DNA of 64,000 bases. It comes from a virus. Lineage: Duplodnaviria; Caudoviricetes. The stretch is taken from IMG/VR virus record IMGVR_UViG_3300034073_002120; one strand, written 5' to 3'. Position numbers and translations under genes: made by a program. The notes under the pieces are model-generated. The model was not told the DNA's origin and did not search any database. It saw only the letters and a list, made by a program, of their open reading frames with translations. Position 1 is the first letter of the stretch. Each line of letters begins with the position of its first letter. This document shows positions 1 to 64,000 of this stretch, piece after piece.

Positions 1-925
1 CGTTGTATAATAAGTATTGGTTTTTACCTTCGTATGCAACACCTGTATATAAAGATGCACCACTTACTGAACCACTATCTTTTGATGTTCCAATTGTATT
101 ATGAATTGCAGTTGGATTAAGAATAATCAAACCTTGGTCTGGATAAAATAATCCAAAACCTTGTCCATTAGATGAATAGTTACTTGAAACTGTAGCAGCT
201 GCATCTTGTCCTAAGTTTAATGAACCACTTGCAACATAGAATACTCTACCTGCTTTACCGACCGTGTCAGAGAATTTCTTACCACTATCATCGATGAACG
301 TAGATACACCATTAGAACCACTTAATGATAATTGCCAGTTTCCAGCATCCATAGTTTCTTTGTATCTGGCACGTGATACGTTAATAACATAGATGTCTGA
401 TGAATCTAAAAGGTTTTCACCCGATGCGGAATCAAAAGTAAAGAATTGGTCATCTTGTTCTAACAATAAAGAACGATATTGTGCATATGTTGCTTTTGTT
501 GCTAAAGTAGATGTATCTGAATTTCCTAAACTAATTGAACCACTTGCATATTTGTGTCCGTATGCAATTGCAAATTGAACAGATGATGTTGTTGCAGTAT
601 CATATACATTTACATAATAGTTTGAACTATCTGCTGCTGCTTGCGTTGATGATGTGTAGAAAGTTGTTAAACTTCCAGTATCACCACTCCAAAGACCAGT
701 TGTTACAACTTCTACCTTACCTGTAATTTGGTCGAATTCACCAAATCTTTTGTAAATACCCGTTGTAATAGAACCACCTTGTGCTGCTAATTTATCACCA
801 CCAGTTAAGTATTGGTTAATAAGGTTTGTCAATTGTTCCGTAGTAACATTACCATTACTAGCTTGTAAATACGCTGCTAATTCTGATGTTAAATTTACTC
901 CGGCTTGTCCTGTAATTTGTGCCAT
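1..925 (-). CDS. Virion structural protein (tail/baseplate region), runs off the window start
   Basis: Open frame from ATG at 925 (MAQITGQAGVNLTSELAAYLQ...) to the window edge; Ser/Thr/Gly-rich; absent from the ORF track because truncated. Confidence 0.7.
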   Translation of the reverse strand, partial: MAQITGQAGVNLTSELAAYLQASNGNVTTEQLTNLINQYLTGGDKLAAQGGSITTGIYKRFGEFDQITGKVEVVTTGLWSGDTGSLTTFYTSSTQAAADSSNYYVNVYDTATTSSVQFAIAYGHKYASGSISLGNSDTSTLATKATYAQYRSLLLEQDDQFFTFDSASGENLLDSSDIYVINVSRARYKETMDAGNWQLSLSGSNGVSTFIDDSGKKFSDTVGKAGRVFYVASGSLNLGQDAAATVSSNYSSNGQGFGLFYPDQGLIILNPTAIHNTIGTSKDSGSVSGASLYTGVAYEGKNQYLLYN

Positions 926-942
926 ATTTTAATTTCTCCGTT

Positions 943-1566
943 TTATGCTACATATGTTACGGTCACTGGGATAGTTTGAGAACCACCTGTTTCGTTTCCA
1001 TAAACTGTTATAGTTGTCTTAATAGTTTGTGTGATATTTGGGTTAGGAATGAATGAGAATGTTAATCCTCTTTCTACTGCTGCAGTTGTTGTGATTTCAT
1101 CACCTAAGAATACCGGAATAGTACCAGTACCTGCTGCTAAACCACTACCAACAATTGAACCAGCATTTTTATTAGCTAACACAATTGTGTAACCACTTTG
1201 TGTATTACCACTTGGTGAAGTAGTTGGAGTTAAAGAAACTTGACCACTTCTTTGGTTTACTGAAATAGATGGAACACCAAATTCAACTTTTGGTATTTTT
1301 GTAGTTCCTTTTGGTAAAGTAACTAATTTGTATTTTAATACTTGTGTTTCATCTGGAGATGCTTCCGTTACGGGAATTGCTCTAATTGCTGCATCATAAT
1401 ATGCAGAACCTTTTGGATGAGCTGGTTCGTAAAGTGTATAATCGATTTCATCATCACCCAAAGCGAACTTTGTGATGTTTAATCCTTCACCTGATGCTAA
1501 TTTCTCTCTACCTTTTTTTGTAAGAATCGCATCGACCGTAATTTCGGTATTATCTAAATATGCCAT
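943..1566 (-). CDS. Tail-collar/tail-fibre-associated structural protein (DUF3751-like N-terminus)
   Basis: DAILTKKGREKLA...ITKFALGDD resembles the tail-collar fibre N-terminal motif; Ig-like C-terminus. Confidence 0.55.
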   Translation of the reverse strand: MAYLDNTEITVDAILTKKGREKLASGEGLNITKFALGDDEIDYTLYEPAHPKGSAYYDAAIRAIPVTEASPDETQVLKYKLVTLPKGTTKIPKVEFGVPSISVNQRSGQVSLTPTTSPSGNTQSGYTIVLANKNAGSIVGSGLAAGTGTIPVFLGDEITTTAAVERGLTFSFIPNPNITQTIKTTITVYGNETGGSQTIPVTVTYVA

Positions 1567-1590
1567 AATTTAATTTCCTTTTATTTCCTA

Positions 1591-1599
1591 TATAAATAT
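1591..1599 (-). promoter_or_regulatory. Putative late promoter ATATTTATA
   Basis: Same 9-mer on the coding strand upstream of genes at 1591, 6602, 13655, 17484, 32785(+), 34123(+), 48602, 52668, 54535, 56744, 58628. Confidence 0.55.
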
Positions 1600-1618
1600 A
1601 AGTATTCTATAATTTTAA

Positions 1619-4600
1619 TTAATCAACCTCTAAAATTGGTTCGCCACTTCCTCTACCAGTATCAGAAACTCTTAATACATTTGGATTAGTTGTGAATATT
1701 TGAACCGGTGAACCACCTAAAATATTGGTAGTTGCAGTTTGTTTTGAACCATTAAAGTAACTATTTTGTAAACCAGTTGTTAAATCACCAGTGTTTCTAT
1801 AATGTGTTGGAAAGTATCCATTTAATGGTGAAACTTCTACAATATTACCACCAACAATTGGTGCAGATGATTCATTACCATCAGAACCAGTAAATGGTAA
1901 AATCGTAACCTTATGTCTATATTTTGTAACCGATTGTAATTCAGTTCCCAAACTCTTATCTTGGTCATTTATATTAATCGGTGTTTTTTCAGTATAACTT
2001 TCTTTTATTAAATATACTTTACTTCTTTCTTTAATACGATTTCCAAATGAATCTATATAATTTCTTATTGTATTTCCGTTTTCGCCATATAATCCAAATC
2101 CAGCAACACCCATAGAGTTTCTATCTAATCCTACTTGTGTAAATTCTACATTATCATATGCACCTTTTACTGAACCTGTTATTTGAGCATCGATTGTTGA
2201 TGTAATCGTATCATATGTTGATTCAATTAGGGTTTCGGTTGTAGTATCTATCTCACCTTCATATGTTATATATTCCGCAGAAGCAGTAGAAACCAATTCC
2301 GTATTTATTTCTGCAATATAGTTTGAATTTACAGCACTCAATACAACGGATTCAGTAGTAGAAAGCGTTGTTGCAAAATTATTATAAGTTGCAGTAGTTA
2401 AAGTAGTTTCGTTTGTATCAATCGTAGTTTCATATTGATTTAATGAACCAGTTGGTTTGTTCCACTTAACTTTACTTCTTTCTAAAATATGTGGTTCAAT
2501 CAAAAGACCCGATGAAACTTTTGCTCTAGCAGGAACTAATGATTCTAACGTATCAAATAATGATTTATCAATATAACGAACTAATTGAATATACTCATGA
2601 GTATTCAAATTGTAACGTTGGAAATAATAATTTCTCAATTGTGTTAAATCTGAATATGAATCATTATATTCATCTGCAGGATTTCCAATATAATCATCTA
2701 TGTTAAATTCACCCAACGAACGAAGAATATCCATATTGATTTCTTTCATTGGCGAGAAGAATAATCCTAATTTATCCGAATCTATTGCACTTTGGTCATA
2801 TGATTTTTTCGTTGCACGAGATTTATAATTCAAATCACCTGTCAAAGTTTGTGATTCAAAACGGAATTTATTACCATACGTTAAACCAGATGATGGAACG
2901 TTTGCAGTTACACTTCTTTCATATGGAATATAATTATAAGGATATGTCGTATCACTAAAACCAACCGCATGTGCAGATGATGTATAATCCGTAATAATTG
3001 CAACGTTATTTATACTACCGGTTTGACTTAAATCTTTTGGATATTCAAAATCTAAACGGAATAATAAATCAACCGAAGATGCAGAAATATGTGAACCATC
3101 AATCGCATCAGGTAATAAAGTATGATTATTAATACGTGATTCTGAAAGTGGTGCTCTCCATAAACGGAACTCATCAATAGAACCGGTTAAAGTTTGACCA
3201 ATATATAATGTAGAACCACTTCCCCAACTTGTACTTCCGGTAATGTATGAAATAGATGAACTTGCTTGATTTCTAATTCTACCATCAAATCCTTCCTTAA
3301 AATAAACCTCAAATGTTTCGGATGTTGAACCGGTTCTTCTATTTACAACTACGTTAGCATAATCATCTTTGTAGAATGGTATATAATCAGTAGAAGATGC
3401 TGTAATATATCCACCATTTTGAATTTTGAATTCTACTTTAGCTAATGAACCAGTTCCAGGAACTAAATTTAATTCCCAACCACTACCACTAATTAATGAT
3501 TGTGTTGCTTCATTATTTACTGCTGTTAAACGGAATTCAACTGCGTTTGGATAATATCCATTATATGTTTGGAATGGAACTTTTAAGTATGATGATGAAT
3601 CAAACGCCAATGCACAAGTTCTATCATCAAACGTAAATTGAGTAGTTGCAGAACTAGCAGGGTCTTGCGGTCCGCCATACTCCATAATTGTTAATAATGA
3701 AACAGGAATACCATAACAAGCCATTGCTGCATGTAATGCTCTTTTCGTTCCTTTGTGTTTTAACAAATATGGTAAGTTGTTTAGAATTCTTCTCCATATT
3801 TGATGTTGTCTTGCTTTTCCACTCATCGATGTATGAGTAGTACCATCAGTATCTTTACCAAATGCATACTCCCATAGGAATTGTGATTGAACTCCCATAT
3901 CAGCATCCCAACCAAGAGATTCTAACATATGATATATCAATTCATTTCCAATACCATCTTCGTATTTATGTTCTAATTTTTTAGATTGAGAAATGTTTTT
4001 AATATGTGCCCACAAAATATCAAAGTGTTGACCCATCATCGTTAAGAAAAGGGTAAACTCTTCATTGTCTGCATCATTTGTGATATGTGCAGGAATATTA
4101 TTTGTTAATAAGTTTTTATTATTCGAATCATAGGTTTCCGTTTCATCAAGTATTCCATTATACCAACTAATTGCTTGAGAACTTGTTGGATTATATAAAC
4201 TACCAGTGTAATTTACTTTTGGATAGGTGTTTCCATTTTCAGATGAACTAACATATAACCATTTTTCAAATCCATCAAATCCATTTTTTAATTGTTGAAT
4301 TTGACCTTCATATGATTTGATTTCGTTTGAAGAGGCAATACTACCAGAAATAAATGAAGTAGATGAACTTACAAAGTTAATTTTGGTATTGTAACTTTCT
4401 ATTAACTGAATTTTGTAATAAAAGTTTCTAACGCGTTCTTCCGCAGATGAATATTTTACAAAATTTTCCCAATAAATTTCAGAACCGCTTTCGTATTGAA
4501 TATTTAAATTTTCTAATGAATAACCACTAGAACTTACAAATGTATTCACTAAATCAGTTGATGTGGCAGAACCACTTGCAATCAAATCATCTAATAATTG

Positions 4601-6583
4601 ATAGCCAATATCATCGGTTACACTAACATTAAAATTAGGACGTAATTGAGTACATTCACTCTTTAATTCATCAATAATAGTAACTTGTTCTATTATAGGA
4701 ATCGATTGAATTTTAGAAATCCATAATTGTTGGTTTGGTTCTATTTCACGTGGAAGTGGTTCGTATAATTTAAGAACTAATGCTCTTTCTTCTCTACTTT
4801 TACTTCTATTACCAGTAGTTGGGTCTTCGGTATATGTTGAAAACGTTTCTCTATCGATTCCCCACGTTGCTATAAGTTTATTATCACCATCACCCATATG
4901 AATGTAGTGAGTTAAGAATTTAGAAACCTCTTCTCTTAAAATAGTTTCATCCCAACTTTGTTCGAATGCTTTACGAATATCAGCAACAACATTTCCACGC
5001 TGTAATTTAAGGTCACCCTTATCAAACAACATAGATATACGTTCTATCTTACCTTCCGTTAGTTCATCACCTTCTGCGTTAAATGGAATTAATAAGAATT
5101 CAAACTGAATCTTATCAGTATCTTCGTTAAATTGAAGTTTTGCTTTACGCAATACATCACTAACTTTGAATGTTGCTAAACCAGCTGGTGAAAATCTACC
5201 TAATGCATATTCTTTATCGTATTTTGAAACATAAATTTCAACATAGTTGGTATTAATTGATTGCCAACTAATATCGAAATCAACTTCAAATTCTTTGAAA
5301 TCTGCACCTTTAATATTTTGTGGGTAATAGATATTTGTAATATCTGGTCCTGGTAAATAATATTTGTTTACAACGTTAATTGTAACTTTTATCGTTTCAC
5401 CACTTCCTGCTCTATTACTACGAGGTTGTAAGTATAAAACATAATTACCAACTCCGTTATAAAAATCATTTTTATTTAATACAATAGAACCACTATTTGA
5501 AATAATACGTTGGGTAGAACCTAACGAAAATACAACTTCATCCGCGTTAAATGAATTGTATGGAATTTTCAAATCATCATTACCCGAAATATTAAATTCG
5601 AAAGTATTACCTTCGGTTCTTAATGTAGGTGATGATGGTAGTGGTACTGCTTGATTATTATTTTTACTTACAATAATATCTACAATAACATTATCATTAA
5701 CCAAATCAATCGTTTGATTTAACGTATTATTTGTAGTAATATTACCATTTTTATTTATTCTATATGTAACGGAATGTGTTTGAGAATCTAATCCCTTAGA
5801 TGTAAACTGAATATTATTTGCACCATTTGAATTTGGTGAAAAATCTAATTCAGTAGTTCCACGAGTTACTAACCCAACCCTACCATCGGTAGTTCTATAT
5901 TCAACTAAATCGTTTTGATATACATCACCATTTATTGTAATTTTACCTTTAGCAGTAGGTATTGGTTCTACATAAACCGGTGTTGATTTTATATCAAACG
6001 TAAGGTTTGTATTTAATGTAGCCTGTTTATCACCAACTTTAGATTCTAATTTATTTTGTTGAATATATTGGCCATCTATTAATTTTTCTACAATTAATTC
6101 ATAATATGGAAAATATACTACACTTGTATAAACTTTTGGACGTTCTACCTTTTCTCTAATTATAGCACCAGGATTGTTAGGGTCTTGTCTATATGTATAA
6201 TCAATCCTATCATCAAATGGTACAGGCTCTTCAATATCTTTTCTTAATTCTTTATATATTGTATATAATTTATATACATCACCAGATTGTGTACCAGATT
6301 TTTTTACTGAAATAGTTTTTGGTGTAAGTAATTCTTTTTCGGTAAATGTAATAGTAGATGGTGCTAGTTGATTTGTTTCATTACCATCTATAACAATCAT
6401 TCCATCTTTTGGAGTTGATGAAATTGCAACATTTACAAATAAACTTTGACTTTCAGATATAGGAGTTGTAGGGGGAACGTATACAGTTCCACCACCCCCA
6501 CCGCCACCAACATCATTAACGAAGTTGTCCAGGCCGTTCATATTTACATTACCATCTAATCTATTTATTTCTTCTATTGCCAT
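1619..6583 (-). CDS. Large baseplate wedge/tail protein with LamG-like domain
   Basis: 1654 aa; WRRILNNLPYLLKHKGT wedge-type motif; LamG-like GSIDEFRLW segment; structural context. Confidence 0.6.
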   Translation of the reverse strand: MAIEEINRLDGNVNMNGLDNFVNDVGGGGGGGTVYVPPTTPISESQSLFVNVAISSTPKDGMIVIDGNETNQLAPSTITFTEKELLTPKTISVKKSGTQSGDVYKLYTIYKELRKDIEEPVPFDDRIDYTYRQDPNNPGAIIREKVERPKVYTSVVYFPYYELIVEKLIDGQYIQQNKLESKVGDKQATLNTNLTFDIKSTPVYVEPIPTAKGKITINGDVYQNDLVEYRTTDGRVGLVTRGTTELDFSPNSNGANNIQFTSKGLDSQTHSVTYRINKNGNITTNNTLNQTIDLVNDNVIVDIIVSKNNNQAVPLPSSPTLRTEGNTFEFNISGNDDLKIPYNSFNADEVVFSLGSTQRIISNSGSIVLNKNDFYNGVGNYVLYLQPRSNRAGSGETIKVTINVVNKYYLPGPDITNIYYPQNIKGADFKEFEVDFDISWQSINTNYVEIYVSKYDKEYALGRFSPAGLATFKVSDVLRKAKLQFNEDTDKIQFEFLLIPFNAEGDELTEGKIERISMLFDKGDLKLQRGNVVADIRKAFEQSWDETILREEVSKFLTHYIHMGDGDNKLIATWGIDRETFSTYTEDPTTGNRSKSREERALVLKLYEPLPREIEPNQQLWISKIQSIPIIEQVTIIDELKSECTQLRPNFNVSVTDDIGYQLLDDLIASGSATSTDLVNTFVSSSGYSLENLNIQYESGSEIYWENFVKYSSAEERVRNFYYKIQLIESYNTKINFVSSSTSFISGSIASSNEIKSYEGQIQQLKNGFDGFEKWLYVSSSENGNTYPKVNYTGSLYNPTSSQAISWYNGILDETETYDSNNKNLLTNNIPAHITNDADNEEFTLFLTMMGQHFDILWAHIKNISQSKKLEHKYEDGIGNELIYHMLESLGWDADMGVQSQFLWEYAFGKDTDGTTHTSMSGKARQHQIWRRILNNLPYLLKHKGTKRALHAAMACYGIPVSLLTIMEYGGPQDPASSATTQFTFDDRTCALAFDSSSYLKVPFQTYNGYYPNAVEFRLTAVNNEATQSLISGSGWELNLVPGTGSLAKVEFKIQNGGYITASSTDYIPFYKDDYANVVVNRRTGSTSETFEVYFKEGFDGRIRNQASSSISYITGSTSWGSGSTLYIGQTLTGSIDEFRLWRAPLSESRINNHTLLPDAIDGSHISASSVDLLFRLDFEYPKDLSQTGSINNVAIITDYTSSAHAVGFSDTTYPYNYIPYERSVTANVPSSGLTYGNKFRFESQTLTGDLNYKSRATKKSYDQSAIDSDKLGLFFSPMKEINMDILRSLGEFNIDDYIGNPADEYNDSYSDLTQLRNYYFQRYNLNTHEYIQLVRYIDKSLFDTLESLVPARAKVSSGLLIEPHILERSKVKWNKPTGSLNQYETTIDTNETTLTTATYNNFATTLSTTESVVLSAVNSNYIAEINTELVSTASAEYITYEGEIDTTTETLIESTYDTITSTIDAQITGSVKGAYDNVEFTQVGLDRNSMGVAGFGLYGENGNTIRNYIDSFGNRIKERSKVYLIKESYTEKTPININDQDKSLGTELQSVTKYRHKVTILPFTGSDGNESSAPIVGGNIVEVSPLNGYFPTHYRNTGDLTTGLQNSYFNGSKQTATTNILGGSPVQIFTTNPNVLRVSDTGRGSGEPILEVD

Positions 6584-6601
6584 TTAATTATAATCCTCGT
6601 C

Positions 6602-6610
6602 TATAAATAT
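6602..6610 (-). promoter_or_regulatory. Putative late promoter ATATTTATA
   Basis: Motif just upstream of the 1654-aa gene. Confidence 0.55.
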
Positions 6611-6634
6611 AGCTTATTTAATATTGTTACTTTA

Positions 6635-8398
6635 CTACCTTATATTTTGGTATTGATTATCGTTAGTATCCATATAGTTTCCACCATATCCATAGTCTCT
6701 AAAATTATTTGCAGTTTCTCCACCTGAACTTCCACCACTACTTCCTCCATATGATACGGTCGGTTGATAATTTGTAGGAGCTCCACAATCACCAACTTTA
6801 GTAACTGTCCAATTTGGTCCACCGACCGTTATAGTTCCTTCGGCAGCACATAATGTAACGGAACGACCTGGTTCTAATGATGGACCAGTTTGTGGTTGAC
6901 CTGCTGAATTTTTATATTGGAATGAATTTGTAAATCCACTTCCGTATGATGCACCATTATAGTTTTGATTTTGATTTGCTTCATGCGAACCATTATAAAT
7001 TGTATATGAGAATAATTTTAATTCCACTTTTTGTTTTGGTACTTCTCTTACATCTCCACTAAATTCAGGTGTACCTTGATATGTGATAGTTAATGCATCA
7101 TATTCTCTACCAAATACATTTGTAGGTTTTTTACCATCTTTATCAGTAAATGTTATACCACCATTATCTGACCAAACATAGAATGTTTTAGTTGTTGTTT
7201 GTGGTTTATCCGCATATCTACAAGAACCATCATCCTCTGTTGCGTTTGGATTGTAGTTTAGTGAATTCGGGTCCATACATCCTCTAACCTTTTGAATTGG
7301 GTTTGCATCTTGTATAGGTCTATAAACACAACTACCATCATTCTCTACTGCAAGAGGGTTATAATTTAATGCATTAGGGTCAGTACAACCTCTAACTACA
7401 CCTTGTCTATTTCCAATTTCAGTTGAAACGTTTTGATTGTTACTAAGAATTGATTTTAATATTTGTTTAGTTTCATCTAATGTAATTTGTTCGTCTTTAG
7501 AAAGTATATTATCTTCTTGAATATTTCTTTTTGGTAAATAATATTCGATAATTTCTATCAAAGATTGTAATATCGTTTGTTTAATTCTTTCGATTGATAA
7601 TTCAACTGGCATTGGTGATGATAATGGTTTACCATAAGTTACTGATTTTATTGACCAATCCCTATTTTGAATATAATATTTTGTACTTTCAACTAATTTA
7701 GTTTTTATTACATTTATAAATTCTTCCCAATTTATAATATTAAATTCTTTTTGTATAAGTTTTACATAAGTTTCACCTTGCTGGATTGTTCCCTTTTGTG
7801 AAACAAACTTTTGTAAGATATTTTCTACTTTAAGACTTTCAATAAAAGGTTCTATGAAATAAACAGTATCATCTCTAAACTCACCTTCTTTTAAAAAAAT
7901 ATTTACACGAGTATCTAAATCATCAATTACTTTACCATCTTTATCTTTTAAAGGTAAGACACGAATTTCAGTACGAGATGGTGAAATTTCATGTATCCAT
8001 AACTTATCTTTATCTACACTCGCAGAACCTGCTCTTCTATTCAAAAGTGTAGTTTGAGTTTTGAATATACCATTTGCATATCCTGCATCTCTAACTAACT
8101 TTTCAGTATCTATTATATATTCTTTAGCACCATTTGTTTTTTTGTTAGATTTATTTTCACTAAAAATAAAATATTTTGAAATATTTACATCGTCCAAAAA
8201 TATGTATCTAACTTTATCTCCACTTTCACCTTGTGGCAATACATTATCACTTGCATCATATAATACAAATTCAATAGTATCTGCAGTTCCAAGTCCAAAG
8301 TAGGATTTTGCAACTTCTTGTTCAAAAATTGCTCTATCTTTACTATCAACTTTGTAGCCCTTTTTATCAACTACTTCTTTAAATTGAGTTATTGCCAT
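6635..8398 (-). CDS. Virion structural protein with two GCxDPxxxNYNPxAxxxDGSC repeats
   Basis: 587 aa; structural module context; two 21-aa Cys-bracketed repeats. Confidence 0.55.
   Translation of the reverse strand: MAITQFKEVVDKKGYKVDSKDRAIFEQEVAKSYFGLGTADTIEFVLYDASDNVLPQGESGDKVRYIFLDDVNISKYFIFSENKSNKKTNGAKEYIIDTEKLVRDAGYANGIFKTQTTLLNRRAGSASVDKDKLWIHEISPSRTEIRVLPLKDKDGKVIDDLDTRVNIFLKEGEFRDDTVYFIEPFIESLKVENILQKFVSQKGTIQQGETYVKLIQKEFNIINWEEFINVIKTKLVESTKYYIQNRDWSIKSVTYGKPLSSPMPVELSIERIKQTILQSLIEIIEYYLPKRNIQEDNILSKDEQITLDETKQILKSILSNNQNVSTEIGNRQGVVRGCTDPNALNYNPLAVENDGSCVYRPIQDANPIQKVRGCMDPNSLNYNPNATEDDGSCRYADKPQTTTKTFYVWSDNGGITFTDKDGKKPTNVFGREYDALTITYQGTPEFSGDVREVPKQKVELKLFSYTIYNGSHEANQNQNYNGASYGSGFTNSFQYKNSAGQPQTGPSLEPGRSVTLCAAEGTITVGGPNWTVTKVGDCGAPTNYQPTVSYGGSSGGSSGGETANNFRDYGYGGNYMDTNDNQYQNIR
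7220..7390 (-). repeat. Two 21-codon GC-D-P-N-Y-N-P-DGSC repeats
   Basis: GCTDPNALNYNPLAVENDGSC (7328-7390) and GCMDPNSLNYNPNATEDDGSC (7220-7282). Confidence 0.85.
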
Positions 8399-9480
8399 GC
8401 TACGTTTCTTTTACTCATCGTTTTATTATATACATAATAACAATATTGTTTACCAATATTGTGAATTATTTTACCCATCCAATTATCTTTTGGTAATTCA
8501 CCCATCTCATAAGCCATATGTTCTGTCCACGGTCTAACTACTTTGTAAATCCATTTTGTATGTTGTGGTTTTTGTTTCATAAACTTCACCACATTTTTAG
8601 CCCACATCATATATCCTAATACTAATTGAGGGTCTTTCTCCCACATCATATTACCATATCTCTCATCTGCATCCCATATGTGTTCTGGTAAATATCCTTG
8701 AATATATAATTCATTACAAATGATTTTCTTCTTTTTCGTATTAGCCAATTCTGCTTGAGTTTTTGCTGCCTGTGCTGCTGAAGCTGCTGCCTGTGCTTGT
8801 GAAGCCTCAATTTGTGCAGATGCTAATAATTGTTGAGCATTTGTTACTTGGTTTTGTAAATCAATTGTTCTTGTCAGTGCCGATTGTAATTGAGTTTCTA
8901 ATTGTTTTTGTAATTCAGTAAACGTTTGTTTCTCAGCCTGTAAACCTCTAAGTTGTGCTTCTAGTGAAACTCTTTCAATACCTTCTCTAATACCTTTACT
9001 CAATGCATTCTGAAAATCTTGTACTAAGGTTACATATTTTTCATTAGTAATATCTAATTCATTTTCAGCAGATGCACGTAATAAACGTTCAACATCAATT
9101 TGAGTTATTAGATTATTATTTTCAGTAGTTAAACGTTGTATCTCTGCAGTTGCATCACTTAACTCTTTATCTAAATTTCTAACTTGGCCTAAACTACCAC
9201 TATATAATCCTTCTAATCTATCGTATGTTTTTTGAGGAACTACTTTTGGTTGTTCTTTTGGTGTTTGTGGTATAAGTTCATCAACTACAACATCAACTGC
9301 TTTTTTCAGTTCTTCTTCGTTGTATTTTGGTTTTTCTACATAACCACTGGTTTCACCATCAAAATCTTCATTTATTGGTTTGGCATAAAAAGTATGATTA
9401 CCTGAACTATTTTGTGAGGTAATAACTGCAGAACCACTTGATATTAATTCTGATACTCTAAATTCGTTTTGTAATGACAT
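8389..9480 (-). CDS. Coiled-coil structural protein with C-terminal ICxELY...W domain
   Basis: Heptad-rich centre; C-terminal KIICNELYIQG...GYMMWAK domain. Confidence 0.5.
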   Translation of the reverse strand: MSLQNEFRVSELISSGSAVITSQNSSGNHTFYAKPINEDFDGETSGYVEKPKYNEEELKKAVDVVVDELIPQTPKEQPKVVPQKTYDRLEGLYSGSLGQVRNLDKELSDATAEIQRLTTENNNLITQIDVERLLRASAENELDITNEKYVTLVQDFQNALSKGIREGIERVSLEAQLRGLQAEKQTFTELQKQLETQLQSALTRTIDLQNQVTNAQQLLASAQIEASQAQAAASAAQAAKTQAELANTKKKKIICNELYIQGYLPEHIWDADERYGNMMWEKDPQLVLGYMMWAKNVVKFMKQKPQHTKWIYKVVRPWTEHMAYEMGELPKDNWMGKIIHNIGKQYCYYVYNKTMSKRNVAWQ

Positions 9481-9483
9481 ATA

Positions 9484-10548
9484 TTATTTTTCCACTAAAA
9501 AGGTTAAATCTTTATCTGAAAAATATTCGATTTCACCATCTCTATCAATTTTTATTTCGATGTAATATTCTCTATTAGTTTCCCAATTCGTTAAATTTAC
9601 CTTAAAGTAATTACCATTTGAATCACAACTAACTTTTGTGTAATCACCAAATGGAACAACCACTTCATCCGTAACTACATCTTTAATTTGATAATAAGTT
9701 GTAGCAGGTAAATACTTTACATCATTATATGAATAAAGATTGGTATATGTTTTAAGTGGATACTTTTCTCTTGCAAACACTCTTATCTCTGGTTTACTAT
9801 TTACTTTGTATCTAGCTTTTAATCTCTTAAATGTTACATGAATATCATCACTTGTCAATTCAGTTAGTGAACCAGTTGTAAATGTCGAATCATCCCATCC
9901 AATTCTTAGTTTTGGTTGATATATGGTATTTGTTTCTTTTGAAAAGAATTTTAATTGTCCATAATCTAACGTATCATTTTCTAATGAAGATGCATGTTTT
10001 AATATCATACCCTCATTTGGAAAACTACCACTTAACCAAGCTGAAACTAATGGAATAATATTCATCTCAATATCAGAACTTTGGTAATTAAACGATTGTG
10101 ATGCGTAAGAACCAGTGTACCAAACACCACCCTTTCCAGTCAATGAACCAGTTGTTTGTGGATTTAAACTACCAGAATTTTCTAACCAATCATTTTCCGT
10201 ACTTCTATAATTCCAAGTTACACCATCAATTGAAATATCATCAAAACGAGTTCCTATACCCATATCCCAACTTTGAGATATTGCGTATGCATAAATGGTA
10301 TAATCTATTGGTATTTCGTTTGATTCACATTCTTTCAATATCAAATCACATGAACTCATTGTCACATCACCGGATAGCAAAGATGCAGATAAAGCAGTTG
10401 TATCAAATTTAATTAAACTACGTGCAGTATCTTTTAGATTTCCATAATAAACTTTGGAAATTTCTAATATTTCATCCAACCCTGTGTTTTGTTTAGGTTG
10501 TTGTAAATAAATTGTTGCATCTTTTGATGCTGTTATGAATTGATACAT
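9484..10548 (-). CDS. Virion protein with DNRLRE/CBM96-like N-terminal domain
   Basis: ASKDATIY...PKQNTGLDEIL and RSLIKFD pattern; baseplate context. Confidence 0.5.
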   Translation of the reverse strand: MYQFITASKDATIYLQQPKQNTGLDEILEISKVYYGNLKDTARSLIKFDTTALSASLLSGDVTMSSCDLILKECESNEIPIDYTIYAYAISQSWDMGIGTRFDDISIDGVTWNYRSTENDWLENSGSLNPQTTGSLTGKGGVWYTGSYASQSFNYQSSDIEMNIIPLVSAWLSGSFPNEGMILKHASSLENDTLDYGQLKFFSKETNTIYQPKLRIGWDDSTFTTGSLTELTSDDIHVTFKRLKARYKVNSKPEIRVFAREKYPLKTYTNLYSYNDVKYLPATTYYQIKDVVTDEVVVPFGDYTKVSCDSNGNYFKVNLTNWETNREYYIEIKIDRDGEIEYFSDKDLTFLVEK

Positions 10549-12563
10549 TAAACAACCCTCCCTTTAATATCTTTCGCTGGATATTTCAATTCAAATACTG
10601 ATGGGTCTAATGATGGGTACACCATTTTACCTTTTGTTGCTTCAGCAATGTTATATGAATATTGCGAATATTGACCTAAACATTTGTTTACAATTTCACA
10701 CTTCGGAACAGATTGAACTCCTTCAACACCTGCAATCAACAATTCTAATTCACTTAGATTGATTGCCATATTAAATGTCCAATTATCTATATTAAAGTAA
10801 TTTGTAATTTCATCAATACATCTTACCAATACTTCTCTTTTATTATATCCACCATACACCATAATTTCAAAATCTACACCGATGTTGATAATAAAACCAT
10901 CTAAAAGATTTACACCATCAGTCAACATTCTATATTCATTTAGATATGTTTTAAGATTTTGTTTTAATGCCTGATTTGTTCCAATTTGTTGTAAGTTTTT
11001 ATTTGAATTATATCCTAACACATATAAGTTTATTGCAAAAGGATTATTTTTTTCATTCAAATTATTTTTCTTACCAACTAAAAATTTGTTTACACTATCT
11101 TTAATTTCCATTTCAGATTTACCTTGCATGGATTGAACTAATTGTGTAAATTCTGATAAAGTATCTGGGTTTGCAAGAATAGATGATGGTGAATTATTAT
11201 CCAACTCTCCATCTGGTGCACAATATGCTTTAGCAATTCCACCATACTTTGGAGGTAATGATAATGCTCTTACTTGATAATCTTTACGAGTTACTGCACG
11301 ATTTTGAGATGAGAAATTTGCAAGTGCATTCTCTCTAATTTCCTCAATTGTTTCGGCACCTCTACCACCAACTGCAGTTACTTCATTTTCTACTGCAATC
11401 GAACTTTTAGCAGTTCTATATAATCCTAATTCATTATCCGTAAATGAATTTGTATCTTCATCAAACGATATGTTTTCAATTCTTGTTAAATCCCCAATTG
11501 GTGTGTTTGATGCAATACCACCACCAACTAAATACGAAACTGTTATAGTTGTATTGTTTGGTGCTTGTCCATATGATTTTGTTTTTAAGAAATTTGCGGG
11601 GTCAAATGATGCACCTAATTTATCTATTGATGAATTTAACCCTAATCCTACATTTTTAAAATTAGGAATAAGTGTTTCATCCGATGATGTTGAATTACCA
11701 CCACCGAATACCAAACTTGTTGAATTATCTGCGTTTACTTTTGTTACAAATCTACGAGATGTTTTTAATACCTTTAATATATTTGATACTGAATCTTTGA
11801 ATTGAACTAAATCTTTATCTGTATATTCATTATTTGGGTAATCTACGAATACCATTTCTTGTGCAAGATATGGAACTTCATACCATTTATTTCCATTACT
11901 ATCTCTCACATCGTATATTTCGATTACATTATCATCTGCTATATCGATTGTAGAAAATTCTTCCGGACTACCAAATGTTTTTTCGATAGTCTTTAATTCT
12001 GCAGAAATAGCATTTACGTGTTTTTTAATTAAGTAAAAAGCAGGTTCATCTCCATTTTTAGAATAAATTGTTATTTCTCTATCATCATCTACATTAAAAT
12101 CTAATAATTCAGTTGTTCTAAAAAGAGTTCCGGTTGAGTTTGCTTGAACTACCATCCCTTCTTTAATTCTTAAATAATATTTTGAATCGGGTCTATTGTT
12201 TACACCGATTCCAACTGCAGGAACTAATTGATAAACTGTTAAACTAACTAATGCAGGAGAAGTTACTTTTGGTTTATATCCTAAATATTGTGCAAGGGCA
12301 AGAACGTTTTCTTTATCCTCTGCATATAACATTAAAGATTCTTTTAAAGTATCATCGATGTAATATCCCATAACATCACCAATATATGATGCCATTTCTA
12401 TAAACATCATACCTGGAGATGATTCATTAAAATCTGAATATGTTTTTGGGAAATATGTTTTAGCATACTCAATTAAATTTTGACGGAAACCCGCAAAATC
12501 TTTATTAAGATATTTTATATCTCTTCCCTGATTACTTTTTTTTGTTATACTATTTAACGCCAT
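10548..12563 (-). CDS. Baseplate wedge subunit (T4 gp6/baseplate J-like)
   Basis: DFAGFRQNLIEYAKTYFP...SDF...GMMFIEM; GGRGAETIEEIRENA...QNRAVTRKDY. Confidence 0.85.
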   Translation of the reverse strand: MALNSITKKSNQGRDIKYLNKDFAGFRQNLIEYAKTYFPKTYSDFNESSPGMMFIEMASYIGDVMGYYIDDTLKESLMLYAEDKENVLALAQYLGYKPKVTSPALVSLTVYQLVPAVGIGVNNRPDSKYYLRIKEGMVVQANSTGTLFRTTELLDFNVDDDREITIYSKNGDEPAFYLIKKHVNAISAELKTIEKTFGSPEEFSTIDIADDNVIEIYDVRDSNGNKWYEVPYLAQEMVFVDYPNNEYTDKDLVQFKDSVSNILKVLKTSRRFVTKVNADNSTSLVFGGGNSTSSDETLIPNFKNVGLGLNSSIDKLGASFDPANFLKTKSYGQAPNNTTITVSYLVGGGIASNTPIGDLTRIENISFDEDTNSFTDNELGLYRTAKSSIAVENEVTAVGGRGAETIEEIRENALANFSSQNRAVTRKDYQVRALSLPPKYGGIAKAYCAPDGELDNNSPSSILANPDTLSEFTQLVQSMQGKSEMEIKDSVNKFLVGKKNNLNEKNNPFAINLYVLGYNSNKNLQQIGTNQALKQNLKTYLNEYRMLTDGVNLLDGFIINIGVDFEIMVYGGYNKREVLVRCIDEITNYFNIDNWTFNMAINLSELELLIAGVEGVQSVPKCEIVNKCLGQYSQYSYNIAEATKGKMVYPSLDPSVFELKYPAKDIKGRVV

Positions 12564-12570
12564 TTTTTTA

Positions 12571-13002
12571 TTATCCCCTAACTGTAAAAGTTATTTCTTG
12601 TAATTCAATTTGATTACCGACCGTAAACTGAACTTTCATATGTGCTATATGTCTATCCTTCATATCATCAGTCATTTCTATATCAATTTCTTCTATGTTT
12701 ATGTAAGGTAGCCAATAATTTACTGTCTGTGTAATTACATTGGTCAATTTACTTTCAAATTCACTATCCATCGGTTCAAATAATAATGCTTCTAATCCAG
12801 TTCCGAATTCAGGTTGCATTACTCTTTCACCTTGTTTAGTTAGGAGTAAATTTTTTAAGTTTGATTTAGCTTGTTCAAAGGAAGTAAAAGCCTGTTCAAA
12901 ATACCCATTACCTCCCCTTTTTATTGGTAAGGTAATTCCATACGCATATGAATCGTATTCTTTTGTATCTTTTACAATTTTATTTCCTAAAACGTATGCC
13001 AT
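12571..13002 (-). CDS. Baseplate wedge subunit gp25 (GPW/gp25 family)
   Basis: NLKNLLLTKQGERVMQPEFGT motif. Confidence 0.9.
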   Translation of the reverse strand: MAYVLGNKIVKDTKEYDSYAYGITLPIKRGGNGYFEQAFTSFEQAKSNLKNLLLTKQGERVMQPEFGTGLEALLFEPMDSEFESKLTNVITQTVNYWLPYINIEEIDIEMTDDMKDRHIAHMKVQFTVGNQIELQEITFTVRG

Positions 13003-13631
13003 TATTTTTTAAACCTCTTAACCAATTCTGAATTATCTCTATTTAAAATTCTATCTAAACCCGCCAAACCAGTTGATACACCTAAACCACCTTTGTTTCC
13101 ACCAACATTCATATCACCATAACCCATCTTCTCAGCCATTTGTGCTCTCATAGATTGAATACCTCCCATTGCTCCACCACTATATGAAATAGTTTCATCA
13201 ATATCTGGTTCAGCATCCATATAATTTGGAATATGTGAATTTGTATAACCTTCGTTAATAGGTTCAGATTGGAAATTATCTAAAATAGATGAACCACCAC
13301 CTACACCACCTTCTGCTCTTTGTGCTGAACTAAATGGTTTAGTTTGATTTAAAATATCGTTGATTGTTGGGTTTTTTGAAAATTGTCTAATAGGTTGTTT
13401 TGGTTGTACCGATTCTTTTTGAATCTTTGGCTGCACTCTTTCCTTATCTAACAATTGATTTGCAAGTTCAAATGGGTCTACATCTTCCAATATATCCTTT
13501 TTCTTAGGAGTTGGTTTTGTAGTTTCATTTAATAACTTACCAACTTCCTCTTTAATCATTTGGGGAAGTTGTTTTTTAATTTCTTGTTCTACTACTAATT
13601 TAATTAGTTGTGCTAATTTTTTAGAATCCAT
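13002..13631 (-). CDS. Conserved hypothetical phage protein
   Basis: 209-aa ORF coupled to gp25. Confidence 0.6.
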   Translation of the reverse strand: MDSKKLAQLIKLVVEQEIKKQLPQMIKEEVGKLLNETTKPTPKKKDILEDVDPFELANQLLDKERVQPKIQKESVQPKQPIRQFSKNPTINDILNQTKPFSSAQRAEGGVGGGSSILDNFQSEPINEGYTNSHIPNYMDAEPDIDETISYSGGAMGGIQSMRAQMAEKMGYGDMNVGGNKGGLGVSTGLAGLDRILNRDNSELVKRFKK

Positions 13632-13654
13632 TTTGAAAATATTTGTTTACTTCA

Positions 13655-13663
13655 TATAAATAT
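13655..13663 (-). promoter_or_regulatory. Putative late promoter ATATTTATA
   Basis: Motif upstream of 13631 start. Confidence 0.55.
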
Positions 13664-13685
13664 ATCTTCGTTAGATTTTGAATTC

Positions 13686-14672
13686 TTATGAGTATAAATT
13701 GGGGTTTTCTTTTAATTTTTTCCAATAAGCACAGAATTTCTTCTTTCTATCATCCAATCCATTATATCCACCATTTATTCGTTTTGTAATAAACTTTAAT
13801 GTTCCAATTGTATCATCTACTGCTGCTTCGTTTAATTTACGGGTTCTCCAAAACCAACATGCAGTTTCTGCAACATATTTTTTTTCAACTAAGGTAGAAT
13901 TAGCAACAACATCATCGGTTACTCCTTTTCTAAATTGTGCATAATTTGCTCTACCTGTAACTTGAATGTATCCTCTTCCTGCAAAACGAAACCCATCGCC
14001 TGGTTGTGTATTACCTAAGTCTTTTCTACCTTCATAACGTTGTTGTGCTGCAGATGGACCCCATATTTCTTTTGTATAAATAAAATTACCACTTTCATGT
14101 GCACATTGAGCAAGGAAATGAGCTTTTTGTAATGGGGTTTTTATTCCCCATTTTCTCATAGCATCAATAACAACTTGTGGTGGTTCTTTGATTCTTACAT
14201 TTCCACATTCTGCGATTTTTTCGGATGGAGGTTGATTTGCCGTTTCAGAATCTGCTTGAGTATCTGATGAACCTCCACCACTATCTACATCGTTTGATTC
14301 ATCCGGTGAAAATTCTATGGTTTCTCCACTCAATCCTGCGGATGTAGAATCATTTATATCATATCCTGCCTCAGTTGCACTTTCAGCCAATGCTTCTTGT
14401 TCAGGAGTTAGAGTTATTGCTTCTTCAATTCTTTTTTGTTCATCGGTCAATTCTTCAGGAGTTGATTCTAATACATCACCACCACCTCCAGCACCTCTTC
14501 CTGCAGGCGGAATTGTATAACCAACAAAAGGTACTGCACCAGGACCAGGTGTCATTAAAGGAGGATATAATGATGTTGTAAGATATGTTCCTTTAATGGT
14601 GGGCAAGTGAGATTGAATTGATGCAATCAATTGGTCTAAAAATACTTCACTGCTATCGGTTGGTTTTGCCAT
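13686..14672 (-). CDS. Baseplate-associated GH19 (chitinase/lysozyme-like) peptidoglycan hydrolase
   Basis: AHFLAQCAHESG, GDGFRFAGRGYIQVTGRANY, KRINGGYNGLDDR. Confidence 0.85.
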   Translation of the reverse strand: MAKPTDSSEVFLDQLIASIQSHLPTIKGTYLTTSLYPPLMTPGPGAVPFVGYTIPPAGRGAGGGGDVLESTPEELTDEQKRIEEAITLTPEQEALAESATEAGYDINDSTSAGLSGETIEFSPDESNDVDSGGGSSDTQADSETANQPPSEKIAECGNVRIKEPPQVVIDAMRKWGIKTPLQKAHFLAQCAHESGNFIYTKEIWGPSAAQQRYEGRKDLGNTQPGDGFRFAGRGYIQVTGRANYAQFRKGVTDDVVANSTLVEKKYVAETACWFWRTRKLNEAAVDDTIGTLKFITKRINGGYNGLDDRKKKFCAYWKKLKENPNLYS

Positions 14673-14675
14673 ATA

Positions 14676-15824
14676 TTAATAATAACATTTAATTCCCGGT
14701 GAATATTTACCCTTTAACATTGTCAATAATTGTTTTCGTTGTGAACCACCTCGTTTACAACTTATATGTAACCAAATTGAATTACCATGTTCAAAAATCA
14801 TTTGGTCAAAAGGAAGTGTTCCAGCAATCCATTTTGCAATTGGTAGATATTCTTTTGGTGAAACCCCCACAAATTGTAAATCTACTGCCTCACCTTTTTG
14901 ATGTTGTGATACTCCACCAGGAATTGAAGGTGCACCTCTAAAAGCTGAATTTATTTTCATATTTGGATATTTTGCTTTTATCGGTTCTAAAATATTAATA
15001 GCTACATTTTTTAAATTACAAACAATATCTTCTGCACTTAATCCAACTTGTGCTTTAATTTTATGAGGAAATACTGTTGCAATGGATAAATGTTTTAATT
15101 TAAAATTTGGAGATAATTGAGTATTGTAATCTAATGTTCCACCACATGATATTGGTTTGGCATTAGCAGATGATGTAGTGATAGCAACCTCATCTGGTGT
15201 TTGGTTTTGTTCATATGGTGGATTATCTTCACCATATTCACTTTGTATCGATTCAATTTGAGAACCACCATCTTCACCACCATCAGTTAAAAGTTCAACT
15301 CCGGTTTCATTCATAGCCTCTTCTGCACCTTCTAATGTATTATTATCATCTGGTATTCTTTCTAATAATTCTTCGGTTGTAGGTTCACCCTCACCTTCGG
15401 ATGGTATAACCTCTAATGGAGTTAAACTTTGAATATCAGTTGGTTGCCAAATACCAGGGTCGGTGATAAAACTACTAACAGTTGCTACATTCACAACTGC
15501 ACCCGGTGATGGTATAATTGGTGGTGGAACTTGACTCATTGTAGCACCTGTCCAATATGCAATAAATGCAGGTCCCATATTTGTAATAATTGGGTGTTCG
15601 CCAGATGGTTGTTGTAATGCAGTATTTAAGATTCCAGTCAAAGTGGCTTCCATTAATTCGGTATTACCTTTTGCTATCGGAATACTATTGGTAGTATCAA
15701 ATCCTCGTTTCACAGCCATATCATACTCCATAGTAAGTTTCTTTGCAAAATCTCCATAGGAACTAATTCCTTGTTGGTTTTGCATATAACTCAACATATT
15801 TTGTTTGAATATTTCTAATGACAT
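14676..15824 (-). CDS. Baseplate-associated peptidase M15 (Zn D-Ala-D-Ala/endopeptidase) domain protein
   Basis: LSPNFKL, INSAFR, SQHQKGEAVD, WLHIS. Confidence 0.85.
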   Translation of the reverse strand: MSLEIFKQNMLSYMQNQQGISSYGDFAKKLTMEYDMAVKRGFDTTNSIPIAKGNTELMEATLTGILNTALQQPSGEHPIITNMGPAFIAYWTGATMSQVPPPIIPSPGAVVNVATVSSFITDPGIWQPTDIQSLTPLEVIPSEGEGEPTTEELLERIPDDNNTLEGAEEAMNETGVELLTDGGEDGGSQIESIQSEYGEDNPPYEQNQTPDEVAITTSSANAKPISCGGTLDYNTQLSPNFKLKHLSIATVFPHKIKAQVGLSAEDIVCNLKNVAINILEPIKAKYPNMKINSAFRGAPSIPGGVSQHQKGEAVDLQFVGVSPKEYLPIAKWIAGTLPFDQMIFEHGNSIWLHISCKRGGSQRKQLLTMLKGKYSPGIKCYY

Positions 15825-15825
15825 T

Positions 15826-17052
15826 TTATTCCGTATAATTTAAAGTTGATAAGAATTTATCTAATCTACCCTTAATATCATTAAATGTACTACGATTTTC
15901 AGGACCTGTTGCCGTTGGACCTGCAGGTGTTTTGAATACTTGATTATTAATTGCATCAATTAATTCTTCTAATAATCCTTTTAAAGTTTCTCCTCTTACC
16001 AAAGGTTCTTTATCACTTTCAGTATTTAAAAAGATATTACCTTTACCACCTAATATATAAGTGCTATTATCATTTGTAGTGATACGAACATCTCCGTGAA
16101 AATCTAAATCAGCACCAGCTTTTCCATTATCAATTGACATTTTACCATCTGATATAAATCCCCAATTTCCTTTTGAAAAGAAAATCATTTCTTGTGTTTT
16201 TGATGAAAGTATAATTCTTTCGGTGTTTACAAGAACTTGGTCATATCCTTTTAATTCTGATGGATAATTTGAAAATTTAGTTGGTTTTGTTTCTAATGAT
16301 GATTGAAAATCCAATTTATATACACCAGATGTAATTGCAATCGTAGTTCCATCTTTATTAACATCTTCTTCGGTTAATGAACCTTTTTTTAATTTACTTA
16401 AAGATTCATCACTTTGTCTATTACGAAGAATAATGGTAGGTGCGTATTTTTTATCTTGATTATTATATCCACTAAAACGAATGCTTTGTCCGAAACGGGA
16501 TTGGATGATTCTATCACCTTCATATAATTTAAGAGGATTTATTTGCTTTGGTTCAAAATATTCACCAATTTTCGTCTTTCGTTCCTCATCACCACTACCT
16601 CCACTTGGAGTTCCAGTTGCAGACACTGTTGAATATTCACTAGCAGGTGAACCGGGTTTTTCAGTTGCCTGAAAGTTTTTTATATCTACGTTTTCAATTG
16701 CGTTTCCGGTATTGATATTTGTAGATGCAATTCTTTTATAATGTAATTTACCACCTAATGAAAATAATTCTACCGTCTCACCAACTAATGGAATACCTTC
16801 ATCACTACTGAATGGTTTATATGCCTTTGCACCCGTTTTACTAGCAGATGGGTCATTTAATTTTCTAATAACAGCACTACCAATAATACTTGTATCTTTT
16901 GATTCAACTTCACTAAAATCATACGTTTCTACTTTTGGATGTTTATCATCCAAAATCACATCTAACACAACACCAGTCATTACACCAGTTGCACCACCGG
17001 TATTAGGATTTGTGGAATATGATGCGTTTGATATTTGGGTTCTTTGACTCAT
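15826..17052 (-). CDS. Baseplate hub/puncturing protein (gp5-like)
   Basis: PLVGETV OB-fold, EGDRIIQSRFGQSIRF, beta-helix-like region, C-terminal PLVRGETL...TPAGPT. Confidence 0.7.
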   Translation of the reverse strand: MSQRTQISNASYSTNPNTGGATGVMTGVVLDVILDDKHPKVETYDFSEVESKDTSIIGSAVIRKLNDPSASKTGAKAYKPFSSDEGIPLVGETVELFSLGGKLHYKRIASTNINTGNAIENVDIKNFQATEKPGSPASEYSTVSATGTPSGGSGDEERKTKIGEYFEPKQINPLKLYEGDRIIQSRFGQSIRFSGYNNQDKKYAPTIILRNRQSDESLSKLKKGSLTEEDVNKDGTTIAITSGVYKLDFQSSLETKPTKFSNYPSELKGYDQVLVNTERIILSSKTQEMIFFSKGNWGFISDGKMSIDNGKAGADLDFHGDVRITTNDNSTYILGGKGNIFLNTESDKEPLVRGETLKGLLEELIDAINNQVFKTPAGPTATGPENRSTFNDIKGRLDKFLSTLNYTE

Positions 17053-17462
17053 TACTTACCAATCTTTTGTTTTAATTCTTCAACTTCGTTTGTCAATTCA
17101 TCTACCTTTGCATCTTGTTCATCTTTTACATCGTTGACAGTTACTTCAATTTCTTTCAATAATTGTTCTTTTTCAGCATCAGATAAGAATCCAACTTCAC
17201 CTTCGGATTTAGTGTTTGCAGTAACAATACGTTGTGCAATTGTTGCTAATTTAATTAACGCATCATCATTACGAACTGATACATCTACTAAATCTTTTAG
17301 AATTGGACCAATAACTGCCATATCACCTGCGTGACGAATTAACTTTCTCATTTCGGCTATTAATTCCGAAATTCTTGCTTTCTTATTTTGTTGATTATCG
17401 TAAATATCTTTAAATAATCCACTCAAACTTTTGCCAGGGAATATTTCAAATTCTGTGCTCAT
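17052..17462 (-). CDS. Conserved hypothetical helical protein
   Basis: 136-aa ORF coupled to the hub gene. Confidence 0.6.
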   Translation of the reverse strand: MSTEFEIFPGKSLSGLFKDIYDNQQNKKARISELIAEMRKLIRHAGDMAVIGPILKDLVDVSVRNDDALIKLATIAQRIVTANTKSEGEVGFLSDAEKEQLLKEIEVTVNDVKDEQDAKVDELTNEVEELKQKIGK

Positions 17463-17483
17463 ATTTATTAAATTGATTCAAGC

Positions 17484-17492
17484 TATAAATAT
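17484..17492 (-). promoter_or_regulatory. Putative late promoter ATATTTATA at the head of the baseplate operon
   Basis: Motif 22 nt upstream of 17462 start. Confidence 0.55.
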
Positions 17493-17499
17493 GATAAAT

Positions 17500-17528
17500 A
17501 AAAAAACCTCATTTTTAGTGAGGTTTTT
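17500..17528. terminator. Intrinsic terminator (bidirectional)
   Basis: aaaaacctca-tttttag-tgaggttttt flanked by A and T runs. Confidence 0.75.
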
Positions 17529-17531
17529 CAA

Positions 17532-17630
17532 TTAAGTGTGTTTTTTATAATTACCTTTTTTTTGTTGTTCGGTAATCGTTTTCTTAGCAATCTTCTTACG
17601 ATTTTTTTCTTTTTGTTGTCTTTTTGTCAT
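17532..17630 (-). CDS. 32-aa highly basic peptide
   Basis: MTKRQQKEKNRKKIAKKTITEQQKKGNYKKHT read manually. Confidence 0.45.
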   Translation of the reverse strand: MTKRQQKEKNRKKIAKKTITEQQKKGNYKKHT

Positions 17631-17639
17631 AGTAACCCC

Positions 17640-18449
17640 TTACAATTTTTTGATTTCAATTTTAATTTTTGGTTCATAACCTTTTGGTAAATTTACTTTA
17701 ACACCATGAAACTTATCAACTTTTTCATCAAAATAATTCAATTCAAAAATCAAATCGGTTAAATTTAATAAAACTTGTGATGATGTATTCATTTTATCAG
17801 TTTTACGTGCCATATTAAGATTTGATTTTTTACTGAACAAATCTTGTCTCAATGCATTTAAAACTCCTTGTGGGTCTTCTGCTTTTCCTGTCAATTTCTC
17901 TGCTGATGCTTTTCTTACTTTTGATGAAAGATAATCTGGTCCTTCGGTATATCCAGCATCCCAATGGTCATGTCCATGATTAGTTCTAACTACATGAGCA
18001 TCTGATTGGTGAATTGTGAAACGTGGATTGTGTTTTGATGTTGTTTCGATTGATACAACTTTATCTTCGGTTGATATAAAAGTATGGCCTTTAATACCAC
18101 CCATAAATTTAGCAGCAATTACGATTGTATCTTTTAGGGTTTTTTGTCCTAATGCTTCTCTGATTTTAATACCATCTTTGGATTTCTTACCTGTCTTTTT
18201 TACAAGTTGTTTTTCCTTTTCATCATAACCAACCATCAATGCAGTGTTTAACACACCAATACCATATTCGTTTATACCCTCACTCCAATCGGTGATTGTA
18301 TCGTGAAGATATACTACCTCTACTCCGTTTAATAATTCATGTACTACTTCCAATTCAGGTCTATACATTCTATCGCGGTTTTTAGCCATAACGACAGTAT
18401 CACCCATCTTTTTTCTAACTATAATACATTCATTCAATTTGGTGTCCAT
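17640..18449 (-). CDS. Ntn-hydrolase (C45/NRDE-like) with N-terminal Cys nucleophile
   Basis: CIIV...MAKNRD, GINEYGIGVLN, RTNH. Confidence 0.65.
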   Translation of the reverse strand: MDTKLNECIIVRKKMGDTVVMAKNRDRMYRPELEVVHELLNGVEVVYLHDTITDWSEGINEYGIGVLNTALMVGYDEKEKQLVKKTGKKSKDGIKIREALGQKTLKDTIVIAAKFMGGIKGHTFISTEDKVVSIETTSKHNPRFTIHQSDAHVVRTNHGHDHWDAGYTEGPDYLSSKVRKASAEKLTGKAEDPQGVLNALRQDLFSKKSNLNMARKTDKMNTSSQVLLNLTDLIFELNYFDEKVDKFHGVKVNLPKGYEPKIKIEIKKL

Positions 18450-18521
18450 TTCTTAGCCTGAAGAGATTGGTTAAATTCTCACGCTAATAAATATATTTTT
18501 ATTTCAAATTGATATAAAATA

Positions 18522-18752
18522 TTATTTCAATCGATACATGAACTGATAACCGCAATCATCATCGTAATCACAATCTTCAACTACTTCATTAAGATTACCC
18601 AATAATTCGTTCAATTTATTCACATCAACCTGTCTCCAGTATCCAAAACGAAAATACACATCGTTTGAACCACCCCAAACTTGTTTGATGTCAAAATCAC
18701 CAAATTCTAACTCAATTTTCTTTAATGTAGAAATATCTAATCCGTTTCTCAT
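18522..18752 (-). CDS. Hypothetical protein
   Basis: 76-aa ORF on the dominant strand. Confidence 0.55.
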   Translation of the reverse strand: MRNGLDISTLKKIELEFGDFDIKQVWGGSNDVYFRFGYWRQVDVNKLNELLGNLNEVVEDCDYDDDCGYQFMYRLK

Positions 18753-18764
18753 AATTTTTATATT

Positions 18765-18974
18765 TTAATATTCACCATAATGTGCAAACACCATATCACG
18801 TGTAACCAATTCCCACTTAGCTCTCTCATACATCTCCTCACTAATCAACATCTTCTCAAAGAAGATGTCTATATTCAACTCCTCAGCATCCACACCAGTA
18901 TGGATGGCTCTTAACTCAATAAAATCAACATACTCACTCACACTCATTTCAGAAAAATTTGGAAAAGAATTCAT
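18765..18974 (-). CDS. Hypothetical protein
   Basis: 69-aa ORF directly behind promoter 19011-19043. Confidence 0.55.
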   Translation of the reverse strand: MNSFPNFSEMSVSEYVDFIELRAIHTGVDAEELNIDIFFEKMLISEEMYERAKWELVTRDMVFAHYGEY

Positions 18975-19010
18975 ATTTTTATTGTTTTATGTTTAACTCT
19001 TATTACAAAG

Positions 19011-19043
19011 CTAACATACGAAGAATATTTTACAATTCCAAAT
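19011..19043 (-). promoter_or_regulatory. Bacteroidota sigmaA-type early promoter
   Basis: ATTTGGAA-spacer-TTCGTATGTTAG, 33-bp fixed span; resembles TTTG(-33)/TAnnTTTG(-7). Confidence 0.75.
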
Positions 19044-19064
19044 TTTTTGTAAAATATTTTCAAT

Positions 19065-19092
19065 AAAAAAGGGAAAACTTTCGCTTTCCCTT
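19065..19092 (-). terminator. Intrinsic terminator
   Basis: aagggaaa-gcgaaagt-tttccc followed by a T run on the minus strand. Confidence 0.7.
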
Positions 19093-19118
19093 AGTGAATA
19101 CCTTGTGATTATATTTGT

Positions 19119-19886
19119 TTAGAATTTAGTTCCGCAATGTGGACAGAACTTATGTGTATCTTTTTTTCTTTTAGCACCACACTCGCCACAATATAGAATA
19201 CCTAACTCTTCTTTGTGATATTGTTTATGTGATGTGGGTAAAATTCTCCACGCAACATTATGAAATGAATACGAATGGAAAGTTCTATCCGATGATGTAA
19301 ATTGTTGATTAGATGTATCACCTTTTTCAGTTGTACCGGTTTCTATCTTATTACTTCTAAGATTCGGACCTGAAAATGTATTTGATGTTAAACTTGCGTT
19401 GTTGTAATATGAGGTAGGGGTAGTTCCACTAATTCCTAATGTATTGGTAGTATATGTTGCACCACCTAACCAATTTCCACTACTACTCGTAGTGATTGTA
19501 CCATATCCACCATAGAAATGATTGGTAGTATTCTCATTAAAGAATTGTATTTCAACATATCCATTATTATCAATAGCACCTAAATTAACTGCCTCTTTTC
19601 CTACTTCATAGGTTCTGAATACAAATTTGTTATTTGAATCCAAGAAACGTTCTAAAAACACTCTCTCACCTGGTCTTAATACAATACCACCACCCGATAA
19701 GTAATCTTTATCGATTTTGATTTTTGCTAAGATGTGTTTTGGAGTTGGGTTGAATAATTCGATTTGGTATTCATCTCCATCATTAAGATAGACTTGACCA
19801 TCGAATTGTTTGATTCTTTGTTTACCTTTTGTGATAAACGCTTGCGGGTTTGACGGACTTCCGCTAGTCCAGATTGATTGTTTCAT
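19119..19886 (-). CDS. Hypothetical protein with C-terminal zinc ribbon
   Basis: YCGECG...FCPHCGTK. Confidence 0.65.
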   Translation of the reverse strand: MKQSIWTSGSPSNPQAFITKGKQRIKQFDGQVYLNDGDEYQIELFNPTPKHILAKIKIDKDYLSGGGIVLRPGERVFLERFLDSNNKFVFRTYEVGKEAVNLGAIDNNGYVEIQFFNENTTNHFYGGYGTITTSSSGNWLGGATYTTNTLGISGTTPTSYYNNASLTSNTFSGPNLRSNKIETGTTEKGDTSNQQFTSSDRTFHSYSFHNVAWRILPTSHKQYHKEELGILYCGECGAKRKKDTHKFCPHCGTKF

Positions 19887-19998
19887 TTTTTTCCTTTGTT
19901 TATTTGTTATTTAAAACTTCATTCGTTGGTATTTCTCCAACTCAACTGCCTCAAAGGACAGTGAAGGTTTAACCACAAGGTTTCGAATATAAGTATTA

Positions 19999-21729
19999 CT
20001 ATTTAATTTTTTTCTTAACGATATAATTTCCTAATACTAATGTATCCATTTCACAATCTAAAAAAGTTTCAATTGCATCCTTTGGTGAATTTACAATTGT
20101 TTTATCTTTTAAATTGAATGATGTGTTTAGGACAATCGGGTATCCATTATCTCTTTCTAATTGATTTAATAATGAATACATTCTTTTATGTTGTCTATTA
20201 TTTAAGGTTTGAATTCTTGCAGAACCATCTACGTGAGTAATTGCCGGTAAATTATCTATATGTTCTGAATTTACTTTTACCACTTGATTCATATAGGGAA
20301 CTAATAGTTTGTAATCAAAATATTTTAATCTATCCTCTTCTTTTACGATTGGAGCAAATGGTCTAAACCCTTCTCTTTTTTTGATTACTCTATTTACCCT
20401 ACTTTTCATTTGAGGGTCTCTTGGGTTAGCAAGTATAGAACGATTACCGAGTGCTCGAGAACCAAATTCCATTCTACCTTCGTACCAACCAATAACATTT
20501 CCATCTGTAATTTCCTTAGAAATAATTGGAATAAGTTCGGAGTGATTTTTGTATTCATACCATACATCGTTTGATTGTTTATCTAATTCTTCTTTAATTT
20601 CATCATTTGAATGCCATGGGCCTAAGTATGGATTCGTATTATCAACTCTACCAGCATTTTCAGTATGAGTATAATAATATTCTAAAGCACATCCAATTGC
20701 AGAACCGGCATCAGATGGTGCAGGTGGAATCCATAATTGTTTATATGGAGATTCTTTTGTTATTTTTCCGTTTGCAGTTCCATTATATGCACACCCACCA
20801 CTTAAACACAAACTATATGATGGATTAGTTGCAAACATTTTATTTATTAAACGGAAAAAGAAATATTCATATTGTGATTGAATTGTTGCTGCTAAATCCT
20901 TATGATGTTGTTCTATCTTATCTTCTGGTAATCGATTTGGAATACCTAATAATAATCCTAATTTTTCATTAAACATAGAATTGTTTGAATAATCATATGT
21001 GAAATAATCCATATTGATTTCAAACCCACCATCTTCGGTTTCTTTAATAAGTTCTTTAAAATGTTTTGTATAAACGTTCGGATTACCATATGGTGCAAGA
21101 CCCATTACCTTATACTCACCCTCATTTGGTTTAAATCCTAAGAATGCAGTAAATGCAGAATAAATCATTCCCAACGAATGTGGAAATTTAATATTCTGAA
21201 TTTTTGTGATTTTATTATTTTCTGCAAATGCTAAAACTGTGGTTTCCCATTCCCCAACACCATCTACTGAAATGATTGCTGAACGGTCAAATGGAGATGT
21301 GTAATAAGAATACGCAATGTGAGATAAATGATGGTCTCCGTATGATAAAATTATTTTATCGTTTGTGATTTCATAAATCTTACGTTCCGTTTCTTTATAT
21401 TTTTGTTTATTTTCTTTTAGAATAGCATTACGTTTGAAGTATTGTAATAACCCACCTCTCTTAGTGGTTTCTTCGATGCGTTCTAACTTTGTTGTTGGGT
21501 TTTCATAAAACGAAACTACCGATACATCCGCACCGGTAATTTTGAATTCGTTATATAACCAATTTATTGCATTAGTGGGAAAAGAAGAATCATGTTTAAT
21601 TCCCGTAAATCTTTCTTCTTCTACTGCTCCTAAAACTTTTCCATCTTTTAATAAACATGCTGCAGAATCATGATATCCACATGCTATTCCTAAAATATAT
21701 TTATTCTTCATCATAATCTTCATCACCAC
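19999..21729 (-). CDS. Carbamoyltransferase (NodU/CmcH family)
   Basis: LGIACGYHDSAAC, EEERFTGIKHD, HHLSH, VDGVGE, GEYKVMGLAPYG, EFGSRALGNRSIL, RPFAP, LNTSFN. Confidence 0.92.
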   Translation of the reverse strand: MVMKIMMKNKYILGIACGYHDSAACLLKDGKVLGAVEEERFTGIKHDSSFPTNAINWLYNEFKITGADVSVVSFYENPTTKLERIEETTKRGGLLQYFKRNAILKENKQKYKETERKIYEITNDKIILSYGDHHLSHIAYSYYTSPFDRSAIISVDGVGEWETTVLAFAENNKITKIQNIKFPHSLGMIYSAFTAFLGFKPNEGEYKVMGLAPYGNPNVYTKHFKELIKETEDGGFEINMDYFTYDYSNNSMFNEKLGLLLGIPNRLPEDKIEQHHKDLAATIQSQYEYFFFRLINKMFATNPSYSLCLSGGCAYNGTANGKITKESPYKQLWIPPAPSDAGSAIGCALEYYYTHTENAGRVDNTNPYLGPWHSNDEIKEELDKQSNDVWYEYKNHSELIPIISKEITDGNVIGWYEGRMEFGSRALGNRSILANPRDPQMKSRVNRVIKKREGFRPFAPIVKEEDRLKYFDYKLLVPYMNQVVKVNSEHIDNLPAITHVDGSARIQTLNNRQHKRMYSLLNQLERDNGYPIVLNTSFNLKDKTIVNSPKDAIETFLDCEMDTLVLGNYIVKKKIK

Positions 21730-22459
21730 TTATTGAATCTGGCGATACCCAAAAAGGTTCATCTCTTACTGAAAAATCACCTTCTTCTAAATAATCGTTT
21801 AACATTTTTTTCTGATGTTGTTTCATTATATTTACCACTTTTGTGATATAATGAGTCTTGCAATCAGTCATTTCTCTAATAAGTAGATATAAATGTTTTT
21901 TGTTAAAATTTTCTATATAATCACTTCTACGGAATAATTCCAATACCGCATCTGCAATTTGTATATCTCTTTTTTTATTAAATATGGTTGTTAAATGTTT
22001 ATCCCAATAGGCTAACATTATATCTTTAAATTCTCTGAATTCAGTTCCTTCTTCGGTTTCGTAAAAATCATTCTCAGGATTCCAACTTTCAGGCATTTCA
22101 GAAATTAAAGCATTTTGTTTCCAACGTTTGTAGTTTCCGTTGTTTTTTAGAATCAAATGATTCTTTGCAATGATGGTAAAATAAGAGAATGCTCTACCCT
22201 TACCTTCTTTATACATATGCATTTTTTCTACCATAGTAGAAACTACTTCCATTTGTATATCCTTTTTAGATACATCAAAATATGAAAACTTAAATGTATT
22301 TAATACGTTTTCTGCTAACTTTTCAAAAGGATATTTAATTCTTTCTTCGTAAATTTTAGAACGTTTTACGGGGTCTTTACATTTATTGTATTCTACTATT
22401 GCATCTTGTGCAGGTGTTCCAAAATATACTTTATCTTTTGGTTTTCTTGTTTTTGCCAT
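21701..22459 (-). CDS. RNA polymerase sigma factor, T4 gp55-like (late transcription)
   Basis: GRAFSYFTIIAKN region-2-like motif; C-terminal HTH-like segment. Confidence 0.7.
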   Translation of the reverse strand: MAKTRKPKDKVYFGTPAQDAIVEYNKCKDPVKRSKIYEERIKYPFEKLAENVLNTFKFSYFDVSKKDIQMEVVSTMVEKMHMYKEGKGRAFSYFTIIAKNHLILKNNGNYKRWKQNALISEMPESWNPENDFYETEEGTEFREFKDIMLAYWDKHLTTIFNKKRDIQIADAVLELFRRSDYIENFNKKHLYLLIREMTDCKTHYITKVVNIMKQHQKKMLNDYLEEGDFSVRDEPFWVSPDSISGDEDYDEE

Positions 22460-22460
22460 A

Positions 22461-22718
22461 TTAAATTATTTCATTTAGATTTTCAACAACATCTTTGATT
22501 TCTTTGAAAACCACTCCAACTTCATCATCGGATTCAAATGAACCTTTTAAATCTGCATCTCTCAATGCTTCTAATGCAGTTTCTACTTTTGTTTTAACAT
22601 CTCTAAGAGTTTCGGTAAGTGTATCTTCTAACTCTTCATTTTGATTCAGTAAATTTCTTACTCCTACAATAAGTGCAATATTTAGAATTGCAGATATTGA
22701 TAATATTATATAAATCAT
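22461..22718 (-). CDS. Small membrane-anchored coiled-coil protein
   Basis: N-terminal hydrophobic helix. Confidence 0.55.
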   Translation of the reverse strand: MIYIILSISAILNIALIVGVRNLLNQNEELEDTLTETLRDVKTKVETALEALRDADLKGSFESDDEVGVVFKEIKDVVENLNEII

Positions 22719-22730
22719 ATTTTTTGATTT

Positions 22731-22985
22731 TTATGCTTCACCCATCGGTCCGAAATAATTCATCATAGGTGTTTCATCTTCGGATGGTGGATTCATTTGG
22801 TTTTTTAATTGTTCTTCAATTATCTTCGCGTTTCTATCAATTTTACCTTTGATGTCATCAAAACTACAAACTCCATTTTCAATTAAAATATTGATTAGAG
22901 CATCAATTATAAAACTATGATTTACAATTGTTTGTTCTAACATTTTAATATGTTCTTTTTTAGATAGTTTCTTTTCTGAGCTCAT
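22731..22985 (-). CDS. Hypothetical protein
   Basis: 84-aa ORF in operon. Confidence 0.55.
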   Translation of the reverse strand: MSSEKKLSKKEHIKMLEQTIVNHSFIIDALINILIENGVCSFDDIKGKIDRNAKIIEEQLKNQMNPPSEDETPMMNYFGPMGEA

Positions 22986-23208
22986 TGATTAAATCTTCAA
23001 AGGTTTTACGCTCTTCATCGGTTTCGATAAAGGCTTTATTTATAGTTTCGTGATGATAGCCTAAAGCCGATGCCATTCTAATACATATCGTTTTGTATTC
23101 AAAAATTGTCATATCATCCGGCACTGTTAGTTCTATATTCGATGCCTCTCTATAATCATCTGCATCGATAGTAAATGTAAATTTAGCCATATTATACAAT
23201 CTCTGCAC
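22960..23208 (-). CDS. Hypothetical protein
   Basis: 82-aa ORF, likely start MAKFTF. Confidence 0.55.
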   Translation of the reverse strand: MQRLYNMAKFTFTIDADDYREASNIELTVPDDMTIFEYKTICIRMASALGYHHETINKAFIETDEERKTFEDLINELRKETI

Positions 23209-23809
23209 CTAACTCTAAGAATGGTTGTGCTTTTTTATATTTCATAAATTCGGTTTTCCCATCTGGTAATTTAACCATAACCATTTCATTTCTACCATAA
23301 GTTTTAGGAGCAATGTATGTAGTTGTATATCTACGTTCTGGGTTTGTAATAAGAATACCATCTAAGTGGTCGATTTCATGTTGTGCACATACACACTCCA
23401 TTAAACCAGCATCACCAAAGAATTCATCTGCATCTTTCCAATCGTTGAATTGATTATCTGCTTTAAATTCTACAACACCTAAGTTGTCGGTTTCTACTAA
23501 AATTCGTTTTGAACGAACTGTTTTAACTGGACTTTTTAATGTCTTATCGATTGATAAACATTGCTCTACATAGGCAACAGCATCTTCTGAGCGTTCTATG
23601 ATTGTTGGGTTGATTAAAACTAACGGCTCGATTACCTTAATTATACATGCACGAACATCCAAACCTAATTGATTAGCAGATAATCCAATACCACCGTGTT
23701 TTTCTAATTCAGTAGTAAGGGTTTCAGTAATCTTTTGAATTTCTTCAGCAGATAATTTTGAAGGTTTAATCGGTTTAGATAGTTTAAGTTTGTCTTTTAC
23801 AATTTGCAT
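23192..23809 (-). CDS. def: Peptide deformylase with C-terminal extension
   Basis: GIGLSANQLG, EQCLS, QHEIDHLDGIL. Confidence 0.9.
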   Translation of the reverse strand: MQIVKDKLKLSKPIKPSKLSAEEIQKITETLTTELEKHGGIGLSANQLGLDVRACIIKVIEPLVLINPTIIERSEDAVAYVEQCLSIDKTLKSPVKTVRSKRILVETDNLGVVEFKADNQFNDWKDADEFFGDAGLMECVCAQHEIDHLDGILITNPERRYTTTYIAPKTYGRNEMVMVKLPDGKTEFMKYKKAQPFLELGAEIV

Positions 23810-23819
23810 GATATTATTT

Positions 23820-24011
23820 TTATTTATTTGTATAAGGATTTATGTAATTCGGTTTAAAATATTCATCAGTATATTCCACATTATCTGGAAATATTGAATG
23901 GGTTTCTTTGATTTGTTCGTTGAAAATTCTTCTAATTTTTTCACCCAATTCCGCATTGTTAGGTGTATCTTTTATTAGTGATACGGGAATTGTTATTGTG
24001 TCATTACTCAT
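23820..24011 (-). CDS. Hypothetical protein
   Basis: 63-aa ORF behind promoter 24041. Confidence 0.5.
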   Translation of the reverse strand: MSNDTITIPVSLIKDTPNNAELGEKIRRIFNEQIKETHSIFPDNVEYTDEYFKPNYINPYTNK

Positions 24012-24040
24012 AAAATATTTATTATTTGGTTATTGTTATG

Positions 24041-24073
24041 TAAAGATACGAAAATATTTTCATAATTCCAAAT
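24041..24073 (-). promoter_or_regulatory. Bacteroidota-type early promoter
   Basis: ATTTGGAAT...TTCGTATCTTTA, 33-bp span. Confidence 0.75.
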
Positions 24074-25030
24074 TTATTTCCAATTAAAATTATTACCCAT
24101 ATGTCCCCATTTGGATGTTTCTGCGTAAGATATATTTCGTAAATCTAAAAAATCAATAATTCCATTTGGTGATAAGTCATATCCTTGTACCTCATACAAT
24201 CGAAGACCGGTTTCAACATTTATACCACTATCATTTCCTTTTATTCTTGCTTGAATAGGTTGTGTTTGGTTATTAGAATAACTTAATTCCACTAATGCGT
24301 ATTGTAATCCATATTGTTTCAAAGAATCAACAGCTATTCTTCTAGCCATATATCCTGCACATCTATCTAATTTAGTAGCATCTTTTCCACTATACGAACC
24401 ACCACCTAACGGAATTCTGGGACCATAATTATCAATTACATTTTGTTTACCTGATGCACCTACTCCATTTATCAACCCACCATTAGACCAATCACCATTT
24501 GAATTACAATATAATTTATTCAGATGAAAATTTGTAGTATCAAAATATTCTTTTATAATTGTTTCCAATTCTAATGTGGTAGTATTTTCAAACGATGCCA
24601 CAACATCTACCCAATCTCCATTTATTGTGATTTGAGTTTTACCTTCAAACGGAAATTGTGTATAAATAAATTTATTTAATTCACGAGTATAATGATATTC
24701 AAAAGGTAAGTAAGTTTCAGTCTCTTTGGTTGCGTAACCTATCGATATTCCAAATTTATTTATATGAGAAATTTTATTAATATTCTTTAATACAATATTA
24801 ACGTTTTCTATATTAGAAATGTTATAAACAATTTCAATTATTTCTGAATCAGATAAATGTCCATCACTTGCAACTTCTCCAATAATATTTAAAACACCAA
24901 ATCCACCACTCACTTGAATATTACATTGCGTGTACGGGTCTTGTTCTAAATATTTATCAAATATTGTGTCAGATATAATATCACACAATTTATCTGGATG
25001 TTTAGGTGATATGAATTCTGATGTTCTCAT
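24074..25030 (-). CDS. metK: S-adenosylmethionine synthetase homolog with degenerate active site
   Basis: HPDKLCD, GYATKET, GKTQIT, GGGSYSGKDATKLDR; GAGDQG motif absent. Confidence 0.8.
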   Translation of the reverse strand: MRTSEFISPKHPDKLCDIISDTIFDKYLEQDPYTQCNIQVSGGFGVLNIIGEVASDGHLSDSEIIEIVYNISNIENVNIVLKNINKISHINKFGISIGYATKETETYLPFEYHYTRELNKFIYTQFPFEGKTQITINGDWVDVVASFENTTTLELETIIKEYFDTTNFHLNKLYCNSNGDWSNGGLINGVGASGKQNVIDNYGPRIPLGGGSYSGKDATKLDRCAGYMARRIAVDSLKQYGLQYALVELSYSNNQTQPIQARIKGNDSGINVETGLRLYEVQGYDLSPNGIIDFLDLRNISYAETSKWGHMGNNFNWK

Positions 25031-25272
25031 TTAAATTTATTTAACGTTTTTTCGTTAGTTTTTGTTTTCGTTTTCTTTGCCTCTTTATTTTGTTTTTCTA
25101 TAACTTTCATTCTAGCAAAATAGGCTGGTTTCCATTTATACTCTACTGATATTGGACCATTTGGAAATTTCTTTTTATCATATTTCCAAATTGATATAGA
25201 TTCATCGTCTTCGTAGGTATATTCAAATTTGGTAGGTTTATCCTTCATCGAAGGTTCTGGTCTCTTTGCCAT
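25027..25272 (-). CDS. Hypothetical protein
   Basis: 81-aa ORF, ATGA overlap. Confidence 0.55.
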   Translation of the reverse strand: MAKRPEPSMKDKPTKFEYTYEDDESISIWKYDKKKFPNGPISVEYKWKPAYFARMKVIEKQNKEAKKTKTKTNEKTLNKFK

Positions 25273-25280
25273 AACTTAAA

Positions 25281-26456
25281 TTAAAATGAAAAAAATTTAT
25301 TTATTGTTTCCTTATCAACTCTACTCTCCTTTCGCATCTCATCAATTGGTTTTAGTAATTCATCATATCCATCTATTGGTTCACCAACATACTCATGACA
25401 ATATGATGCTCGTTGATACATTGTCTTATACACCTCTGAATGGTCATTATTATCGTTTCTAATCTTTCCGTTAAATAAAGTAGGTTTCCAACTTTCGGTA
25501 TGAATATTTCGATAAATACCCAACGCAGGATTGATAGTTTTAGTGTAATACTTTGCATGCATATTTTTAAGAATACCACCACTCCATTCAGATATTTTAC
25601 TACCAATACTCATTCCTTGATAATCTGGATGAACTACGATTCTACTTTCTCTGAATACTTTGAATCCACCATTCTTACCCAAATGTCTTCCAATTACATT
25701 TATTGCTACAGGTTTATCGTTCCATTCAAATAGAAGATAGATGTAGGTTTTGTTTGCGTTTTGTGTTAGATAATGATGTTCTTTGAAGAAGTCCCAAGCT
25801 TCAGGTTCAACCCTACTAACTGATAAAGTGATTTCCGGTCTCCCTTGCCGAAGATAGTCAGGTCTTTCGAACCCGCCTCCTTTTGATGGTGAATATATCC
25901 AATCCGGCATTATCCACTCCATAATATCAAAGTGACAGGATGCTAAGATAATCTTTTTTCCTTCCCTACGAATGTATTTTTGTAATGCGAAACTCATTGC
26001 CTTTGCAACATCTCTATCAACAACCGATGTGTATTCATCAATTAAAATAGTATCACCATCTTTTGCAGATGAAACTAAATATGCAAGATATGCACGATAT
26101 TGTTCTCCATTACTTAATAAACGAAACGGTCTTAACCAAGTGGGAACTGATGATAATCCTATCGATGTTAGGACTCTTGTTGCCTCTTCTGGTTCTAACC
26201 AATCAAAATTAGATATAAGTGGTTTATCTTCATCAAACTTAACATCTTTACTACCACCCAATTCTTTTAATATAGTTGATTTACCACTACCACTTCCGCC
26301 ATATATGACACCAATATTCCAATCAAACGAATTTAATCCATCTAAATTCATAGGAATTGTAACTTGTGTTTCTTCTCTATTTTGTATATCAAACGCATTA
26401 TACACATATTCGGTGTATTTATCGTTTTGTATTTTAGATGTAAGTGTGATATTCAT
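25281..26456 (-). CDS. ABC-type ATPase fused to GNAT acetyltransferase (COG2401-like)
   Basis: GGSGSGKST, LSNGE, IDEYTSVVDR, then SRIVVHPDYQGMSIG. Confidence 0.85.
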   Translation of the reverse strand: MNITLTSKIQNDKYTEYVYNAFDIQNREETQVTIPMNLDGLNSFDWNIGVIYGGSGSGKSTILKELGGSKDVKFDEDKPLISNFDWLEPEEATRVLTSIGLSSVPTWLRPFRLLSNGEQYRAYLAYLVSSAKDGDTILIDEYTSVVDRDVAKAMSFALQKYIRREGKKIILASCHFDIMEWIMPDWIYSPSKGGGFERPDYLRQGRPEITLSVSRVEPEAWDFFKEHHYLTQNANKTYIYLLFEWNDKPVAINVIGRHLGKNGGFKVFRESRIVVHPDYQGMSIGSKISEWSGGILKNMHAKYYTKTINPALGIYRNIHTESWKPTLFNGKIRNDNNDHSEVYKTMYQRASYCHEYVGEPIDGYDELLKPIDEMRKESRVDKETINKFFSF

Positions 26457-26457
26457 A

Positions 26458-27684
26458 TTAGTTACTTAGGGGTGCTTTAATTTTTGGATGTGAGGTATAT
26501 CCAACTAATTCAAAACAATCTGGTCTATAACTCATAATCTTTTCATCAAATGTTTTAGGACCTAAATGTTCTTTTACTTTGTGATGTAAATACCAATTTC
26601 GTTCGGTGATATTTACTGATGGTAATTCATAAGGTTCTCTTGTTCGTTTAGGTACTCCTGCCGAATCGAAATAGACCCCTTTAGCATAATCAGATTGTTC
26701 ATCAATATTATCACAAACATCACGATTCGGCTTATGATTTTCAAACCACCAATGCATTCGTTCTTCCAAAGTTAATTCTCTACCAATTTGTTCTTTAGCT
26801 TGTTCAATATGGTTTGAATACAAATGAACATCACCTAAATTACCAATCAACTCATCAGGTATCATATTTACCTCCTTTGCAATAATTTCTAATAACAAAC
26901 CATATGATGCAATATTGAATGGTAATCCTAAAAATGTATCTACACTTCGTTGATTCCACATTAGGGAGATTGCTCTTTTAGGAACTGGATATAATTCATC
27001 AATTTCTTCGTGGTCACCTCTATGAAAATCAAAAGGTTCAAATACTTTATAAGTTTTAGACGCTAACTCCAATCGTTCCTCAATACTTAACTCTCTCGTA
27101 TAAACTTGAAATCCATAATGACAAGGTGGAAGAACCATTGACTCTAATGCACCAACATTCCAAGCACTAACCATCAATCTTCTACTATCGGGATTTGTTT
27201 TTAAATCATTGATTAGGTTTGCAATTTGGTCAATTGGATTTGGGTTTAAATCCCAATCCCATCCTCTCCATTGTTTACCATAAATTGGACCTAAATCACC
27301 CCAACGTTGGGCAAACTTTTCATCGGTTTTGATTTGTTGAATGAACTCCGATTGTGACCAAATAGCCTTTGAAGGTACATATGGTGGTTCATCTCTAAAA
27401 TTTATTTCATAATTTTTATATGCATCACCATCCCAAATGTGACAATCGTAATCTAATAGGAATTTGATGTTAGTATCTCCTCTTAAAAACCATAGGAGTT
27501 CGGCAACCATAACATTCCACGCCATTTTTTTTGTGGTTAATAATGGAAATCCCTCACTCATTTTATGACGAATCTGTCTACCAAAAACAGAAATAGTGCC
27601 AGTTCCGGTTCTATCTCCTTTTTCTACTCCATTATCTAATATGTCTTGTAATAATGCTTGATATGATTTATCTAAGTTGTTCAT
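26458..27684 (-). CDS. thyA: Thymidylate synthase with two insertions
   Basis: DRTGTGT, ELLWFLRG, PDSRRLMVSAWN, LPPCH, QRSVDTFLGLPFN. Confidence 0.95.
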   Translation of the reverse strand: MNNLDKSYQALLQDILDNGVEKGDRTGTGTISVFGRQIRHKMSEGFPLLTTKKMAWNVMVAELLWFLRGDTNIKFLLDYDCHIWDGDAYKNYEINFRDEPPYVPSKAIWSQSEFIQQIKTDEKFAQRWGDLGPIYGKQWRGWDWDLNPNPIDQIANLINDLKTNPDSRRLMVSAWNVGALESMVLPPCHYGFQVYTRELSIEERLELASKTYKVFEPFDFHRGDHEEIDELYPVPKRAISLMWNQRSVDTFLGLPFNIASYGLLLEIIAKEVNMIPDELIGNLGDVHLYSNHIEQAKEQIGRELTLEERMHWWFENHKPNRDVCDNIDEQSDYAKGVYFDSAGVPKRTREPYELPSVNITERNWYLHHKVKEHLGPKTFDEKIMSYRPDCFELVGYTSHPKIKAPLSN

Positions 27685-28108
27685 ATGATTTTAATCTTTT
27701 TTGATTATCAATTTTATCTTCAACTGAATATCTTTCTTTGAATGCAATGATTCGGTGAAATTCTTTATACGCAGATGGATGGGTTTCTTTTAATCTATCT
27801 AACCCATATTCGTATTCAAAAAGAATATCTTCATATCTTTGTTCTTTATTAGAAAATCCCTTTTCTTGTGTTTCCAATTCCGATTGTAGTTCGTTGATTA
27901 CACTTTGTAAAGAATCTATTTTTTGTAATGATGACATATAACTACCTTCTGCCTTTGTTATATTTTCTTTATTGTGATTTATACTAAAACCAAGTGCTAA
28001 TAACAATATTGAAACAAATAATATTATTGGTGAATATCTTAAAAAATTATCCATATTATTTAACCGATAAAACTTTGTTAAAATTAAACATTCTCCAACC
28101 TTGCACAT
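27668..28108 (-). CDS. Membrane-anchored coiled-coil protein
   Basis: Hydrophobic helix then coiled coil; likely start MDNFLRY. Confidence 0.55.
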   Translation of the reverse strand: MCKVGECLILTKFYRLNNMDNFLRYSPIILFVSILLLALGFSINHNKENITKAEGSYMSSLQKIDSLQSVINELQSELETQEKGFSNKEQRYEDILFEYEYGLDRLKETHPSAYKEFHRIIAFKERYSVEDKIDNQKRLKSYEQLR

Positions 28109-28394
28109 CTAAATCCCAAACAGTAATATTATCATTTGATAATACATTACCATTTGCATCAGTTTGTGCAACTTTGTTTCCTTTTGGGTGATATTCTTCT
28201 GGAATACTTATCATCTTTTGGGTACAATTCATTACTCTTTCTTCACCATTTGCTTTGATAAATTTAACCTCAACTGATTCCAATTGTAATTTATCTACTA
28301 ATTCTTGTTTTGTAATTTGTAACATATTTTTTATTTTACGATTATGTATTCGGAATTTTTGTATTCTTTTTTTGCTATGTAATCTAAATCCCAA
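28056..28394 (-). CDS. WYL_2/DUF2693-like SH3-fold protein
   Basis: VKFIKANGEERVMNCT...VWDLDVQGWRMF. Confidence 0.7.
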   Translation of the reverse strand: MGFRLHSKKRIQKFRIHNRKIKNMLQITKQELVDKLQLESVEVKFIKANGEERVMNCTQKMISIPEEYHPKGNKVAQTDANGNVLSNDNITVWDLDVQGWRMFNFNKVLSVK

Positions 28395-28615
28395 TTATTG
28401 ATAATCTCTTCTGCTTGTGATTTATGTTGAAATGGAAATGCTCCACTTACCCATACTTTAATTGGTAAATAAAAATAGTTTGTTTTATACCAAACTTTTC
28501 GTTGTGGTAAGTAATAACGTGTTCCATTGTCTACCCAAGTCTCAATACGATATTTTGGTTTACCTTCTACTGTCATCACTCCCAATAACAATAGCACTAA
28601 TAATAGTTTTTTCAT
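28331..28615 (-). CDS. Secreted/membrane hypothetical protein
   Basis: Signal peptide MKKLLLVLLLLG. Confidence 0.55.
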   Translation of the reverse strand: MKKLLLVLLLLGVMTVEGKPKYRIETWVDNGTRYYLPQRKVWYKTNYFYLPIKVWVSGAFPFQHKSQAEEIINNWDLDYIAKKEYKNSEYIIVK

Positions 28616-28620
28616 TAAAT

Positions 28621-28653
28621 TAAAGATACGAATTATTTTCTATATTTCCAAAT
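28621..28653 (-). promoter_or_regulatory. Bacteroidota-type early promoter
   Basis: ATTTGGAAA...TTCGTATCTTTA. Confidence 0.75.
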
Positions 28654-30038
28654 TATTTTTTTAATTGTTCTAATCTGATTATTTCTTCTTTTATTTTTAC
28701 GTTATATGGATTCCAATTTATATTATCTAATAACCATTTTCTATAATAAGGTGGTATTGATGCAACTGGTTTGTTTTTGTATTTACCAAATGTCATATAA
28801 ACCTTTTGTATTTCACCTTCTTCGTTTCGTTGTTCTGATAAATTGATTCCACCTTCTAAATGAATACCAATTTCGTGCATTGGAATACCTGTGATTTTCT
28901 TTTTATTTTCACCATATAATTCCCAAATACCATCATCATCTTCTTTGTAATAAAGTGCTTCAACTTTACCGAACTTATCAACTGCACCTACGAAATCCAC
29001 AACTAAACAATCTTTTTTATTGTCATGAATACGAGTTCCTCTGCCAACAAACTGATACCACCATGAGATAGAAGCAGTTGGTCTACCTGTAATCAAACAA
29101 TCTAATTCTGGGTAATCGAATCCAACCGTCAATACATTCACTTGAACTATTACTCTAATTTTTTGTGAACGGAACTCTTCGATGATACGATTACGTTCTG
29201 CAGTTGGAGTTTCTCCATGTACTACTGCAGCAGATGGAATCTTACCTGCAAGTTGTGTTGCTTGTTCGATTGTTGGAACTGCAACTAATATTGATTTTCT
29301 ATTATGTAACTCGTGAACTTTTTTAACAATTTTATCTTGTAGATTTTGATTCTCATATGCTCTTGCAATGGAATCATTTGTATATTCAGCACCAGTTGAA
29401 TTATACACCAATGCTCCTGTATCGAAATCATATGATTGATATTCTAACGGAGTCCAAAATCCCATCTTCACTATATCTTGAATTTGGGAAACGTGAATTA
29501 TATGTTTGAAAAATGCACCATGTTTAGAACGATTAGTCAACATTACTAACTTAGAATATGGACCAGTTTCACCCATATTAGTTTGTAATTTTAATGGAGT
29601 AGCAGTTAATCCTAAGACGTGAGTTGCTTTAAGTGCATCAATAAACTTTCTTAATTGTCCATTTTTATCACGCGGGTATCTATCACACTCATCGATAATA
29701 ACTTTCGTTATACCCAATTGTTTGAATTTCCAAGCAATGTTGATAATAGAACCAATCGTTGCGTAAGTAATATCACCAATTTCTTTCTCACCCATAGATG
29801 CTGAATAAATTGATGCAGTACCTCCCAACGTAATAAGTTTGTTATAGTTTTGTTCTAATAATTCTTTTGATGGTTGTATCACTAATACTTTTTCCCCAAT
29901 ACCTTTTGCAATATGGGCAATAACAATCGATTTACCGAATGCGGTTGGTGCAACGATAATCGAAGGAGCCATTTTTGGTGTTTTAAAAAATTCAATACCA
30001 ACGGCAACTGGTTCTATCTGATAATCTCTTAATTTCAT
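28653..30038 (-). CDS. SF2 DNA helicase (UvsW/RadD-like) with DUF3820-like tail
   Basis: APTAFGKS, IIDECD, GLTATP, GFDYPELD, QFVGRGTR; MTFGKYKNK. Confidence 0.9.
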   Translation of the reverse strand: MKLRDYQIEPVAVGIEFFKTPKMAPSIIVAPTAFGKSIVIAHIAKGIGEKVLVIQPSKELLEQNYNKLITLGGTASIYSASMGEKEIGDITYATIGSIINIAWKFKQLGITKVIIDECDRYPRDKNGQLRKFIDALKATHVLGLTATPLKLQTNMGETGPYSKLVMLTNRSKHGAFFKHIIHVSQIQDIVKMGFWTPLEYQSYDFDTGALVYNSTGAEYTNDSIARAYENQNLQDKIVKKVHELHNRKSILVAVPTIEQATQLAGKIPSAAVVHGETPTAERNRIIEEFRSQKIRVIVQVNVLTVGFDYPELDCLITGRPTASISWWYQFVGRGTRIHDNKKDCLVVDFVGAVDKFGKVEALYYKEDDDGIWELYGENKKKITGIPMHEIGIHLEGGINLSEQRNEEGEIQKVYMTFGKYKNKPVASIPPYYRKWLLDNINWNPYNVKIKEEIIRLEQLKK

Positions 30039-30158
30039 TTAGAAAAATATCTCCATTAAAATGATTCCCAATAACGTGGTGATTCCACCAATTATTGCAA
30101 TTGATACTAAGTTTTCTGAATCTTCAATTTGTTGTTTTGTTTTTCCTTGATTTTCCAT
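30039..30158 (-). CDS. 39-aa membrane peptide
   Basis: MENQGKTKQQIEDSENLVSIAIIGGITTLLGIILMEIFF read manually. Confidence 0.5.
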   Translation of the reverse strand: MENQGKTKQQIEDSENLVSIAIIGGITTLLGIILMEIFF

Positions 30159-30159
30159 A

Positions 30160-31059
30160 TTATTTAATAAAAGGTAATATTGCTAATTCTTTTGCTTTGG
30201 CCTCTACCATACAATCCACATCCATTCCGTATGTATTAGGAAGCGAGTTAATGTAAAGTGAATGTGCCTGTGGTTTTTCTTTTGGATTATTTTCGTGTAA
30301 CGCTTTTGATTCCGAATAATGAACGATGGGTTTAATACCATCTGGCCAAGTTGATACTGCAAGTTTCAATGCTTGTTCTTCGGATAAATCACCTGTACAA
30401 AATTGGTGGTGATGATAATCAAATACAATCGGAATACCGATTTGCTCATGTACATACATAAGGTCTTTAACTGAATACATAGATGCCTTATCATCATTCT
30501 CTATTGTTAATCGTTTTTGAACCGATTCAGAGAGTCTTTTATAGTTGGTGATAAATCTATCTAACGCAGATTTTTTATCTCCGTAAACACCATTACAGTG
30601 GATATTAATCTTATTGTAAGGAGTTAAATCTAATCCTAATAAATCAAATACTTTACCATGTAATTCTAAATCTTTAATAGTATTATCAACTACGTTTGGA
30701 TTTGGTGAAACTAATACGTTAAACGGACCGGGATGTGATGTAAGACGTAATCCATTATTCTTAGCATAAGTACCACAACCTTTAAGGATGTTTGAGATTT
30801 TAGTATAATCTGGCATATCTTCTACGTTGTATTCGGAAGCCCACGGAAACATATCTGATGAAATACGGAATACTTTAATATTCTTAGAAACATTCCATTT
30901 GATAATCTCAAATAAATCACGAGAGTTTTGTAGGGCTAATTCGGAGGCGTAAGAAATACCTTTCTGATGAAACGTTTTCTTAACCATACTACGATTGGTA
31001 GTAATTTTAGGAGATTGTTCTCCTAATGTCATATTGATACACGCGTAACCTAAATTCAT
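30160..31059 (-). CDS. uvsE: UV damage repair endonuclease
   Basis: LGYACIN, FRISSDMFPW, HPGPF, IENDD, FDYHHH, HYSES, EAKAKE. Confidence 0.92.
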   Translation of the reverse strand: MNLGYACINMTLGEQSPKITTNRSMVKKTFHQKGISYASELALQNSRDLFEIIKWNVSKNIKVFRISSDMFPWASEYNVEDMPDYTKISNILKGCGTYAKNNGLRLTSHPGPFNVLVSPNPNVVDNTIKDLELHGKVFDLLGLDLTPYNKINIHCNGVYGDKKSALDRFITNYKRLSESVQKRLTIENDDKASMYSVKDLMYVHEQIGIPIVFDYHHHQFCTGDLSEEQALKLAVSTWPDGIKPIVHYSESKALHENNPKEKPQAHSLYINSLPNTYGMDVDCMVEAKAKELAILPFIK

Positions 31060-31085
31060 ATTGTATAGTTTTACATTTTATAAAG

Positions 31086-31118
31086 CTAATATACGAATAA
31101 TATCTCAAATTACCAAAT
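31086..31118 (-). promoter_or_regulatory. Bacteroidota-type early promoter
   Basis: ATTTGGTAA...TTCGTATATTAG. Confidence 0.7.
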
Positions 31119-31119
31119 A

Positions 31120-31443
31120 TTATAAGGAAAAACTTTCCCCACAACCACAAGTTCTACTTGCATTTGGGTTTATAAATTGGAAACCTTTACCATTTAAGCC
31201 ATCCGAAAAGTCCAATTGTGTACCAACAAGATATAATAAAGATTTATTATCTACTAATATTTTTACACCCATATCTTCGATTAAAGTATCGTTAGGAAGT
31301 GGGTCAGTATCAAAAGAAAGGTCATATGATAATCCACTACATCCACCGCCCTTAACACCAACTCTTAAATAGGGAGTTTTAAAATCAGTTTCCCCAATTA
31401 GGGATTGAACTCTTTTTGCTGCAGTATCTGACACTGTAATCAT
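31120..31443 (-). CDS. iscA: A-type Fe-S carrier (IscA/SufA/HesB family)
   Basis: GGGCSGLSY, NPNASRTCGCGESF. Confidence 0.93.
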   Translation of the reverse strand: MITVSDTAAKRVQSLIGETDFKTPYLRVGVKGGGCSGLSYDLSFDTDPLPNDTLIEDMGVKILVDNKSLLYLVGTQLDFSDGLNGKGFQFINPNASRTCGCGESFSL

Positions 31444-31449
31444 ATATGT

Positions 31450-32544
31450 TTATTTTTTAATTTCTTTTTTATATTGAATAACTGCATTTTGATTACCACC
31501 CATATGATTTAACCAATAATTGATTGCTTCTCTATCGTTAATCCAACGTTCTTTTTTATTCCAATCAAACCACGGGTGTAAATAATATGCCTTACCATCA
31601 TATGGGTCTTTCCAACCATCTTTCTCATACCATTCTCTACGTTCTTCTTCGGATACAACTCCATCTTTATTAGAATCTGCTTCATCAAATATTTGTTCTG
31701 ATGATAAATTATTTTCCACTATAATTTCAGATTCTTCTTCGATTGGTAAATTTTTTCCACTATCTTCGTAAATTTGATAATTTTTTTCCACTAAGGGTTC
31801 GGATTCACCATACATATTTTTCTTACCAATCAATCCATTAAACGCAATGATTAATGCAACTGCAAGGGGGTCAAATACAATTACGATAATAAAGATAAAG
31901 AACTTAACGACTGTATTTAAATCCAATCCAAATGCTTCTGCAACGAATCGGAATCCACCTACCTCTTTTTCTAATCCTAAATTATCAGTTTTGATTTTAT
32001 TAATTGCATCATTTTCCAAAGCATTATCTTCTTGCAATTTAGCAATCTTATCATTTAGTTTAGAAATTTGTTTATCTCTATTATCAATAGAACGAAGTAG
32101 ACGTGAGTTCACTTTACCACCATCGATAATTTTACCTTGATTAGAATTGAATTCAGAAATTTGAGTAGATAGTTGTTGAATTTGAGATTCATTTTGTTCT
32201 ATCTTTGTAGTGTGAACAAGAATTTCTCTATCTACTTGTTGTAATGCTAAATTTTGTTGTTGGAACGCATTTGATAAATAACCAAAAATACCTGCGGATG
32301 TAATCATCATAAGAATACCAACTGATATAGTTAAATACCATTTGTTGAATCCTTTGATTTCATCCCACGTTTGTTTTAAGTAAGTTGCAGCAACTAACTT
32401 AGCTAATTCTAATGAACTAGCCATAATCATTACCGATGTAGATGCTCCTGCGAATAAAACTCCTAAACCTGTAACCGAAAAATAAGCAGCACATCCGGCA
32501 ACAATTATCGCTGATAATCCTACCAAATATTTAAGCCAGTTCAT
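31450..32544 (-). CDS. Multi-pass membrane coiled-coil protein with EF-hand-like motif
   Basis: Four hydrophobic helices, coiled coil, DEADSNKDGVVSEEE. Confidence 0.6.
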   Translation of the reverse strand: MNWLKYLVGLSAIIVAGCAAYFSVTGLGVLFAGASTSVMIMASSLELAKLVAATYLKQTWDEIKGFNKWYLTISVGILMMITSAGIFGYLSNAFQQQNLALQQVDREILVHTTKIEQNESQIQQLSTQISEFNSNQGKIIDGGKVNSRLLRSIDNRDKQISKLNDKIAKLQEDNALENDAINKIKTDNLGLEKEVGGFRFVAEAFGLDLNTVVKFFIFIIVIVFDPLAVALIIAFNGLIGKKNMYGESEPLVEKNYQIYEDSGKNLPIEEESEIIVENNLSSEQIFDEADSNKDGVVSEEERREWYEKDGWKDPYDGKAYYLHPWFDWNKKERWINDREAINYWLNHMGGNQNAVIQYKKEIKK

Positions 32545-32545
32545 T

Positions 32546-32725
32546 TTATGATATTGAAATAAATTCGTCTATTTGTTCTAAACCTTTTTGAATTTCTCTG
32601 ATATATTGTTTAGCTTCTTGTGGGTTAGGTTCTTTTTGACCATCAATCATTTTATCGATTAATACCACTCTTCCTTGAATAGAATTTACTAAATCAACAA
32701 TCTTTTGCTTATACACGTCTTTCAT
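32546..32725 (-). CDS. 59-aa hypothetical protein
   Basis: MKDVYKQKIVDLVNSIQGRVVLIDKM... read manually. Confidence 0.5.
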   Translation of the reverse strand: MKDVYKQKIVDLVNSIQGRVVLIDKMIDGQKEPNPQEAKQYIREIQKGLEQIDEFISIS

Positions 32726-32784
32726 AATTATATATTTTGTTTGTTACTAATAAATATTACAATATCAAAAAAAGTAGTTTTTAT

Positions 32785-32793
32785 ATATTTATA
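32785..32793 (+). promoter_or_regulatory. Putative late promoter ATATTTATA for the plus-strand island
   Basis: Motif orientation flips with gene orientation. Confidence 0.55.
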
Positions 32794-32819
32794 TATGATT
32801 TTAAAACTAAAAATAACCG

Positions 32820-33524
32820 ATGATAATTTACACAAACGGATGTTCACATACGGCAGGTCATTGTATGAAACGTGATAAAACGTGGCCAATGATTGTTATG
32901 AAAAGTATTATAGGTTCTCAAGCATATTCGACAAATATTGTACCATCTATTATTAAAAAAGATTCGCACGTATTATACAATCAAGCAATGCATGGTGCAG
33001 GAAATGATTATATATTCCATAAAAGTTTAGAAACTATTTTGGCATTGATACATAGTGGTAATAAACCAGATTATGTAATCATTCAGTGGTCTGGTCCAAA
33101 TCGTAGAATGCACTCTGATGAAGATGGTAAGTATGTATTTGTAAACCCGTGGGATAATTCACATTTAGGAGTAAAATTTGAACCTATGGGTAGTCAACAT
33201 ACATTACATTATATGTTTGCGTTACAAGAAGTTTTAAAAAAACATAATATAGAATATTGGTTTTTTAATTATATGGAATTGTCAAAATTGGTTAAAAAAT
33301 CAAATGTATATAATGAAATGGATTTAACAAGAATATTAGATTTTAATTCAAATATTACTATGTTTGATGGGTTAATAGATTTTTTTAAATTAAATGAAAT
33401 GAATTGTGATGTGGGTGGTCATCCAAATGAACTTGGTAATTATTTTATAGGTAAACATATCGTTGATAAACTTGGATATGATTGTATAGATTATTCTAAA
33501 TTTTACAATACACTATTCATATAA
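32820..33524 (+). CDS. SGNH/GDSL-fold hydrolase or acyltransferase
   Basis: YTNGCSHTAG, GAGND, GGHPNELGN; ends NTLFI. Confidence 0.6.
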   Translation: MIIYTNGCSHTAGHCMKRDKTWPMIVMKSIIGSQAYSTNIVPSIIKKDSHVLYNQAMHGAGNDYIFHKSLETILALIHSGNKPDYVIIQWSGPNRRMHSDEDGKYVFVNPWDNSHLGVKFEPMGSQHTLHYMFALQEVLKKHNIEYWFFNYMELSKLVKKSNVYNEMDLTRILDFNSNITMFDGLIDFFKLNEMNCDVGGHPNELGNYFIGKHIVDKLGYDCIDYSKFYNTLFI

Positions 33525-34078
33525 TGGATATTAAATTATTTGATAATCGAATATTAGCACCTGCTAAATGTGGTACTAGACATTTACGAAAAATATTTAA
33601 AGATAAACGTTTTGATGTAAATAGCGATAATCTTAAACAAATAACACATATTGTTATACGAAACCCATATGAACATTTTGAATCTGCAATTCATACTGAA
33701 TATGTAAATTTTAAAAACACCCATAATTCAATTCAAAATATAGAACATATACTTCGTGGTACTATAAATGAAAATGGAATAGGTCATTGGAATCCTAAAA
33801 CTTATAGATTTTTGTATTCTATTTTTATACAAAATCCATCAATACAAATTATTGAATTATCAGATTTATCTAATTTTTTAGTATCAGAAGGATATTCAAT
33901 TCCACATAACAAATCAGAATATGATTGGTCTGAATTTGGGTTTAACATATCTAAAGAATTCGTTTTATTAGAATTCAAAAATAAGTTTAAACAAGAATTT
34001 GAAATGGTAAACAAAAAATTAGAAATTGAAATGATTTATTATACAAAATTATTAAATATGAGTATAGAAATACAATAA
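33524..34078 (+). CDS. Sulfotransferase-like protein
   Basis: PAKCGT (5'-PSB-like) and IRNPYEHFES (3'-PB-like). Confidence 0.55.
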   Translation: MDIKLFDNRILAPAKCGTRHLRKIFKDKRFDVNSDNLKQITHIVIRNPYEHFESAIHTEYVNFKNTHNSIQNIEHILRGTINENGIGHWNPKTYRFLYSIFIQNPSIQIIELSDLSNFLVSEGYSIPHNKSEYDWSEFGFNISKEFVLLEFKNKFKQEFEMVNKKLEIEMIYYTKLLNMSIEIQ

Positions 34079-34122
34079 TAAAACAACCTAGTGGAGTATC
34101 ACCACCTTTTTTCAGTTTACAT

Positions 34123-34131
34123 ATATTTATA
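34123..34131 (+). promoter_or_regulatory. Putative late promoter ATATTTATA
   Basis: 20 nt upstream of the Hint-domain gene. Confidence 0.55.
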
Positions 34132-34151
34132 GAGAAGAAATACTAAGACAT

Positions 34152-36419
34152 ATGAAGGGAACATTTTTTTCAGCAGATTTTATTAAAGATACTACTGGCA
34201 ATTTAAGATTAATGGAAGTAAATACTGATACCGGTTGTGTACCAAATGGACTTTCTTTTTTAGATTACACAAATTTTATAGAAATACTATCTGCTTCAGC
34301 TATAACTGAATTACATACAATTCACAAAGAAATTCATACAGATATTGTAGCAGAATTATCACAAAGTATATTTTCAAACGCACCATTTATAATATCGTTT
34401 GATTCTACAATTGAGGAAGCTGGTACTATTTATCCAACTGCAATAACTGATAGTTCTACAAAATTTATCTTACGTTTTGCGTATGATGAAGCATCCATTT
34501 TTGATTCCGAATATGCTAAAAGTGTATTAGGACCATTACAATTATTTACAGAAAATAATGATACTGCATCAATTGTAGAATATTCGTTTTCATCATCCGT
34601 ACAAGGATTTGAATTTGATAATTTACCAAAAGATTTTAATACTACAAACATACCAGATGTGGCAGTTAAAGATACATCTGCAAATACAACACATCCAATA
34701 TCATTTTATAAGATTGGTAAATCATCTGAAACAACGGATGATAGATGGAGTGAATTCACTGGTTCATTATCCGATGATAAATTAATTATTAAATTTTACG
34801 AAGATGCTTCGGAAACAAAAGTAACATCGGTTCGTTCATTTAATATTATTTATGGTAGTAATTTAGATTTAATAAACGTTGGAAATTATACAACAGAAGG
34901 ATTATTTGTAAAACCAACATCAATTGAATACGATGATACACAAATAGCAAATGAGATTGATGTAAAACACTATTATGAATTAACAACAAATTATCCAAAA
35001 TTTACAAATGTTTATAATTGGGGTGGTATATTCGAAGAAGAAGAAATTATTAAAGCAGATGGTACTACCATATTGATTGGAAGTGCATCAGTTGGAGATG
35101 AATTTAAATCTTATTTTATAAATGGAGCACCTGATACCGATGTGGTTTCTACTTTTATGGCGTGGTCACATGCTGGTTCAGAATTACCATCTGGTTCATA
35201 TGCTACTAGTTCTGTTTTAATCAATAAAATAGAACAACCCCTTTTATACAATCTGGCATTTCATTTAACTATGGAAGATGGTTCTGAATTTAGAGCATCT
35301 GGTGGAGTTCATTTGTTAGTACATGATATTGATTTAAATTGTATTCGTTATGAATCAATAGCAAAATTAGATGAAACTAAACATCAGTTAATTAATTTAA
35401 CAGGTGGATTAATCAATATTGATTCAATTGTAATAGAAATATTAGATGGTGATTATAAAACATATATTATTGATATGGAGACATCTGATACTTATTTCTT
35501 ATCAAATGGAGAATTAAGTGTTAAGATTGTTACACATAACTGCTTCCCTGCTGGAACTAAAATTACTTTAGCAGATGGTACTCAAAAGAATATTGAAGAT
35601 TTATTATTAACTGATAAAATCTTAACATATAACGAATTTACAGGTGAAAAAACAGAAGGTGTTATTGGGAATATCGTAAAGAAAAAAGAACATCTATTAA
35701 TCAGACACAAAACTGATGATGGTAATGAAGTTAAATCTACTGCATTACATAAGTTCTATGTTAAAGGTAAAGGATGGATTGCTGCACAAGATATTACATT
35801 AAATGATATTCTAATTAATAGAAATGGCAATGAAACTATTGTAACTGAAAAGGAAACGATTGTTGGTGAGGTTGAGGTTTATCATATTTTAGATGTTAAA
35901 GATAATCACACATATTATGCTGAAAACTTATTAGTTCATAACTTTAAATATAGTGGTGGTTCTTGCTTTGTTGCTGGAACTAAGGTAGTTATGGGAGATG
36001 GTTCTCAAAAGAATATTGAAGATGTAGTAATTGGTGATGAGGTACTTTCATTTAATGAATCAACTTTACAAAATGAAGTTAAAAAAGTAATTGGTTTAAA
36101 AACTCCAATTCACAACGATTTAGTTAAATACGAATTTGCAAATCAAACTTCAATAGTATGTACGTTTGACCATCCATTCTATGTTGGTGATTTAGAATTG
36201 GCATCTTATACTCCATTCTTAACAAACAAACGTTACGAATTAGATAAAGAAGTTAAACAAATCAAAACTGGTGATATGGTTTACTTATCAAATGGTGTAA
36301 GTAGAACTGCTATTAAAGATATAATAGAGTTAGATGAGAAAGATACTCAAACTTATATCATAACAGTCGAAGATAATCACAATTTTTACGCTAACCAAAT
36401 TTTAGTACATAATAAATAA
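34152..36419 (+). CDS. ATP-grasp-like N-terminal domain plus three tandem Hint (intein-like/BIL) domains
   Basis: ADFIKDTTGNLRLMEVNTDTG; Hint1 G292-N463, Hint2 C464-N597, Hint3 C605-N754. Confidence 0.8.
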   Translation: MKGTFFSADFIKDTTGNLRLMEVNTDTGCVPNGLSFLDYTNFIEILSASAITELHTIHKEIHTDIVAELSQSIFSNAPFIISFDSTIEEAGTIYPTAITDSSTKFILRFAYDEASIFDSEYAKSVLGPLQLFTENNDTASIVEYSFSSSVQGFEFDNLPKDFNTTNIPDVAVKDTSANTTHPISFYKIGKSSETTDDRWSEFTGSLSDDKLIIKFYEDASETKVTSVRSFNIIYGSNLDLINVGNYTTEGLFVKPTSIEYDDTQIANEIDVKHYYELTTNYPKFTNVYNWGGIFEEEEIIKADGTTILIGSASVGDEFKSYFINGAPDTDVVSTFMAWSHAGSELPSGSYATSSVLINKIEQPLLYNLAFHLTMEDGSEFRASGGVHLLVHDIDLNCIRYESIAKLDETKHQLINLTGGLINIDSIVIEILDGDYKTYIIDMETSDTYFLSNGELSVKIVTHNCFPAGTKITLADGTQKNIEDLLLTDKILTYNEFTGEKTEGVIGNIVKKKEHLLIRHKTDDGNEVKSTALHKFYVKGKGWIAAQDITLNDILINRNGNETIVTEKETIVGEVEVYHILDVKDNHTYYAENLLVHNFKYSGGSCFVAGTKVVMGDGSQKNIEDVVIGDEVLSFNESTLQNEVKKVIGLKTPIHNDLVKYEFANQTSIVCTFDHPFYVGDLELASYTPFLTNKRYELDKEVKQIKTGDMVYLSNGVSRTAIKDIIELDEKDTQTYIITVEDNHNFYANQILVHNK

Positions 36420-36429
36420 GGATTTCACT

Positions 36430-36567
36430 ATGGCACAAATATATAAAACATTTACTAAAAGTGATTTGGACAACAAACAAGTTGTAACAACTACACCAAC
36501 TATAAATCAACAAGTTAATGTCATTTTAACTAATTTTATCCAATACATTAAGGATAAACATATGTAA
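36430..36567 (+). CDS. 45-aa peptide
   Basis: MAQIYKTFTKSDLDNKQVVTTTPTINQQVNVILTNFIQYIKDKHM fills the gap between two genes. Confidence 0.6.
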   Translation: MAQIYKTFTKSDLDNKQVVTTTPTINQQVNVILTNFIQYIKDKHM

Positions 36568-36581
36568 TTAAACTTACTTAA

Positions 36582-37088
36582 ATGGTTATATTTTCTAAAG
36601 AAGAGTGTGAGTATATAAAGTCATTTTATTCATTATACGATGAAGTTGATGGTATGGATACTCACACTCTGAATGGCATTCAAATAAAATTCAGAAAAGG
36701 TAGTTCTGCCAAATTTGTAACAATTGATAATTCTGAACTAAAGAATTTTCTCTTACAAAAACTTACACCCTTAAAGGTAAAAAATATACCTACCATAAAA
36801 ATTATGAAATATGGTAAAGGTGGTAGTTTGGCTAAACATCAAGATTTTTCCAAATACGGAGTTGATATAATTTACAAAACTTTATTAGTTCAATTATCAG
36901 AATCATCTGATTATATAGGAGGTGATTTAATTGTAGAAAATACTCCGCAATCTAGAGTAATCGGTTCAATAACGTCTATATCACCTACTGCGGAACATGA
37001 AGTAACTATGTTAGAAGATGGTGAACGATATTCATTAGTTCTGTTTTTACATGAAAGTGATTTTGATATTTCAAAAAATATAATTTAA
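36582..37088 (+). CDS. 2OG-Fe(II) oxygenase
   Basis: HQD, GGDL, HEV...RYSLV; ends SKNII. Confidence 0.85.
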   Translation: MVIFSKEECEYIKSFYSLYDEVDGMDTHTLNGIQIKFRKGSSAKFVTIDNSELKNFLLQKLTPLKVKNIPTIKIMKYGKGGSLAKHQDFSKYGVDIIYKTLLVQLSESSDYIGGDLIVENTPQSRVIGSITSISPTAEHEVTMLEDGERYSLVLFLHESDFDISKNII

Positions 37089-37474
37089 TGTTTAAAAAAT
37101 ATAATTTTGAATCAAGAGGAATAGGAATTATTTCATCTACATCAATTACATCCAATACCTTTATTGGTAATTACTTTACAAAATCAGAAACTATATCGAC
37201 AGAAAGTAGACTCATTTACGAAGGATGGGTTGAAACTAACCCATTAGGTAGATATTTAAATCATAATAGAATTCCAAATTGTAATTTAGAATTAGATGGT
37301 GATGCTATTAAAATATATACTAATAGAGATATTAATCAATTTGAAGAATTAACTATAAATTATTTAGATATTATCAAAATAATAGAATTACCGATGCGAT
37401 TAATAAACAAATATGGAGTATTTGATTTTGATTATATTGAAGAAAAAGTAATTATAAAACAAAATTTAATATGA
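37088..37474 (+). CDS. SET-domain protein
   Basis: GRYLNHNRIPNC, RDINQFEELTINY; ends KQNLI. Confidence 0.8.
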   Translation: MFKKYNFESRGIGIISSTSITSNTFIGNYFTKSETISTESRLIYEGWVETNPLGRYLNHNRIPNCNLELDGDAIKIYTNRDINQFEELTINYLDIIKIIELPMRLINKYGVFDFDYIEEKVIIKQNLI

Positions 37475-38214
37475 AACTAATTTATAGTTACTCCACTAAA
37501 ATGGGTAATTACGATGATAATGATTGGATATTACTTTTATACAAAGGTGCAATTACTCGTTCAAAACAATTGGGATATACTATTAAATTATATGGTTGTG
37601 ATTTTACTTATCAAAAATTGAAGGATGTAGTAGATGAATATGTAGATATTACAAATGAAGAGTTTGTTCTTACTGATGATTTAAAATTATACATACATTC
37701 AAAAGAAGACTTAGATTGTGTTACAATCGATGGTGATATAATATTAGAATCTAAATTAAATTTGCCAACTAATTGTGATATGATATATGAAATAAAGGGA
37801 GTGGTTAAATCTAAAACACAAACTAAATTTCAAAGATATTTAAATATTTTTAAAGATTATGATATTACATCTAATATAGATTATTTTAACTATAATACAC
37901 TATACGCATGTAGTGTTGGTATTCTTAAATTCAATAATAAAGAAACAAAGGAATTATTTATATCCACTTATTATAAATTTAGAAAATACTTTATAGATAA
38001 TATTAAATCAGATAATCGTCTATTTAAAAAAGATGACCCTGCAATAATTGTATGTGAATATATGTTTGCATGTTTGTTAGAAGGCACCGAATATGTTGGT
38101 AAAGAATGTAATAATATAAATGATTATACTCATTATATGTCATTAACTAAATTTACACCTACCGCATGGAAACATGTTGATTCTATCTTAAATCCTACAA
38201 CTAAATTGTTATAA
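37471..38214 (+). CDS. GT-A-like nucleotidyl/glycosyltransferase-like protein
   Basis: TIDGDIIL DxD motif, YTHY; paralog of the next gene; ends TTKLL. Confidence 0.5.
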   Translation: MKLIYSYSTKMGNYDDNDWILLLYKGAITRSKQLGYTIKLYGCDFTYQKLKDVVDEYVDITNEEFVLTDDLKLYIHSKEDLDCVTIDGDIILESKLNLPTNCDMIYEIKGVVKSKTQTKFQRYLNIFKDYDITSNIDYFNYNTLYACSVGILKFNNKETKELFISTYYKFRKYFIDNIKSDNRLFKKDDPAIIVCEYMFACLLEGTEYVGKECNNINDYTHYMSLTKFTPTAWKHVDSILNPTTKLL

Positions 38215-38915
38215 TGAATTTAATATATACATTTGATAAAACTGTAAATACAGATTCACATAAAATAGATGTATTAAAATCGTATTATACGAATAGCATT
38301 AATTCTGCTAAACTATTAGGATATAAAACTGAATTATATTCTAATTGTGATTGGTTTGATGATTTAGTAGATATTAAACATATAATAACCGATGAATTTG
38401 TTTTTTGGGATGCATTCAAAACTATACCACTAAATAGAAATGATGATTATATATTAGTAGATGGTGATGTTATATTTCATAATAGATTACCAAAGTTAGA
38501 TGATTCAGTAGATGTATATTTTGATGGATGGGAGAGTTGGTTAAGTATTTATGATGATTGTGTAAATGAATTAGATGGGTTAGGTATATCGGATATAATA
38601 CCTGAATGGAAAGTCGAAAAACAAAGAGTTATGAACATAGGAACTCTTAAAATTAATAATAAAGAATTAAAAGAATTATATTTAGACAGATGGTTTAAAT
38701 TATATGAATTTTGTAAAGTTAGAAAAGATACTTTAAAAACATTTGATTTATGTTGTACCATAACATCTCAATATCTTTTAACGTTATTATCAAATCAATA
38801 TAATATTCATAATTTTTCGGATAGATTACGAGTACCAAATAGTTATTATACACATTATGTAGGTAAAGAGAAATATAATTTACCGATTCCGAAAATCAAT
38901 AAAACGCTGATATAG
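38214..38915 (+). CDS. GT-A-like nucleotidyl/glycosyltransferase-like protein
   Basis: LVDGDVIF DxD motif, MNIGTL, YTHYVG; ends NKTLI. Confidence 0.5.
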   Translation: MNLIYTFDKTVNTDSHKIDVLKSYYTNSINSAKLLGYKTELYSNCDWFDDLVDIKHIITDEFVFWDAFKTIPLNRNDDYILVDGDVIFHNRLPKLDDSVDVYFDGWESWLSIYDDCVNELDGLGISDIIPEWKVEKQRVMNIGTLKINNKELKELYLDRWFKLYEFCKVRKDTLKTFDLCCTITSQYLLTLLSNQYNIHNFSDRLRVPNSYYTHYVGKEKYNLPIPKINKTLI

Positions 38916-38917
38916 TT

Positions 38918-39334
38918 ATGATAAATTTAAAAGTAGCAACAAAGGTAGAAGTTAAAGAATCACCGATACATGGAATGGGTGTATTTGCTATTGAAGAAAT
39001 CAAAGCAGGTGAAGTGATTGAGGAATGTCATTTAATAACACTTCCATTTAAACCAGGCGAACAATCATTTTTTCTATATGATTATAAATTCAATTATCCG
39101 GCAGAAGGTAAGTTAGAAGAATATGTTTTACCATTAGGTAATGGGTGTATATATAATCATTCTGATACTAATAATGCATATTGGAGAAACCACCCACAAC
39201 ATAAGGCATTTCAGTTTGTTGCTATCAAAGATATAAAAGTAGGTGAAGAAATTTGTACTTATTATGGTGATGCTAATTATTGGAAATTAGTAGAAACATT
39301 TAAAACTAAAAATATCAAATTATCTATAATATGA
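38918..39334 (+). CDS. SET-domain protein-lysine methyltransferase
   Basis: SPIHGMGVFA, YNHSDTNNA, KDIKVGEEICTYY; ends KLSII. Confidence 0.9.
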   Translation: MINLKVATKVEVKESPIHGMGVFAIEEIKAGEVIEECHLITLPFKPGEQSFFLYDYKFNYPAEGKLEEYVLPLGNGCIYNHSDTNNAYWRNHPQHKAFQFVAIKDIKVGEEICTYYGDANYWKLVETFKTKNIKLSII

Positions 39335-40584
39335 AAATATATGTACACCACTATTATAGTAAAATACTTTTTTATAAATTAGCACATAATAGTAATAATA
39401 AATTTATTGAAGTTGATTTAAATACCAATATTGGTTCTGCATATTGTAATTATAATGGTGTAGATATTGAATTTTATTTTAATCCAGAAATAAATGATAA
39501 TACTGATGGGTTACATTTATTAGATTTTTTTTCAGCATTACTACAAAGATATACAGATTCTACCTATATGGAATTGAATATTGGTGATGTACAAGATACA
39601 CCAATAGTTAGTAAATTTGTAGAACTATTAGAAAATAAAAAAAATTGGATAATTACATTATTTAGAACTGAGCGTATTTTAACAAAAAGTGATTTAGATA
39701 CTACCATACACATAGATGAGTTAGAATCACAAATACAATTGTTAAAAAATCACAAAATAATATCTGATAATTTATTTATAAATGATAATATTAGATATAG
39801 ATTTCCAAACATTTATTTTGCATTTACAAATACAATATGGCAATGGAATGAAATAATTGGAATACGATGGTATTATGAATACAAACAAATATTTGAGAAA
39901 TTAAATTTTGATTATGATTTAATGTATTCAGTTCGTAATCATAAAAAATATAGATGTGATATATTAAAAGGTTTGGCTAAACTAAATAATAAAAAATTAT
40001 TATTACAAAGAACCAATTCAGCACCGGTAAGTAAATTTTATAACACATATGAAAATGAATTATCAGAAATAGATAATATTCATTTTAATTCAATTAATGG
40101 TACTACCGATTTTGAAAATATAACTTTAATACAATATCAAAGTGGATTGACTTGGGATTTATGGTTTAGAATGCTATCAAAAGCCAAAATTCAAATATTA
40201 GATGAAAGTTGGGCTCATTCTAAAGATGAATTTCAAAATCAATATTTTTCTGAAAAAACATTAGGATTAGTTCTTGCAAATATACCATTTGTATCTACTC
40301 ATTCATATCCATTAGAAATGTTACAAAAAGTATTAAACATTTCAGAACATCCGTTTTATAATGAAGCAAAATTATATAAAGGTAATGTAGATTTATTTGT
40401 ATCGTTTATTGATTCCTTTTTAAAAAATTTTGATGAGAACTATAAAAAAATAAAGGAATGGACAAATGAATGTCATATTGCGTTTGTTAAAAAAATAGAA
40501 TCGGAAAATACTATGTTAGATATGTTATTAGATGATTTTAAAACAGAAAATGATAAAATTAATTCAAATAAAAAGTTTTTGTAA
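39331..40584 (+). CDS. Putative glycosyltransferase-like protein (GT10-like FSEKT motif)
   Basis: QILDES...FSEKT...IPFV; ends NKKFL. Confidence 0.4.
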   Translation: MKIYVHHYYSKILFYKLAHNSNNKFIEVDLNTNIGSAYCNYNGVDIEFYFNPEINDNTDGLHLLDFFSALLQRYTDSTYMELNIGDVQDTPIVSKFVELLENKKNWIITLFRTERILTKSDLDTTIHIDELESQIQLLKNHKIISDNLFINDNIRYRFPNIYFAFTNTIWQWNEIIGIRWYYEYKQIFEKLNFDYDLMYSVRNHKKYRCDILKGLAKLNNKKLLLQRTNSAPVSKFYNTYENELSEIDNIHFNSINGTTDFENITLIQYQSGLTWDLWFRMLSKAKIQILDESWAHSKDEFQNQYFSEKTLGLVLANIPFVSTHSYPLEMLQKVLNISEHPFYNEAKLYKGNVDLFVSFIDSFLKNFDENYKKIKEWTNECHIAFVKKIESENTMLDMLLDDFKTENDKINSNKKFL

Positions 40585-41063
40585 TGAAATTATATAACGA
40601 TACTGAATTAAAATTTTTAAATTCATTTTGGGAAAATGTAGATTATCGAAAGTTTGATGATAGAAGTTATGAATTTGCTGTTATGATGAATAACGAGATG
40701 GATATAACTACTAAATTATTAGATTGGTTTGAAAATGAAAGTGGTGAAAAACTTATACATAAGAAATATAGTTTAATAATACACAAATATAATGTTGGTG
40801 ATTATTTCGATAAACACATAGATTCGGTTGAACGTAATTATAAAAATAGAGCATATGTTGTTGGGTTTCATATAAACGATGAATATGATGGTGGTGATTA
40901 TATATTATATAACCCAAACGAAATCATAGATAAAGGACCAGGCGTACCTTACTGTTTTAAATCAAATAGATTGCATGAAATAACAAAAATAACAAATGGT
41001 ATTAGAAAAAGTGCATTGATTTTTATCAATCACGAAGATTTAGTAAAAAAGAATTTATTATGA
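40584..41063 (+). CDS. 2OG-Fe(II) oxygenase
   Basis: HID, YDGGD, HEI...RKSA; ends KKNLL. Confidence 0.85.
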   Translation: MKLYNDTELKFLNSFWENVDYRKFDDRSYEFAVMMNNEMDITTKLLDWFENESGEKLIHKKYSLIIHKYNVGDYFDKHIDSVERNYKNRAYVVGFHINDEYDGGDYILYNPNEIIDKGPGVPYCFKSNRLHEITKITNGIRKSALIFINHEDLVKKNLL

Positions 41064-41539
41064 TAAATTTTGAATTAAATATTTCAGATTATAACCAAAT
41101 TGAAGAACTTAGTATATTAAGATATAATGAAGTATTATCCGATGATATTAAAAAACTAATATATTTTTTTAATGAAGAATATAAATGGGATGGTATGTTT
41201 ATATTTGATGATGTTCAAACTAGAATAAATAATGGTCATCATTTGTTTATTTTATATTATGGTAATAACGCAATTGGTTATGTGTTTTATGAACCAAAAG
41301 AGAATAACGAATTTTATTTATATAATTTGTATGTTACAAATTGTTACAAAAGACCAAATTATTCAGCACAATGGTTTGTAAATAAAACTATTGGAATGTT
41401 GCCAATACCTATTTCGAAAATATCATGTATATGTGAAGATTGGCATGTTGCAGCTCATAATGTATTTACTATAAATGGATTTGAAACAAAAAAAAAGAGT
41501 CACCAAACTGATGACTCTTTACAAAAAATGAGAGATTAA
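41060..41539 (+). CDS. GNAT-fold acetyltransferase-like protein
   Basis: AIGYVFY, YLYNLYV, WHVAAHNVFTINGF. Confidence 0.45.
   Translation: MINFELNISDYNQIEELSILRYNEVLSDDIKKLIYFFNEEYKWDGMFIFDDVQTRINNGHHLFILYYGNNAIGYVFYEPKENNEFYLYNLYVTNCYKRPNYSAQWFVNKTIGMLPIPISKISCICEDWHVAAHNVFTINGFETKKKSHQTDDSLQKMRD
41488..41520 (-). terminator. Intrinsic terminator for the sHSP transcript
   Basis: aaagagtca-tcagtttgg-tgactcttt plus T run. Confidence 0.75.
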
Positions 41540-41544
41540 AAAAA

Positions 41545-41967
41545 CTACTTTACTTTTACTGAAATTTTCTTTTGTTTTGCTTCTGCTTTCTTTGGAATAG
41601 TAATCAATAAAATACCATTCTCTACTTCTGCAGATGTTTGTGTAATATCGTAATTAGATGAAATACGAATGTTGTGCTCTAATGTTGAAACCAAATTATT
41701 TTGGATTGAACCTTCGGAGTATAAACTTTCTGCCTTAATTTTTAATAAGTTTCCATCAACATCAATTGAAATATTTTCTTTTGGATGTCCTACCACCTGA
41801 AACGCTAATTCGTATGAATCATCATTCTGTTTAGTATATCCAACCGCAGTATCTCGTAATGTTGTTGATGTTTTCCAAGTAGGTAAATCCTTCTCAAATA
41901 AATCTAATAAGTGTCCTAAATTTGCTGTGTACATAATCTTTTCTTTTTTAGTTAAACAATACATCAT
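41545..41967 (-). CDS. Small heat-shock protein (Hsp20)
   Basis: Alpha-crystallin pattern, AEVENGILLITIPK. Confidence 0.88.
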   Translation of the reverse strand: MMYCLTKKEKIMYTANLGHLLDLFEKDLPTWKTSTTLRDTAVGYTKQNDDSYELAFQVVGHPKENISIDVDGNLLKIKAESLYSEGSIQNNLVSTLEHNIRISSNYDITQTSAEVENGILLITIPKKAEAKQKKISVKVK

Positions 41968-42044
41968 ATATTACAAATCTCATACCATCAGATACTATAT
42001 GACATATTGTCAGTATTTTAAAAATCTATTTGACAACTTGTCAG

Positions 42045-42704
42045 TTAGAATGGTTGGGAATCTTCCCATTGCTTATTTTCTTGTCTACAAGACATATGGT
42101 CAGCCCAATGTAGAATGTACGGAAGGTCGGTTTTTAACCTCATTTCGGGGCGGAAACTAATAAAGTAAGGTTTAGTACCTTCGTTGTATAATCCATCTGC
42201 TAACATAATCCCAATCATCTCCTTTTCGGTATATTTGATTCCATATTGATTCAATAACCACAACGCCCTATGTGTTACATCCATATAATGATTCTCACCA
42301 TTTATCTTAAACATAGAACCCTGATTCTTCTTATGCCAATCGGATTCTTCCTCAATATAATGTGGTTTACCTTTTGTACCCAATTTACCTAAATCGTGAT
42401 GGAATGCTGCAAAGAATAATTCCTCATCGGTAAAATCAACTTTGATTCCACCTTCTTCATAAATCTTCTTCATTTTGTACGCATTACGGGCAACGTTCAT
42501 CACATGGTCTAAATAACCACCGGTATATGCCGAATGGTAATGTTCTTTACCACTCGCAGGTGCTAGAACTAATTCAGTTCCCAATTCTTCTTCGGAATAC
42601 ATGAATTTTAATTTTTCCAATCGTTCACCACTAAATACTTTACTCAATGCCTCTATGAATTTATCATAATTCTTTTGTAGGTCTTCTGCTGTGTAACTTT
42701 TCAT
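42045..42704 (-). CDS. HD-domain phosphohydrolase
   Basis: GGYLDHV, FHHDLGK, HWAD. Confidence 0.85.
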   Translation of the reverse strand: MKSYTAEDLQKNYDKFIEALSKVFSGERLEKLKFMYSEEELGTELVLAPASGKEHYHSAYTGGYLDHVMNVARNAYKMKKIYEEGGIKVDFTDEELFFAAFHHDLGKLGTKGKPHYIEEESDWHKKNQGSMFKINGENHYMDVTHRALWLLNQYGIKYTEKEMIGIMLADGLYNEGTKPYFISFRPEMRLKTDLPYILHWADHMSCRQENKQWEDSQPF

Positions 42705-42714
42705 AATTTATATT

Positions 42715-43044
42715 TTAATCATTTATTTCCATTCCTGTCAGAGCTCGGTAAAGAATTTCTAATTGTTCTTCACTTTCACAAAATCCTAATCCTAAAAAAT
42801 CCTCAATCTCAATAACATAACTACCTTCTGGTAATCCAATTTCTTTCCACTCATCATTCATAGATGAAATTAAAATTGGTGCATCATCAGATGGATTATC
42901 TTTGGGTAAAGGTAATATCCAATAATATCCACTCGGCCCTTCTGATTCATCTTCTTGTATCCTTTCCCAGCCTTGTCTTTCAAACGTTTCTTCGGTAATT
43001 AAACTCTCCGGAAACGCAATTGGTGTCATTTTTTGCTTACTCAC
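42715..43044 (-). CDS. Hypothetical protein
   Basis: 109-aa ORF in operon. Confidence 0.6.
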   Translation of the reverse strand: MSKQKMTPIAFPESLITEETFERQGWERIQEDESEGPSGYYWILPLPKDNPSDDAPILISSMNDEWKEIGLPEGSYVIEIEDFLGLGFCESEEQLEILYRALTGMEIND

Positions 43045-43625
43045 TCTAATACTATGTTTATTTGTTTTTTTACTTTATATTCTAAAATTGTACAAGTTAT
43101 TCGCATCGTATCACCTTTCATTTTGTAGATTGGTGCAATGACCGTATTTATTTCCCCGTTTGTGCCGGCATATGAAGATGTATTTATAGTTGGTACTAAC
43201 TCATCCTTCCAAGTAGTAATAGGGGGTAAATTAACGTAATTACGTGAACCATCGAGGGGATTGATATATAGTTTGGTTACGTTTGATATTGTATCACCTT
43301 TTAATAACCACCAAAATAAATTATTTTCCCATTCTACCTTTATTGGTTCAACTGAATTTTTAACATTACCAGTAATTCGATGTATTGTTTGTGTAGATGT
43401 TGAAATAAGTTGTAAATGATAATATCCGTTTTTATCTATTGGTAATCTACCATCCAATTCTAATGTTGGTGTTGGTTTGGTGGATGGGTTAGATAGCTGT
43501 GTAGTTTGTTGGGTTGGCCCCCATTGCGGTTCTCCAATATCCTCTTTACTACAAGCCGTAAATAGTAAACAGCCGAATACTAACCATTTAATTCTCATAA
43601 CAATTTGTTTAAGATTGCTTTCCAA
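43041..43625 (-). CDS. Putative lipoprotein
   Basis: Lipobox LFTA-C. Confidence 0.65.
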   Translation of the reverse strand: MESNLKQIVMRIKWLVFGCLLFTACSKEDIGEPQWGPTQQTTQLSNPSTKPTPTLELDGRLPIDKNGYYHLQLISTSTQTIHRITGNVKNSVEPIKVEWENNLFWWLLKGDTISNVTKLYINPLDGSRNYVNLPPITTWKDELVPTINTSSYAGTNGEINTVIAPIYKMKGDTMRITCTILEYKVKKQINIVLE

Positions 43626-44080
43626 TTCGGATACTCATTCCAAGTTTCGGTTTCATATGCCCAACCAAATCGTAACAACTCACCTCTAAACTCACCCGCT
43701 CCGTTTTTCAATCTATCATCGATTAAGTAATCACCACCTAAAAGGTCTTTTCGGTGAGTAACAATCATTTTCTTGTGGAATAAATCACCAAAGTATTCTT
43801 CAATCCAATAACGTTTATCAGAAGCAGAATCGGGATTTCCCCACGGGGCTGCGGTAGCGATGAATAATTCGTACTTACCACTTTCTGCCAATTTCTTAAC
43901 TGCCTCAATTGCCCCTTCGTATGGAGGAGGATTTCGGAATATACCAGGAATATGGTCAGGACATTTCTTATACTTTTCAATTAAATGTGGATGACGTTCG
44001 AACCATCTATCAAACTCTGCTTTCAAATCCACTAACACACCGTCCATATCGATGTAAACTATCTTTTTCTTTTCACTCAT
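43595..44080 (-). CDS. 5'(3')-deoxyribonucleotidase (HAD, NT5C family)
   Basis: VYIDMDGVLVD, ATAAPW, GDYLIDDR. Confidence 0.9.
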   Translation of the reverse strand: MSEKKKIVYIDMDGVLVDLKAEFDRWFERHPHLIEKYKKCPDHIPGIFRNPPPYEGAIEAVKKLAESGKYELFIATAAPWGNPDSASDKRYWIEEYFGDLFHKKMIVTHRKDLLGGDYLIDDRLKNGAGEFRGELLRFGWAYETETWNEYPNWKAILNKLL

Positions 44081-44116
44081 TATCTTTTTGTTTTATTATC
44101 TCTCAATCTTATACAG

Positions 44117-44149
44117 CTAATATACAACCTTTTTTTGTATTTTCCAAAT
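44117..44149 (-). promoter_or_regulatory. Bacteroidota-type early promoter
   Basis: ATTTGGAAA...TTGTATATTAG. Confidence 0.7.
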
Positions 44150-44193
44150 GTTTTTCAATATATTTTTTAATATAATACATAATTTATTGATTA

Positions 44194-45378
44194 TCAATAG
44201 AATATGGTTTTTACCCATTTTCCACCTATTTTCTTATATCCATTCCATTTAGAATCATGATAGTTCTCTGCAACCAACTCTACAATCCCATCCTTATCCA
44301 TATCATCTACTTTAAATGATGACCATCCGTATTTATCGGATTGACCAATTACACCCCCACCATCGATGGAATCATCAAAAAATGAAAGGTCTAATGAGTA
44401 TCCAGAGGATGTTTTTATGTAGGTGAATATCTTTGTTTGAATTTGAGATTTATCACCCCGCAATTCCACAATATCTAAAACCCCATCTCCATTCACATCC
44501 AAAAACTCAATATCCACACAAAATGGAAATTGTGAATTTTTAGGGAATTGGGTTGTAGTTGCTCCTATTAAAGTTTGGTTATTGTAAATAATCATAGTGT
44601 TTCCATATTCATCATTTCCACCTACAATAATATCATCTTTACCATCACCATCCATATCCAATATTTCATATACTAAAATAGCTTGGGTGTATTTATTTAG
44701 TTCTACATTTGATTTTGTAAAATTTCCAGTACCATCTCCATACCAAACAAACGTAGCAGTTATAACATCTACGTTTCCATCATTATTCAAATCACCACAT
44801 GCTCCATTATGAAACCAATATTTGTTTGGATTTGGAATTGTTAATAGATTAAATGTTTTTTGTGAAGTAGAAAGTAATACATTAAAATTTCCACTATAAT
44901 TACCTTGTATACGTTCATCCACCCCCAATAATATAAAATCTGGTTTACCATCTTTATTTATTTCGGTTTTTAAAATTTTATGTGCTGAGAGTCCAAATGT
45001 AGATGTATTTATATATGTAGTATCTGAAATGAATTGGGTATCATCTCCTTTATTTATATACCATACAATTCCATTATTAATTTTAGAAACTAAAATATCT
45101 TCCTTCCCATCTCCATTTACATCAGAATATGCATGACCACCATTGTATTCCATTCGTTCGTAATTATTTAAATTTGTTCTACTAGGATTATCTATTGTAG
45201 AGTAATTCCACGTAAAAGCAATGCCAGATATTTGATTACGATATGATTCCGAAAATATGGGTTTTAAAACAGGTGGGATTGGTTGTGGTGATGGTATATC
45301 TTCCTTAGAACAACTAGCAAGTAGTAGTAAAATAGGTAAGTAAAGCCAACTCTTTTTCTTTTTCAAATTTTTTAACAT
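44194..45378 (-). CDS. FG-GAP/VCBS-repeat lipoprotein
   Basis: Lipobox LLAS-C; repeated DxNxDGxxD motifs. Confidence 0.8.
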   Translation of the reverse strand: MLKNLKKKKSWLYLPILLLLASCSKEDIPSPQPIPPVLKPIFSESYRNQISGIAFTWNYSTIDNPSRTNLNNYERMEYNGGHAYSDVNGDGKEDILVSKINNGIVWYINKGDDTQFISDTTYINTSTFGLSAHKILKTEINKDGKPDFILLGVDERIQGNYSGNFNVLLSTSQKTFNLLTIPNPNKYWFHNGACGDLNNDGNVDVITATFVWYGDGTGNFTKSNVELNKYTQAILVYEILDMDGDGKDDIIVGGNDEYGNTMIIYNNQTLIGATTTQFPKNSQFPFCVDIEFLDVNGDGVLDIVELRGDKSQIQTKIFTYIKTSSGYSLDLSFFDDSIDGGGVIGQSDKYGWSSFKVDDMDKDGIVELVAENYHDSKWNGYKKIGGKWVKTIFY

Positions 45379-45736
45379 TTATTTTAAGATTTAATTTTTC
45401 AGCAATTTCCCAACCTCGATTCCAAGCATCTAATTCATTTAAGAATTGACCCATCATAAATTCCTTTGGATGTTCATCCGAATCAATATTTTTATATGCG
45501 TTTGAACCGATATTGGTTACCGGTTGTAATACGTGTCCACATTCATGTAGTAACGCAAACAATCCGTTTTCATTCAAATCATAATTGTGATGAATGAAAA
45601 TTTGTCGGTTGAAGTGTCCCATAAAACAAGTAGAATTAGAAAGTGAAACCTCAATGCCTTTTAGGTCATTGATATAATCAACTACTTTCTGAAACTTAAT
45701 TGGAAACTTACGATTTTTGAATTTATATTTACCCAT
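45314..45736 (-). CDS. Small HExxH metallopeptidase-like protein
   Basis: LLHECGH, ELDAW. Confidence 0.55.
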   Translation of the reverse strand: MGKYKFKNRKFPIKFQKVVDYINDLKGIEVSLSNSTCFMGHFNRQIFIHHNYDLNENGLFALLHECGHVLQPVTNIGSNAYKNIDSDEHPKEFMMGQFLNELDAWNRGWEIAEKLNLKINVKKFEKEKELALLTYFTTTC

Positions 45737-45756
45737 AGTGTGTTCTTATTACAAAG

Positions 45757-45789
45757 CTAACATACGAAATTATTTTCATATATCCTAAT
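45757..45789 (-). promoter_or_regulatory. Bacteroidota-type early promoter
   Basis: ATTAGGATA...TTCGTATGTTAG. Confidence 0.7.
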
Positions 45790-45794
45790 ATTTT

Positions 45795-46160
45795 TTAATA
45801 AAATTTTATTCCGTGTCTTTCTTCGAATTTTTCAATAACTAATTCAGCAGATTTTTTATATCCTTTACTATCCAACATTTTATATGCTAATCTATCTGCC
45901 TCGATTTCATCATTTGGATTATGTTCTTTCGAATGACCTAATTGGTAATGTGCAACTTCATGTGCTTCAATAAACTTATGAACGACTTTTCCTAATTTAC
46001 GTTCGCCATCTATTACGATTAAATTAAATGCGGGGATGATAAATCCAAACCCATATTCATCAAACATAGGTTTGATTACATTATAACGGAAATCATCCTT
46101 TCCCATAATTGCAACTTCTAACGCAGAATTGAATTCACTTTTGAATTGTTTTGTTTTCAT
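45795..46160 (-). CDS. Small HExxH metallopeptidase-like protein (ImmA/IrrE-like)
   Basis: HEVAH...EIEAD. Confidence 0.6.
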   Translation of the reverse strand: MKTKQFKSEFNSALEVAIMGKDDFRYNVIKPMFDEYGFGFIIPAFNLIVIDGERKLGKVVHKFIEAHEVAHYQLGHSKEHNPNDEIEADRLAYKMLDSKGYKKSAELVIEKFEERHGIKFY

Positions 46161-46597
46161 ATAAATAATTTATAATCGGTTTCACGTTCGTAGGCAATCG
46201 TTTCATATGGGTGATTACTATAATCATACCCCATTTTATAATATCGAGTCATCCAACTCGGTGATTGCAAATAATGTTGATATTCGTGGATTAGGGTTCT
46301 AACCAAATCTTCGGTATTTTTTATATTTTTCCAATATATTATCAATTCATTATTTAGGGAACAATACTCACCAATCAAATCTTTATCATCTGCATCGGAA
46401 TATGGTGAATCTTCAATTACCAACCAGGGGCTTTCCATTTGGAATTTAGATTCTCCATAATGGGTTATTATCTTATCAAAGTATTGGTTAATTAGGCGGG
46501 ATATATCTCTCTTATTCATATATGCTAATATACGAACATTTATTGGATTTTCCAAATAAAAAGGGTAGTTTTTCACTACCCTTTGATTATCAATCAC
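46157..46597 (-). CDS. Small HExxH metallopeptidase-like protein
   Basis: LIHEYQHYLQ...HPYE. Confidence 0.6.
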   Translation of the reverse strand: MIDNQRVVKNYPFYLENPINVRILAYMNKRDISRLINQYFDKIITHYGESKFQMESPWLVIEDSPYSDADDKDLIGEYCSLNNELIIYWKNIKNTEDLVRTLIHEYQHYLQSPSWMTRYYKMGYDYSNHPYETIAYERETDYKLFI

Positions 46598-47322
46598 TTA
46601 TGTTTTTTTTCTATTGTTTCGTTGAATTCGGTGTATGCATCTAATAAGGCATCTACCACAGGATGTCTATGATTGGTAAGTAAGGTTTGAGAATCCATAT
46701 CCTTAATTTTCCTTGCTGCTGATAAAAGGAATTTGAACCCAGAATCTTCTCTATATTTCAAATCCACTTGTTGTGTATCACCACAAATTACCATTTTACT
46801 ACGAATACCCAAACGAGATGTAATCATTTCCATTTGAGTGTTAGTGCAGTTTTGTGCTTCATCAACAATAATAAATGAATCTAAAAAGGTTCTACCTCTC
46901 ATAAACGCAAGAGGAACAATTTCAACTTGTCCACTTTCTAAAATCTTATCGATTTTTTCCTTATTATATAATTGGTAAAAATTAGAATATACCGGTTGCA
47001 TCCACGGCTCCATTTTCTCTCTCAAATCTCCTGGTAGGAAACCAATTTCTTCTTTACTAACTGTGGGGCGAGTAATTATGATTTTATTGATTTTCTTTTT
47101 GAATAACATATCAAGAGCAACCTGACATGCTAAAAGTGTTTTACCACTACCTGCTTTACCACTTAGGATAGTAATTGCATTATTGAGAATCTTTTCTTTC
47201 GCCTCTTTTTGTTCTTCGTTTAATTGTAACTGAAACTTAATTGGAGCCTTTGGTCTATTTGTTATTTCGTCTTTAATCTGGTCTGTCAATTGTTTGTGTT
47301 TTGTAGATTGATTCTCTGCCAT
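46594..47322 (-). CDS. phoH: PhoH-like ATPase
   Basis: GKAGSGKT, ITRP, IGFLPG, MRGRTF, DEAQN, GDTQQVD. Confidence 0.93.
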   Translation of the reverse strand: MAENQSTKHKQLTDQIKDEITNRPKAPIKFQLQLNEEQKEAKEKILNNAITILSGKAGSGKTLLACQVALDMLFKKKINKIIITRPTVSKEEIGFLPGDLREKMEPWMQPVYSNFYQLYNKEKIDKILESGQVEIVPLAFMRGRTFLDSFIIVDEAQNCTNTQMEMITSRLGIRSKMVICGDTQQVDLKYREDSGFKFLLSAARKIKDMDSQTLLTNHRHPVVDALLDAYTEFNETIEKKHK

Positions 47323-47337
47323 AAAATTGGAACTTGT

Positions 47338-47697
47338 TTAAATTAACTTTTTGGTTTCTCTTTTCTTCCTCGTGGGTTTCTTATAGTTAAGTATGTCTTC
47401 TTTATATTTTACAATTTTACCACACATCTCATATTCCTCTTTTTCTTTGAACCATTCTAAACAATGGTCTAAGGCTTCGATGTATTCTTCTTTTGGAACT
47501 AATGATATTGCCGATGCATTTGGATGAACTAAGATAGCAACTTCATCCCATCCTTTTAATCCGGCGTTGTGGATGTTTTGCGATACTTGATTCATTACAT
47601 CGAATCCTCGAGTTTCTAAAAACTTTTGAACTCTTTTATCATTAGTTGGTTCTAAATATTTTCGCCAATCGATTGTTGTAAAGGTTCTTCTTTTCAT
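47338..47697 (-). CDS. Hypothetical protein with EEYExC motif
   Basis: 119 aa; ends TKKLI. Confidence 0.55.
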   Translation of the reverse strand: MKRRTFTTIDWRKYLEPTNDKRVQKFLETRGFDVMNQVSQNIHNAGLKGWDEVAILVHPNASAISLVPKEEYIEALDHCLEWFKEKEEYEMCGKIVKYKEDILNYKKPTRKKRETKKLI

Positions 47698-47719
47698 AAG
47701 TATTCATATTGGGTTAATA

Positions 47720-48613
47720 TTAACGATAATTATATTCACCATTTCGGAAACGAATTACATCACTACCACCACTTATATCTTCTGGATAATATTGGTTATA
47801 TTTTGAATTATAATACACCGGTTGCTGTGGTGGTATATTTTTAGGGTTAGGTTCTTCGACCGGGAGTGGTGTTGGTTCTGCTTTAATCGGTAAACTCTTT
47901 TCAGATGGTTTCGTTTTTTTAATAACATCCGGTATTAAAGTATCACTTGTTGTCTCATCTGCGAAAACTTTATCTTCTAATGTTTGTTTTAAATACTTAT
48001 CCCAACCTACTCCAAAATCTCCAGTTGGATTATGTTTACTAACCCAACTACCGATTCCATCAATTGGATATTTTGGGTCATCAATTTTATTACCAACATT
48101 TGTACTTCGGAATTGGTCGGTGAATACACTCAGCCATTGAATATGTAATAGCATATCTTCAATAGTTGAAATGGTTTTGGTTACTTCAACTTCTGCATAT
48201 TTTTCACCTATTGCTAATTTATTCTTTCTATGGTGGTTCTTTAAATCACCATAATCAATTGGAATAACAGCAACTGTGAATTTATTAAAATAAGGATTTT
48301 TTTCTTTTTTGGCTTCTTCTAACAATTTTTTAAAAGGAGCAGATGTCCATTCTTCAACAAAGCCTTCTTTTTCATCATAAAACTGAACGATAAATGAAAA
48401 ATCAACATAAGGATATGTTACGGGGTCTAAGGTTTGTATTTTATCAATAGGATATGTAAATAGGTCTATATATGCATTATCTCTATCATTCCCATATCTA
48501 CGTGTGTATTCACCCTTATCTTCATAATAAGATGATACATCAGTATTTGATACTGCAGGATATGAGTTTCGTAAACTACTTAAACGTTTATAATTCATAC
48601 CTATAAATATCAA
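47720..48613 (-). CDS. Hypothetical protein
   Basis: 297-aa ORF; ATATTTATA motif at 48602 suggests start at MNYK. Confidence 0.6.
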   Translation of the reverse strand: MIFIGMNYKRLSSLRNSYPAVSNTDVSSYYEDKGEYTRRYGNDRDNAYIDLFTYPIDKIQTLDPVTYPYVDFSFIVQFYDEKEGFVEEWTSAPFKKLLEEAKKEKNPYFNKFTVAVIPIDYGDLKNHHRKNKLAIGEKYAEVEVTKTISTIEDMLLHIQWLSVFTDQFRSTNVGNKIDDPKYPIDGIGSWVSKHNPTGDFGVGWDKYLKQTLEDKVFADETTSDTLIPDVIKKTKPSEKSLPIKAEPTPLPVEEPNPKNIPPQQPVYYNSKYNQYYPEDISGGSDVIRFRNGEYNYR

Positions 48614-48622
48614 CCAATAAAA

Positions 48623-48832
48623 TTATGTGGTTTCTGGAAGAGGTTCAATATCCTCAATAGTTCTACAAAATAAATAAGAAGATGTATGATTACTTTTAAA
48701 CGCAACATCACATTCCAACCATTCCTTTATAGCGTTCACATCCTTAACGGATTCAAATCGATATTCTGCAATCACCTGATACAATTTATCATTTATACGT
48801 TGTATTGGGTAATTAAAACTACTATACCTCAT
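48623..48832 (-). CDS. Hypothetical protein
   Basis: 69-aa ORF. Confidence 0.55.
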   Translation of the reverse strand: MRYSSFNYPIQRINDKLYQVIAEYRFESVKDVNAIKEWLECDVAFKSNHTSSYLFCRTIEDIEPLPETT

Positions 48833-49010
48833 CGTTACGATTGTATTCTTTTATGGCACCTAAAATAAGAACACCAACCATAATACCACCAAATACTTCT
48901 AATATAGAACTATGATTGTAGGGATTTTTATAACTATCATAGACATAAACACAAAGTGTAACTACTACAATAGGTAATATACCTTTCATGTACTCATTTA
49001 AGTGATTCAT
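48822..49010 (-). CDS. Small membrane protein
   Basis: Two hydrophobic helices. Confidence 0.5.
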   Translation of the reverse strand: MNHLNEYMKGILPIVVVTLCVYVYDSYKNPYNHSSILEVFGGIMVGVLILGAIKEYNRNDEV

Positions 49011-49026
49011 AAATAATTAATTAAAT

Positions 49027-49103
49027 TGGTGGGCCAGATAGGAATCGAACCTATTACCTACTGATTATGAGTCAGTTGCTCTAACCGAATGAGCTACAAG
49101 CCC
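49027..49103 (-). tRNA. tRNA with CAT anticodon (probably Ile2/lysidine)
   Basis: GGGCTTG/TGGCCC acceptor, ACTGA-CTCATAA-TCAGT, encoded CCA. Confidence 0.9.
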
Positions 49104-49158
49104 TTAATCGTTTATATTAACGATAAAGTTGAATATCGTATGTTTCAACGATAAATAA

Positions 49159-49278
49159 GGTGCCGGTGGTAGGATTGGATACCTACACGATGTCCATTTC
49201 GGATACACCCCCTTACTAGTATTACAGGACGTCTAATAGTTTTATTCGAATTCAAACTATTCTTTCCGCCACACCGGC
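49159..49278 (-). ncRNA. tRNA-like RNA with hairpin inserted in D-loop and non-canonical anticodon and T loops
   Basis: Perfect GCCGGTG/CACCGGC acceptor, A73, long variable arm. Confidence 0.7.
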
Positions 49279-49283
49279 ATATG

Positions 49284-49357
49284 TGGAGATGATAGGAATC
49301 GAACCTACGACCCTCTGCGTGCAAGGCAGATGCTCTAGCCAACTGAGCTACATCCCC
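49284..49357 (-). tRNA. tRNA-Ala(TGC)
   Basis: Canonical cloverleaf, G3-U70. Confidence 0.95.
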
Positions 49358-49364
49358 AATATTG

Positions 49365-49449
49365 TACCTGAAGAGGGACTTGAACCCACACGCCCATTAC
49401 TGGACAACAGATTTTAAGTCTGTCTTGTCTACCATTCCAACATTCAGGC
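49365..49449 (-). tRNA. tRNA-Leu(TAA)
   Basis: Cloverleaf with long variable arm. Confidence 0.93.
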
Positions 49450-49454
49450 AAATT

Positions 49455-49862
49455 TTATTTTACTTTATAAACTTTCACTTTTGAAAGTTTTGTTTGTTTG
49501 TCTTTTGGGTTGATTAAAATATCAATACGTTTTTTGTATCTCTTATTCATCACATCCCTTACCACATATTCACCATTGTACTTACCGGCATTTCTCAAAC
49601 GAACTCTCTGGCCGAACTTTAACTTACGTTTTAAATCCCTACTTACTGCAATGATTCTATGTTTCTTAGGATTACGTTTACTAATCTTAAATCCACTTGC
49701 TGTAATGTTTGGTGTAGAATCGGTTTCTTCTGCTGTTGCTTTGTATGTTGTGACAGTTACTATTCCTAATTCTTCTAAATTACTTTCTTCTATTTCTACA
49801 TTTGTGGTTGTTACTTCTAATGGAAATAACAACATAATAAAACTTATGAAAAGTTGTTGCAT
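49455..49862 (-). CDS. 3D-domain (MltA-like) protein
   Basis: VTVTTY, TASG, IAVSRD, VVRD, RIDI. Confidence 0.8.
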   Translation of the reverse strand: MQQLFISFIMLLFPLEVTTTNVEIEESNLEELGIVTVTTYKATAEETDSTPNITASGFKISKRNPKKHRIIAVSRDLKRKLKFGQRVRLRNAGKYNGEYVVRDVMNKRYKKRIDILINPKDKQTKLSKVKVYKVK

Positions 49863-49910
49863 AATTTTTGGGTTTGGTTTATTTTAAGGTTTAAAGTTTT
49901 AACTTTTATG

Positions 49911-49982
49911 TAGCCCCACTAAGAATCGAACTTAGAAATCCTCTTTAGAAGAGAGGTGTTATATCCATTTAACTATGGAGCC
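49911..49982 (-). tRNA. tRNA-Arg(TCT)
   Basis: CCTCT-CTTCTAA-AGAGG. Confidence 0.92.
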
Positions 49983-49983
49983 A

Positions 49984-50060
49984 TGGCGGTGTATACGAGA
50001 TTCGAACTCGTGGTCTCTTCCGTGACAGGGAAGCATGTTGGGCCTCTACACCAATACACC
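49984..50060 (-). tRNA. tRNA-Asp(GTC)
   Basis: Cloverleaf, G73, CCA. Confidence 0.95.
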
Positions 50061-50064
50061 GATT

Positions 50065-50169
50065 GCAGGGGATGTTTCCATTCTAGTGGAACAACCCCCG
50101 ATTGGTTTTCATCAACTGATGAATCCACTCTATGGTTACTATCTGACTCTTTTCGAACTTTCGGGGCTC
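50065..50169 (-). ncRNA. Candidate structured RNA
   Basis: CCCCGA/TCGGGG pairing, TTCATC/GATGAA hairpin, terminal GGGG..TTCC/GGAA..CCCC hairpin. Confidence 0.4.
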
Positions 50170-50195
50170 GTATCATTCAATTTCAGTAATCATTG

Positions 50196-50268
50196 AGCCT
50201 CCTACCGGGTTCGAACCAGTGACATTCTCATTACAAATGAGATGCTCTACCAACTGAGCTAAGGAGGC
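50196..50268 (-). tRNA. tRNA-Thr(TGT)
   Basis: Canonical cloverleaf. Confidence 0.95.
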
Positions 50269-50273
50269 AATTT

Positions 50274-50458
50274 ATGTATCAGTTCCATACCGACCTATTA
50301 GGAACTATTAGGGTTTCTCGGACGAGGTGCACAACCCAAATCGGCTATAATGTGTTATCAGTTACTTGGCTTCCACCTTCGTTGGAATTATTAAACGGGA
50401 TTTGAACCCACCTCATTGATGTATGCCTACATCAACTTTCACTGCACATTTGATACAT
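50274..50458 (-). ncRNA. 185-nt multi-stem RNA with internal T-loop motif
   Basis: ATGTATCA/TGATACAT closing stem, TTGATGTA/TACATCAA hairpin, GGGTTCAAATCCC. Confidence 0.6.
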
Positions 50459-50460
50459 TG

Positions 50461-50532
50461 TACTCCCAACGGGATTCGAACCCGTGACTCATCCGTGAAA
50501 GGGACGTGACTTAACCGCTTGTCGATGGGAGC
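50461..50532 (-). tRNA. tRNA-Glu(TTC)
   Basis: Canonical cloverleaf. Confidence 0.95.
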
Positions 50533-50599
50533 AGTTTCCAATTTTGATGGGCTCTTCGATTAGAGTGTTTCATCTAACCAGCACTTGAGATTGGGAACT
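50533..50599 (-). ncRNA. Candidate closed-stem small RNA
   Basis: AGTTCCCAAT/ATTGGAAACT ends; GGTTAGA/TCTAATC internal hairpin. Confidence 0.45.
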
Positions 50600-50604
50600 C
50601 CTTG

Positions 50605-50727
50605 TTGTCAATACTGGATTCGAACCAGTGATAGTCTCCATCAGCACATTGATAAAGCAGAGACTCCGTTCTTCTGTCAGAAAGTTTGAATCAATGTTTC
50701 GGGGCGTGTTCCTCTCGCCTTTTGACA
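50605..50727 (-). ncRNA. tRNA-like RNA with expanded anticodon and variable arms
   Basis: TGTCAA/TTGACA acceptor, GGCG/CGCC D-arm, canonical ACTGG-TTCGAAT-CCAGT T-arm. Confidence 0.7.
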
Positions 50728-50735
50728 ATTTTATT

Positions 50736-50808
50736 GGGTGTAAGGACGGTATCGAACCGACTTCCCTGGCTCCACAAACCAGTACATCACCTTAATGCTT
50801 CAAACACC
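50736..50808 (-). tRNA. tRNA-His(GTG)
   Basis: G-1/C73, CTGGT-TTGTGGA-GCCAG. Confidence 0.88.
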
Positions 50809-50844
50809 ATATTGTTTTAATAACCATCATCTCAAAGAACATTG

Positions 50845-50877
50845 TAAAGATACGAAATTATTTTAACATTTCCTAAT
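50845..50877 (-). promoter_or_regulatory. Bacteroidota-type promoter followed by boxA-like GTTCTTTGAG
   Basis: ATTAGGAAA...TTCGTATCTTTA; boxA-like site at 50831-50840. Confidence 0.7.
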
Positions 50878-50896
50878 CTTTTTTAACATTTTTTTG

Positions 50897-50969
50897 TTGC
50901 GTAGGGTGGGAATCGAACCCACTTATTTTGGCTTATGAGACCAATGAAATACCTTACCTCCCCCTCGCG
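50897..50969 (-). tRNA. tRNA-Met(CAT), atypical acceptor
   Basis: TTGGT-CTCATAA-GCCAA, canonical T-arm. Confidence 0.8.
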
Positions 50970-51002
50970 ATGTATTAGGGAACGTTCTCCCTAATTGTTT
51001 AA

Positions 51003-51035
51003 CAAATATACGAATTTATTTTAATATATCCAAAT
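51003..51035 (-). promoter_or_regulatory. Bacteroidota-type promoter
   Basis: ATTTGGATA...TTCGTATATTTG. Confidence 0.75.
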
Positions 51036-51041
51036 AAATCT

Positions 51042-51500
51042 TTATTTATTTTTTACTAAATGGTCTGCACAATATGTTGCAATAGGACCTAATGATTTGT
51101 ATCTTACATTATATCCCATACCTTCAACCATACCAACTGCTTGTCTGAATACTTCGTTAGATTTGAAACGTGGGTCTGGATTTAAATCCACATCAATCCA
51201 CTTTGGTTTTTTAACACCATTCTCTTTTAAGTATTCAGCAGTTTCAATTGCGAACCAAACTTCTTGTAATAACCTTACTGAACGAACTCTTTCTCTTTCA
51301 GTATTCCATCTTCTATATAAAACGTGTCCTCCTTTACCTTGTCTATATAATGCAACTACAATTGCGTAAATAGTTTTAGTACCGGAGTTTTGTGAATCAC
51401 AACCAATTAAGATTTCAGCATCACTATACGTTTCCATATATTCTTTGATATATGTTACTAATTGAATTTCTTCGCCAGATTGTAATTTTTTAAAAACCAT
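51042..51500 (-). CDS. RNase H-like YkuK/DUF458 family protein
   Basis: ILIGCDSQ, RLLQEV, DVDLN, ADHL. Confidence 0.8.
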   Translation of the reverse strand: MVFKKLQSGEEIQLVTYIKEYMETYSDAEILIGCDSQNSGTKTIYAIVVALYRQGKGGHVLYRRWNTERERVRSVRLLQEVWFAIETAEYLKENGVKKPKWIDVDLNPDPRFKSNEVFRQAVGMVEGMGYNVRYKSLGPIATYCADHLVKNK

Positions 51501-51524
51501 TTTATTTCCTTTTTTAATAAGTAG

Positions 51525-51598
51525 TGTCCATAGTAGGATTCGAACCTACACAAACTGGTTTCTAAGACCAGTGCGGTTGCCAATTACGCCATACGGAC
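51525..51598 (-). tRNA. tRNA-Leu(TAG) lacking the long variable arm
   Basis: CTGGT-CTTAGAA-ACCAG; 5-nt variable loop. Confidence 0.8.
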
Positions 51599-51607
51599 AA
51601 TTTTCAG

Positions 51608-51693
51608 TAGAGAGTGAGAGGCTCGAACTCTCGCGACTTTCACATCCTACCTCGTTAGCAATGAGGCCCCTTCACCAACTTGGGTAACTCTCT
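51608..51693 (-). tRNA. tRNA-Ser(GCT)
   Basis: Class II cloverleaf. Confidence 0.9.
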
Positions 51694-51759
51694 ATGTTGT
51701 ATAATATATTATTCATTATATACCTTTTTAGGGGTTTTTGTATAATATATTATCCATCG

Positions 51760-51829
51760 TTGCGTGTTTGAGGTTCGAACTCAATTGACTTTCCTTATGA
51801 GAGAAAGTTCTTTTCCACTAAGTCACGCA
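51760..51829 (-). tRNA. tRNA-Met(CAT), degenerate (short D region, 7-bp anticodon stem)
   Basis: ACTTTCT-CTCATAA-GGAAAGT; TTGAG-TTCGAAC-CTCAA. Confidence 0.65.
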
Positions 51830-51888
51830 GTTTTGTGGAATTGAACCACACTCTCCTCGTCAGGCGATACGACCAGTATCCTTTATCG

Positions 51889-51960
51889 AGTCACGTATTG
51901 GATTCGAACCAATGTAAGAGGTTTTGCAGACCTCCGCCTAACCAACTCGGCCAACCTGAC
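51889..51960 (-). tRNA. tRNA-Cys(GCA)
   Basis: Cloverleaf, U73. Confidence 0.93.
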
Positions 51961-51968
51961 ATTTAATG

Positions 51969-52040
51969 TAGTTCTATTAGGATTCGAACCCAAACTTTTT
52001 CATCCGTAGTGAAAGGTGCTATCCGTTACACCATAGAACC
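51969..52040 (-). tRNA. tRNA-Arg(ACG)
   Basis: TTTCA-CTACGGA-TGAAA. Confidence 0.92.
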
Positions 52041-52044
52041 ATTA

Positions 52045-52242
52045 TTATTTCCATTGAGTCTTTCGGTTGTGTTTCCAACTTTTATACTCTCTGAACTTAT
52101 GTGAGTAAATTGGTTTACCATTTCCATGTCTACCCCAAATCTTTGAAGGTGCACAATCATAATACCAACTACCACATCTTTTAGAACAAATGAAACAATA
52201 GTTCCATTCCATTCTCATTCTCTTTACTCTTTCTTCTTTCAT
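52045..52242 (-). CDS. Small basic Cys-containing protein
   Basis: YCFICSKRCG; ends YKSWKHNRKTQWK. Confidence 0.55.
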   Translation of the reverse strand: MKEERVKRMRMEWNYCFICSKRCGSWYYDCAPSKIWGRHGNGKPIYSHKFREYKSWKHNRKTQWK

Positions 52243-52293
52243 TTTACATTAGGTTTGTTTACCTAATGTTTGTCAAATAATTGTTTCATAGTT

Positions 52294-52686
52294 TTACATT
52301 TTATTTTCCTCATAGTGATGTATTCTATGACAATTGGCACATAATACATCACACTTTTCTATTTCCTTTAAGAACTTTTCTTTGGATACTGATAATTTAG
52401 AACTAGCCAAAGTGAATTCTTTTTTAGATGAATCTCTATGATGAAAATCTAAAGCTGCAGGATGTGAAAATCCACATTTACTACATTTAAGGTTTGATTT
52501 ATATTCTACATACCATTCCTTAAATTCTTTTCTTCTTTGAGATTGTCTTATTTTAGCTTTCTCTCTTTCCACTTCTTTATTTCGTTCATACCATTCATTT
52601 CTATATGAACGCATCTTATCAGCGTTTTGTTCTTTCCATTCTTTTGTTGCCATAATATATTCTTTAATATAAATATAGTATCTCAA
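52294..52686 (-). CDS. HNH endonuclease
   Basis: CSKCG, LDFHH, LCANCHRIHH; likely start MATKEW at 52653. Confidence 0.85.
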   Translation of the reverse strand: MRYYIYIKEYIMATKEWKEQNADKMRSYRNEWYERNKEVEREKAKIRQSQRRKEFKEWYVEYKSNLKCSKCGFSHPAALDFHHRDSSKKEFTLASSKLSVSKEKFLKEIEKCDVLCANCHRIHHYEENKM

Positions 52687-52718
52687 ACAAAAAAGTTGTT
52701 TTGGAAACTTTTATTTAG

Positions 52719-52789
52719 CACGGGTAGTAGGATTCGAACCCACATCAAAGCTTTTGGAGAGCCGTATGCTACCATTGCACCATACCCAT
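52719..52789 (-). tRNA. tRNA-Trp(CCA)
   Basis: CTCCAAA loop, G73. Confidence 0.9.
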
Positions 52790-52796
52790 AATTAAT

Positions 52797-52858
52797 CAAG
52801 AAGATAGCCAGAAATTAGTGACGTCAAATCTCTTTAAGCTATATGAACTATCTTCTTG
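52797..52858 (-). ncRNA. Candidate closed-stem small RNA
   Basis: 11-bp perfect terminal stem CAAGAAGATAG/CTATCTTCTTG. Confidence 0.5.
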
Positions 52859-52887
52859 TTAGGATTGGTTAATTACTCCAATCTTCG

Positions 52888-52961
52888 TTGGTAGTGCGGG
52901 ATTCGAACCTGCCACCTTCTCGGTATCAGCGAGATGCTCTAACCAAATGAGCTAACTACCA
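52888..52961 (-). tRNA. tRNA-Ile(GAT)
   Basis: TCTCG-CTGATAC-CGAGA. Confidence 0.93.
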
Positions 52962-52990
52962 ATAAGTGGTGGATGTATGTTCATCACATA

Positions 52991-53533
52991 CTATTGGGTT
53001 TCCACCAAACCCCTTGTCATTTCAATGAACTTATTTCTATATTCATCTATTTTATCAATCACTTCATCTTTATATTTCGAATGAACATATTGATGATGTG
53101 TTGGACAAAGTGGTATAAGATTTTTAGGGTCATTGTTATAGTGATTTTCATCATAGTGATGAACTGCAACTATTTTACTTTCCCCACAAATTACACATTC
53201 CTTTGTATGATGTTCAAAACAAGTACTTCTATACGAATCATCTTTCCAATTTGGATTTTGTTTTCCACTTCTGAAAAATGTGTTTGAACATTTATAGGAA
53301 CAAGTAGTTTTTTCTCTCTTATTACCAATTTGTGTTTCAAATTCATTACCACATACTGGACAATTCTTTTTAATTGCTTCATATTTAGGTAATCTTACTT
53401 TAAGATGGTCTATGGATATATTCTTTTCAGAAACCATATCATAGAACTTCTTTTGTGTTTTGCCATTATAATATCCGTATAACTTTTTAATTGCTTCGGA
53501 TTTTGTTTTACATTCTTTTATTATATTTTCCAT
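52991..53533 (-). CDS. HNH endonuclease with zinc ribbon
   Basis: CPVCG...TCSYKC; CVICG, VHHYD, NLIPLCPTHH. Confidence 0.85.
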   Translation of the reverse strand: MENIIKECKTKSEAIKKLYGYYNGKTQKKFYDMVSEKNISIDHLKVRLPKYEAIKKNCPVCGNEFETQIGNKREKTTCSYKCSNTFFRSGKQNPNWKDDSYRSTCFEHHTKECVICGESKIVAVHHYDENHYNNDPKNLIPLCPTHHQYVHSKYKDEVIDKIDEYRNKFIEMTRGLVETQ

Positions 53534-53591
53534 ACTAATAAATATAACAAAATCGTAAAAACATAATTTGACAATGTAATCATTACGATTG

Positions 53592-53666
53592 TAGGGTAGA
53601 GAGGACTCGAACCTCCACGATGTCTTGCTCCCAAAGCAAGCGGCCTAGCCATTGGCCCACTACCCT
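53592..53666 (-). tRNA. tRNA-Pro(TGG)
   Basis: CTTGC-TTTGGGA-GCAAG. Confidence 0.92.
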
Positions 53667-53721
53667 ATGGTGGATGGATTATTTTTTTAAAGTAGAATTC
53701 GCCAACCTCAAAACTACTATG

Positions 53722-53795
53722 TGAACCCGAATGGATTCGAACCATTGACTCCCTCATTAAAAGTGAGGTGCTCTAACCAACTGAGCTACGGATTC
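53722..53795 (-). tRNA. tRNA-Lys(TTT)
   Basis: Canonical cloverleaf. Confidence 0.95.
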
Positions 53796-53800
53796 AATTG

Positions 53801-53873
53801 TGGGACCTCAAGGAATCGAACCTTGTCCTTCCGCTCTTCAGGCGGACGTACGCACCAGCTATACGAAAGTCCC
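53801..53873 (-). tRNA. tRNA-Phe(GAA)
   Basis: TCCGC-CTGAAGA-GCGGA. Confidence 0.92.
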
Positions 53874-53879
53874 ATTTTG

Positions 53880-53961
53880 TGCCGCCGGTAGGACTCGAAC
53901 CTACGAACTCCGAAGAGGAGGGATTTACAGTCCCTTGCAATTGCCACTATGCGACGTCGGC
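53880..53961 (-). tRNA. tRNA-Tyr(GTA)
   Basis: Class II cloverleaf. Confidence 0.93.
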
Positions 53962-53967
53962 GTTAAA

Positions 53968-54044
53968 TGGTAGGAGATATAGGATTCGAACCTATGACCC
54001 TTTGGATGTAAACCAAATGCTCTAACCAACTGAGCTAATCTCCT
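53968..54044 (-). tRNA. tRNA-Val(TAC)
   Basis: Canonical cloverleaf, CCA. Confidence 0.95.
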
Positions 54045-54050
54045 AAATTG

Positions 54051-54121
54051 TTACTCGAGCAGGATTCGAACCTACCCTAAATGCCCCAAAAACACTTGTG
54101 CTACCGCTACACCATCGAGCA
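54051..54121 (-). tRNA. tRNA-Gln(TTG)
   Basis: U1-A72, AGTGT-TTTTGGG-GCATT. Confidence 0.85.
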
Positions 54122-54136
54122 ATTTAAAATTTATTG

Positions 54137-54208
54137 AGCGAGTAGTCAGAATCGAACTGACATATCCTACTTGGAAGGAAGGCATAATAGCCGTTATACT
54201 ATACTCGC
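54137..54208 (-). tRNA. tRNA-Gly(TCC)
   Basis: GCG/CGC acceptor, U73. Confidence 0.92.
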
Positions 54209-54226
54209 GTTTCAAAGAACTAATTG

Positions 54227-54298
54227 AGGGTAGGGAGAATTTCGAAATCTCGACCTGATGATTAACAGTCATCTGCTCTGCCTCTGAGCTACCAACCC
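54227..54298 (-). tRNA. tRNA-Asn(GTT)
   Basis: GATGA-CTGTTAA-TCATC. Confidence 0.9.
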
Positions 54299-54303
54299 GT
54301 AAA

Positions 54304-54339
54304 TAAAAAAACCCTTAACTTTTTTATCAGTTAAGGGTT
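54304..54339 (-). terminator. Intrinsic terminator directly upstream of the Asn-Gly-Gln-Val-Tyr-Phe-Lys tRNA run
   Basis: aacccttaac-tgataaaaaa-gttaagggtt plus T run. Confidence 0.8.
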
Positions 54340-54371
54340 CTTCAAATATTTTCTATTTAAATCTTACATCA

Positions 54372-54530
54372 TTACCATCCAGATGCTTCCCTTAACGTTG
54401 TACTAATATAATCCACCTTGCCCAAATTGAACACTGCCGGAGTTGCTATCGTACTAAACATACGATTCCCTTGCCACTCACATCTTTGTGTAGGCAGTTG
54501 GTTGTTCATATGTAATGCTAAGTTTTTCAT
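54372..54530 (-). CDS. 52-aa putative leader peptide
   Basis: MKNLALHMNNQLPTQRCEWQGNRMFSTIATPAVFNLGKVDYISTTLREASGW behind ATATTTATA at 54535. Confidence 0.55.
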   Translation of the reverse strand: MKNLALHMNNQLPTQRCEWQGNRMFSTIATPAVFNLGKVDYISTTLREASGW

Positions 54531-54599
54531 CTTGTATAAATATCTAAAAATTATTTTTTCGTAACGTTTGTTTGTTTTTTATTATTAGCTAAATAAAAA

Positions 54600-54667
54600 A
54601 ACTAATCCATCTTCAAAATACACCTACAAGTCATGCTCTGGTTAATATCAGCCTCGAAGGATTAGTT
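54600..54667 (-). ncRNA. Candidate closed-stem small RNA
   Basis: AACTAATCC/GGATTAGTT terminal stem extended by CTTC/GAAG. Confidence 0.45.
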
Positions 54668-54677
54668 CGTTTAAAAA

Positions 54678-54802
54678 ATGAAAGATTTGTAGGGTGGTTC
54701 TTTCAAAAGGACTAGCTACATCCGTTGTTTACCATCAACACTAATTCGTATTGGTTGCGATTCTTTAAGGCAAAAATCCCCTACTGAAAACCATATCTTC
54801 AT
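54678..54802 (-). ncRNA. Candidate multi-stem RNA
   Basis: ATGAAGAT/ATCTTTCAT and GTAGGG/CCCTAC nested stems. Confidence 0.45.
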
Positions 54803-54884
54803 ACTATTTGTCTTTTTTATTTAAGTGGAATTTTCAGTTATTGGAGAGATACACCCAACCTGTCTGTCGTAAACCACTACGAAG

Positions 54885-54925
54885 CTATCTATATTGGAAT
54901 CGAACCAACTTTAACCATTTAGATA
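54885..54925 (-). ncRNA. Minimal tRNA mimic (acceptor stem plus T-arm, no anticodon arm)
   Basis: TATCTA/TAGATA, ATGGTTAAA linker, GTTGG-TTCGATT-CCAAT. Confidence 0.55.
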
Positions 54926-54932
54926 AAAATAT

Positions 54933-55766
54933 AAGGATGAGAATACTCCATATTGTGAACCAGCTTTATAAGGGTTATTAGTTGCCTTAATTTCCACTTC
55001 CTTTTGAGAAGTACCAATTCAATGTGGGTAAGTAATGCCTACCACTCATAAAGTTACAAACTACTCTCTCTTTACTCTACCTCTTCGAGTTTGCCAACCC
55101 GATTCACACCTCGCGATGCTAGAAGCTTTTCGAAAGAATCACATTTCCCTTGAGAGGATTTGTGGCAGGGAACATCTCCCTACTAAGTACACACCTTTCG
55201 TCTGCAACTGGTAACCACTTTCTCTTTATTTGTTTTTATAGTTTGCACCTAAAGCAAATTGAGTTTGGTTTGTAGATGGATTCAGGTAGTGGATTACCAC
55301 TAGCTCCGTTCCACTTTAAAGAACGGAATACTATACTACCCGATACGGCATCTCTACCGTCATACTTTAAGACTACTTCAATACCCACTCTTTGGTGAGA
55401 GGTAGGTAAGGATAATAACAACACCACTTGTACATCATCATACCTTTCGGTTTTAAGTAACCTTTAATATTGAATCACACAATAATAAGGAGAGATTAAG
55501 TCCTTACTTTTTGTATTAACTCTATGGATTATTTTTATTGGTGTTCCCACCTCAACTGAACTTCTACTTAGCCCAGTCATCAAACCATTTCGCTACGGAG
55601 TTACCCTCACTACTAAGGTCTAATGATATTCCACTTGCATACTTGAGTTCCATTTCTGAAACCGCAAACCGTCTAACCAAACGATTCACTTTATCCTTGT
55701 TTCCAAGTTTATTTAACCACCATATGCGGCGGGTATGCATTATGTAGAACGAGTCTACTATATGCA
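54933..55766 (-). ncRNA. Giant structured ncRNA, probably GOLLD
   Basis: ~830 nt, GC above background, dense GNRA-capped hairpins (cttggaaacaag, accgaaaggt), 3' GGTTCACAATATGGAGTATTCTCATCC; own promoter; inside a tRNA array. Family call from recall, needs cmsearch. Confidence 0.72.
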
Positions 55767-55818
55767 ATATTTTCAATAATTTTAAAGAACGTTTTTTGTA
55801 ATCCTTTTGATTACTTTG

Positions 55819-55851
55819 TAAAGATACGAAATGTTTTTCACATTTCCAAAT
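55819..55851 (-). promoter_or_regulatory. Promoter of the giant RNA, followed by hairpin and boxA-like GTTCTTTAAA
   Basis: ATTTGGAAA...TTCGTATCTTTA; gtaatc/gattac hairpin; boxA-like site at 55781-55790. Confidence 0.75.
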
Positions 55852-55861
55852 ATTTTTACAA

Positions 55862-56074
55862 TTATTTTTTAATTATTTTTTTCACATTTTCAACGTGGTC
55901 ATCAATTAACTTTGATAATCTTTGATTACTAAGTAAACTAAGATACAAATTGAAGAACAACATTGCTGAGATGAATGCATATGTATCGAATCTTTTTTCG
56001 ATTACACTTATTATACCACTTAATAATGACATAACACATCCAGTAATTAAAAGAACTTTTTGAAACTTTACCAT
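55862..56074 (-). CDS. Small membrane protein
   Basis: Two hydrophobic helices; behind promoter 56161. Confidence 0.55.
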   Translation of the reverse strand: MVKFQKVLLITGCVMSLLSGIISVIEKRFDTYAFISAMLFFNLYLSLLSNQRLSKLIDDHVENVKKIIKK

Positions 56075-56160
56075 AATTTATTTTTTTTTAAATTGAACAA
56101 TACTACTTTCGTTTTGTTGTTTGATTCATAGATTGCGTTTGGTTGGTTTCTTTTACTTTG

Positions 56161-56193
56161 TAAAGATACGAAAACTTTTTGATATTTCCAAAT
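56161..56193 (-). promoter_or_regulatory. Bacteroidota-type promoter
   Basis: ATTTGGAAA...TTCGTATCTTTA. Confidence 0.75.
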
Positions 56194-56214
56194 CTTTTTT
56201 AAAGTTTTTTTTTT

Positions 56215-56280
56215 GAGTAAGTTAGTATGACGTTTGGCTCTTCACCCAAAGGTTTAGATAACCGGTTCTCTTACTTACTC
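56215..56280 (-). ncRNA. Candidate closed-stem small RNA
   Basis: GAGTAAGT/ACTTACTC 8-bp terminal stem; TTTGG/CCAAA internal hairpin. Confidence 0.45.
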
Positions 56281-56284
56281 TTAG

Positions 56285-56356
56285 TTGCAGGGGAAGGATT
56301 CGAACCTCCGACCTATGGGTTATGAGCCCACCAAGCTACCACTGCTCTACCCTGCG
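56285..56356 (-). tRNA. Initiator tRNA-fMet(CAT)
   Basis: C1.A72 mismatch; GGG/CCC anticodon stem. Confidence 0.93.
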
Positions 56357-56458
56357 ATATAATATTTATTAATAATTGAAATGTTGTACATTTACGGACG
56401 TCTTATTTACGATTAGTCTACTATTCCACAATTATTATATTTCTCAAAGAACGTTTTT

Positions 56459-56534
56459 GTAATCAGATTCAACCATTTGGTATAGTAAACTTCGTCACTC
56501 TTACTTCAGGTACATTTTTACGATTTCTGATTAC
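56459..56534 (-). ncRNA. Candidate closed-stem leader RNA
   Basis: GTAATCAGA/TCTGATTAC 9-bp stem right after promoter; boxA-like site at 56444-56452. Confidence 0.45.
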
Positions 56535-56538
56535 TTTG

Positions 56539-56571
56539 TAAAGATACGAAATTAATTTCACAATTCCAAAT
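56539..56571 (-). promoter_or_regulatory. Bacteroidota-type promoter
   Basis: ATTTGGAAT...TTCGTATCTTTA. Confidence 0.75.
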
Positions 56572-56685
56572 CTTTTTTCATTTATTTTTTTTATTATTAA
56601 AATAATGGTATCCGGCTTTATTCCTTACGGGGTCACATAGTCGGTTTTATTACTATTGGCTTCAACCTTTATTTCAATAACAATA

Positions 56686-56718
56686 CAAAGATACGAAATG
56701 TTTTTGATATTTCCAAAT
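56686..56718 (-). promoter_or_regulatory. Bacteroidota-type promoter
   Basis: ATTTGGAAA...TTCGTATCTTTG. Confidence 0.78.
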
Positions 56719-56775
56719 CTTTTGTAAAGTTTTTTTTCGTATGTATAAATATATAAAAATATACAAAACGTAAAA

Positions 56776-57147
56776 TGGTGGAGATGGAGGGAGTCGAACC
56801 CTCGTCCAAAATATGGTTTAATAAACCTCATTCACAAGCTTAGTTAGTTTTTCTTAACTAACAAAATATATAAAGATTTATACATTCATTATCATTAATG
56901 TTTCCAATTCGATTTCGGGTTCAATTGGGTTTCCACCTGATTTCACATTCTATTTCAAGTCCCACGATGTGTGCGGGAGTAATTAGGCAGCTACTGCGTA
57001 ATCAGCACCAACGAATGCCATAGCATCTTCGAAGGTCATTGTAGATAATTCTACTGCGTTTATTGTTCGATAGGTGTTTAAGGATTTCCATCTAATCCTG
57101 CTTGCAATTATACTAACACTTCATACCTGTCAAAACCGGGCATCCCC
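56776..57147 (-). ncRNA. ssrA: tmRNA; tag AVELSTMTFEDAMAFVGADYAVAA* at 56983-57057
   Basis: 5' GGGGATG...TTTGACAG, 3' GGTTCGACTCCCTCCATCTCCACCA with G3-U70; internal frame ending YAVAA-stop. Confidence 0.93.
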
Positions 57148-57172
57148 ATATATTAAAGAACTTTTTACTTTT

Positions 57173-57344
57173 GCTGTAATGGGAGGATTCGAACACTCCA
57201 CGGTGCGATTCAGTTAGTAACACATTCTTGCAAGATGGTGGTCTACCCCATATTACTAACCTATTTCGTTCTCACCACCCTCGAGACAGGAGGGCTTGTC
57301 TGCCAGATTTGCACACGTACAAATCATTTTCCAACACACTACAA
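57173..57344 (-). ncRNA. 172-nt tRNA-like RNA (D-loop hairpin insert, CTGTCTC loop, very long variable arm)
   Basis: TTGTAGT/ATTACAG acceptor, CCCTC/GAGGG stem, GGTTAGTAA/TTACTAACT, TTCGAAT T-loop. Confidence 0.75.
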
Positions 57345-57353
57345 TTTAATTTG

Positions 57354-57439
57354 CGGAAGGGGTAGGATTCGAACCCACGGTACCTTGCAGTACACTTGAT
57401 TTCAAGTCAAGCGCGATAGACCAACTCTGCCACCCTTCC
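57354..57439 (-). tRNA. tRNA-Ser(TGA)
   Basis: Class II cloverleaf, G73. Confidence 0.95.
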
Positions 57440-57452
57440 ATTATAATATATA

Positions 57453-57683
57453 TTATATATTATGTTTTTCTACTCTACGTTTAGCTTCTTCTGCTTCCTT
57501 CACCATTTTAATCCATGTTATAGTTACATCGACTGGTGCTAAAATACCTGCCATAACTAATACCATTATTGAATCTAACTCTGGTGATGTTCCGTAATCT
57601 ACACCTCGTGTCTTATATTTTTTATTTAATTGATAAAAACAATAAATAATACAAAGAACGTAATAGGTAATAAACCAATTCAT
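57453..57683 (-). CDS. Small membrane protein (start reassigned to MNWFITYY)
   Basis: Two hydrophobic helices; the upstream part of the track ORF overlaps a structured region. Confidence 0.55.
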   Translation of the reverse strand: MNWFITYYVLCIIYCFYQLNKKYKTRGVDYGTSPELDSIMVLVMAGILAPVDVTITWIKMVKEAEEAKRRVEKHNI

Positions 57684-57710
57684 AATTTTATTTTTAGTGG
57701 TTAATAAGTT

Positions 57711-57912
57711 TGAGTTTGTGAGGAATGAATCCAATTAAATAGGTTATCCGAGTTTCAAAGAGGTTTGAGTGTTTTGAAATTACGCGACAAGTGACCCTAA
57801 TATTGTTGAAGTTTGTTAATTATTCATTATCTTATTCGTTCATCCGCTATTTGGTATCATAGTAGAATTGTAAGAATAAACTAATTAGTCAGTTTCAAAC
57901 CCCACTCACTCA
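57711..57912 (-). ncRNA. Candidate structured RNA downstream of the DIP1984-like gene
   Basis: TGAGT...ACTCA terminal pairing; repeated TTTGAAACT/TTTCAAA and ACTCAAAC motifs. Confidence 0.4.
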
Positions 57913-57918
57913 ATATTT

Positions 57919-58347
57919 TTAGATTTGGGTATTCGAATTATGAATATCCAATTCATTTTGCAACTCTTCAATTGTTTCACCCAACGTGTCCACTTTGTTT
58001 TGAATATCCACAACATTCAATTCCACTTCCTTTACTGAAACGACACTTCCGTATCTTTCATTTATTTTACCTTCTTCGGTTGGAACTTTCTTTAATTCCT
58101 TTACCAACCCTTTCAACTCTGCCAATGCAAAGATTTTATCATACACCGGTTGGTTTGCTTTATGAATTTTTGCTTTCAATTTAACTAATTCAAATTGCAA
58201 TGTGTCGATTTTATCCAATGTATCTTTCATTGAATATCTACGAGGGTTTCCTTCCTCAATCGAGTTATACTTTTTCAAAATCTCATATTGAGCTTTTAAA
58301 TCAGTAACTAATTTGTTTTTCTGTTTTAATGCTTGTTTTACGTTCAT
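57919..58347 (-). CDS. DIP1984/septicolysin-like helical protein
   Basis: MNVKQALKQKNKL...LVKLKAKIHKAN...ELQNELDIHN pattern. Confidence 0.5.
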   Translation of the reverse strand: MNVKQALKQKNKLVTDLKAQYEILKKYNSIEEGNPRRYSMKDTLDKIDTLQFELVKLKAKIHKANQPVYDKIFALAELKGLVKELKKVPTEEGKINERYGSVVSVKEVELNVVDIQNKVDTLGETIEELQNELDIHNSNTQI

Positions 58348-58372
58348 CTTTTATGATTTTATTTTTGTTTTA

Positions 58373-58405
58373 CAAATATACGAATAATTTTTTACATTTC
58401 CAAAT
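58373..58405 (-). promoter_or_regulatory. Bacteroidota-type promoter
   Basis: ATTTGGAAA...TTCGTATATTTG. Confidence 0.78.
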
Positions 58406-58605
58406 TAAAATGTAGAATTTTTTACATCTTGTAGAAAGTTTATCAATCTTTCCATTTTTTCTGATACACTTGTTGTTCCAGCGATTGGCTGTAATTCTTC
58501 AACTAAATCTGCTAGAGATGCTGCAGTAACAATTAATGCATCTTCTTTTGAACTCAAATAATTATCTGAAATTCTATACTTTCGTGAAATGTCTTGTAAT
58601 GTCAT
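58405..58605 (-). CDS. Hypothetical protein
   Basis: 66 aa; ATATTTATA motif at 58628. Confidence 0.55.
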   Translation of the reverse strand: MTLQDISRKYRISDNYLSSKEDALIVTAASLADLVEELQPIAGTTSVSEKMERLINFLQDVKNSTF

Positions 58606-58640
58606 AATATACCTTTATTTATTTATATATAAATATATGA

Positions 58641-59303
58641 TTATTTGGTTTCCGCTAATTCATCTTCGTACCAACTATTATACATTTCTCTGATTTCTAA
58701 TGGTACGCCTTTACCAAACGAATCAGATTCCCACCCATATTGTAGATATGCTTGAATCTCATCATCGATTACCGAATCAGTATAACCCATTTTAATTAGA
58801 TTCTTTTTGAATGTTTTATAATCTTTTTTTGAAATGTTTTTAGTTACACCATCTACAATTGATTTATAATTGGAATCGGTGTAATATAATCCATGACAAA
58901 CTTCATGGTGAAACGTATCACCTTCGGTATTTCCTGCACCAATAATATATCCATCAGCATCATCACCATTTAATTCATAAATCTGATGTACGATTGATTC
59001 CATCACATCATCATAATCGGTATATCTATCTCTTAACGTATCGTAACATGCATATGCAATTTCCAACGGAACATTAAATCCACTCCAATCTATCCCGTAT
59101 GTAAACCCCTTACCATATTCTTTACTATACCATTTCATATATTCGGTAAAACTAAAATGTATATTACCTCTGAATTGTGGATTTGGACATTCGTAGAACT
59201 CTTGTATTCGTAGAAAGGTCATTGCTCTATCATACGAATCTTCAATAAGAACTGCGAATATCTTTGGTTTTACTTTTTCTATTTTATATTTTATATCTAT
59301 CAT
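58641..59303 (-). CDS. HExxH metallopeptidase-like protein
   Basis: HHEVCHGLYY, DDEIQAY. Confidence 0.55.
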   Translation of the reverse strand: MIDIKYKIEKVKPKIFAVLIEDSYDRAMTFLRIQEFYECPNPQFRGNIHFSFTEYMKWYSKEYGKGFTYGIDWSGFNVPLEIAYACYDTLRDRYTDYDDVMESIVHQIYELNGDDADGYIIGAGNTEGDTFHHEVCHGLYYTDSNYKSIVDGVTKNISKKDYKTFKKNLIKMGYTDSVIDDEIQAYLQYGWESDSFGKGVPLEIREMYNSWYEDELAETK

Positions 59304-59572
59304 CTTTTAGCGTAATATTTTTTATCTATATTAATTTCGATTGTATCAATACCAACACTATCACAAATAGTTTCTGTTTCCATACCATAGTGATAATTCC
59401 ATTTACCATCTAACATATTATATCCATAATGATAGCCGTAGTTAGTTTCAGTATGCGATTTAACACATGGTTGTGAGAACATATACTCATTACCATTAGA
59501 ATCTACATAATCAGGTTTAATTGGGTCACACGCCGATAGTAATATAACTAATCCTAATAAAATCCGTTTCAT
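59300..59572 (-). CDS. Small lipoprotein
   Basis: Lipobox LLSA-C. Confidence 0.65.
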   Translation of the reverse strand: MKRILLGLVILLSACDPIKPDYVDSNGNEYMFSQPCVKSHTETNYGYHYGYNMLDGKWNYHYGMETETICDSVGIDTIEINIDKKYYAKR

Positions 59573-59596
59573 ATTTTATGTTTTAAATTTATAAGA

Positions 59597-59629
59597 CTAA
59601 ATTACGAAAAATAAATGAGATTTCCAAAT
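59597..59629 (-). promoter_or_regulatory. Bacteroidota-type promoter
   Basis: ATTTGGAAA...TTCGTAATTTAG. Confidence 0.7.
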
Positions 59630-59804
59630 TTATTTTATTGGATTTATAAGAGATTGATTATCAACATATTATGAATATTTAAAATGTTAATAACTTTCTT
59701 CAAAAAAAGTGTGCTAAAAATTCTGAAAAGCTAATAATTATAAAAGAGCTTTAAAACTAGAAGCTGATAAAGTTAAAAATAAAAGTATAAGTAAGAGCTT
59801 AAAG

Positions 59805-60056
59805 CTACTTAGCTTTCCAAACTCCCCCACTCTTAATCCAATCGTTTCTTAATTGGGCTAAAAGTTTTTGTTCCTCACTCCCATCTCTATACCAACCCTT
59901 CGAAAGTATTTCTGTCAAAAACACTCTTGCATTTGCAATTACTCCGATTTCTTGATATGATGTTTTATCTTTTGTCATCAAATCTCTCAACCAAGCATCT
60001 ATTAAATTGATTAATTGTATTTGTTTATCATCTATATGGATTACATTACCTTTCAT
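59805..60056 (-). CDS. Hypothetical protein
   Basis: 83-aa ORF. Confidence 0.55.
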   Translation of the reverse strand: MKGNVIHIDDKQIQLINLIDAWLRDLMTKDKTSYQEIGVIANARVFLTEILSKGWYRDGSEEQKLLAQLRNDWIKSGGVWKAK

Positions 60057-60077
60057 AACGATTTTGAGCGGGCAAGA

Positions 60078-60365
60078 TTAATGAGAAATTGGATTTCCAT
60101 ATATTGAGGTGTAAATACCAACAATACCAACTAATAACCAAAAGAAATTCAATAGGATATATGATTTGTTATTACGTTCCCATGCTGCATAAGTAAGAAT
60201 GATAGCATCAATAGTATTCCATATCCACATCCAAAGAAATGGAGTATCTTTACCTAAGATGGATAAAGTACCAAACGCCATAATTCGCATTATAACTCCA
60301 ATCCCTTCTAATAACTCTAAAACCTTTTCTGATTTAATTAATTTTCCGTTTGTTGGTTGATTCAT
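60078..60365 (-). CDS. Small membrane protein
   Basis: Three hydrophobic segments. Confidence 0.6.
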   Translation of the reverse strand: MNQPTNGKLIKSEKVLELLEGIGVIMRIMAFGTLSILGKDTPFLWMWIWNTIDAIILTYAAWERNNKSYILLNFFWLLVGIVGIYTSIYGNPISH

Positions 60366-60366
60366 A

Positions 60367-62085
60367 TTATATAAGATTTCTCTTTACAATTTCGGGTAAC
60401 GATATTAATATCGGCTCTGGTGTATCTTCTACCACCTCCGGTTCAATTATTTGGGTTTCTATTTCTTCTTTCAATTCTAAATACAATCCTCTATTATAAA
60501 CTGAATATGGTATTCCAATTTTTATAAAAAGTTCTTCGGCCCTATTTAATCTATCCAATCTATCCATCGGTGTATTGTATTTTGTTGAAAAATTTACACC
60601 ATTTATATATTCAATCCATTCTTGCTCAGTATCTCTCCATCGTATTAATAAAGGTTGATGTATTAGAAAAGCAGAACAAGTTAAAATTTCAGACATTACA
60701 TCATAATATTCTGCCACAAAATCTAATGTCTTTTGAAAATCTTCTTCACTTTCGTTTAAGTATCCGATAATTAATTGCATTGCAAACATCAACGGCCATT
60801 CATTTTCTTTATTTATTTGTCTTACGTTTTCAAATATCTCTCTAACACCTTCCATATTATTATACTTTTTCATATGGTCTAATACGGGTTCGGATGCAGA
60901 TTCAAAACCGGTAATCATTTTCATCAATCCAGCTTTACGATATAAACGCATTGTATCTAAATCTCGCATAGCAGATTGTAATCTCATATTACCACCCCAT
61001 GTGATATTGATATTTTTTTCTATTATTTTTTCACAAAATTCCTTCAACCATTTTGGATTACCATTAATGATTGAATCATGACAAAAGAAATTAGTATGAC
61101 CCTTAGCAACCCAGTGTTCGATTTCTTCAATAACATTATCAACGTTTCTATAACGAAACTCTGGTATAAAATCCGGCACTGAGCAGAATGAACATCTATA
61201 AGGACATCCTCTACTCATTACTAATGGAACATTATATTGATATATCGATTTATAATAGTAATTATCTTCTAATGAACTATAATCTGGATATGGAAGTGAA
61301 TCCATATTTACATTCTGACGAGGTCTATTATGAATAAATACCCCATTACATTGCCAAACCAATCCATTAATTTTCATTAAAGATTCTTCACTCCAATCCG
61401 ATTTAAGAATTTCAACGAATGTGATTTCACCATCTCCTCTAGAAATAGCATCTATGAATGTATAATTTTTTGTTACATAATTTGAATTAGGTAATTTACC
61501 AAAATCTAATACTTCAACTCCATTACCGCCCACTAATATTTTTACATGAGGGTATTTTTCTTTTATCAATTTAGCAATAGCAAGTGTTGCATCAACATTA
61601 CCATCGATAATACTAAATCCTAAAAATGCAGGATTAGCTTTTTCAATATATCTACCCACAAAACCATATGCAATATCAAATATCTCTTTATGATTATAAA
61701 GTAATTCGTATTGTCCTTGTTTTGAATAGGTGTTAAAAAGATTAAAAAACTCACCTTGTTTATCAGGTGGATTTAAGAAAAAATAATCAATTACAGGGTC
61801 TATAATTGCAACCCTTAAATCTGGATGAAATTTATCTATATAAGATTTTAATGCAACTATACCGGAATAGTAACCAGATTCATTAATGTTTGGGACTTGT
61901 AATAATAAACAATCTTGTTCTTCAATATCTTCAAAATGAAATTTATGTTGAATTTCAATTTTAGAATTTTTTGCAATATTATTTTGTCTGATGTATTGTA
62001 GTAAATCTACTTTTACATCAAAAATTTCAGTACCATTTTCTAGTTGGTCTTTTAATCTAATTTCAGTATTTGTAAGTTCTTGCAT
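60367..62085 (-). CDS. Cobalamin-binding radical SAM enzyme
   Basis: B12-binding-like region (LGFSII...ILVGG), SRGCPYRCSFC, GFES; ends KRNLI. Confidence 0.88.
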   Translation of the reverse strand: MQELTNTEIRLKDQLENGTEIFDVKVDLLQYIRQNNIAKNSKIEIQHKFHFEDIEEQDCLLLQVPNINESGYYSGIVALKSYIDKFHPDLRVAIIDPVIDYFFLNPPDKQGEFFNLFNTYSKQGQYELLYNHKEIFDIAYGFVGRYIEKANPAFLGFSIIDGNVDATLAIAKLIKEKYPHVKILVGGNGVEVLDFGKLPNSNYVTKNYTFIDAISRGDGEITFVEILKSDWSEESLMKINGLVWQCNGVFIHNRPRQNVNMDSLPYPDYSSLEDNYYYKSIYQYNVPLVMSRGCPYRCSFCSVPDFIPEFRYRNVDNVIEEIEHWVAKGHTNFFCHDSIINGNPKWLKEFCEKIIEKNINITWGGNMRLQSAMRDLDTMRLYRKAGLMKMITGFESASEPVLDHMKKYNNMEGVREIFENVRQINKENEWPLMFAMQLIIGYLNESEEDFQKTLDFVAEYYDVMSEILTCSAFLIHQPLLIRWRDTEQEWIEYINGVNFSTKYNTPMDRLDRLNRAEELFIKIGIPYSVYNRGLYLELKEEIETQIIEPEVVEDTPEPILISLPEIVKRNLI

Positions 62086-62088
62086 ATA

Positions 62089-62349
62089 TTACCACTTACC
62101 TAATGGACAGTGTGAACCTTTTGATAAAGTTTTTGCGGATATGTTACAACCACATCCTTTTGTTATTTGTTTCGTAACTTCATGAAATCCACTTCTACTT
62201 GTTGAACATGAGTTTCCATCTCTCATATGACATGAATCACAAAATGTTAATCGTTTAGATGCTAATTCTTGAGTATCCGAATCTAACATATCGAATTTAT
62301 CTCTAACATAATTTCCCCACCCTTCTAAGATGTGTATAACATTTGCCAT
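62089..62349 (-). CDS. Small Cys-rich zinc-finger-like protein
   Basis: CDSC, GCGC, CPLGKW. Confidence 0.65.
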   Translation of the reverse strand: MANVIHILEGWGNYVRDKFDMLDSDTQELASKRLTFCDSCHMRDGNSCSTSRSGFHEVTKQITKGCGCNISAKTLSKGSHCPLGKW

Positions 62350-62668
62350 AATTATTTTTTCTTATTTTTTCTACGTTGTGAATCTCGTTTCATTGCATCC
62401 ATTAACCAGACAGTTAAACCTCCAGCTAAGAATGCACCAACACTATTCACTATTTGATTTATATCCATAATAGTATATATAAGAAAAAATTATTTTATCC
62501 AATCTCCATAAGCCCAATGATATGATTCAACTTTATCATGTCCTTCATTGATATATTTTTGGGCAGTTTCTTCTACCTCAACTCGTAATCCCCAAGCTGA
62601 TGCTTCTAATAAAATCATTTCGATTTCTTGCAAATCTCCGATTGTTAATTCTGATGTCATATAATTTA

Positions 62669-62941
62669 TTATTTTCTTTGTCTAGTAACTTCAATTGTAA
62701 CTCTACTACCAACTGGAGTAGTATATAATTTCAATCCTCGTTCTTCTTCTATAAACCCATCATCTGTTTTAACAATAGTTACATATCTATTATGTCCGTG
62801 TCCATTCGCGGTTACAACGTGCTCATAAACAACACCACCAACCTCTTTTCTTTCGGTAGTTAAAGTAATTAGTAATACAAATCCAAGCATTACTAATGTT
62901 AGTAATACCCATCCCCAATTATATCTAATAAATTCTTTCAT
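62669..62941 (-). CDS. Membrane-anchored OB-fold-like protein
   Basis: N-terminal hydrophobic helix. Confidence 0.55.
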   Translation of the reverse strand: MKEFIRYNWGWVLLTLVMLGFVLLITLTTERKEVGGVVYEHVVTANGHGHNRYVTIVKTDDGFIEEERGLKLYTTPVGSRVTIEVTRQRK

Positions 62942-62948
62942 ATATTAA

Positions 62949-63302
62949 TTAGTTTTCGTATGCTTTAGGTGAAGGTAATCCACTATATTCACAATTTAAT
63001 TCTTCGCGTTGTTTTCTCAATTCAGCTTTTACATCTTCCGAAAAATAAATACCATCACTTTCCATATCAGCGATTGTTCTATTCATAGCTTTGTAGATTA
63101 ATTCTTTTTGTTTTGGTGATAATTTCTTATTAGATTCTTCATCGAAGAATCTACCTACAAAATTAACTAATCCAGCACGAGGACCTCTTTCTTTAGTATG
63201 AGTGTATCCTTCTCGTGACATAATATCAAATTCTCTATATGTTGCAATTCCAAATACAACAAATAATGTAACTACTACTGATGTTAATAAAACTATTTCC
63301 AT
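62949..63302 (-). CDS. Membrane-anchored hypothetical protein
   Basis: N-terminal helix; ends CEYSGLPSPKAYEN. Confidence 0.55.
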   Translation of the reverse strand: MEIVLLTSVVVTLFVVFGIATYREFDIMSREGYTHTKERGPRAGLVNFVGRFFDEESNKKLSPKQKELIYKAMNRTIADMESDGIYFSEDVKAELRKQREELNCEYSGLPSPKAYEN

Positions 63303-63604
63303 TATTTTTTTGTTTTAGAATTTACATAATTTAATAATCCCAAAATCGTTGGAGGCCACAATCCAATAAAGATTGCCTTATTTACATCGTTCTCAACTAA
63401 GTAGTGATATTCACTAACAAAGATTACTACGATTGTCATTACTAATATCAGAATTTCTGATGTCTTAAAGTTTTTCATTTTATTTTACGTTTTTAATTTC
63501 TTTACCCAATAAATAACACATACCACCTAACATTCCAAACAATATTCCTAAATGGATTGTATCTAATGCTACACCGATATAATCCCACATATCATAAACT
63601 CTCA

Positions 63605-63859
63605 TTACAAATAACAATTAGCGTTACACATAGTTAATAAAAAGATATTGTTTCTACAATCAGAATCTGCTCTATTCATTGCCAGATACAAATTGTTAGA
63701 AACTACTGCTTCTACAAATCCACCACCTGCATAAGATGATTTATCTCGCGTACACATAATAGAAACCATTATGTCGATTATATGCGAACTTACATTTGGG
63801 AATCCCCATTCATTAGCAAACTCAATTGCCTTTACTCTACATTTTTCTCTAATATCCAT
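63605..63859 (-). CDS. Hypothetical protein
   Basis: 84 aa behind promoter 63896. Confidence 0.55.
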   Translation of the reverse strand: MDIREKCRVKAIEFANEWGFPNVSSHIIDIMVSIMCTRDKSSYAGGGFVEAVVSNNLYLAMNRADSDCRNNIFLLTMCNANCYL

Positions 63860-63895
63860 ATTTTAAGTTTTATTTGTTTATCTCTTATTACAATG

Positions 63896-63928
63896 CTAAT
63901 ATACAACCTTTTTTTGAATTTTCCAAAT
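63896..63928 (-). promoter_or_regulatory. Bacteroidota-type early promoter
   Basis: ATTTGGAAA...TTGTATATTAG. Confidence 0.7.
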
Positions 63929-63938
63929 TTTTTCGCAT

Positions 63939-63966
63939 AAAAAAACCCCTATTTTTTGGGGTCTTT
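63939..63966 (-). terminator. Intrinsic terminator
   Basis: gacccc-aaaaaata-ggggt followed by a T run on the minus strand. Confidence 0.65.
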
Positions 63967-64000
63967 TCAATTTCATTTAGAAATCACCTTCGGTGTGAAC

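Follow-up and report, generated by a model that had tools for sequence, protein, structure and literature searches.

A compact MetK homologue of a jumbo phage with a degenerate active site, probably a pseudoenzyme maintained under selection

In phages, metK is routinely regarded as an auxiliary metabolic gene that raises the supply of S-adenosylmethionine (SAM), and compact phage MetKs, including those of Streptococcus prophages and of many metagenomic phages, are widely annotated as S-adenosylmethionine synthetases. The 64-kb window considered here (the whole stretch of phage DNA that was analysed) encodes a compact phage MetK derivative of 318 aa, with an intact reading frame (24074..25030, minus strand) and a degenerate active site. 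This raises the question of whether the protein still makes SAM and, if it does not, what the phage may keep it for.

The phage and the surroundings of the gene

The window belongs to a large phage of myovirus type; it encodes a baseplate wedge protein and an endolysin and has a GC content of about 30%. Among cultured phages, those of Bacteroidota are closest, namely Flavobacterium phage immuto for the thyA DNA and Cellulophaga and Bacteroides phages for the helicase. Related IMG/VR contigs reach 229-287 kb, and a 262-kb contig carries a protein that clusters at 90% identity with P0001, itself 99% identical to the MetK-like protein; the phage of the window is therefore a jumbo phage. Large tRNA arrays with a tmRNA are typical of jumbo phages with translational autonomy, and in the window 25 tRNA genes, for most of the amino acids, form such an array (49027-57439, minus strand), within which lies a tmRNA with its own tag peptide (56776-57147).

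The MetK-like gene sits between a helicase/ThyA module and a peptide deformylase/carbamoyltransferase module. The thymidylate synthase (26458-27684, minus strand) has 408 aa and carries insertions relative to the 298-364 aa versions of the relatives; on the other side lie the peptide deformylase, Pdf (23192-23809), and a NodU/CmcH-type carbamoyltransferase (19999-21729). Between the thymidylate synthase and the MetK-like gene there are two further ORFs on the minus strand. The first encodes a 391-aa protein in which an ABC-type ATPase is fused to a GNAT acetyltransferase (25281-26456, phrog_11143). It gave weak PADLOC hits to mad3 and mad8, beyond which PADLOC gave no hit. A linked modification pathway made of this fusion, ThyA and the carbamoyltransferase is unsupported, as the ATPase-GNAT gene comes and goes among close relatives independently of the MetK-like gene.

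The second ORF, of 81 aa (25027..25272), lies directly upstream, and its stop codon overlaps the start of the MetK-like gene (ATGA). Its dN/dS is 0.06-0.19. The product is a basic protein with an invariant SIWKYD...KFPNGP core, widespread in jumbo-phage contigs (139 IMG/VR matches) and with no match in Pfam, PHROG or NCBIfam. As a dedicated MetK partner it was ruled out: 78 of the 80 IMG/VR loci that encode it (L124-L203) have no MetK nearby. The 81-aa ORF is thus a conserved phage gene in its own right. A promoter and terminator scan performed no better than on shuffled sequence.

Elsewhere in the window we observed a UvdE UV endonuclease (30160-31059), an IscA-like Fe-S assembly protein (31120-31443), an Hsp20 (41545-41967) and a PhoH (46594-47322). 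Furthermore, a plus-strand island of lower GC content (32820-41539, 24-28%) interrupts the otherwise minus-strand region, and it includes a 755-aa protein with two Hint/intein-type modules (34152-36419) and two 2OG-Fe(II) oxygenase-like proteins (36582-37088 and 40584-41063).

Fold and active site

That the MetK-like protein is a true MetK homologue is certain from its sequence, and the predicted structure agrees with an intact fold. Among the Pfam domains, the N-terminal S-AdoMet_synt_N (PF00438, 52.6 bits) and the C-terminal S-AdoMet_synt_C (PF02773, 90.6 bits) both scored above the cut-off; the central domain of methionine adenosyltransferases (MATs), PF02772, remained below it (19.5 bits against a cut-off of 29) and is present in the AlphaFold2 model. 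The phrog_1569 profile matched residues 2-317 with E = 1.7e-45, a full-length family match. With E. coli MetK the protein shares 29% identity (E = 4e-36), and the solved MATs were matched at E values of about 1e-28 to 1e-32. The AlphaFold2 model, built with 122 homologues, had a mean pLDDT of 96.1 and a pTM of 0.93, and Foldseek aligned it to solved MATs with TM values of 0.82-0.86, in agreement with a three-domain MAT fold.

The active site was read with E. coli MetK (MG1655) as the numbering ruler, and residue calls were checked in alignments with 120 to 122 homologues. Twelve residues are conserved across 2,963 MATs, which in human numbering are H29, D31, E57, E70, Q113, K181, D258, R264, K265, K285, K289 and D291 (PMC7271947); the set used here, in E. 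coli numbering, is H14, D16, E42, E55, Q98, K165, D238, R244, K245, K265, K269 and D271. Seven of the twelve are kept, and five are replaced or lost (E42Q, Q98, D238G, R244K and K245Q). Like the bacterial enzyme, the phage protein has the HPDK motif (aa 11-14, 24989..25000, minus strand) with the equivalents of H14, D16 and K17, as well as E55, K165 and the Gly-rich phosphate-binding loop (aa 209-223, 24362..24406, minus strand) with K265, D266, K269, D271 and R272. The adenine-stacking aromatic residue at F230 is retained as W.

Unlike the bacterial enzyme, the phage protein is 66 residues shorter and its gating loop has been removed. The shortened region (aa 84-93, 24752..24781, minus strand) has lost Q98, S99, the GAGDQG motif and D118 (D118K); about 14 residues are missing relative to E. 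coli, and 8-9 relative to canonical compact phage MetKs. In the model the loop is replaced by a 10-residue connector, residues 81-90 forming the 10-residue block of lowest pLDDT (87), and the positions of this region are variable within the clade to which the protein belongs. The equivalent of E42, which contributes to the K+ site and forms half of an inter-subunit salt bridge with R244, is Q39 (24914..24916, minus strand), and this residue is invariant throughout the clade. The segment NGVGASGKQ (aa 188-196, 24443..24469, minus strand) carries the changes D238G, R244K and K245Q.

The first-pass annotation had described most of these changes from the letters of the sequence. The alignments agree with it on the retention of HPDK and GKD..K.DR, on the disappearance of the QSxDI/GAGDQG loop, on DAK becoming EGK (D163 is replaced by E and K165 is unchanged) and on GDCGLTGRK becoming NGVGASGKQ with loss of the Asp238 and Lys245 equivalents, to which the change at R244 is to be added. 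The proposed replacement of CET by CNI was placed two residues out of register, since AIET/CET aligns to NIQV; the loss of Glu42 that it implied stands.

The changes at these positions are not a matter of chance, as all 12 catalytic residues are present in 83 of the 120 nearest compact homologues, and K265 is unchanged in every sampled member of the family. All 27 sampled sequences lacking E42 also lack R244, which fits the known salt-bridge pair. The equivalog model for metK, TIGR01034, gave 152 bits, half of its cut-off of 309, compared with 274 bits for a canonical compact copy found in syntenic relatives and 667 bits for E. coli MetK. By catalytic residues, gating loop and equivalog score alike, the MetK-like protein does not pass as a functional methionine adenosyltransferase.

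Descent, selection and gene loss

Thousands of relatives are present in the protein database; the closest ones, encoded by metagenomes and phage contigs, are likewise compact MetKs (316-335 aa). The MetK-like protein forms a clade with P0001-P0009, L005 and L006, which are 65-99% identical and have their losses in common. In a maximum-likelihood tree obtained by a quick search, with sampling biased toward the nearest relatives of the protein, this clade was nested inside the canonical compact phage MetK family (SH-aLRT 92-100). Furthermore, a canonical compact MetK with all catalytic residues occupies the same slot between ThyA and Pdf in four syntenic relatives (L013/L094, L091, L092 and L093), the helicase of which is 77-85% identical to that of the window, so that the MetK-like gene is the positional orthologue of an apparently active enzyme. 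The gene therefore descends from a compact phage SAM synthetase that, in this group of jumbo phages, once stood at the same place between ThyA and Pdf. A surface motif near aa 260-275 was considered as a novelty of the clade and ruled out, the same motif being present in the canonical syntenic orthologue.

The MetK-like protein shares with the compact phage MetKs of phrog_1569 its length class, the trimmed loops, the W in place of F230 and the slot in related jumbo phages. All 12 catalytic residues are present in the canonical members, but not in its clade or in several sister clades. A tree in which all degenerate sequences were forced into one clade was rejected (AU p = 0.0004), and independent changes were counted at least five times for D118 and for Q98, at least four times for D238 and at least three times for K245 and for R244. 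Repeated independent loss at the same positions fits a situation in which any inactivating change is acceptable. Other compact phage MetK clades (P0032/L090, P0015-P0017, P0042-P0057, P0026 and P0060) have lost different catalytic sets independently of the clade studied here. For instance, P0032/L090 shows E42Q, the loss of Q98, R244G and K245Q; P0042-P0057 show E55N/K, D118N, the loss of K165, D238N and K269N; and the P0054-type clade keeps E42 and K245 and has lost K165, F230 and K269.

The gene has remained under purifying selection. Compared among three DNA sequences (the window against L005 and L006), its dN/dS was 0.17-0.31 at a dS of about 0.8-1.1, and the neighbouring genes ranged over 0.04-0.36 in the same comparison. 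All members of the clade are intact at 318-319 aa, down to 65% identity, with intact ORFs in at least 10 distinct clusters. To locate the erosion within the protein we used the 131 alignment columns with a conservation of 95% or more among canonical compact MetKs, 18 of them catalytic or ligand positions and 113 others. Unchanged and invariant in the clade were 4 of the 18 catalytic or ligand positions versus 71 of the 113 others (Fisher p = 0.0017). Erosion is thus concentrated on the catalytic positions and purifying selection acts on the rest, which is the sequence pattern of a pseudoenzyme and points to a loss of activity. The same selection has preserved the three-domain MAT fold, the phosphate loop and that face of the beta-sheet through which MATs dimerise.

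At the same time, the gene is often missing. Among the 13 IMG/VR relatives covering the slot it is present in two, and the other 11 have a gap of 67-71 bp instead, in which the 81-aa ORF joins the intergenic spacer directly (downstream junction and spacer at 24012..24079 of the window, minus strand). The contig L124 lacks the MetK-like gene and is 98.5-98.8% identical to the window in DNA on both flanks, its 81-aa, 63-aa and Pdf proteins being 100% identical; the missing segment corresponds exactly to positions 24080-25028 of the window, and AAAT microhomology flanks the junction. The thymidylate synthase of L124 is only 77% identical, amid flanking genes that match at 99-100%, which indicates a recombination mosaic. 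Neither of two relatives with a CheckV completeness of 100% (287 kb and 274 kb) has a MetK homologue in its genome. A second MetK copy with which the degenerate one might pair was looked for and not found within the window, and five related IMG/VR records have a single copy each. The MetK-like gene is thus an optional accessory cassette, dispensable to the phage. Its amino-acid identity is 81% to L005 and 66% to L006 and runs parallel to that of the flanking Pdf (96% and 69%, respectively), which suggests an old vertical presence with repeated recent losses.

Possible functions and significance

The MetK-like protein is probably a pseudoenzyme that no longer makes SAM at a useful rate, since several changes come together in it, any one of which is strongly deleterious in the MATs studied so far. 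In MATs, D258 forms hydrogen bonds with SAM, at the amino group and at the O3', and D258G, the same change as D238G of the phage protein, is a human loss-of-function allele with strongly reduced SAM formation. R264 forms an inter-subunit salt bridge with E57 and also touches the tripolyphosphate (PMC7271947); with R264H or R264A hardly any SAM is formed, and in the E. coli enzyme kcat drops more than 200-fold when the gating loop is mutated. The reading as a pseudo-enzyme, already put forward in the first-pass annotation, has gained evidence from the loss of five of the 12 residues, of D118 and of the loop, together with a core under purifying selection, and loss of activity would be the expected outcome. 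If so, the protein may work by binding instead of catalysis.

As for what would be bound, the leading mechanism, which we put forward tentatively and by analogy, is that of a poison or decoy subunit for canonical MetK. The active sites of MATs are built by both subunits of the dimer, at their interface, and a heterodimer of wild-type rat MAT with the R265H mutant (R264H in human numbering) makes no SAM (PMC7271947); a dead subunit pairing with canonical MetK is therefore the simplest mechanism. In this light the co-oligomerisation with host MetK proposed in the first-pass annotation, with a lowering of SAM, would be plausible. What this lineage has lost are the residues by which methionine is bound, the active site is closed and SAM is formed (the Q98/S99 loop, D118, D238, K245 and the E42-R244 pair). 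According to the model, the degenerate subunit would pair with the canonical MetK of the host or of a co-infecting phage. The hybrid active sites would be unable to form SAM, and the lowered SAM would weaken SAM-dependent host functions, such as restriction or BREX-type defence. The model would also fit the inactivation of different lineages in different ways.

Several observations weigh against the poison-subunit model. With an identity of 29% to bacterial MetK and several missing loops, hetero-oligomerisation would be uncertain, and both members of the central salt-bridge pair (E42 and R244) are altered. The SAM consumers that the phage itself encodes, two SET-domain proteins in the plus-strand island (37088-37474 and 38918-39334) and a B12-binding radical SAM enzyme (60367-62085), would be expected to suffer from depletion. 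Moreover, the frequent loss of the gene in near-identical phages means that its benefit is conditional at best.

A different kind of binding protein appears less likely, namely one that retains a ligand or a half-reaction: a tripolyphosphatase, an ATP or polyphosphate binder, or a sponge for SAM or a SAM-derived signal, with the triphosphate and adenosine half-site kept. The tripolyphosphatase activity of MATs does not depend on SAM formation, and neither D258G nor R264A nor mutation of the gating loop removes it (PMC6850014), and the sub-branch of the MetK-like protein retains all the Mg and triphosphate ligands (H14, D16, K165, K265, K269 and D271), along with D266 and the W at F230. The sister sub-branch (L006, P0006, P0007 and P0009), however, has D16N, K165T, D271E and K245E, with H14N in addition in P0007, which makes a phosphate chemistry conserved across the clade unlikely. 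Moreover, tight binding of SAM would hardly be expected after the loss of its contacts D238 and Q98.

That the protein is still a SAM synthetase, with an unusual and compensated active site, is in our view a slim prospect. The fold is intact, the Mg and phosphate ligands are present and R244K is a conservative change; human MAT2A with Q113A keeps 75% of its activity (PMC6850014), and the SAM-dependent enzymes of the phage would profit from SAM. Such a compensation would nevertheless have to accommodate E42Q, D118K, D238G and K245Q together with the loss of the gating loop, and the replaced positions vary in the clade with no fixed new configuration. The TIGR01034 score, well below that of the syntenic canonical copy, speaks against it as well.

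An adenosyltransferase acting with a new nucleophile or on a new nucleotide substrate is very improbable. The clustering of the losses on the methionine-binding half (D238, Q98/S99 and D118) and the new invariant residues Q39 and N37 on the active-site strand would suit it, but K245 and R244 are lost too, a conserved replacement pocket is lacking, and we found no linked pathway genes, the neighbours not being co-inherited with the MetK-like gene. The altered-substrate alternative of the first-pass annotation is likewise weakened by the variation of the replaced positions within the clade and by a sister branch that is missing Mg ligands. A functionless relic heading for deletion, which would fit the absence of the gene from most syntenic relatives and from the two complete genomes and its evolution faster than that of its neighbours (81% versus 91-96% amino-acid identity), is hardly credible given the low dN/dS at considerable dS, the intact length of all copies and the 71 non-catalytic positions still invariant.

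Considering all of the above, a former SAM synthetase that is under selection and acts as a poison or decoy subunit would be the best explanation as a whole, and we hold it with clear reservations. Like the human MAT1A R264H and rat R265H variants, the phage protein is altered at the R244 equivalent, and in addition at its partner (E57 in human, E42 in E. coli). The rat R265H subunit forms hybrids with the wild type that make no SAM and keep tripolyphosphatase activity (PMC7271947), and a phage heteromer is by analogy a candidate for the same behaviour. R264H/R265H is a single-residue disease allele of a cellular enzyme, whereas the phage gene is evolved and multiply substituted.

A phage precedent exists for interference with the same enzyme: the SAM lyase (SAMase) of phage T3 cleaves SAM and binds MetK as a foreign partner. 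The MetK-like protein is of unrelated fold, and SAM depletion is here only proposed. If the poison-subunit idea is true, the outcome would be the same as with the T3 enzyme: host MetK would make less SAM, and the phage would escape defences that depend on SAM. More speculatively, and again by analogy, Bacteroidota jumbo phages might repeatedly have converted their own compact SAM synthetase into a dead subunit that pairs with host MetK and shuts it down, which would be a new anti-defence strategy of enzymatic origin.

Neither phage MetKs with degenerate catalytic sites nor a MetK pseudoenzyme turned up in our searches of the literature. Nearly identical phages that either have or lack the gene, together with the syntenic relatives in which MetK is canonical, provide natural controls that make the question directly testable. 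Since catalytic residues have been lost while selection persists, the annotation as a SAM-boosting auxiliary metabolic gene is probably wrong for a sizeable, degenerate branch of the compact family. If MetK poisoning or mimicry is true, the gene would represent a new counter-defence or host-takeover factor derived from a housekeeping enzyme.

Follow-up and report, generated by a model that had tools for sequence, protein, structure and literature searches.

A hypervariable cassette of putative tailoring enzymes around an ATP-grasp-Hint protein in an uncultured freshwater jumbo phage

Overall, our analysis suggests that the one block of plus-strand genes within this part of an uncultured freshwater jumbo phage is a hypervariable, self-contained post-translational tailoring cassette, in which enzymes docked through a common C-terminal tag would decorate the tail of a Hint protein (p3). 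We give this reading a probability of about 50%. The cassette looks like an undescribed viral route to a chemically modified peptide or protein.

An isolated and hypervariable plus-strand island

The window, that is, the whole stretch of DNA that was analysed, spans 64,000 nt. The 12 ORFs of the island (32820-41539, plus strand) form its sole plus-strand gene block, as the initial annotation had claimed: every ORF of at least 100 aa outside the island lies on the minus strand, and the few plus-strand ORFs elsewhere measure 46-68 aa. The block is also, as described there, very AT-rich (GC 0.24-0.28 compared with 0.30-0.39 in the flanks) and tightly coupled, with overlaps of 1-4 nt or spacers of 2-14 nt; the sole break is a gap of 73 nt before gene 3 (p3). 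GC skew flips sign at the block. The features are as follows.

32785-32793, plus strand: promoter-like motif ATATTTATA, 26 nt upstream of the gene 1 ATG
32820-33524, plus strand: p1, 234 aa, SGNH-like by motifs only (GCSHT, GAGND, GGHP), tag TLFI
33524-34078, plus strand: p2, 184 aa, sulfotransferase-like (motifs PAKCGTR, RNPYEHFES), untagged
34090-34112, strand left open: weak hairpin, then TTTTTT, between p2 and the second promoter
34123-34131, plus strand: promoter-like motif ATATTTATA, 20 nt upstream of the p3 ATG
34152-34988, plus strand: p3 residues 1-279, ATP-grasp-like domain (glutathione synthetase/glutathionylspermidine synthetase type), from structure matches
35016-35540, plus strand: Hint0, p3 residues 289-463, BIL/intein fold without N-terminal Cys, conserved His-Asn end (VTHN)
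35541-35942, plus strand: Hint1, p3 residues 464-597, Cys1, TALH block, LLVHN then Phe (Pfam PT-HINT, 1.4e-16)
35943-35963, plus strand: linker FKYSGGS, 7 residues between Hint1 and Hint2
35964-36419, plus strand: Hint2, p3 residues 605-755, Cys1, TFDH block, ILVHN, terminal Lys, stop
36430-36567, plus strand: p4, conserved 45-aa partner protein (MA..YKTF...NFIQYIKDKHM), untagged
36582-37088, plus strand: p5, 2OG-Fe(II) oxygenase (HQD...H...RYS; Pfam PF13640, 1e-4; PHROG 61, 1e-9), tag KNII
37088-37474, plus strand: p6, SET-domain methyltransferase (NHNRIPN, EELTINY; Pfam SET, 2.4e-11, 44.4 bits), tag QNLI
37471-38214, plus strand: p7, DUF6734, probably a GT-A-type transferase (DGD), tag TKLL
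38214-38915, plus strand: p8, DUF6734 paralogue of p7 (DGD), tag KTLI
38918-39334, plus strand: p9, SET-domain methyltransferase (YNHSDTNN, EEICTYY; Pfam SET, 7e-14, 52.6 bits), tag LSII
39331-40584, plus strand: p10, GT-B-fold glycosyltransferase-like, phage-only family without a Pfam model (pLDDT 90.9), tag KKFL
40584-41063, plus strand: p11, second 2OG-Fe(II) oxygenase (HID...H...RKS; Pfam, 1.4e-5; PHROG 61, 9e-9), tag KNLL
41060-41539, plus strand: p12, GNAT-like acetyltransferase (own match weak, E 0.033), untagged
41494-41520, minus strand: hairpin with a 12-bp stem and a U-run, embedded in the 3′ end of p12

The cassette is hypervariable between strains: the read depth of the flanks is 3-7 times that of the island, and contigs of other strains have loose ends at 32796, just after the first ATATTTATA, and at about 41490. 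An assembly artefact was ruled out, as the island and its right-hand junction are reproduced by contigs of four other studies. This hypervariability, the shared C-terminal tag and the ATP-grasp-like domain had all been absent from the initial annotation.

The ATP-grasp-Hint protein and its small partner

The ATP-grasp-like domain of p3 (model pLDDT 84.6; Foldseek match to 3o98/2io8 at 7e-5) consistently matches the structures of GS, glutathionylspermidine synthetase, YgiC and Cp1B ligases: VIA gives Z of 6-7.8 with GS, YgiC, GspS, trypanothione synthetase and Cp1B, across 190-223 residues. Measured against ATP-grasp carboxylate-amine ligases, however, these Z values are only middling and come without a sequence-level family match. 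D9, E22 and N24 are invariant among homologues, and the D9...E22-x-N24 spacing would match that of the Mg2+ site of ATP-grasp enzymes. Since the domain begins with a motif that is normally C-terminal, it is either permuted or truncated.

The Hint protein proposed earlier was confirmed, with three Hint domains rather than one. Hint0 superimposes on BIL 2lwy with Z 18.9 and an rmsd of 1.5 Å over 138 residues, and on BUBL1 BIL2 with Z 18.8 (Foldseek match 1.8e-9); its H462 and N463 are conserved at 90% or more. Hint2 is recognized by the Pfam models Intein_splicing (3.7e-13) and Hint (3.7e-12). The FKYSGGS linker and the final Lys form the variable "tail" of p3, which is hypervariable among homologues in both length and sequence: in relatives, what follows the conserved His-Asn is either extra Hints, a Cys-rich peptide 25-65 aa long, or a short Pro/Lys tail.

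BIL domains carry a C-terminal His-Asn without a downstream nucleophile and occur in hypervariable regions of non-conserved proteins (review PMC7765530). The p3 Hints have the same fold (Z ~19) as A-type BIL domains and the Tetrahymena BUBL BIL-Ubl-BIL loci (PDB 2lwy, 6tmm), and share with them this C-terminal end, the hypervariable location and the tandem arrangement around a short segment. Unlike those domains, however, they are joined to an ATP-grasp-like domain, Cys1 is missing from the first copy, the segment that they frame is a linker of 1-12 residues instead of a ubiquitin-like domain, and they sit inside a phage enzyme cassette.

Together with p3, the 45-aa ORF already pointed out in the initial annotation (p4) makes up the cassette core, and the adjacency of the two is kept across relatives: in 58 of 60 non-redundant loci, the gene right after p3 encodes a p4 homologue of 43-53 aa.

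The tailoring enzymes

Both 2OG-Fe(II) genes proposed earlier (p5 and p11) have HxD..H..RxS and PHROG 61 matches of about 1e-9, and both SET genes (p6 and p9) exceed the Pfam cut-off of 22.4 bits; the earlier argument that SET enzymes point to protein and not DNA substrates stands. The two GT-A-like genes (p7 and p8) fall into Pfam DUF6734, with an invariant DxD and GT-A neighbours in the Atlas, where the scores of p8 are 0.97 with DUF6734 clusters and 0.92-0.94 with those of GT8 and Nucleotid_trans. The sulfotransferase-like p2 is backed by Atlas features (score 0.96 to Sulfotransfer_1/2/4 clusters) and by structure (TM 0.60-0.66); hhalign of p2 to the island Sulfotransfer_2-like family was negative. 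The GNAT assignment of p12 is backed at the family level, where 8 of 11 members match Acetyltransf_1 (best 8.6e-7). Two assignments survived in part. For p10, called GT10-like, the GT-B fold was recovered (Z 11-13.4 to SenB, TarM, and chlorovirus and phage GTs), but the GT10 assignment itself was not. For p1, the SGNH motifs are present and nothing beyond them, with no match in Pfam or PHROG; its one homologue, in L008, is tagged as well.

A C-terminal tag shared by the cassette enzymes

Nearly every cassette enzyme across relatives ends in K-x-[LIF]-[LI] (K/polar-x-[LIF]-[LI]-COOH), a motif that neighbouring genes lack. Within the window, the tag is present on 8 of the 12 island ORFs compared with 7 of 77 others (p = 3e-5). 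Among non-redundant loci it is carried by p10 (15/15), DUF6734 (24/24), 2OG (71/74), rSAM (37/39) and sulfotransferase-like proteins (10/10), with little or none on p3 (3/62), hsp20 (0/20) and the EF-hand protein (0/21). Homologues of p2 in other loci are tagged (6/6), and among p10 homologues (at least 281), 116 of 117 have two hydrophobic C-terminal residues. The tag codons vary from gene to gene, and within families the tag survives divergence to 25% identity. It is missing from a cyanophage 2OG homologue; tagged proteins also exist outside the island, for example, an rSAM protein at 60367-62085.

Promoter motif and terminators

At 32785 and 34123, where the initial annotation had seen promoter motifs, there are exact copies of ATATTTATA, the first within the divergent spacer common to gene 1 and a minus-strand 59-aa gene. 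The number of copies in the window is not above chance (11 compared with 6.9 +/- 2.4). Their placement is non-random: all 11 are sense to the local genes and 10 of the 11 are intergenic (binomial p = 2e-8, given an intergenic share of 13.5%). The same motif lies upstream of the baseplate and fibre genes, and this sharing suggests that the cassette may be expressed late, as proposed in the initial annotation; no RNA run contained the sequence. Of 58 non-redundant relatives, 40 have TATTTATA before their p3 gene, compared with 4.5% for other genes. Like the T4 gp55-type late promoter TATAAATA, the motif is a short AT-rich box about 20-30 nt before a structural-gene ATG, with no evident -35 element. 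The phage motif, in contrast, reads (A)TATTTATA in sense orientation, the T4 box in reverse complement; it is therefore a different element.

The hairpin at 34090-34112, assigned to the minus strand by the scan and read on the plus strand by eye, may mark the end of a p1-p2 unit. The hairpin behind the terminator previously placed at 41488-41520 is real (41494-41520; z = -3.7 and -4.3), but it does not bound the plus-strand unit, as it lies inside the last ORF (stop at 41539) and points in the opposite direction. Because the run of 9 U follows in the minus-strand reading only (-14.2 vs -10.6 kcal/mol), this hairpin is better read as an hsp20 terminator, probably the intrinsic terminator of the convergent gene at 41545-41967 (minus strand).

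Conservation in relatives

About 90 related contigs or loci, from a large lineage of uncultured myovirus-like phages of fresh water and the sea, hold the promoter, the ATP-grasp-like Hint protein, the 43-53-aa protein and the enzymes, all adjoining. This co-occurrence supports the earlier idea of one coherent protein- or peptide-tailoring cassette. The enzymes after the core are a changing set of 2OG oxygenases, SET, GT-B, DUF6734, sulfotransferase, radical SAM and halogenase, and related islands also hold APS kinase, carbamoyltransferase and GT25. Strand inversion, in contrast, is not a general feature: the same cassette is co-directional with hsp20, HD and UvdE in L003, L004, L008, L016 and L048. 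The inversion is therefore specific to the present lineage, and is an in-place rearrangement with no evident functional role.

Enzyme content follows the p3 tail

A Trp halogenase is found in 5 of 8 islands with Trp in the tail or linker and in 0 of 52 without (hypergeometric estimate p ~1e-5, kinship ignored). The five include L048, whose linker is a single W, and L104 (linker WSF), which served as a prospective test. Three exceptions (L084, L099 and L105) hold Trp with no halogenase in view. The small partner protein in halogenase islands contains no Trp. An [FIL]K linker is associated with SET (p = 0.006, kinship ignored), and radical SAM and 2OG enzymes are present whatever the tail type. 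We infer that the short variable tail after Hint0 is the best lead to the target. The p3 linker here, however, is Gly-rich and has only 7 residues, and its length varies as that of a plain spacer would (FKYG(G)nS), which is a poor fit for ten enzymes. For the virion surface protein named as substrate in the initial annotation, no link was found; the sole substrate signal is the co-variation of enzyme content with the C-terminal tail of p3.

Discussion

The fixed core consists of a ATATTTATA-type promoter, p3 and the 43-53-aa partner protein. Hint0 has lost its N-terminal nucleophile and kept its C-terminal His-Asn, followed by the short hypervariable tail, which in the present phage is interrupted by two more BIL-like Hint domains. 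The variable part here comprises two SET, two 2OG, one GT-B and two DUF6734 enzymes and the SGNH-like, sulfotransferase-like and GNAT proteins. We propose the following putative mechanism. The common tag would dock each enzyme on one receptor, most likely p3 or p4, and the docked enzymes would decorate one substrate of ribosomal origin, for which the p3 tail (here FKYSGGS...K) is the most likely candidate. The Hint domains may then excise the decorated tail or join its pieces, and the ATP-grasp domain may ligate or cap a carboxylate. Weighing against this mechanism, GT, sulfotransferase, APS kinase, carbamoyltransferase and SGNH enzymes are equally typical of glycan decoration.

The overall logic would resemble that of a RiPP pathway with different parts. 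In proteusins, the leader is large and enzyme-like, and a flavin-dependent brominase modifies a Trp at the C-terminus (PMC10858898). Like RiPP clusters (proteusins and radical SAM/SPASM-modified Cys-rich peptides), the cassette encodes a hypervariable C-terminal peptide beside changing tailoring enzymes (halogenase, rSAM, 2OG, methyl-, glycosyl- and sulfotransferases), its enzyme content follows peptide composition, and a large folded N-terminal part precedes the core. However, the phage "leader" is a 460-residue ATP-grasp-like and Hint protein, release is proposed to occur through Asn cyclisation by p3 itself instead of a separate protease, recognition is seemingly reversed, via a tag on the enzymes, and two Hint domains split the "core", which here amounts to only some 8 residues. 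In addition, the cassette is phage-encoded, with a late-type promoter before it.

We consider it unlikely that enzymes made late hydroxylate, methylate, glycosylate, sulfate and acylate a surface protein of the virion (capsid, fibre or mucin-like), with p3 and p4 as accessories. Virion modification islands are known from mycobacteriophage O-glycosylation, from chlorovirus capsid glycosylation and vSET, and from the mimivirus collagen hydroxylase/glycosyltransferase, and these likewise involve virus-encoded glycosyltransferases, SET and 2OG hydroxylases acting on proteins. The promoter motif common to the cassette and the baseplate and fibre genes would fit, as would the L009 island, which lies directly 5′ of a gene whose 1307-aa product is a fibre or spike that includes an S74 chaperone domain. 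However, the cassette lies among hsp20, HD and UvdE here and in most relatives, with the nearest structural gene 15 kb off; it differs from those islands in having no adjacent structural substrate, as well as in its ATP-grasp-Hint core and common enzyme tag. Its enzyme repertoire follows the p3 tail with no link to any structural protein, and the invariant pairing with p3 and p4, and the tag, would be left unexplained.

It is less probable still that the tag is a sorting signal that directs the enzymes into the capsid or some other compartment of the phage, to be injected or to modify host proteins in the next infection, with p3 as a self-processing packaged polyprotein. Short C-terminal tags common to unrelated enzymes are known from PTS1 (-SKL), encapsulin cargo-loading peptides and dockerin/docking domains, and the cassette shares with them one short basic-then-hydrophobic motif on many unrelated enzymes. 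Tagged proteins outside the island, such as the rSAM protein, the late-type promoter before non-structural enzymes, and SET and 2OG enzymes as plausible modifiers of host proteins are consistent with this explanation. In contrast to those tags, the phage one reads K-x-[LIF]-[LI], neither a receptor nor a gene for a compartment was identified, and the tag is confined to one lineage, on the genes of one cassette and a few others in the genome. Moreover, glycosyl- and sulfotransferases require nucleotide-sugar and PAPS, which fits cytoplasmic action during infection, and a halogenase that follows Trp of the p3 tail would be left unexplained.

We give little credence to the idea that the cassette serves to build or modify a glycan or small molecule, such as one on the host envelope, with the tags holding a metabolon. 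A Nod-factor-like combination (GT, sulfotransferase, APS kinase, carbamoyltransferase, acetyltransferase and esterase) can be recognized in the GT-B, DUF6734, sulfotransferase, SGNH and GNAT genes here and the APS kinase, carbamoyltransferase and GT25 genes of related islands. Nevertheless, SET, P4H-type 2OG, radical SAM/SPASM and Trp halogenases, as well as the constant association with a variable-tailed Hint protein, indicate a protein or peptide substrate.

Finally, a hyperplastic hotspot of unrelated accessory genes with no common function is very improbable: gene content does differ between strains and relatives, the AT-rich genome favours K, N, I, L and F codons, and the motif, as a degron or by-product of AT-rich coupled junctions, would resemble basic-hydrophobic ClpX signals such as that of MuA, but the tag is nearly absent from equally AT-rich and equally coupled neighbours (hsp20 and the EF-hand protein), its codons vary while it persists within diverged families, and the core, promoter and gene order are conserved.

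A candidate RiPP-like tailoring cassette

We read the plus-strand gene block of the window as a RiPP-like tailoring cassette, with a probability of about one in two. Its genes are as follows.

32820-41539 (+), genes p1-p12:
p1, SGNH-like protein
p2, sulfotransferase-like protein
p3, ATP-grasp-like domain with three Hint domains (Hint0, Hint1 and Hint2)
p4, 45-aa partner protein
p5 and p11, predicted 2OG-Fe(II) oxygenases
p6 and p9, predicted SET-domain lysine methyltransferases
p7 and p8, DUF6734 proteins
p10, GT-B-like transferase
p12, GNAT-like protein

In the putative mechanism, enzymes that end in a common C-terminal tag would dock on one shared receptor, either p3 or p4, and would decorate the p3 tail, that is, the residues after Hint0. 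The Hint domains would release or join this tail, and the ATP-grasp domain would ligate a carboxylate.

Genomic organization

The window is an AT-rich phage segment that encodes baseplate wedge proteins, lysins, PhoH, Hsp20, thymidylate synthase, SAM synthetase and a carbamoyltransferase. Its ORFs of at least 100 aa all lie on the minus strand except twelve at 32820-41539, so the description of this block in the initial annotation as the only one on the plus strand was borne out. The GC content is 0.24-0.28 inside the block compared with 0.30-0.39 outside, and the skew flips. The genes overlap by 1-4 nt or are separated by 2-14 nt, the one exception being a 73-nt spacer before p3.

The block is not an assembly artefact, because it recurs in contigs of four other studies, which also span the junction on its right-hand side. 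Sequencing depth in other samples was 3-7 times higher in the flanks than in the block, and contigs branch at 32796 and 41490, which suggests that strains have the promoter and the hairpin in common and differ in the content in between. A strain in run X16, from another study, carries an extra 681 nt (approximately one gene) between p11 and p12, at 41064-41090; in other strains the whole stretch 32796-41490 is replaced.

Most relatives carry the cassette on the same strand as the genes around it. It lies upstream of a 109-aa gene, HD and hsp20 in loci L003, L004, L008 and L016, and in L048, the closest relative by its flanks, it follows hsp20 exactly as in the window but is not inverted. The inversion in the window is therefore a local event. 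An invertible switch was rejected as an explanation, as the block has no flanking inverted repeats, just AT-rich chance matches.

The block had also been described as bounded by a terminator. The hairpin (41494-41520) is real, but it does not mark the end of the plus-strand unit. An intrinsic terminator of that unit would combine a hairpin and a U-tract past the last stop codon; here, the hairpin sits within the last ORF (p12), the plus-strand sequence trailing it is UACAAAAAAU, and a U-run appears solely in the minus-strand reading. Its probable role is therefore to terminate hsp20, which converges on the block.

Promoters and the timing of expression

The two copies of ATATTTATA named in the initial annotation lie where it had placed them, before p1 and p3. 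The motif occurs 11 times in the window, a count not above chance; its placement is non-random, with 11/11 copies sense to the local genes and 10/11 within the intergenic 13.5% of the window (p = 2e-8). Copies stand upstream of the baseplate-wedge operon, a gene for a 1654-aa fibre-like protein, two more tail-module genes, an HNH endonuclease gene, p1 and p3. Among 58 non-redundant relatives, 40 have TATTTATA 20-42 nt before the p3 start codon, compared with a background of 4.5% for other genes. A T4-type late promoter has TATAAATA on the coding strand, whereas the coding strand here reads ATATTTATA at every site; the motif is thus the T4 late box in reverse complement, and a different element. 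From the promoters held in common with tail genes, we infer that the cassette is probably expressed late. Among RNA runs, none was listed as containing the block. One further copy belongs to a gene outside the cassette.

52294-52653 (-), HNH endonuclease with its own ATATTTATA 14 nt before the start, and so a promoter like those of the tail genes

The common promoters speak for the alternative that the cassette decorates a virion protein, as the initial annotation had proposed; the co-variation described below speaks against it, as it follows the p3 tail and no structural protein. We consider decoration of a virion protein unlikely. What the initial annotation observed in the sequence was confirmed overall, and its interpretation was supported in part.

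A C-terminal tag on unrelated enzymes

The RiPP-like reading draws on a four-residue C-terminal tag, K/polar-x-[LIF]-[LI], scored as an end in two hydrophobic residues after K or a polar residue. In the window, 8/12 island ORFs carry it compared with 7/77 other ORFs (p = 3e-5); p2, p3, p4 and p12 are without it.

Table. Members ending in the tag, by family (non-redundant members)
GT-B (p10): 15/15
DUF6734: 24/24
2OG oxygenases: 71/74
Radical SAM: 37/39
Sulfotransferase-like: 10/10
SET: 10/13
GDSL-like: 18/22
p3: 3/62
hsp20: 0/20
EF-hand protein: 0/21
HD: 2/17

The tag is retained in 116/117 p10 homologues although the residues before it vary, and a cyanophage 2OG homologue is without it. We take the tag to be a protein-level signal common to unrelated enzymes. 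A nucleotide-level artefact of gene coupling was rejected, given that the tag codons differ from gene to gene and that equally tightly coupled neighboring genes lack the tag. A signal of this kind might instead sort the enzymes for packaging or host takeover; the tag counts would fit such sorting, which does not account for the association of Trp halogenases with Trp in the p3 tail described below. We regard sorting as quite unlikely.

Tag-like ends also occur outside the block.

60367-62085 (-), B12-binding radical SAM enzyme of 572 aa, approximately 19 kb from the island, ending in KRNLI
43595-44080 (-), small conserved protein of 161 aa, ending in LNKLL
47338-47697 (-), small conserved protein of 119 aa, ending in TKKLI

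Homologues of the radical SAM enzyme (74-82% identity), most of them tagged, lie directly upstream of p3 in L016, L017, L049 and L050, and the enzyme is probably a functional part of the cassette. The 161-aa protein has 12 distinct homologues, each with LL at its end.

Predicted tailoring enzymes

Several of the assignments are secure. The SET domains of p6 and p9 score 44.4 and 52.6 bits in Pfam against a cut-off of 22.4 and contain the NHxxxPN and ExxxxxY motifs. In p5 (HQD/H/RYS) and p11 (HID/H/RKS), the HxD...H iron triad and the RxS 2OG site are intact; their Pfam scores (23.7 and 26.4) fall just under the cut-off of 27, and they match PHROG 61 at 1e-9 and 9e-9, so the prediction of 2OG-Fe(II) oxygenases is likewise secure. 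The p10 model (pLDDT 90.9) securely predicts a two-Rossmann GT-B fold, with top matches that are all GT-B transferases (Z 11-13.4 over approximately 295 residues). As to the CAZy GT10 fucosyltransferases, p10 has Atlas feature scores of 0.80-0.81 to clusters with PF00852, and no GT10 chain is among the structural matches listed. p2 is securely sulfotransferase-like: it contains PAKCGTR and RNPYEHFES, and its Atlas structure gives TM 0.60-0.66 to Sulfotransfer_1/2/4 clusters, while hhalign of its family against the second island sulfotransferase family (Sulfotransfer_2-like) was negative. p12 matches Acetyltransf_1 at an E-value of 0.033; 8 of 11 homologues also match (best 8.6e-7), which makes the GNAT prediction secure at the family level.

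Other assignments are less secure. The paralogues p7 and p8 belong to DUF6734, have an invariant DGD (DxD) and have GT8 and Nucleotid_trans clusters as Atlas neighbors at 0.92-0.94; they may be GT-A-type transferases. p1 may be SGNH-like on the basis of motifs seen by eye (GCSHT, GAGND and D-x3-HP), with no profile match. Profile searches of PDB sequences with p10, DUF6734 and the p2 family gave no match.

Many of the cassette enzymes would be equally suited to glycans, which we counted against the RiPP-like reading. A glycan or small-molecule pathway would accommodate such enzymes; the SET domains, 2OG oxygenases, radical SAM/SPASM enzymes and Trp halogenases point to protein or peptide substrates, and we consider such a pathway very unlikely.

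The p3 protein

For the RiPP-like reading, p3 is the central protein, and it has more parts than "the Hint protein" of the initial annotation: an ATP-grasp-like domain, three Hints, a linker and a final Lys. Residues 1-279 consistently match glutathione synthetase (GS), YgiC, glutathionylspermidine synthetase (GspS), trypanothione synthetase, Cp1B and RimK in structure (Z 6-7.8 over 190-223 residues; Foldseek 7e-5), with no Pfam match. Across 29 sequences, with identities as low as 23%, D9, E22 and N24 never vary; these residues may form the Mg-ATP-binding site of an ATP-grasp ligase.

Hint0 (residues 289-463) is of the BIL type, with Z 18.9 and rmsd 1.5 A to 2lwy (residues 289-461 compared). 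It is followed by Hint1 (C464...HN597), the linker FKYSGGS, Hint2 (C605...HN754) and the final Lys. Hint1 and Hint2 match Pfam PT-HINT, Intein_splicing and Hint at 1e-12 to 1e-16, and each has the N-terminal nucleophile and the TxxH block (C464 and TALH; C605 and TFDH). Hint0 begins in FEEEEII, without an N-terminal Cys. All three end in His-Asn (VTHN463, LLVHN597 and ILVHN754), with conservation of at least 90% for H462 and N463 across 29 p3 homologues. Canonical inteins have Cys, Ser or Thr at +1 and a conserved host protein. In p3, Cys follows Hint0 only (as Cys1 of Hint1), Phe follows Hint1, Lys follows Hint2, and the flanks of the Hints are hypervariable. BIL A-type domains self-cleave and reside in hypervariable protein regions (PMC7765530).

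The p3 tail as candidate substrate

Three types of p3 tail follow the His-Asn of Hint0. The first has one to three extra Hints with linkers of 0-12 residues and ends in K, KL or KV; the second consists of hypervariable Cys-/aromatic-rich peptides of 25-65 aa with a CxxC..CGxxxC..CxxC frame; the third is a short Pro/Lys tail, e.g., PAPPPKL. Joining the linkers of a first-type tail gives sequences that resemble third-type tails (AP|RGIPKL, SP|RLYTPKL), which suggests that the extra Hints are BIL domains inserted into a tail. As in RiPP systems, where a variable core adjoins tailoring enzymes, a hypervariable tail follows Hint0 and enzymes are adjacent in approximately 90 loci.

Table. Loci with Trp halogenases and the Trp content of p3
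L009: Trp halogenase; 4 Trp in tail
P0378 contig: Trp halogenase; 4 Trp
L012: three Trp halogenase genes; 4 Trp
L048: Trp halogenase; linker is a single Trp
L104: Trp halogenase, looked up as a prediction and found; linker WSF

A Trp halogenase was present in 5/8 Trp-bearing loci compared with 0/52 Trp-free loci (our own hypergeometric p of approximately 1e-5, in which kinship is ignored). The Trp-bearing tails with no halogenase are in L084, L099 and L105, the last with its Trp in the linker and on a contig too short to score. An [FIL]K linker start goes with SET (p = 0.006). By this co-variation, the enzymes may act on the p3 core peptide. Proteusins offer a precedent: in them a flavin halogenase modifies a RiPP whose leader is large and enzyme-like (PMC10858898).

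Two findings count against the RiPP-like reading: the tail in the window is only approximately 8 residues and Gly-rich, and 2OG and radical SAM enzymes do not track tail type. Two other ideas were rejected. The heptapeptide FKYSGGS as a conserved bioactive product is at odds with the hypervariable linker and its varying Gly-run length; the 45-aa ORF as a variable substrate is at odds with its conservation and with the lack of Trp in the partner proteins of halogenase islands.

The island of L099, a marine (TARA) relative whose p3 tail is Cys-rich, encodes a radical SAM/SPASM enzyme (L099:209-1213); such enzymes are typical of thioether-crosslinked peptides.

Distribution among related phages

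At least 621 p3 homologues (at least 445 representatives at 50% identity) and at least 281 p10 homologues were found, none annotated. In 50,697 GenBank phage records, neither megablast with the island nor tblastn with the p3 N-domain, p10, p8 and a neighboring 587-aa protein gave a match, and p5 matched distant cyanophage genes only, without tag or cassette. A pattern-based scan of 185,579 species genomes returned a single contig of 2.8 kb, from a Cyanobium MAG and probably phage DNA that had been binned with it. Literature searches turned up no account of a comparable system and, for three cassette parts, no described counterpart; a paper on bS21 phages mentions neither promoters nor the cassette genes (PMC9723584).

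A common plan recurs in approximately 90 loci: promoter, p3, an ORF of 43-53 aa, then enzymes. The small ORF directly follows p3 in 58/60 loci. Which enzymes are present varies among loci: almost all have 2OG oxygenases, and radical SAM, SET, DUF6734, GT-B, GDSL esterases, sulfotransferases, APS kinase, carbamoyltransferase and Trp halogenases are variably present. Chance neighbors with no common function would suit this turnover and not the recurrent plan, and we find that explanation scarcely credible.

The island of L009, a distant relative, contains an APS kinase (L009:932-1366), and its cassette lies directly before a 1307-aa fibre/spike gene with an S74 chaperone domain (L009:12768-16691). 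APS kinases recur beside sulfotransferase-like genes in several islands.

Significance

The cassette is best placed with RiPP or post-translational-modification islands, as a variant. A bolder and, as a joint claim, unlikely version of the RiPP-like reading is a new class of phage ribosomal peptide factory. The precursor would itself act as an enzyme, with an ATP-grasp ligase joined to a Hint that lacks its nucleophile, and the four-residue tag would be read by this precursor or by the 45-aa partner, reversing the usual leader/RRE logic. Hint Asn cyclisation would free the decorated tail, which the fused ligase would then close or conjugate. Cys-rich variants (approximately 30 residues, six Cys) could yield a cyclotide-like peptide; the ligase could, as another option, attach the tail to a second protein.

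If the RiPP-like reading is true, widespread large aquatic phages make their own enzymatically decorated peptides or proteins around a core protein, p3 (at least 445 clusters), that is essentially absent from cultured phages and cellular genomes. Unusual features would be one short C-terminal tag across more than 10 unrelated enzyme families, a precursor that combines a ligase-like domain with cutting domains of its own, and an enzyme set swapped between strains. Practical uses could follow, among them a docking tag that can be moved between proteins, peptide scaffolds that release themselves, and new halogenases, hydroxylases and transferases. The cassette also gives function-linked context to "dark" families, namely, the p3 N-domain, the p10 GT-B family, DUF6734 and the 45-aa protein.

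Neighboring genes

19999-21729 (-), carbamoyltransferase
24074-25030 (-), SAM synthetase
25281-26456 (-), P-loop/GNAT fusion protein
26458-27684 (-), thymidylate synthase, 408 aa

The first three could supply or extend the tailoring chemistry, e.g., SAM for the SET and radical SAM enzymes. The thymidylate synthase appears to have insertions or an extra domain, since profile positions 1-227 are spread across approximately 300 residues.

What the first reader, a model, noticed from the sequence alone, without database searches (positions are those of the whole stretch)
32820..41063. Unrelated modifying enzymes share one C-terminal tag (basic/polar then two hydrophobic residues)
Seen: eight enzymes of different folds in the island end NTLFI (SGNH), SKNII (2OG), KQNLI (SET), TTKLL and NKTLI (GT-A-like), KLSII (SET), NKKFL (GT10-like) and KKNLL (2OG). 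The B12-radical SAM about 19 kb away ends KRNLI. The tag usually follows a short tail beyond the catalytic fold. The final residues use varied codons (TTG TTA, CTG ATA, TTT TTG, CTT ATA), and two cases do not overlap the next start, which argues for protein-level selection. Inference: the tag is a docking or targeting signal that recruits a suite of PTM enzymes to a common scaffold, substrate, virion-assembly site or protease, like PDZ ligands or encapsulin cargo peptides. Caveat: an AT-rich genome with TAATG/ATGA overlaps biases last codons to Ile/Leu, and a few genes outside the island end similarly (TKKLI at 47338, LNKLL at 43595, YKLFI at 46157).
Basis: partly seen in the sequence, partly recalled or inferred. 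Interest (0 to 1): 0.85.

Follow-up and report, generated by a model that had tools for sequence, protein, structure and literature searches.

The report
Shared end-tag on phage tailoring enzymes
In uncultured aquatic T4-like phages, nearly every enzyme encoded beside one self-cleaving, precursor-like protein ends in the same four residues (Lys, Ser/Thr, Leu, Ile); this ending is kept by selection and probably acts as a label that brings the enzymes to a common partner.

Summary
Eight of 12 island ORFs end in two hydrophobic residues, against 5 of 74 elsewhere in the window.

The tail is kept at the protein level:
- Orthologues at 25-60% identity keep it: GT-A-like 42/43, 2OG 59/60, GT10-like 26/38.
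- It persists where no downstream gene overlaps.
- Its codon use matches internal codon use.
- It sits on a flexible tail beyond the fold.

The consensus is hydrophobic-x-K-[S/T/N/K]-[L/I]-[I/L]-COOH.

New here: the tag is tied to a cassette. This consists of the Hint protein (H, 34152-36419), a 45-aa ORF (S, 36430-36567) and an array of tagged enzymes. Across 40 non-redundant H loci, 76% of genes within five genes of H are tagged, against 18% at eight or more genes away. The difference holds in every overlap class. Seventeen unrelated families are at least 80% tagged, including Trp halogenase (21/21).

The same enzyme families in cultured phages, where no H homologue was found, are untagged.

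The most likely role is a docking label read by H or S, but this is inferred and was not tested. The DNA-overlap explanation is essentially excluded. This scan had already noted the same tag on another genome (e1-5320974).

The parts
32820..33524 (+). SGNH/GDSL-like enzyme (234 aa). Tagged, tail NTLFI; stop overlaps the next start (TAATG).
   Evidence: The orthologue L008:6497-7204 (55% identity) ends VSLL. No Pfam hit.
33524..34078 (+). Unknown 184-aa protein, untagged (ends IEIQ).
34152..36419 (+). H protein (755 aa), untagged. It has an N-domain with an ATP-grasp-like D9/E22-x-N24 triad, a degenerate Hint-like block, and two Hint domains separated by the spacer FKYSGGS. It ends VHNK. It is the centre of the cassette.
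   Evidence: Pfam Hint families. Alignments A3, A4 and A5. 40 non-redundant homologous loci. Weak RimK-like hits in 4 of 39 members.
36430..36567 (+). S, a 45-aa ORF directly after H. Untagged, with a conserved C-terminal helix ending K-x-K-H.
   Evidence: Alignment A2. Present right after H in 38 of 39 loci. No Pfam hit.
36582..37088 (+). 2OG-Fe(II) oxygenase (168 aa). Tagged, tail SKNII.
   Evidence: Orthologues end KSML and KSLI.
37088..37474 (+). SET-domain protein (128 aa). Tagged, tail KQNLI (ATGA overlap).
   Evidence: Orthologues end KELI and KNII.
37471..38214 (+). GT-A-like protein (247 aa; DxD motif). Tagged, tail TTKLL.
   Evidence: Orthologues end KRIL and KSII.
38214..38915 (+). 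GT-A-like protein (233 aa). Tagged, tail NKTLI; TAG stop, then 2 nt before the next ATG.
   Evidence: 42 of 43 homologues are tagged. The AlphaFold model has pLDDT 85; residues 210-233 are flexible and the last four are below 50. Weak GT-A/GT8-like matches.
38918..39334 (+). SET-domain protein (138 aa). Tagged, tail KLSII.
   Evidence: 65 of 120 homologues are tagged; tail-less relatives end directly after the fold.
39331..40584 (+). GT10-like protein (417 aa; a lead only). Tagged, tail NKKFL.
   Evidence: All 11 relatives in L001-L010 are tagged, 6 of them with at least 28 nt after the stop. 26 of 38 full-length representatives are tagged. GT10 lead.
40584..41063 (+). 2OG-Fe(II) oxygenase (159 aa). 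Tagged, tail KKNLL.
   Evidence: 59 of 60 homologues are tagged.
41060..41539 (+). Unknown 159-aa protein that closes the array. Untagged here and in its homologues.
60367..62085 (-). B12-binding radical SAM enzyme (572 aa). Tagged (KRNLI) although about 24 kb from H.
43595..44080 (-). NT5C-type 5'-nucleotidase (161 aa) ending NKLL. A possible outlying client or a chance match.
46157..46597 (-). Unknown 146-aa protein ending KLFI. Its homologue in L010 ends KMFI.
47338..47697 (-). Unknown 119-aa protein ending KKLI, with a 15-nt gap to the next start.

Best explanation
The tail is a short linear recognition label selected at the protein level. Its consensus is hydrophobic(-6)-x-K(-4)-[S/T/N/K](-3)-[L/I](-2)-[I/L](-1)-COOH. 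It sits on a flexible linker of variable length and marks the tailoring enzymes of one phage cassette.

The cassette has three parts:
- H, a precursor-like protein. It has an N-domain with an ATP-grasp-like metal triad. It ends either in real Hint domains or, in relatives, in a Hint-like block followed by a conserved Cys/Trp-rich peptide of about 29 aa.
- S, a conserved 45-aa protein encoded directly after H.
- An array of 3 to 12 enzymes: 2OG oxygenases, SET proteins, GT-A-like and GT10-like transferases, SGNH/GDSL proteins, radical SAM enzymes and Trp halogenases.

Proposed mechanism (inferred): the free C-terminal carboxylate and the two hydrophobic side chains dock into a pocket on H or S. 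Many unrelated enzymes are thereby recruited to the same substrate protein, whose peptide is then released by Hint-type cleavage. This would resemble cargo peptides, clamp-binding motifs or dockerins, but with the recognition peptide on the enzymes rather than on the substrate.

Shown: the motif, its selection and its restriction to the cassette.
For: Enrichment in the window: 8 of 12 island ORFs against 5 of 74 elsewhere.

Conservation where the rest of the tail diverges:
- GT-A-like 42/43.
- 2OG 59/60.
- GT10-like 26/38, with one distant subclade untagged.
- SET 65/120, with tail-less relatives.

Not a DNA effect:
- Intergenic translation-start regions predict only 0.114 (ATGA frame) and 0.06 (TAATG frame) hydrophobic pairs.
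- 23 of 59 tagged island genes do not overlap the next start, and 10 have gaps of 10-372 nt.
- Codon use at the tag equals internal codon use.

Structure: the tag lies on a variable linker (alignment A1) and has low pLDDT beyond a confident fold.

Link to the cassette:
- In nine related islands, 59 of 70 island genes are tagged against 19 of 151 flanking genes (p = 1e-25).
- Across 40 non-redundant H loci, 271 of 355 genes within 5 genes of H are tagged, against 58 of 317 at 8 or more genes away (p = 6e-54).
- 25 of 27 comparable loci show near greater than far. The tagged fraction decays with gene offset from H.
- The difference holds in every overlap class.
- 17 unrelated families are at least 80% tagged; 26 flanking families are at most 20% tagged.
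- S follows H in 38 of 39 loci.

Same enzyme families in cultured phages, where no H homologue was found:
- Pelagibacter phage HTVC008M (34% GC, overlapping 2OG operon plus a halogenase): 0 of 7 carry the tag.
- The P-SSM2, S-RIM44 and S-H38 halogenases: 0 of 3, against 21 of 21 in H cassettes.
- The S-SSM7 2OG genes lack the label; two of six end in two hydrophobic residues without the Lys.
- Mel-JY01, the closest cultured relative, is at background.

Internal control: in L057, overlapping sugar-nucleotide, GT4 and methyltransferase genes directly beside the array are untagged.

Reader candidate: the H N-domain keeps D9, E22 and N24 invariant, and 4 of 39 members give weak RimK-like ATP-grasp hits. 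From my own knowledge, that fold binds peptide C-terminal carboxylates.
Against: The H N-domain model failed (pLDDT 46). Profile searches found no solved relative. No PDZ_2 (PF13180) match was found in the two complete related genomes; other PDZ families and TPR were not searched.

Some tagged genes lie far from H in the same genome. Examples are the B12/radical SAM enzyme about 24 kb away in the window and scattered cases in G001 and G002, so proximity is not obligatory.

L010 has three tagged genes and no H in a 25-kb fragment, but that fragment is only about 12% of a genome.

Genes with ATGA overlaps are moderately enriched for hydrophobic pairs even far from H (0.34). A minor DNA or translation component therefore exists.

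Confidence: 0.5

Rival explanations
1. The label docks the enzymes onto a third-party hub that is not encoded in the cassette. Candidates are a host protein, or a phage protein such as the sliding clamp, the neighbouring Hsp20 or the capsid interior (a cargo-loading peptide). H would be only the common substrate.
For: Tagged genes also occur far from H. Hsp20 lies next to the island in the window and in L001-L005 and L008. C-terminal hub-binding peptides are a common solution (my own knowledge).
Against: The polymerases of the related genomes end KKFFSF. A window ORF (25281-26456) ends NKFFSF and a 69-aa ORF in G001 ends NAFFF. The inferred clamp motif is therefore different.

The tag frequency tracks distance from H, not from Hsp20. 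Cultured phages, in which no H homologue was found, carry the same enzyme families untagged, in some cases alongside annotated clamp-loader or capsid genes.
Confidence: 0.18
2. The tail is a degron. Basic residues followed by two non-polar C-terminal residues would be read by a host AAA+ protease, as with the MuA-type ClpX signal, so that the whole enzyme set is removed together.
For: The chemistry resembles the ClpX C-motif 2 (basic residues plus non-polar C-terminal residues; my own knowledge). The motif is always at the extreme C-terminus, on a flexible tail.
Against: No ClpP and no PDZ_2-type domain is found in the related complete genomes.

A degron does not explain why only genes beside H carry the tail. 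The same enzyme families in other phages lack it, as do neighbouring sugar-pathway genes. The preference for Ser/Thr at -3 and Lys at -4 is more specific than known non-polar degrons.
Confidence: 0.12
3. The tail is a substrate rather than a docking site. The ATP-grasp-like N-domain of H would activate the C-terminal carboxylate of the tagged proteins and ligate or cyclise it, for example onto an amine of H or onto the Lys at -4.
For: The D9/E22-x-N24 triad is invariant in 39 H proteins, and 4 members give weak RimK-like hits. RimK-type and glutathionylspermidine-synthetase-type ligases act on peptide C-terminal carboxylates (my own knowledge; lead from e1-5320975). The Lys at -4 is the most conserved non-hydrophobic position. 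Type B H proteins themselves end in K-[L/I/V]-COOH.
Against: The ATP-grasp assignment is weak (E about 0.01), with no fold model and no PDB relative. There is no obvious benefit in covalently modifying a dozen enzymes. No test was possible.
Confidence: 0.12
4. The tails are a by-product of DNA. AT-rich, Shine-Dalgarno-less translation start regions and ATGA or TAATG overlaps would bias the last codons to Ile, Leu and Lys.
For: Start regions here are A-rich at -13 to -10 and have T at -1 in 58% of cases. Genes with ATGA overlaps show raised hydrophobic pairs genome-wide (17 of 40; 0.34 far from H).
Against: The start-region null predicts only 6-11%. The near/far contrast holds within every overlap class, including gaps over 20 nt (0.56 vs 0.12). 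Codon use at the tag equals internal use.

The pattern is anchored to the stop codon in both overlap registers. AT-rich phages with overlapping operons of the same enzyme classes lack it, as do overlapping genes next to the array.
Confidence: 0.03

Closest known systems
Class I PDZ-binding motifs (X-[S/T]-X-hydrophobic-COOH)
   Same: Both lie at the extreme C-terminus and need a free carboxylate. Both have a hydrophobic last residue and frequent Ser/Thr two positions before it (43-66% here). Both are carried by many unrelated proteins on flexible tails.
   Different: No PDZ_2 domain was found in the related complete phage genomes. The penultimate residue here is also strongly hydrophobic, and Lys at -4 is conserved. 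The context is a bacteriophage.
Peroxisomal targeting signal 1 ([S/A/C]-[K/R/H]-[L/M]-COOH, read by the PEX5 TPR domain)
   Same: Both are a very short C-terminal label of basic, small polar and aliphatic residues, shared by many unrelated enzymes. The comparison was first made by the earlier agent (e1-5320974).
   Different: The order and length differ: K-[S/T]-L-I against S-K-L. PTS1 is a eukaryotic import system with no counterpart in these phages.
Encapsulin cargo-loading peptides and microcompartment encapsulation peptides
   Same: Both are C-terminal peptides on a flexible linker that send diverse enzymes to one protein partner. The label is encoded on genes clustered beside the partner gene.
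   Different: The consensus is different (my own knowledge: encapsulin peptides are Gly/Ser/Leu-rich and longer). No shell gene is part of the cassette. The clustered partner here is a Hint-bearing, precursor-like protein.
Sliding-clamp binding motifs (T4 gp43/gp33/gp55 tails; bacterial QL[S/D]LF; PIP box)
   Same: Many client enzymes share a short, hydrophobic, often C-terminal motif that docks on one hub.
   Different: In this lineage the polymerase tail is KKFFSF, a different motif. The clients here are protein- or peptide-modifying enzymes rather than replication proteins.
RiPP leader-peptide recognition, including large structured NHLP leaders engaged by halogenases (PMC12537861, PMC10858898; abstracts only)
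   Same: One precursor is modified by many tailoring enzymes encoded around it, including flavin-dependent Trp halogenases, 2OG oxygenases and radical SAM enzymes. The non-core part of the precursor is large.
   Different: In known RiPP systems the recognition peptide is on the substrate and the reader domain is on each enzyme. Here the conserved peptide is on every enzyme. The proposed release by a Hint domain is not a known RiPP route.

Membership tests
Class I PDZ ligand | Motif X-[S/T]-X-hydrophobic at the extreme C-terminus | tested here: inconclusive
   The last residue is I or L in over 80% of tagged genes. Ser/Thr at the third-last position is 43% in type A loci and 66% in type B loci; the rest are K or N.
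Class I PDZ ligand | A PDZ-domain reader in the same system | tested here: not met
   PF13180 has no match in G001 or G002, while all 14 control genomes matched. Other PDZ families and the host were not searched.
PTS1 | Tripeptide [S/A/C]-[K/R/H]-[L/M]-COOH | tested here: not met
   The consensus is K-[S/T]-L-I, so the basic residue lies before the small residue. The last residue is Ile in 58-76% of cases.
T4-type or beta-clamp binding motif | Same motif as the C-terminus of the cognate replicative polymerase, or QL[S/D]LF | tested here: not met
   The PolB tails in G001 and G002 are KKFFSF. In the tag, -4 is Lys rather than a hydrophobic residue.
Encapsulin cargo-loading peptide | An encapsulin shell gene adjacent, and a matching peptide consensus | not tested
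   No shell-like gene was seen among the conserved cassette members, but no dedicated search was run.
ClpX C-motif degrons (LAA-COOH; MuA-type basic residues plus non-polar end) | C-terminal sequence that confers ClpXP-dependent turnover | not testable with these tools
   Only a chemical resemblance. No ClpP in G001 or G002. The host is unknown.
RiPP biosynthetic cluster | A ribosomal precursor with a core peptide, flanked by tailoring enzymes | tested here: inconclusive
   Relatives of H end in a conserved Cys/Trp-rich peptide after an HN junction. Cassettes hold Trp halogenase, 2OG, radical SAM and transferase genes. No chemistry was shown.
RiPP biosynthetic cluster | A leader on the substrate, read by a recognition element on the enzymes | not tested
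   No RRE search was run. The conserved peptide found here is on the enzymes.
ATP-grasp ligase (H N-domain) | Mg-binding D...E-x-N triad and the ATP-grasp fold | tested here: inconclusive
   D9, E22 and N24 are invariant in 39 sequences. RimK-like hits in 4 of 39 at E of 0.012 or worse. The model failed and there is no PDB hit.

The most novel reading that the evidence does not exclude
The cassette would be a phage-encoded peptide-maturation system that recruits enzymes in the reverse direction to known RiPP pathways. Every tailoring enzyme carries the same C-terminal recognition peptide. The finished Cys/Trp-rich or Hint-flanked peptide would then be released by Hint-type self-cleavage. New enzymes could join the pathway simply by acquiring four C-terminal residues.
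Probability: 0.3. Interest if true: 0.92.

Novelty: new variant of a known kind. Interest (0 to 1): 0.85.

Why it matters
If the label is a docking signal, it is a four-residue, plug-in address. With it, phages could assemble interchangeable sets of unrelated enzymes (halogenases, oxygenases, methyltransferases, glycosyltransferases, radical SAM enzymes) on one substrate.

That would explain how these hypervariable islands swap enzyme content so freely. It would also give viral Trp halogenases and 2OG oxygenases, whose natural substrates are to my knowledge unknown, a testable substrate. It could also be a minimal tag for engineering enzyme recruitment.

It is also a practical marker. The tag, together with H and S, identifies members of the pathway even when their folds are unknown.

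Tried and rejected
- **DNA-level cause.** Tested with a null from 166 intergenic start regions, stratification by overlap class, codon use and non-overlapping orthologues. Rejected as the main cause.
- **Canonical clamp binding.** Rejected because the polymerase tail is KKFFSF.
- **Phage-encoded PDZ or ClpP reader.** No PDZ_2 or ClpP match. The AAA hits are a clamp-loader-like gene beside the polymerase and one other protein.
- **Window genome and near relatives.** No whole genome is held. There is no near DNA match among cultured phages, and no GT10-like or H homologue there either.
- **Cellular homologues of the GT-A-like family.** The genome scan could not run because the alignment was too divergent.
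- **Context of the untagged GT10-like subclade.** Only 1-3 kb contigs were found, and no viral contig, so the neighbours are uninformative.
- **Fold of the H N-domain.** AlphaFold pLDDT was 46 with 6 sequences. PDB sequence and profile searches were empty. The Atlas returned only its own viral Hint clusters.
- **Hsp20 groove binding (IxI-type).** The register does not fit, and tag density follows H, not Hsp20.
- **Late-promoter or -10-like TATAAT at Ile-stop junctions.** Considered and dropped: it overlaps the next ATG and is absent from many tags.
- **Literature.** Searches found no description of such an enzyme-borne tag.
- **H in the L010 and L001 contigs.** The fragments cover only 10-12% of a genome, so the result is uninformative.

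Full report
**What the window is.** The 64-kb window is part of an AT-rich (about 30% GC) T4-like myophage. It encodes a baseplate wedge, ThyX, a helicase, PhoH, Hsp20 and a carbamoyltransferase. There is no near DNA match among cultured phages and no whole genome is held. The polymerase of related complete contigs is 50% identical to that of Microcystis phage Mel-JY01. The island at 32820-41539 lies on the opposite strand to its surroundings and has 25% GC.

**Check of the observation.**
- Eight of 12 island ORFs end in two residues from I, L or F, against 5 of 74 elsewhere in the window (Fisher p = 9e-6). The internal frequency of that dipeptide in island proteins is 0.056.
- The untagged island ORFs are the 184-aa protein, the 755-aa Hint protein, a 45-aa ORF and the 159-aa last gene.
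- Pfam confirms the two 2OG and two SET assignments.
- The two 233-247-aa proteins have a DxD motif and weak PF20508 hits. Their AlphaFold model (pLDDT 85) resembles GT-A/GT8-type transferases weakly.
- 'SGNH' and 'GT10-like' remain leads.

**DNA or protein?** The phage uses almost no Shine-Dalgarno sequences. Start regions are A-rich at -13 to -10 and have T at -1 in 58% of cases. Translating 166 intergenic start regions in the frames an overlapping upstream gene would use gives hydrophobic pairs in 11.4% (ATGA register) and 6% (TAATG register). In the window plus two complete related genomes, the observed values are 17 of 40 and 13 of 67.
- Among 59 tagged genes from nine islands, 20 have ATGA overlaps, 16 have TAATG overlaps, 13 have gaps of 0-5 nt and 10 have gaps of 10-372 nt.
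- Six of 11 GT10-like relatives are the last gene of their array, with at least 28 nt after the stop, and all keep K/T-x-hydrophobic-hydrophobic.
- Codon use at the two last positions (Leu: TTA 65%, TTG 24%, CTN the rest; Ile: ATA, ATT, ATC) mirrors internal use in the same genes.
- The pattern is anchored to the stop codon in both overlap registers, which differ by one codon (3 nt) relative to the next ATG.

**Conservation.** Relatives keep the ending while the preceding tail changes in sequence and length.
- GT-A-like: 42 of 43.
- 2OG (159 aa): 59 of 60.
- GT10-like: 26 of 38 full-length representatives out of 84 hits in 1.8 billion clusters. A 30%-identity subclade has another ending.
- SET: 65 of 120. 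Short relatives end directly after the fold.
- In alignment A1 the last conserved fold element is followed by 10-25 variable residues and then the pair. In the model, residues 210-233 lose confidence and the last four are below pLDDT 50.

This is the signature of a short linear motif on a flexible tail. It is not part of any one fold.

**The motif.** From 59 tagged island genes:

| Position | Residues (count of 59) |
|---|---|
| -1 | I 38, L 18 |
| -2 | L 34, I 18 |
| -3 | S, N, K or T |
| -4 | K 38 |
| -5 | K or N |
| -6 | I, L, V or F 31 |

In 297 tagged genes around H the consensus sharpens to K-[S/T]-L-I-COOH.

**The new result: a cassette.** Related islands contain different, often non-homologous enzymes, yet almost all are tagged: L008 10/10, L006 7/7, L005 7/8, L009 10/12. 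Flanking core genes are not tagged. Overall, 59 of 70 island genes against 19 of 151 flanking genes carry the tag (p = 1e-25). The order is conserved: the Hint protein (H), a 45-47-aa ORF (S), then the tagged enzymes.

Searching viral contigs with the H N-domain gave 80 loci, which form 40 clusters at 85% identity.
- The tagged fraction is 0.69-0.89 at gene offsets of 1 to 5 on either side of H, except 0.50 at +5. It falls to about 0.2 beyond offset 7.
- In total 271 of 355 near genes are tagged, against 58 of 317 far genes (p = 6e-54). Near exceeds far in 25 of 27 comparable loci.
- The contrast holds in every overlap class:

| Overlap class | Near H | Far from H |
|---|---|---|
| ATGA | 0.86 | 0.34 |
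| TAATG | 0.92 | 0.26 |
| gap 0-5 nt | 0.90 | 0.24 |
| gap 6-20 nt | 0.67 | 0.17 |
| gap over 20 nt | 0.56 | 0.12 |

- Seventeen BLAST families (312 proteins) are at least 80% tagged. They include 2OG oxygenases (74/75), Trp halogenase (21/21), a radical SAM family (17/21), GT-A-like (11/11), GT10-like (9/9) and several unknown families.
- Twenty-six flanking families are at most 20% tagged.
- S follows H in 38 of 39 loci.

**Negative controls.**
- Pelagibacter phage HTVC008M (34% GC) has an overlapping operon of 2OG genes and a Trp halogenase; none of the seven carries the tag.
- The halogenases of P-SSM2, S-RIM44 and S-H38 are untagged. The S-SSM7 2OG genes lack the label; two of six end in two hydrophobic residues without the Lys.
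- No cultured phage has an H homologue.
- Mel-JY01 has 14 of 236 hydrophobic pairs, and 3 strict tags against 1.5 expected. G001 and G002 have 10 against 1.7 and 8 against 1.1.
- In L057, overlapping sugar-nucleotide, GT4 and methyltransferase genes lie directly beside the tagged array and are untagged.

**What H and S look like.**
- The first roughly 300 residues of H keep D9, E22 and N24 invariant, the spacing of the ATP-grasp metal triad. Four of 39 members give weak RimK-like hits.
- A degenerate Hint-like block ending in HN follows.
- Type A proteins, including the window's, then carry one or two real Hint domains. In the window's protein the two are separated by the spacer FKYSGGS, and the protein ends HNK.
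- Type B proteins (about 495 aa) carry instead a conserved Cys/Trp-rich segment, a Gly/Pro-rich tail and K-[L/I/V]-COOH.
- Trp halogenases occur in about half of the loci.
- Together this suggests that H is a precursor whose C-terminal peptide is modified and then released. That is inference.
- Folding of the H N-domain failed (pLDDT 46) and no solved relative was found.

**Mechanism.** Shown: the label is selected at the protein level, is C-terminal, is shared by many folds and is restricted to the H-S cassette. Inferred: it docks the enzymes on H or S (confidence 0.5). Rivals:
- a hub encoded elsewhere (0.18);
- a degron (0.12);
- a substrate of H's ligase-like domain (0.12);
- a DNA by-product (0.03).

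The inferred clamp motif in this lineage is different (KKFFSF). No PDZ_2 or ClpP match is found in G001 or G002.

**Comparison and novelty.** The pattern formally resembles a class I PDZ ligand. In concept it resembles PTS1, encapsulin cargo peptides, clamp-binding motifs and dockerins, but it meets the definition of none of them. I found no description in the literature searched. RiPP systems with large structured leaders and peptide halogenases (PMC12537861, PMC10858898; abstracts only) are the nearest biosynthetic analogy, with the opposite polarity of recognition.

This scan had already noted the same tag and the ATP-grasp/Hint fusion on another genome (e1-5320974, e1-5320975). I saw those notes only after reaching the same consensus independently. 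That follow-up could not find a reader.

Noticed in passing
window 34152-36419; L133, L124, L084 and others: The H protein has two architectures. Type A ends in one or two real Hint domains; in the window's protein the two are separated by the spacer FKYSGGS, and it ends HNK. Type B (about 495 aa) ends after an HN junction in a conserved six-Cys, Trp-rich segment, then a Gly/Pro tail and K-[L/I/V]-COOH. It looks like a self-releasing peptide precursor.
   Followed up: partly
window 36430-36567: A 45-aa ORF directly after H is conserved in 38 of 39 loci. It starts MA, has a Thr/Ser/Pro-rich or PLS middle, and ends in an amphipathic helix with K-x-K-H. No family match. It is a candidate partner, reader or second substrate.
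   Followed up: partly
window 25281-26456 (minus strand): This 391-aa protein (PHROG 11143, weak GNAT hit) ends NKFFSF. That is nearly the same tail as the family B polymerases of G001 and G002 (KKFFSF) and resembles a 69-aa ORF in G001 (NAFFF). It is probably this lineage's sliding-clamp binding motif.
   Followed up: partly
whole window, gene starts: Translation start regions have almost no Shine-Dalgarno sequence. Positions -13 to -10 are about 64% A and position -1 is T in 58% of cases. Genes with ATGA overlaps are moderately enriched for hydrophobic last residues even outside the cassette.
   Followed up: yes
L057:13527-20051: In one relative, a sugar-nucleotide and glycan block lies directly next to the tagged array. 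It includes a GT4 plus methyltransferase fusion, methyltransferases, a DegT aminotransferase, an epimerase and GT9. It lacks the tag, so the label separates two sets of enzymes within one gene array.
   Followed up: partly
P0151-P0199 (SET homologues), L058:10001-10393: Other marine viral SET proteins carry a different appended tail (W-x-E-R-x-Y-I-x-K-[L/I]) or none. One tagged SET sits alone inside a 7-deazaguanine (QueC/QueD/QueE/FolE) cluster of a different phage.
   Followed up: no
window 19999-21729 (minus strand) and G001 59437-60213: In relatives, the carbamoyltransferase is followed directly by a tagged GDSL-like protein (ending GNKII or GNKLI). The carbamoyltransferase tails themselves are Lys-rich with a hydrophobic residue, but do not fit the tag.
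   Followed up: no
window 49000-57500: The region has few ORFs and higher GC. Other first-stage notes describe tRNA-like and structured RNAs there. I did not examine it.
   Followed up: no
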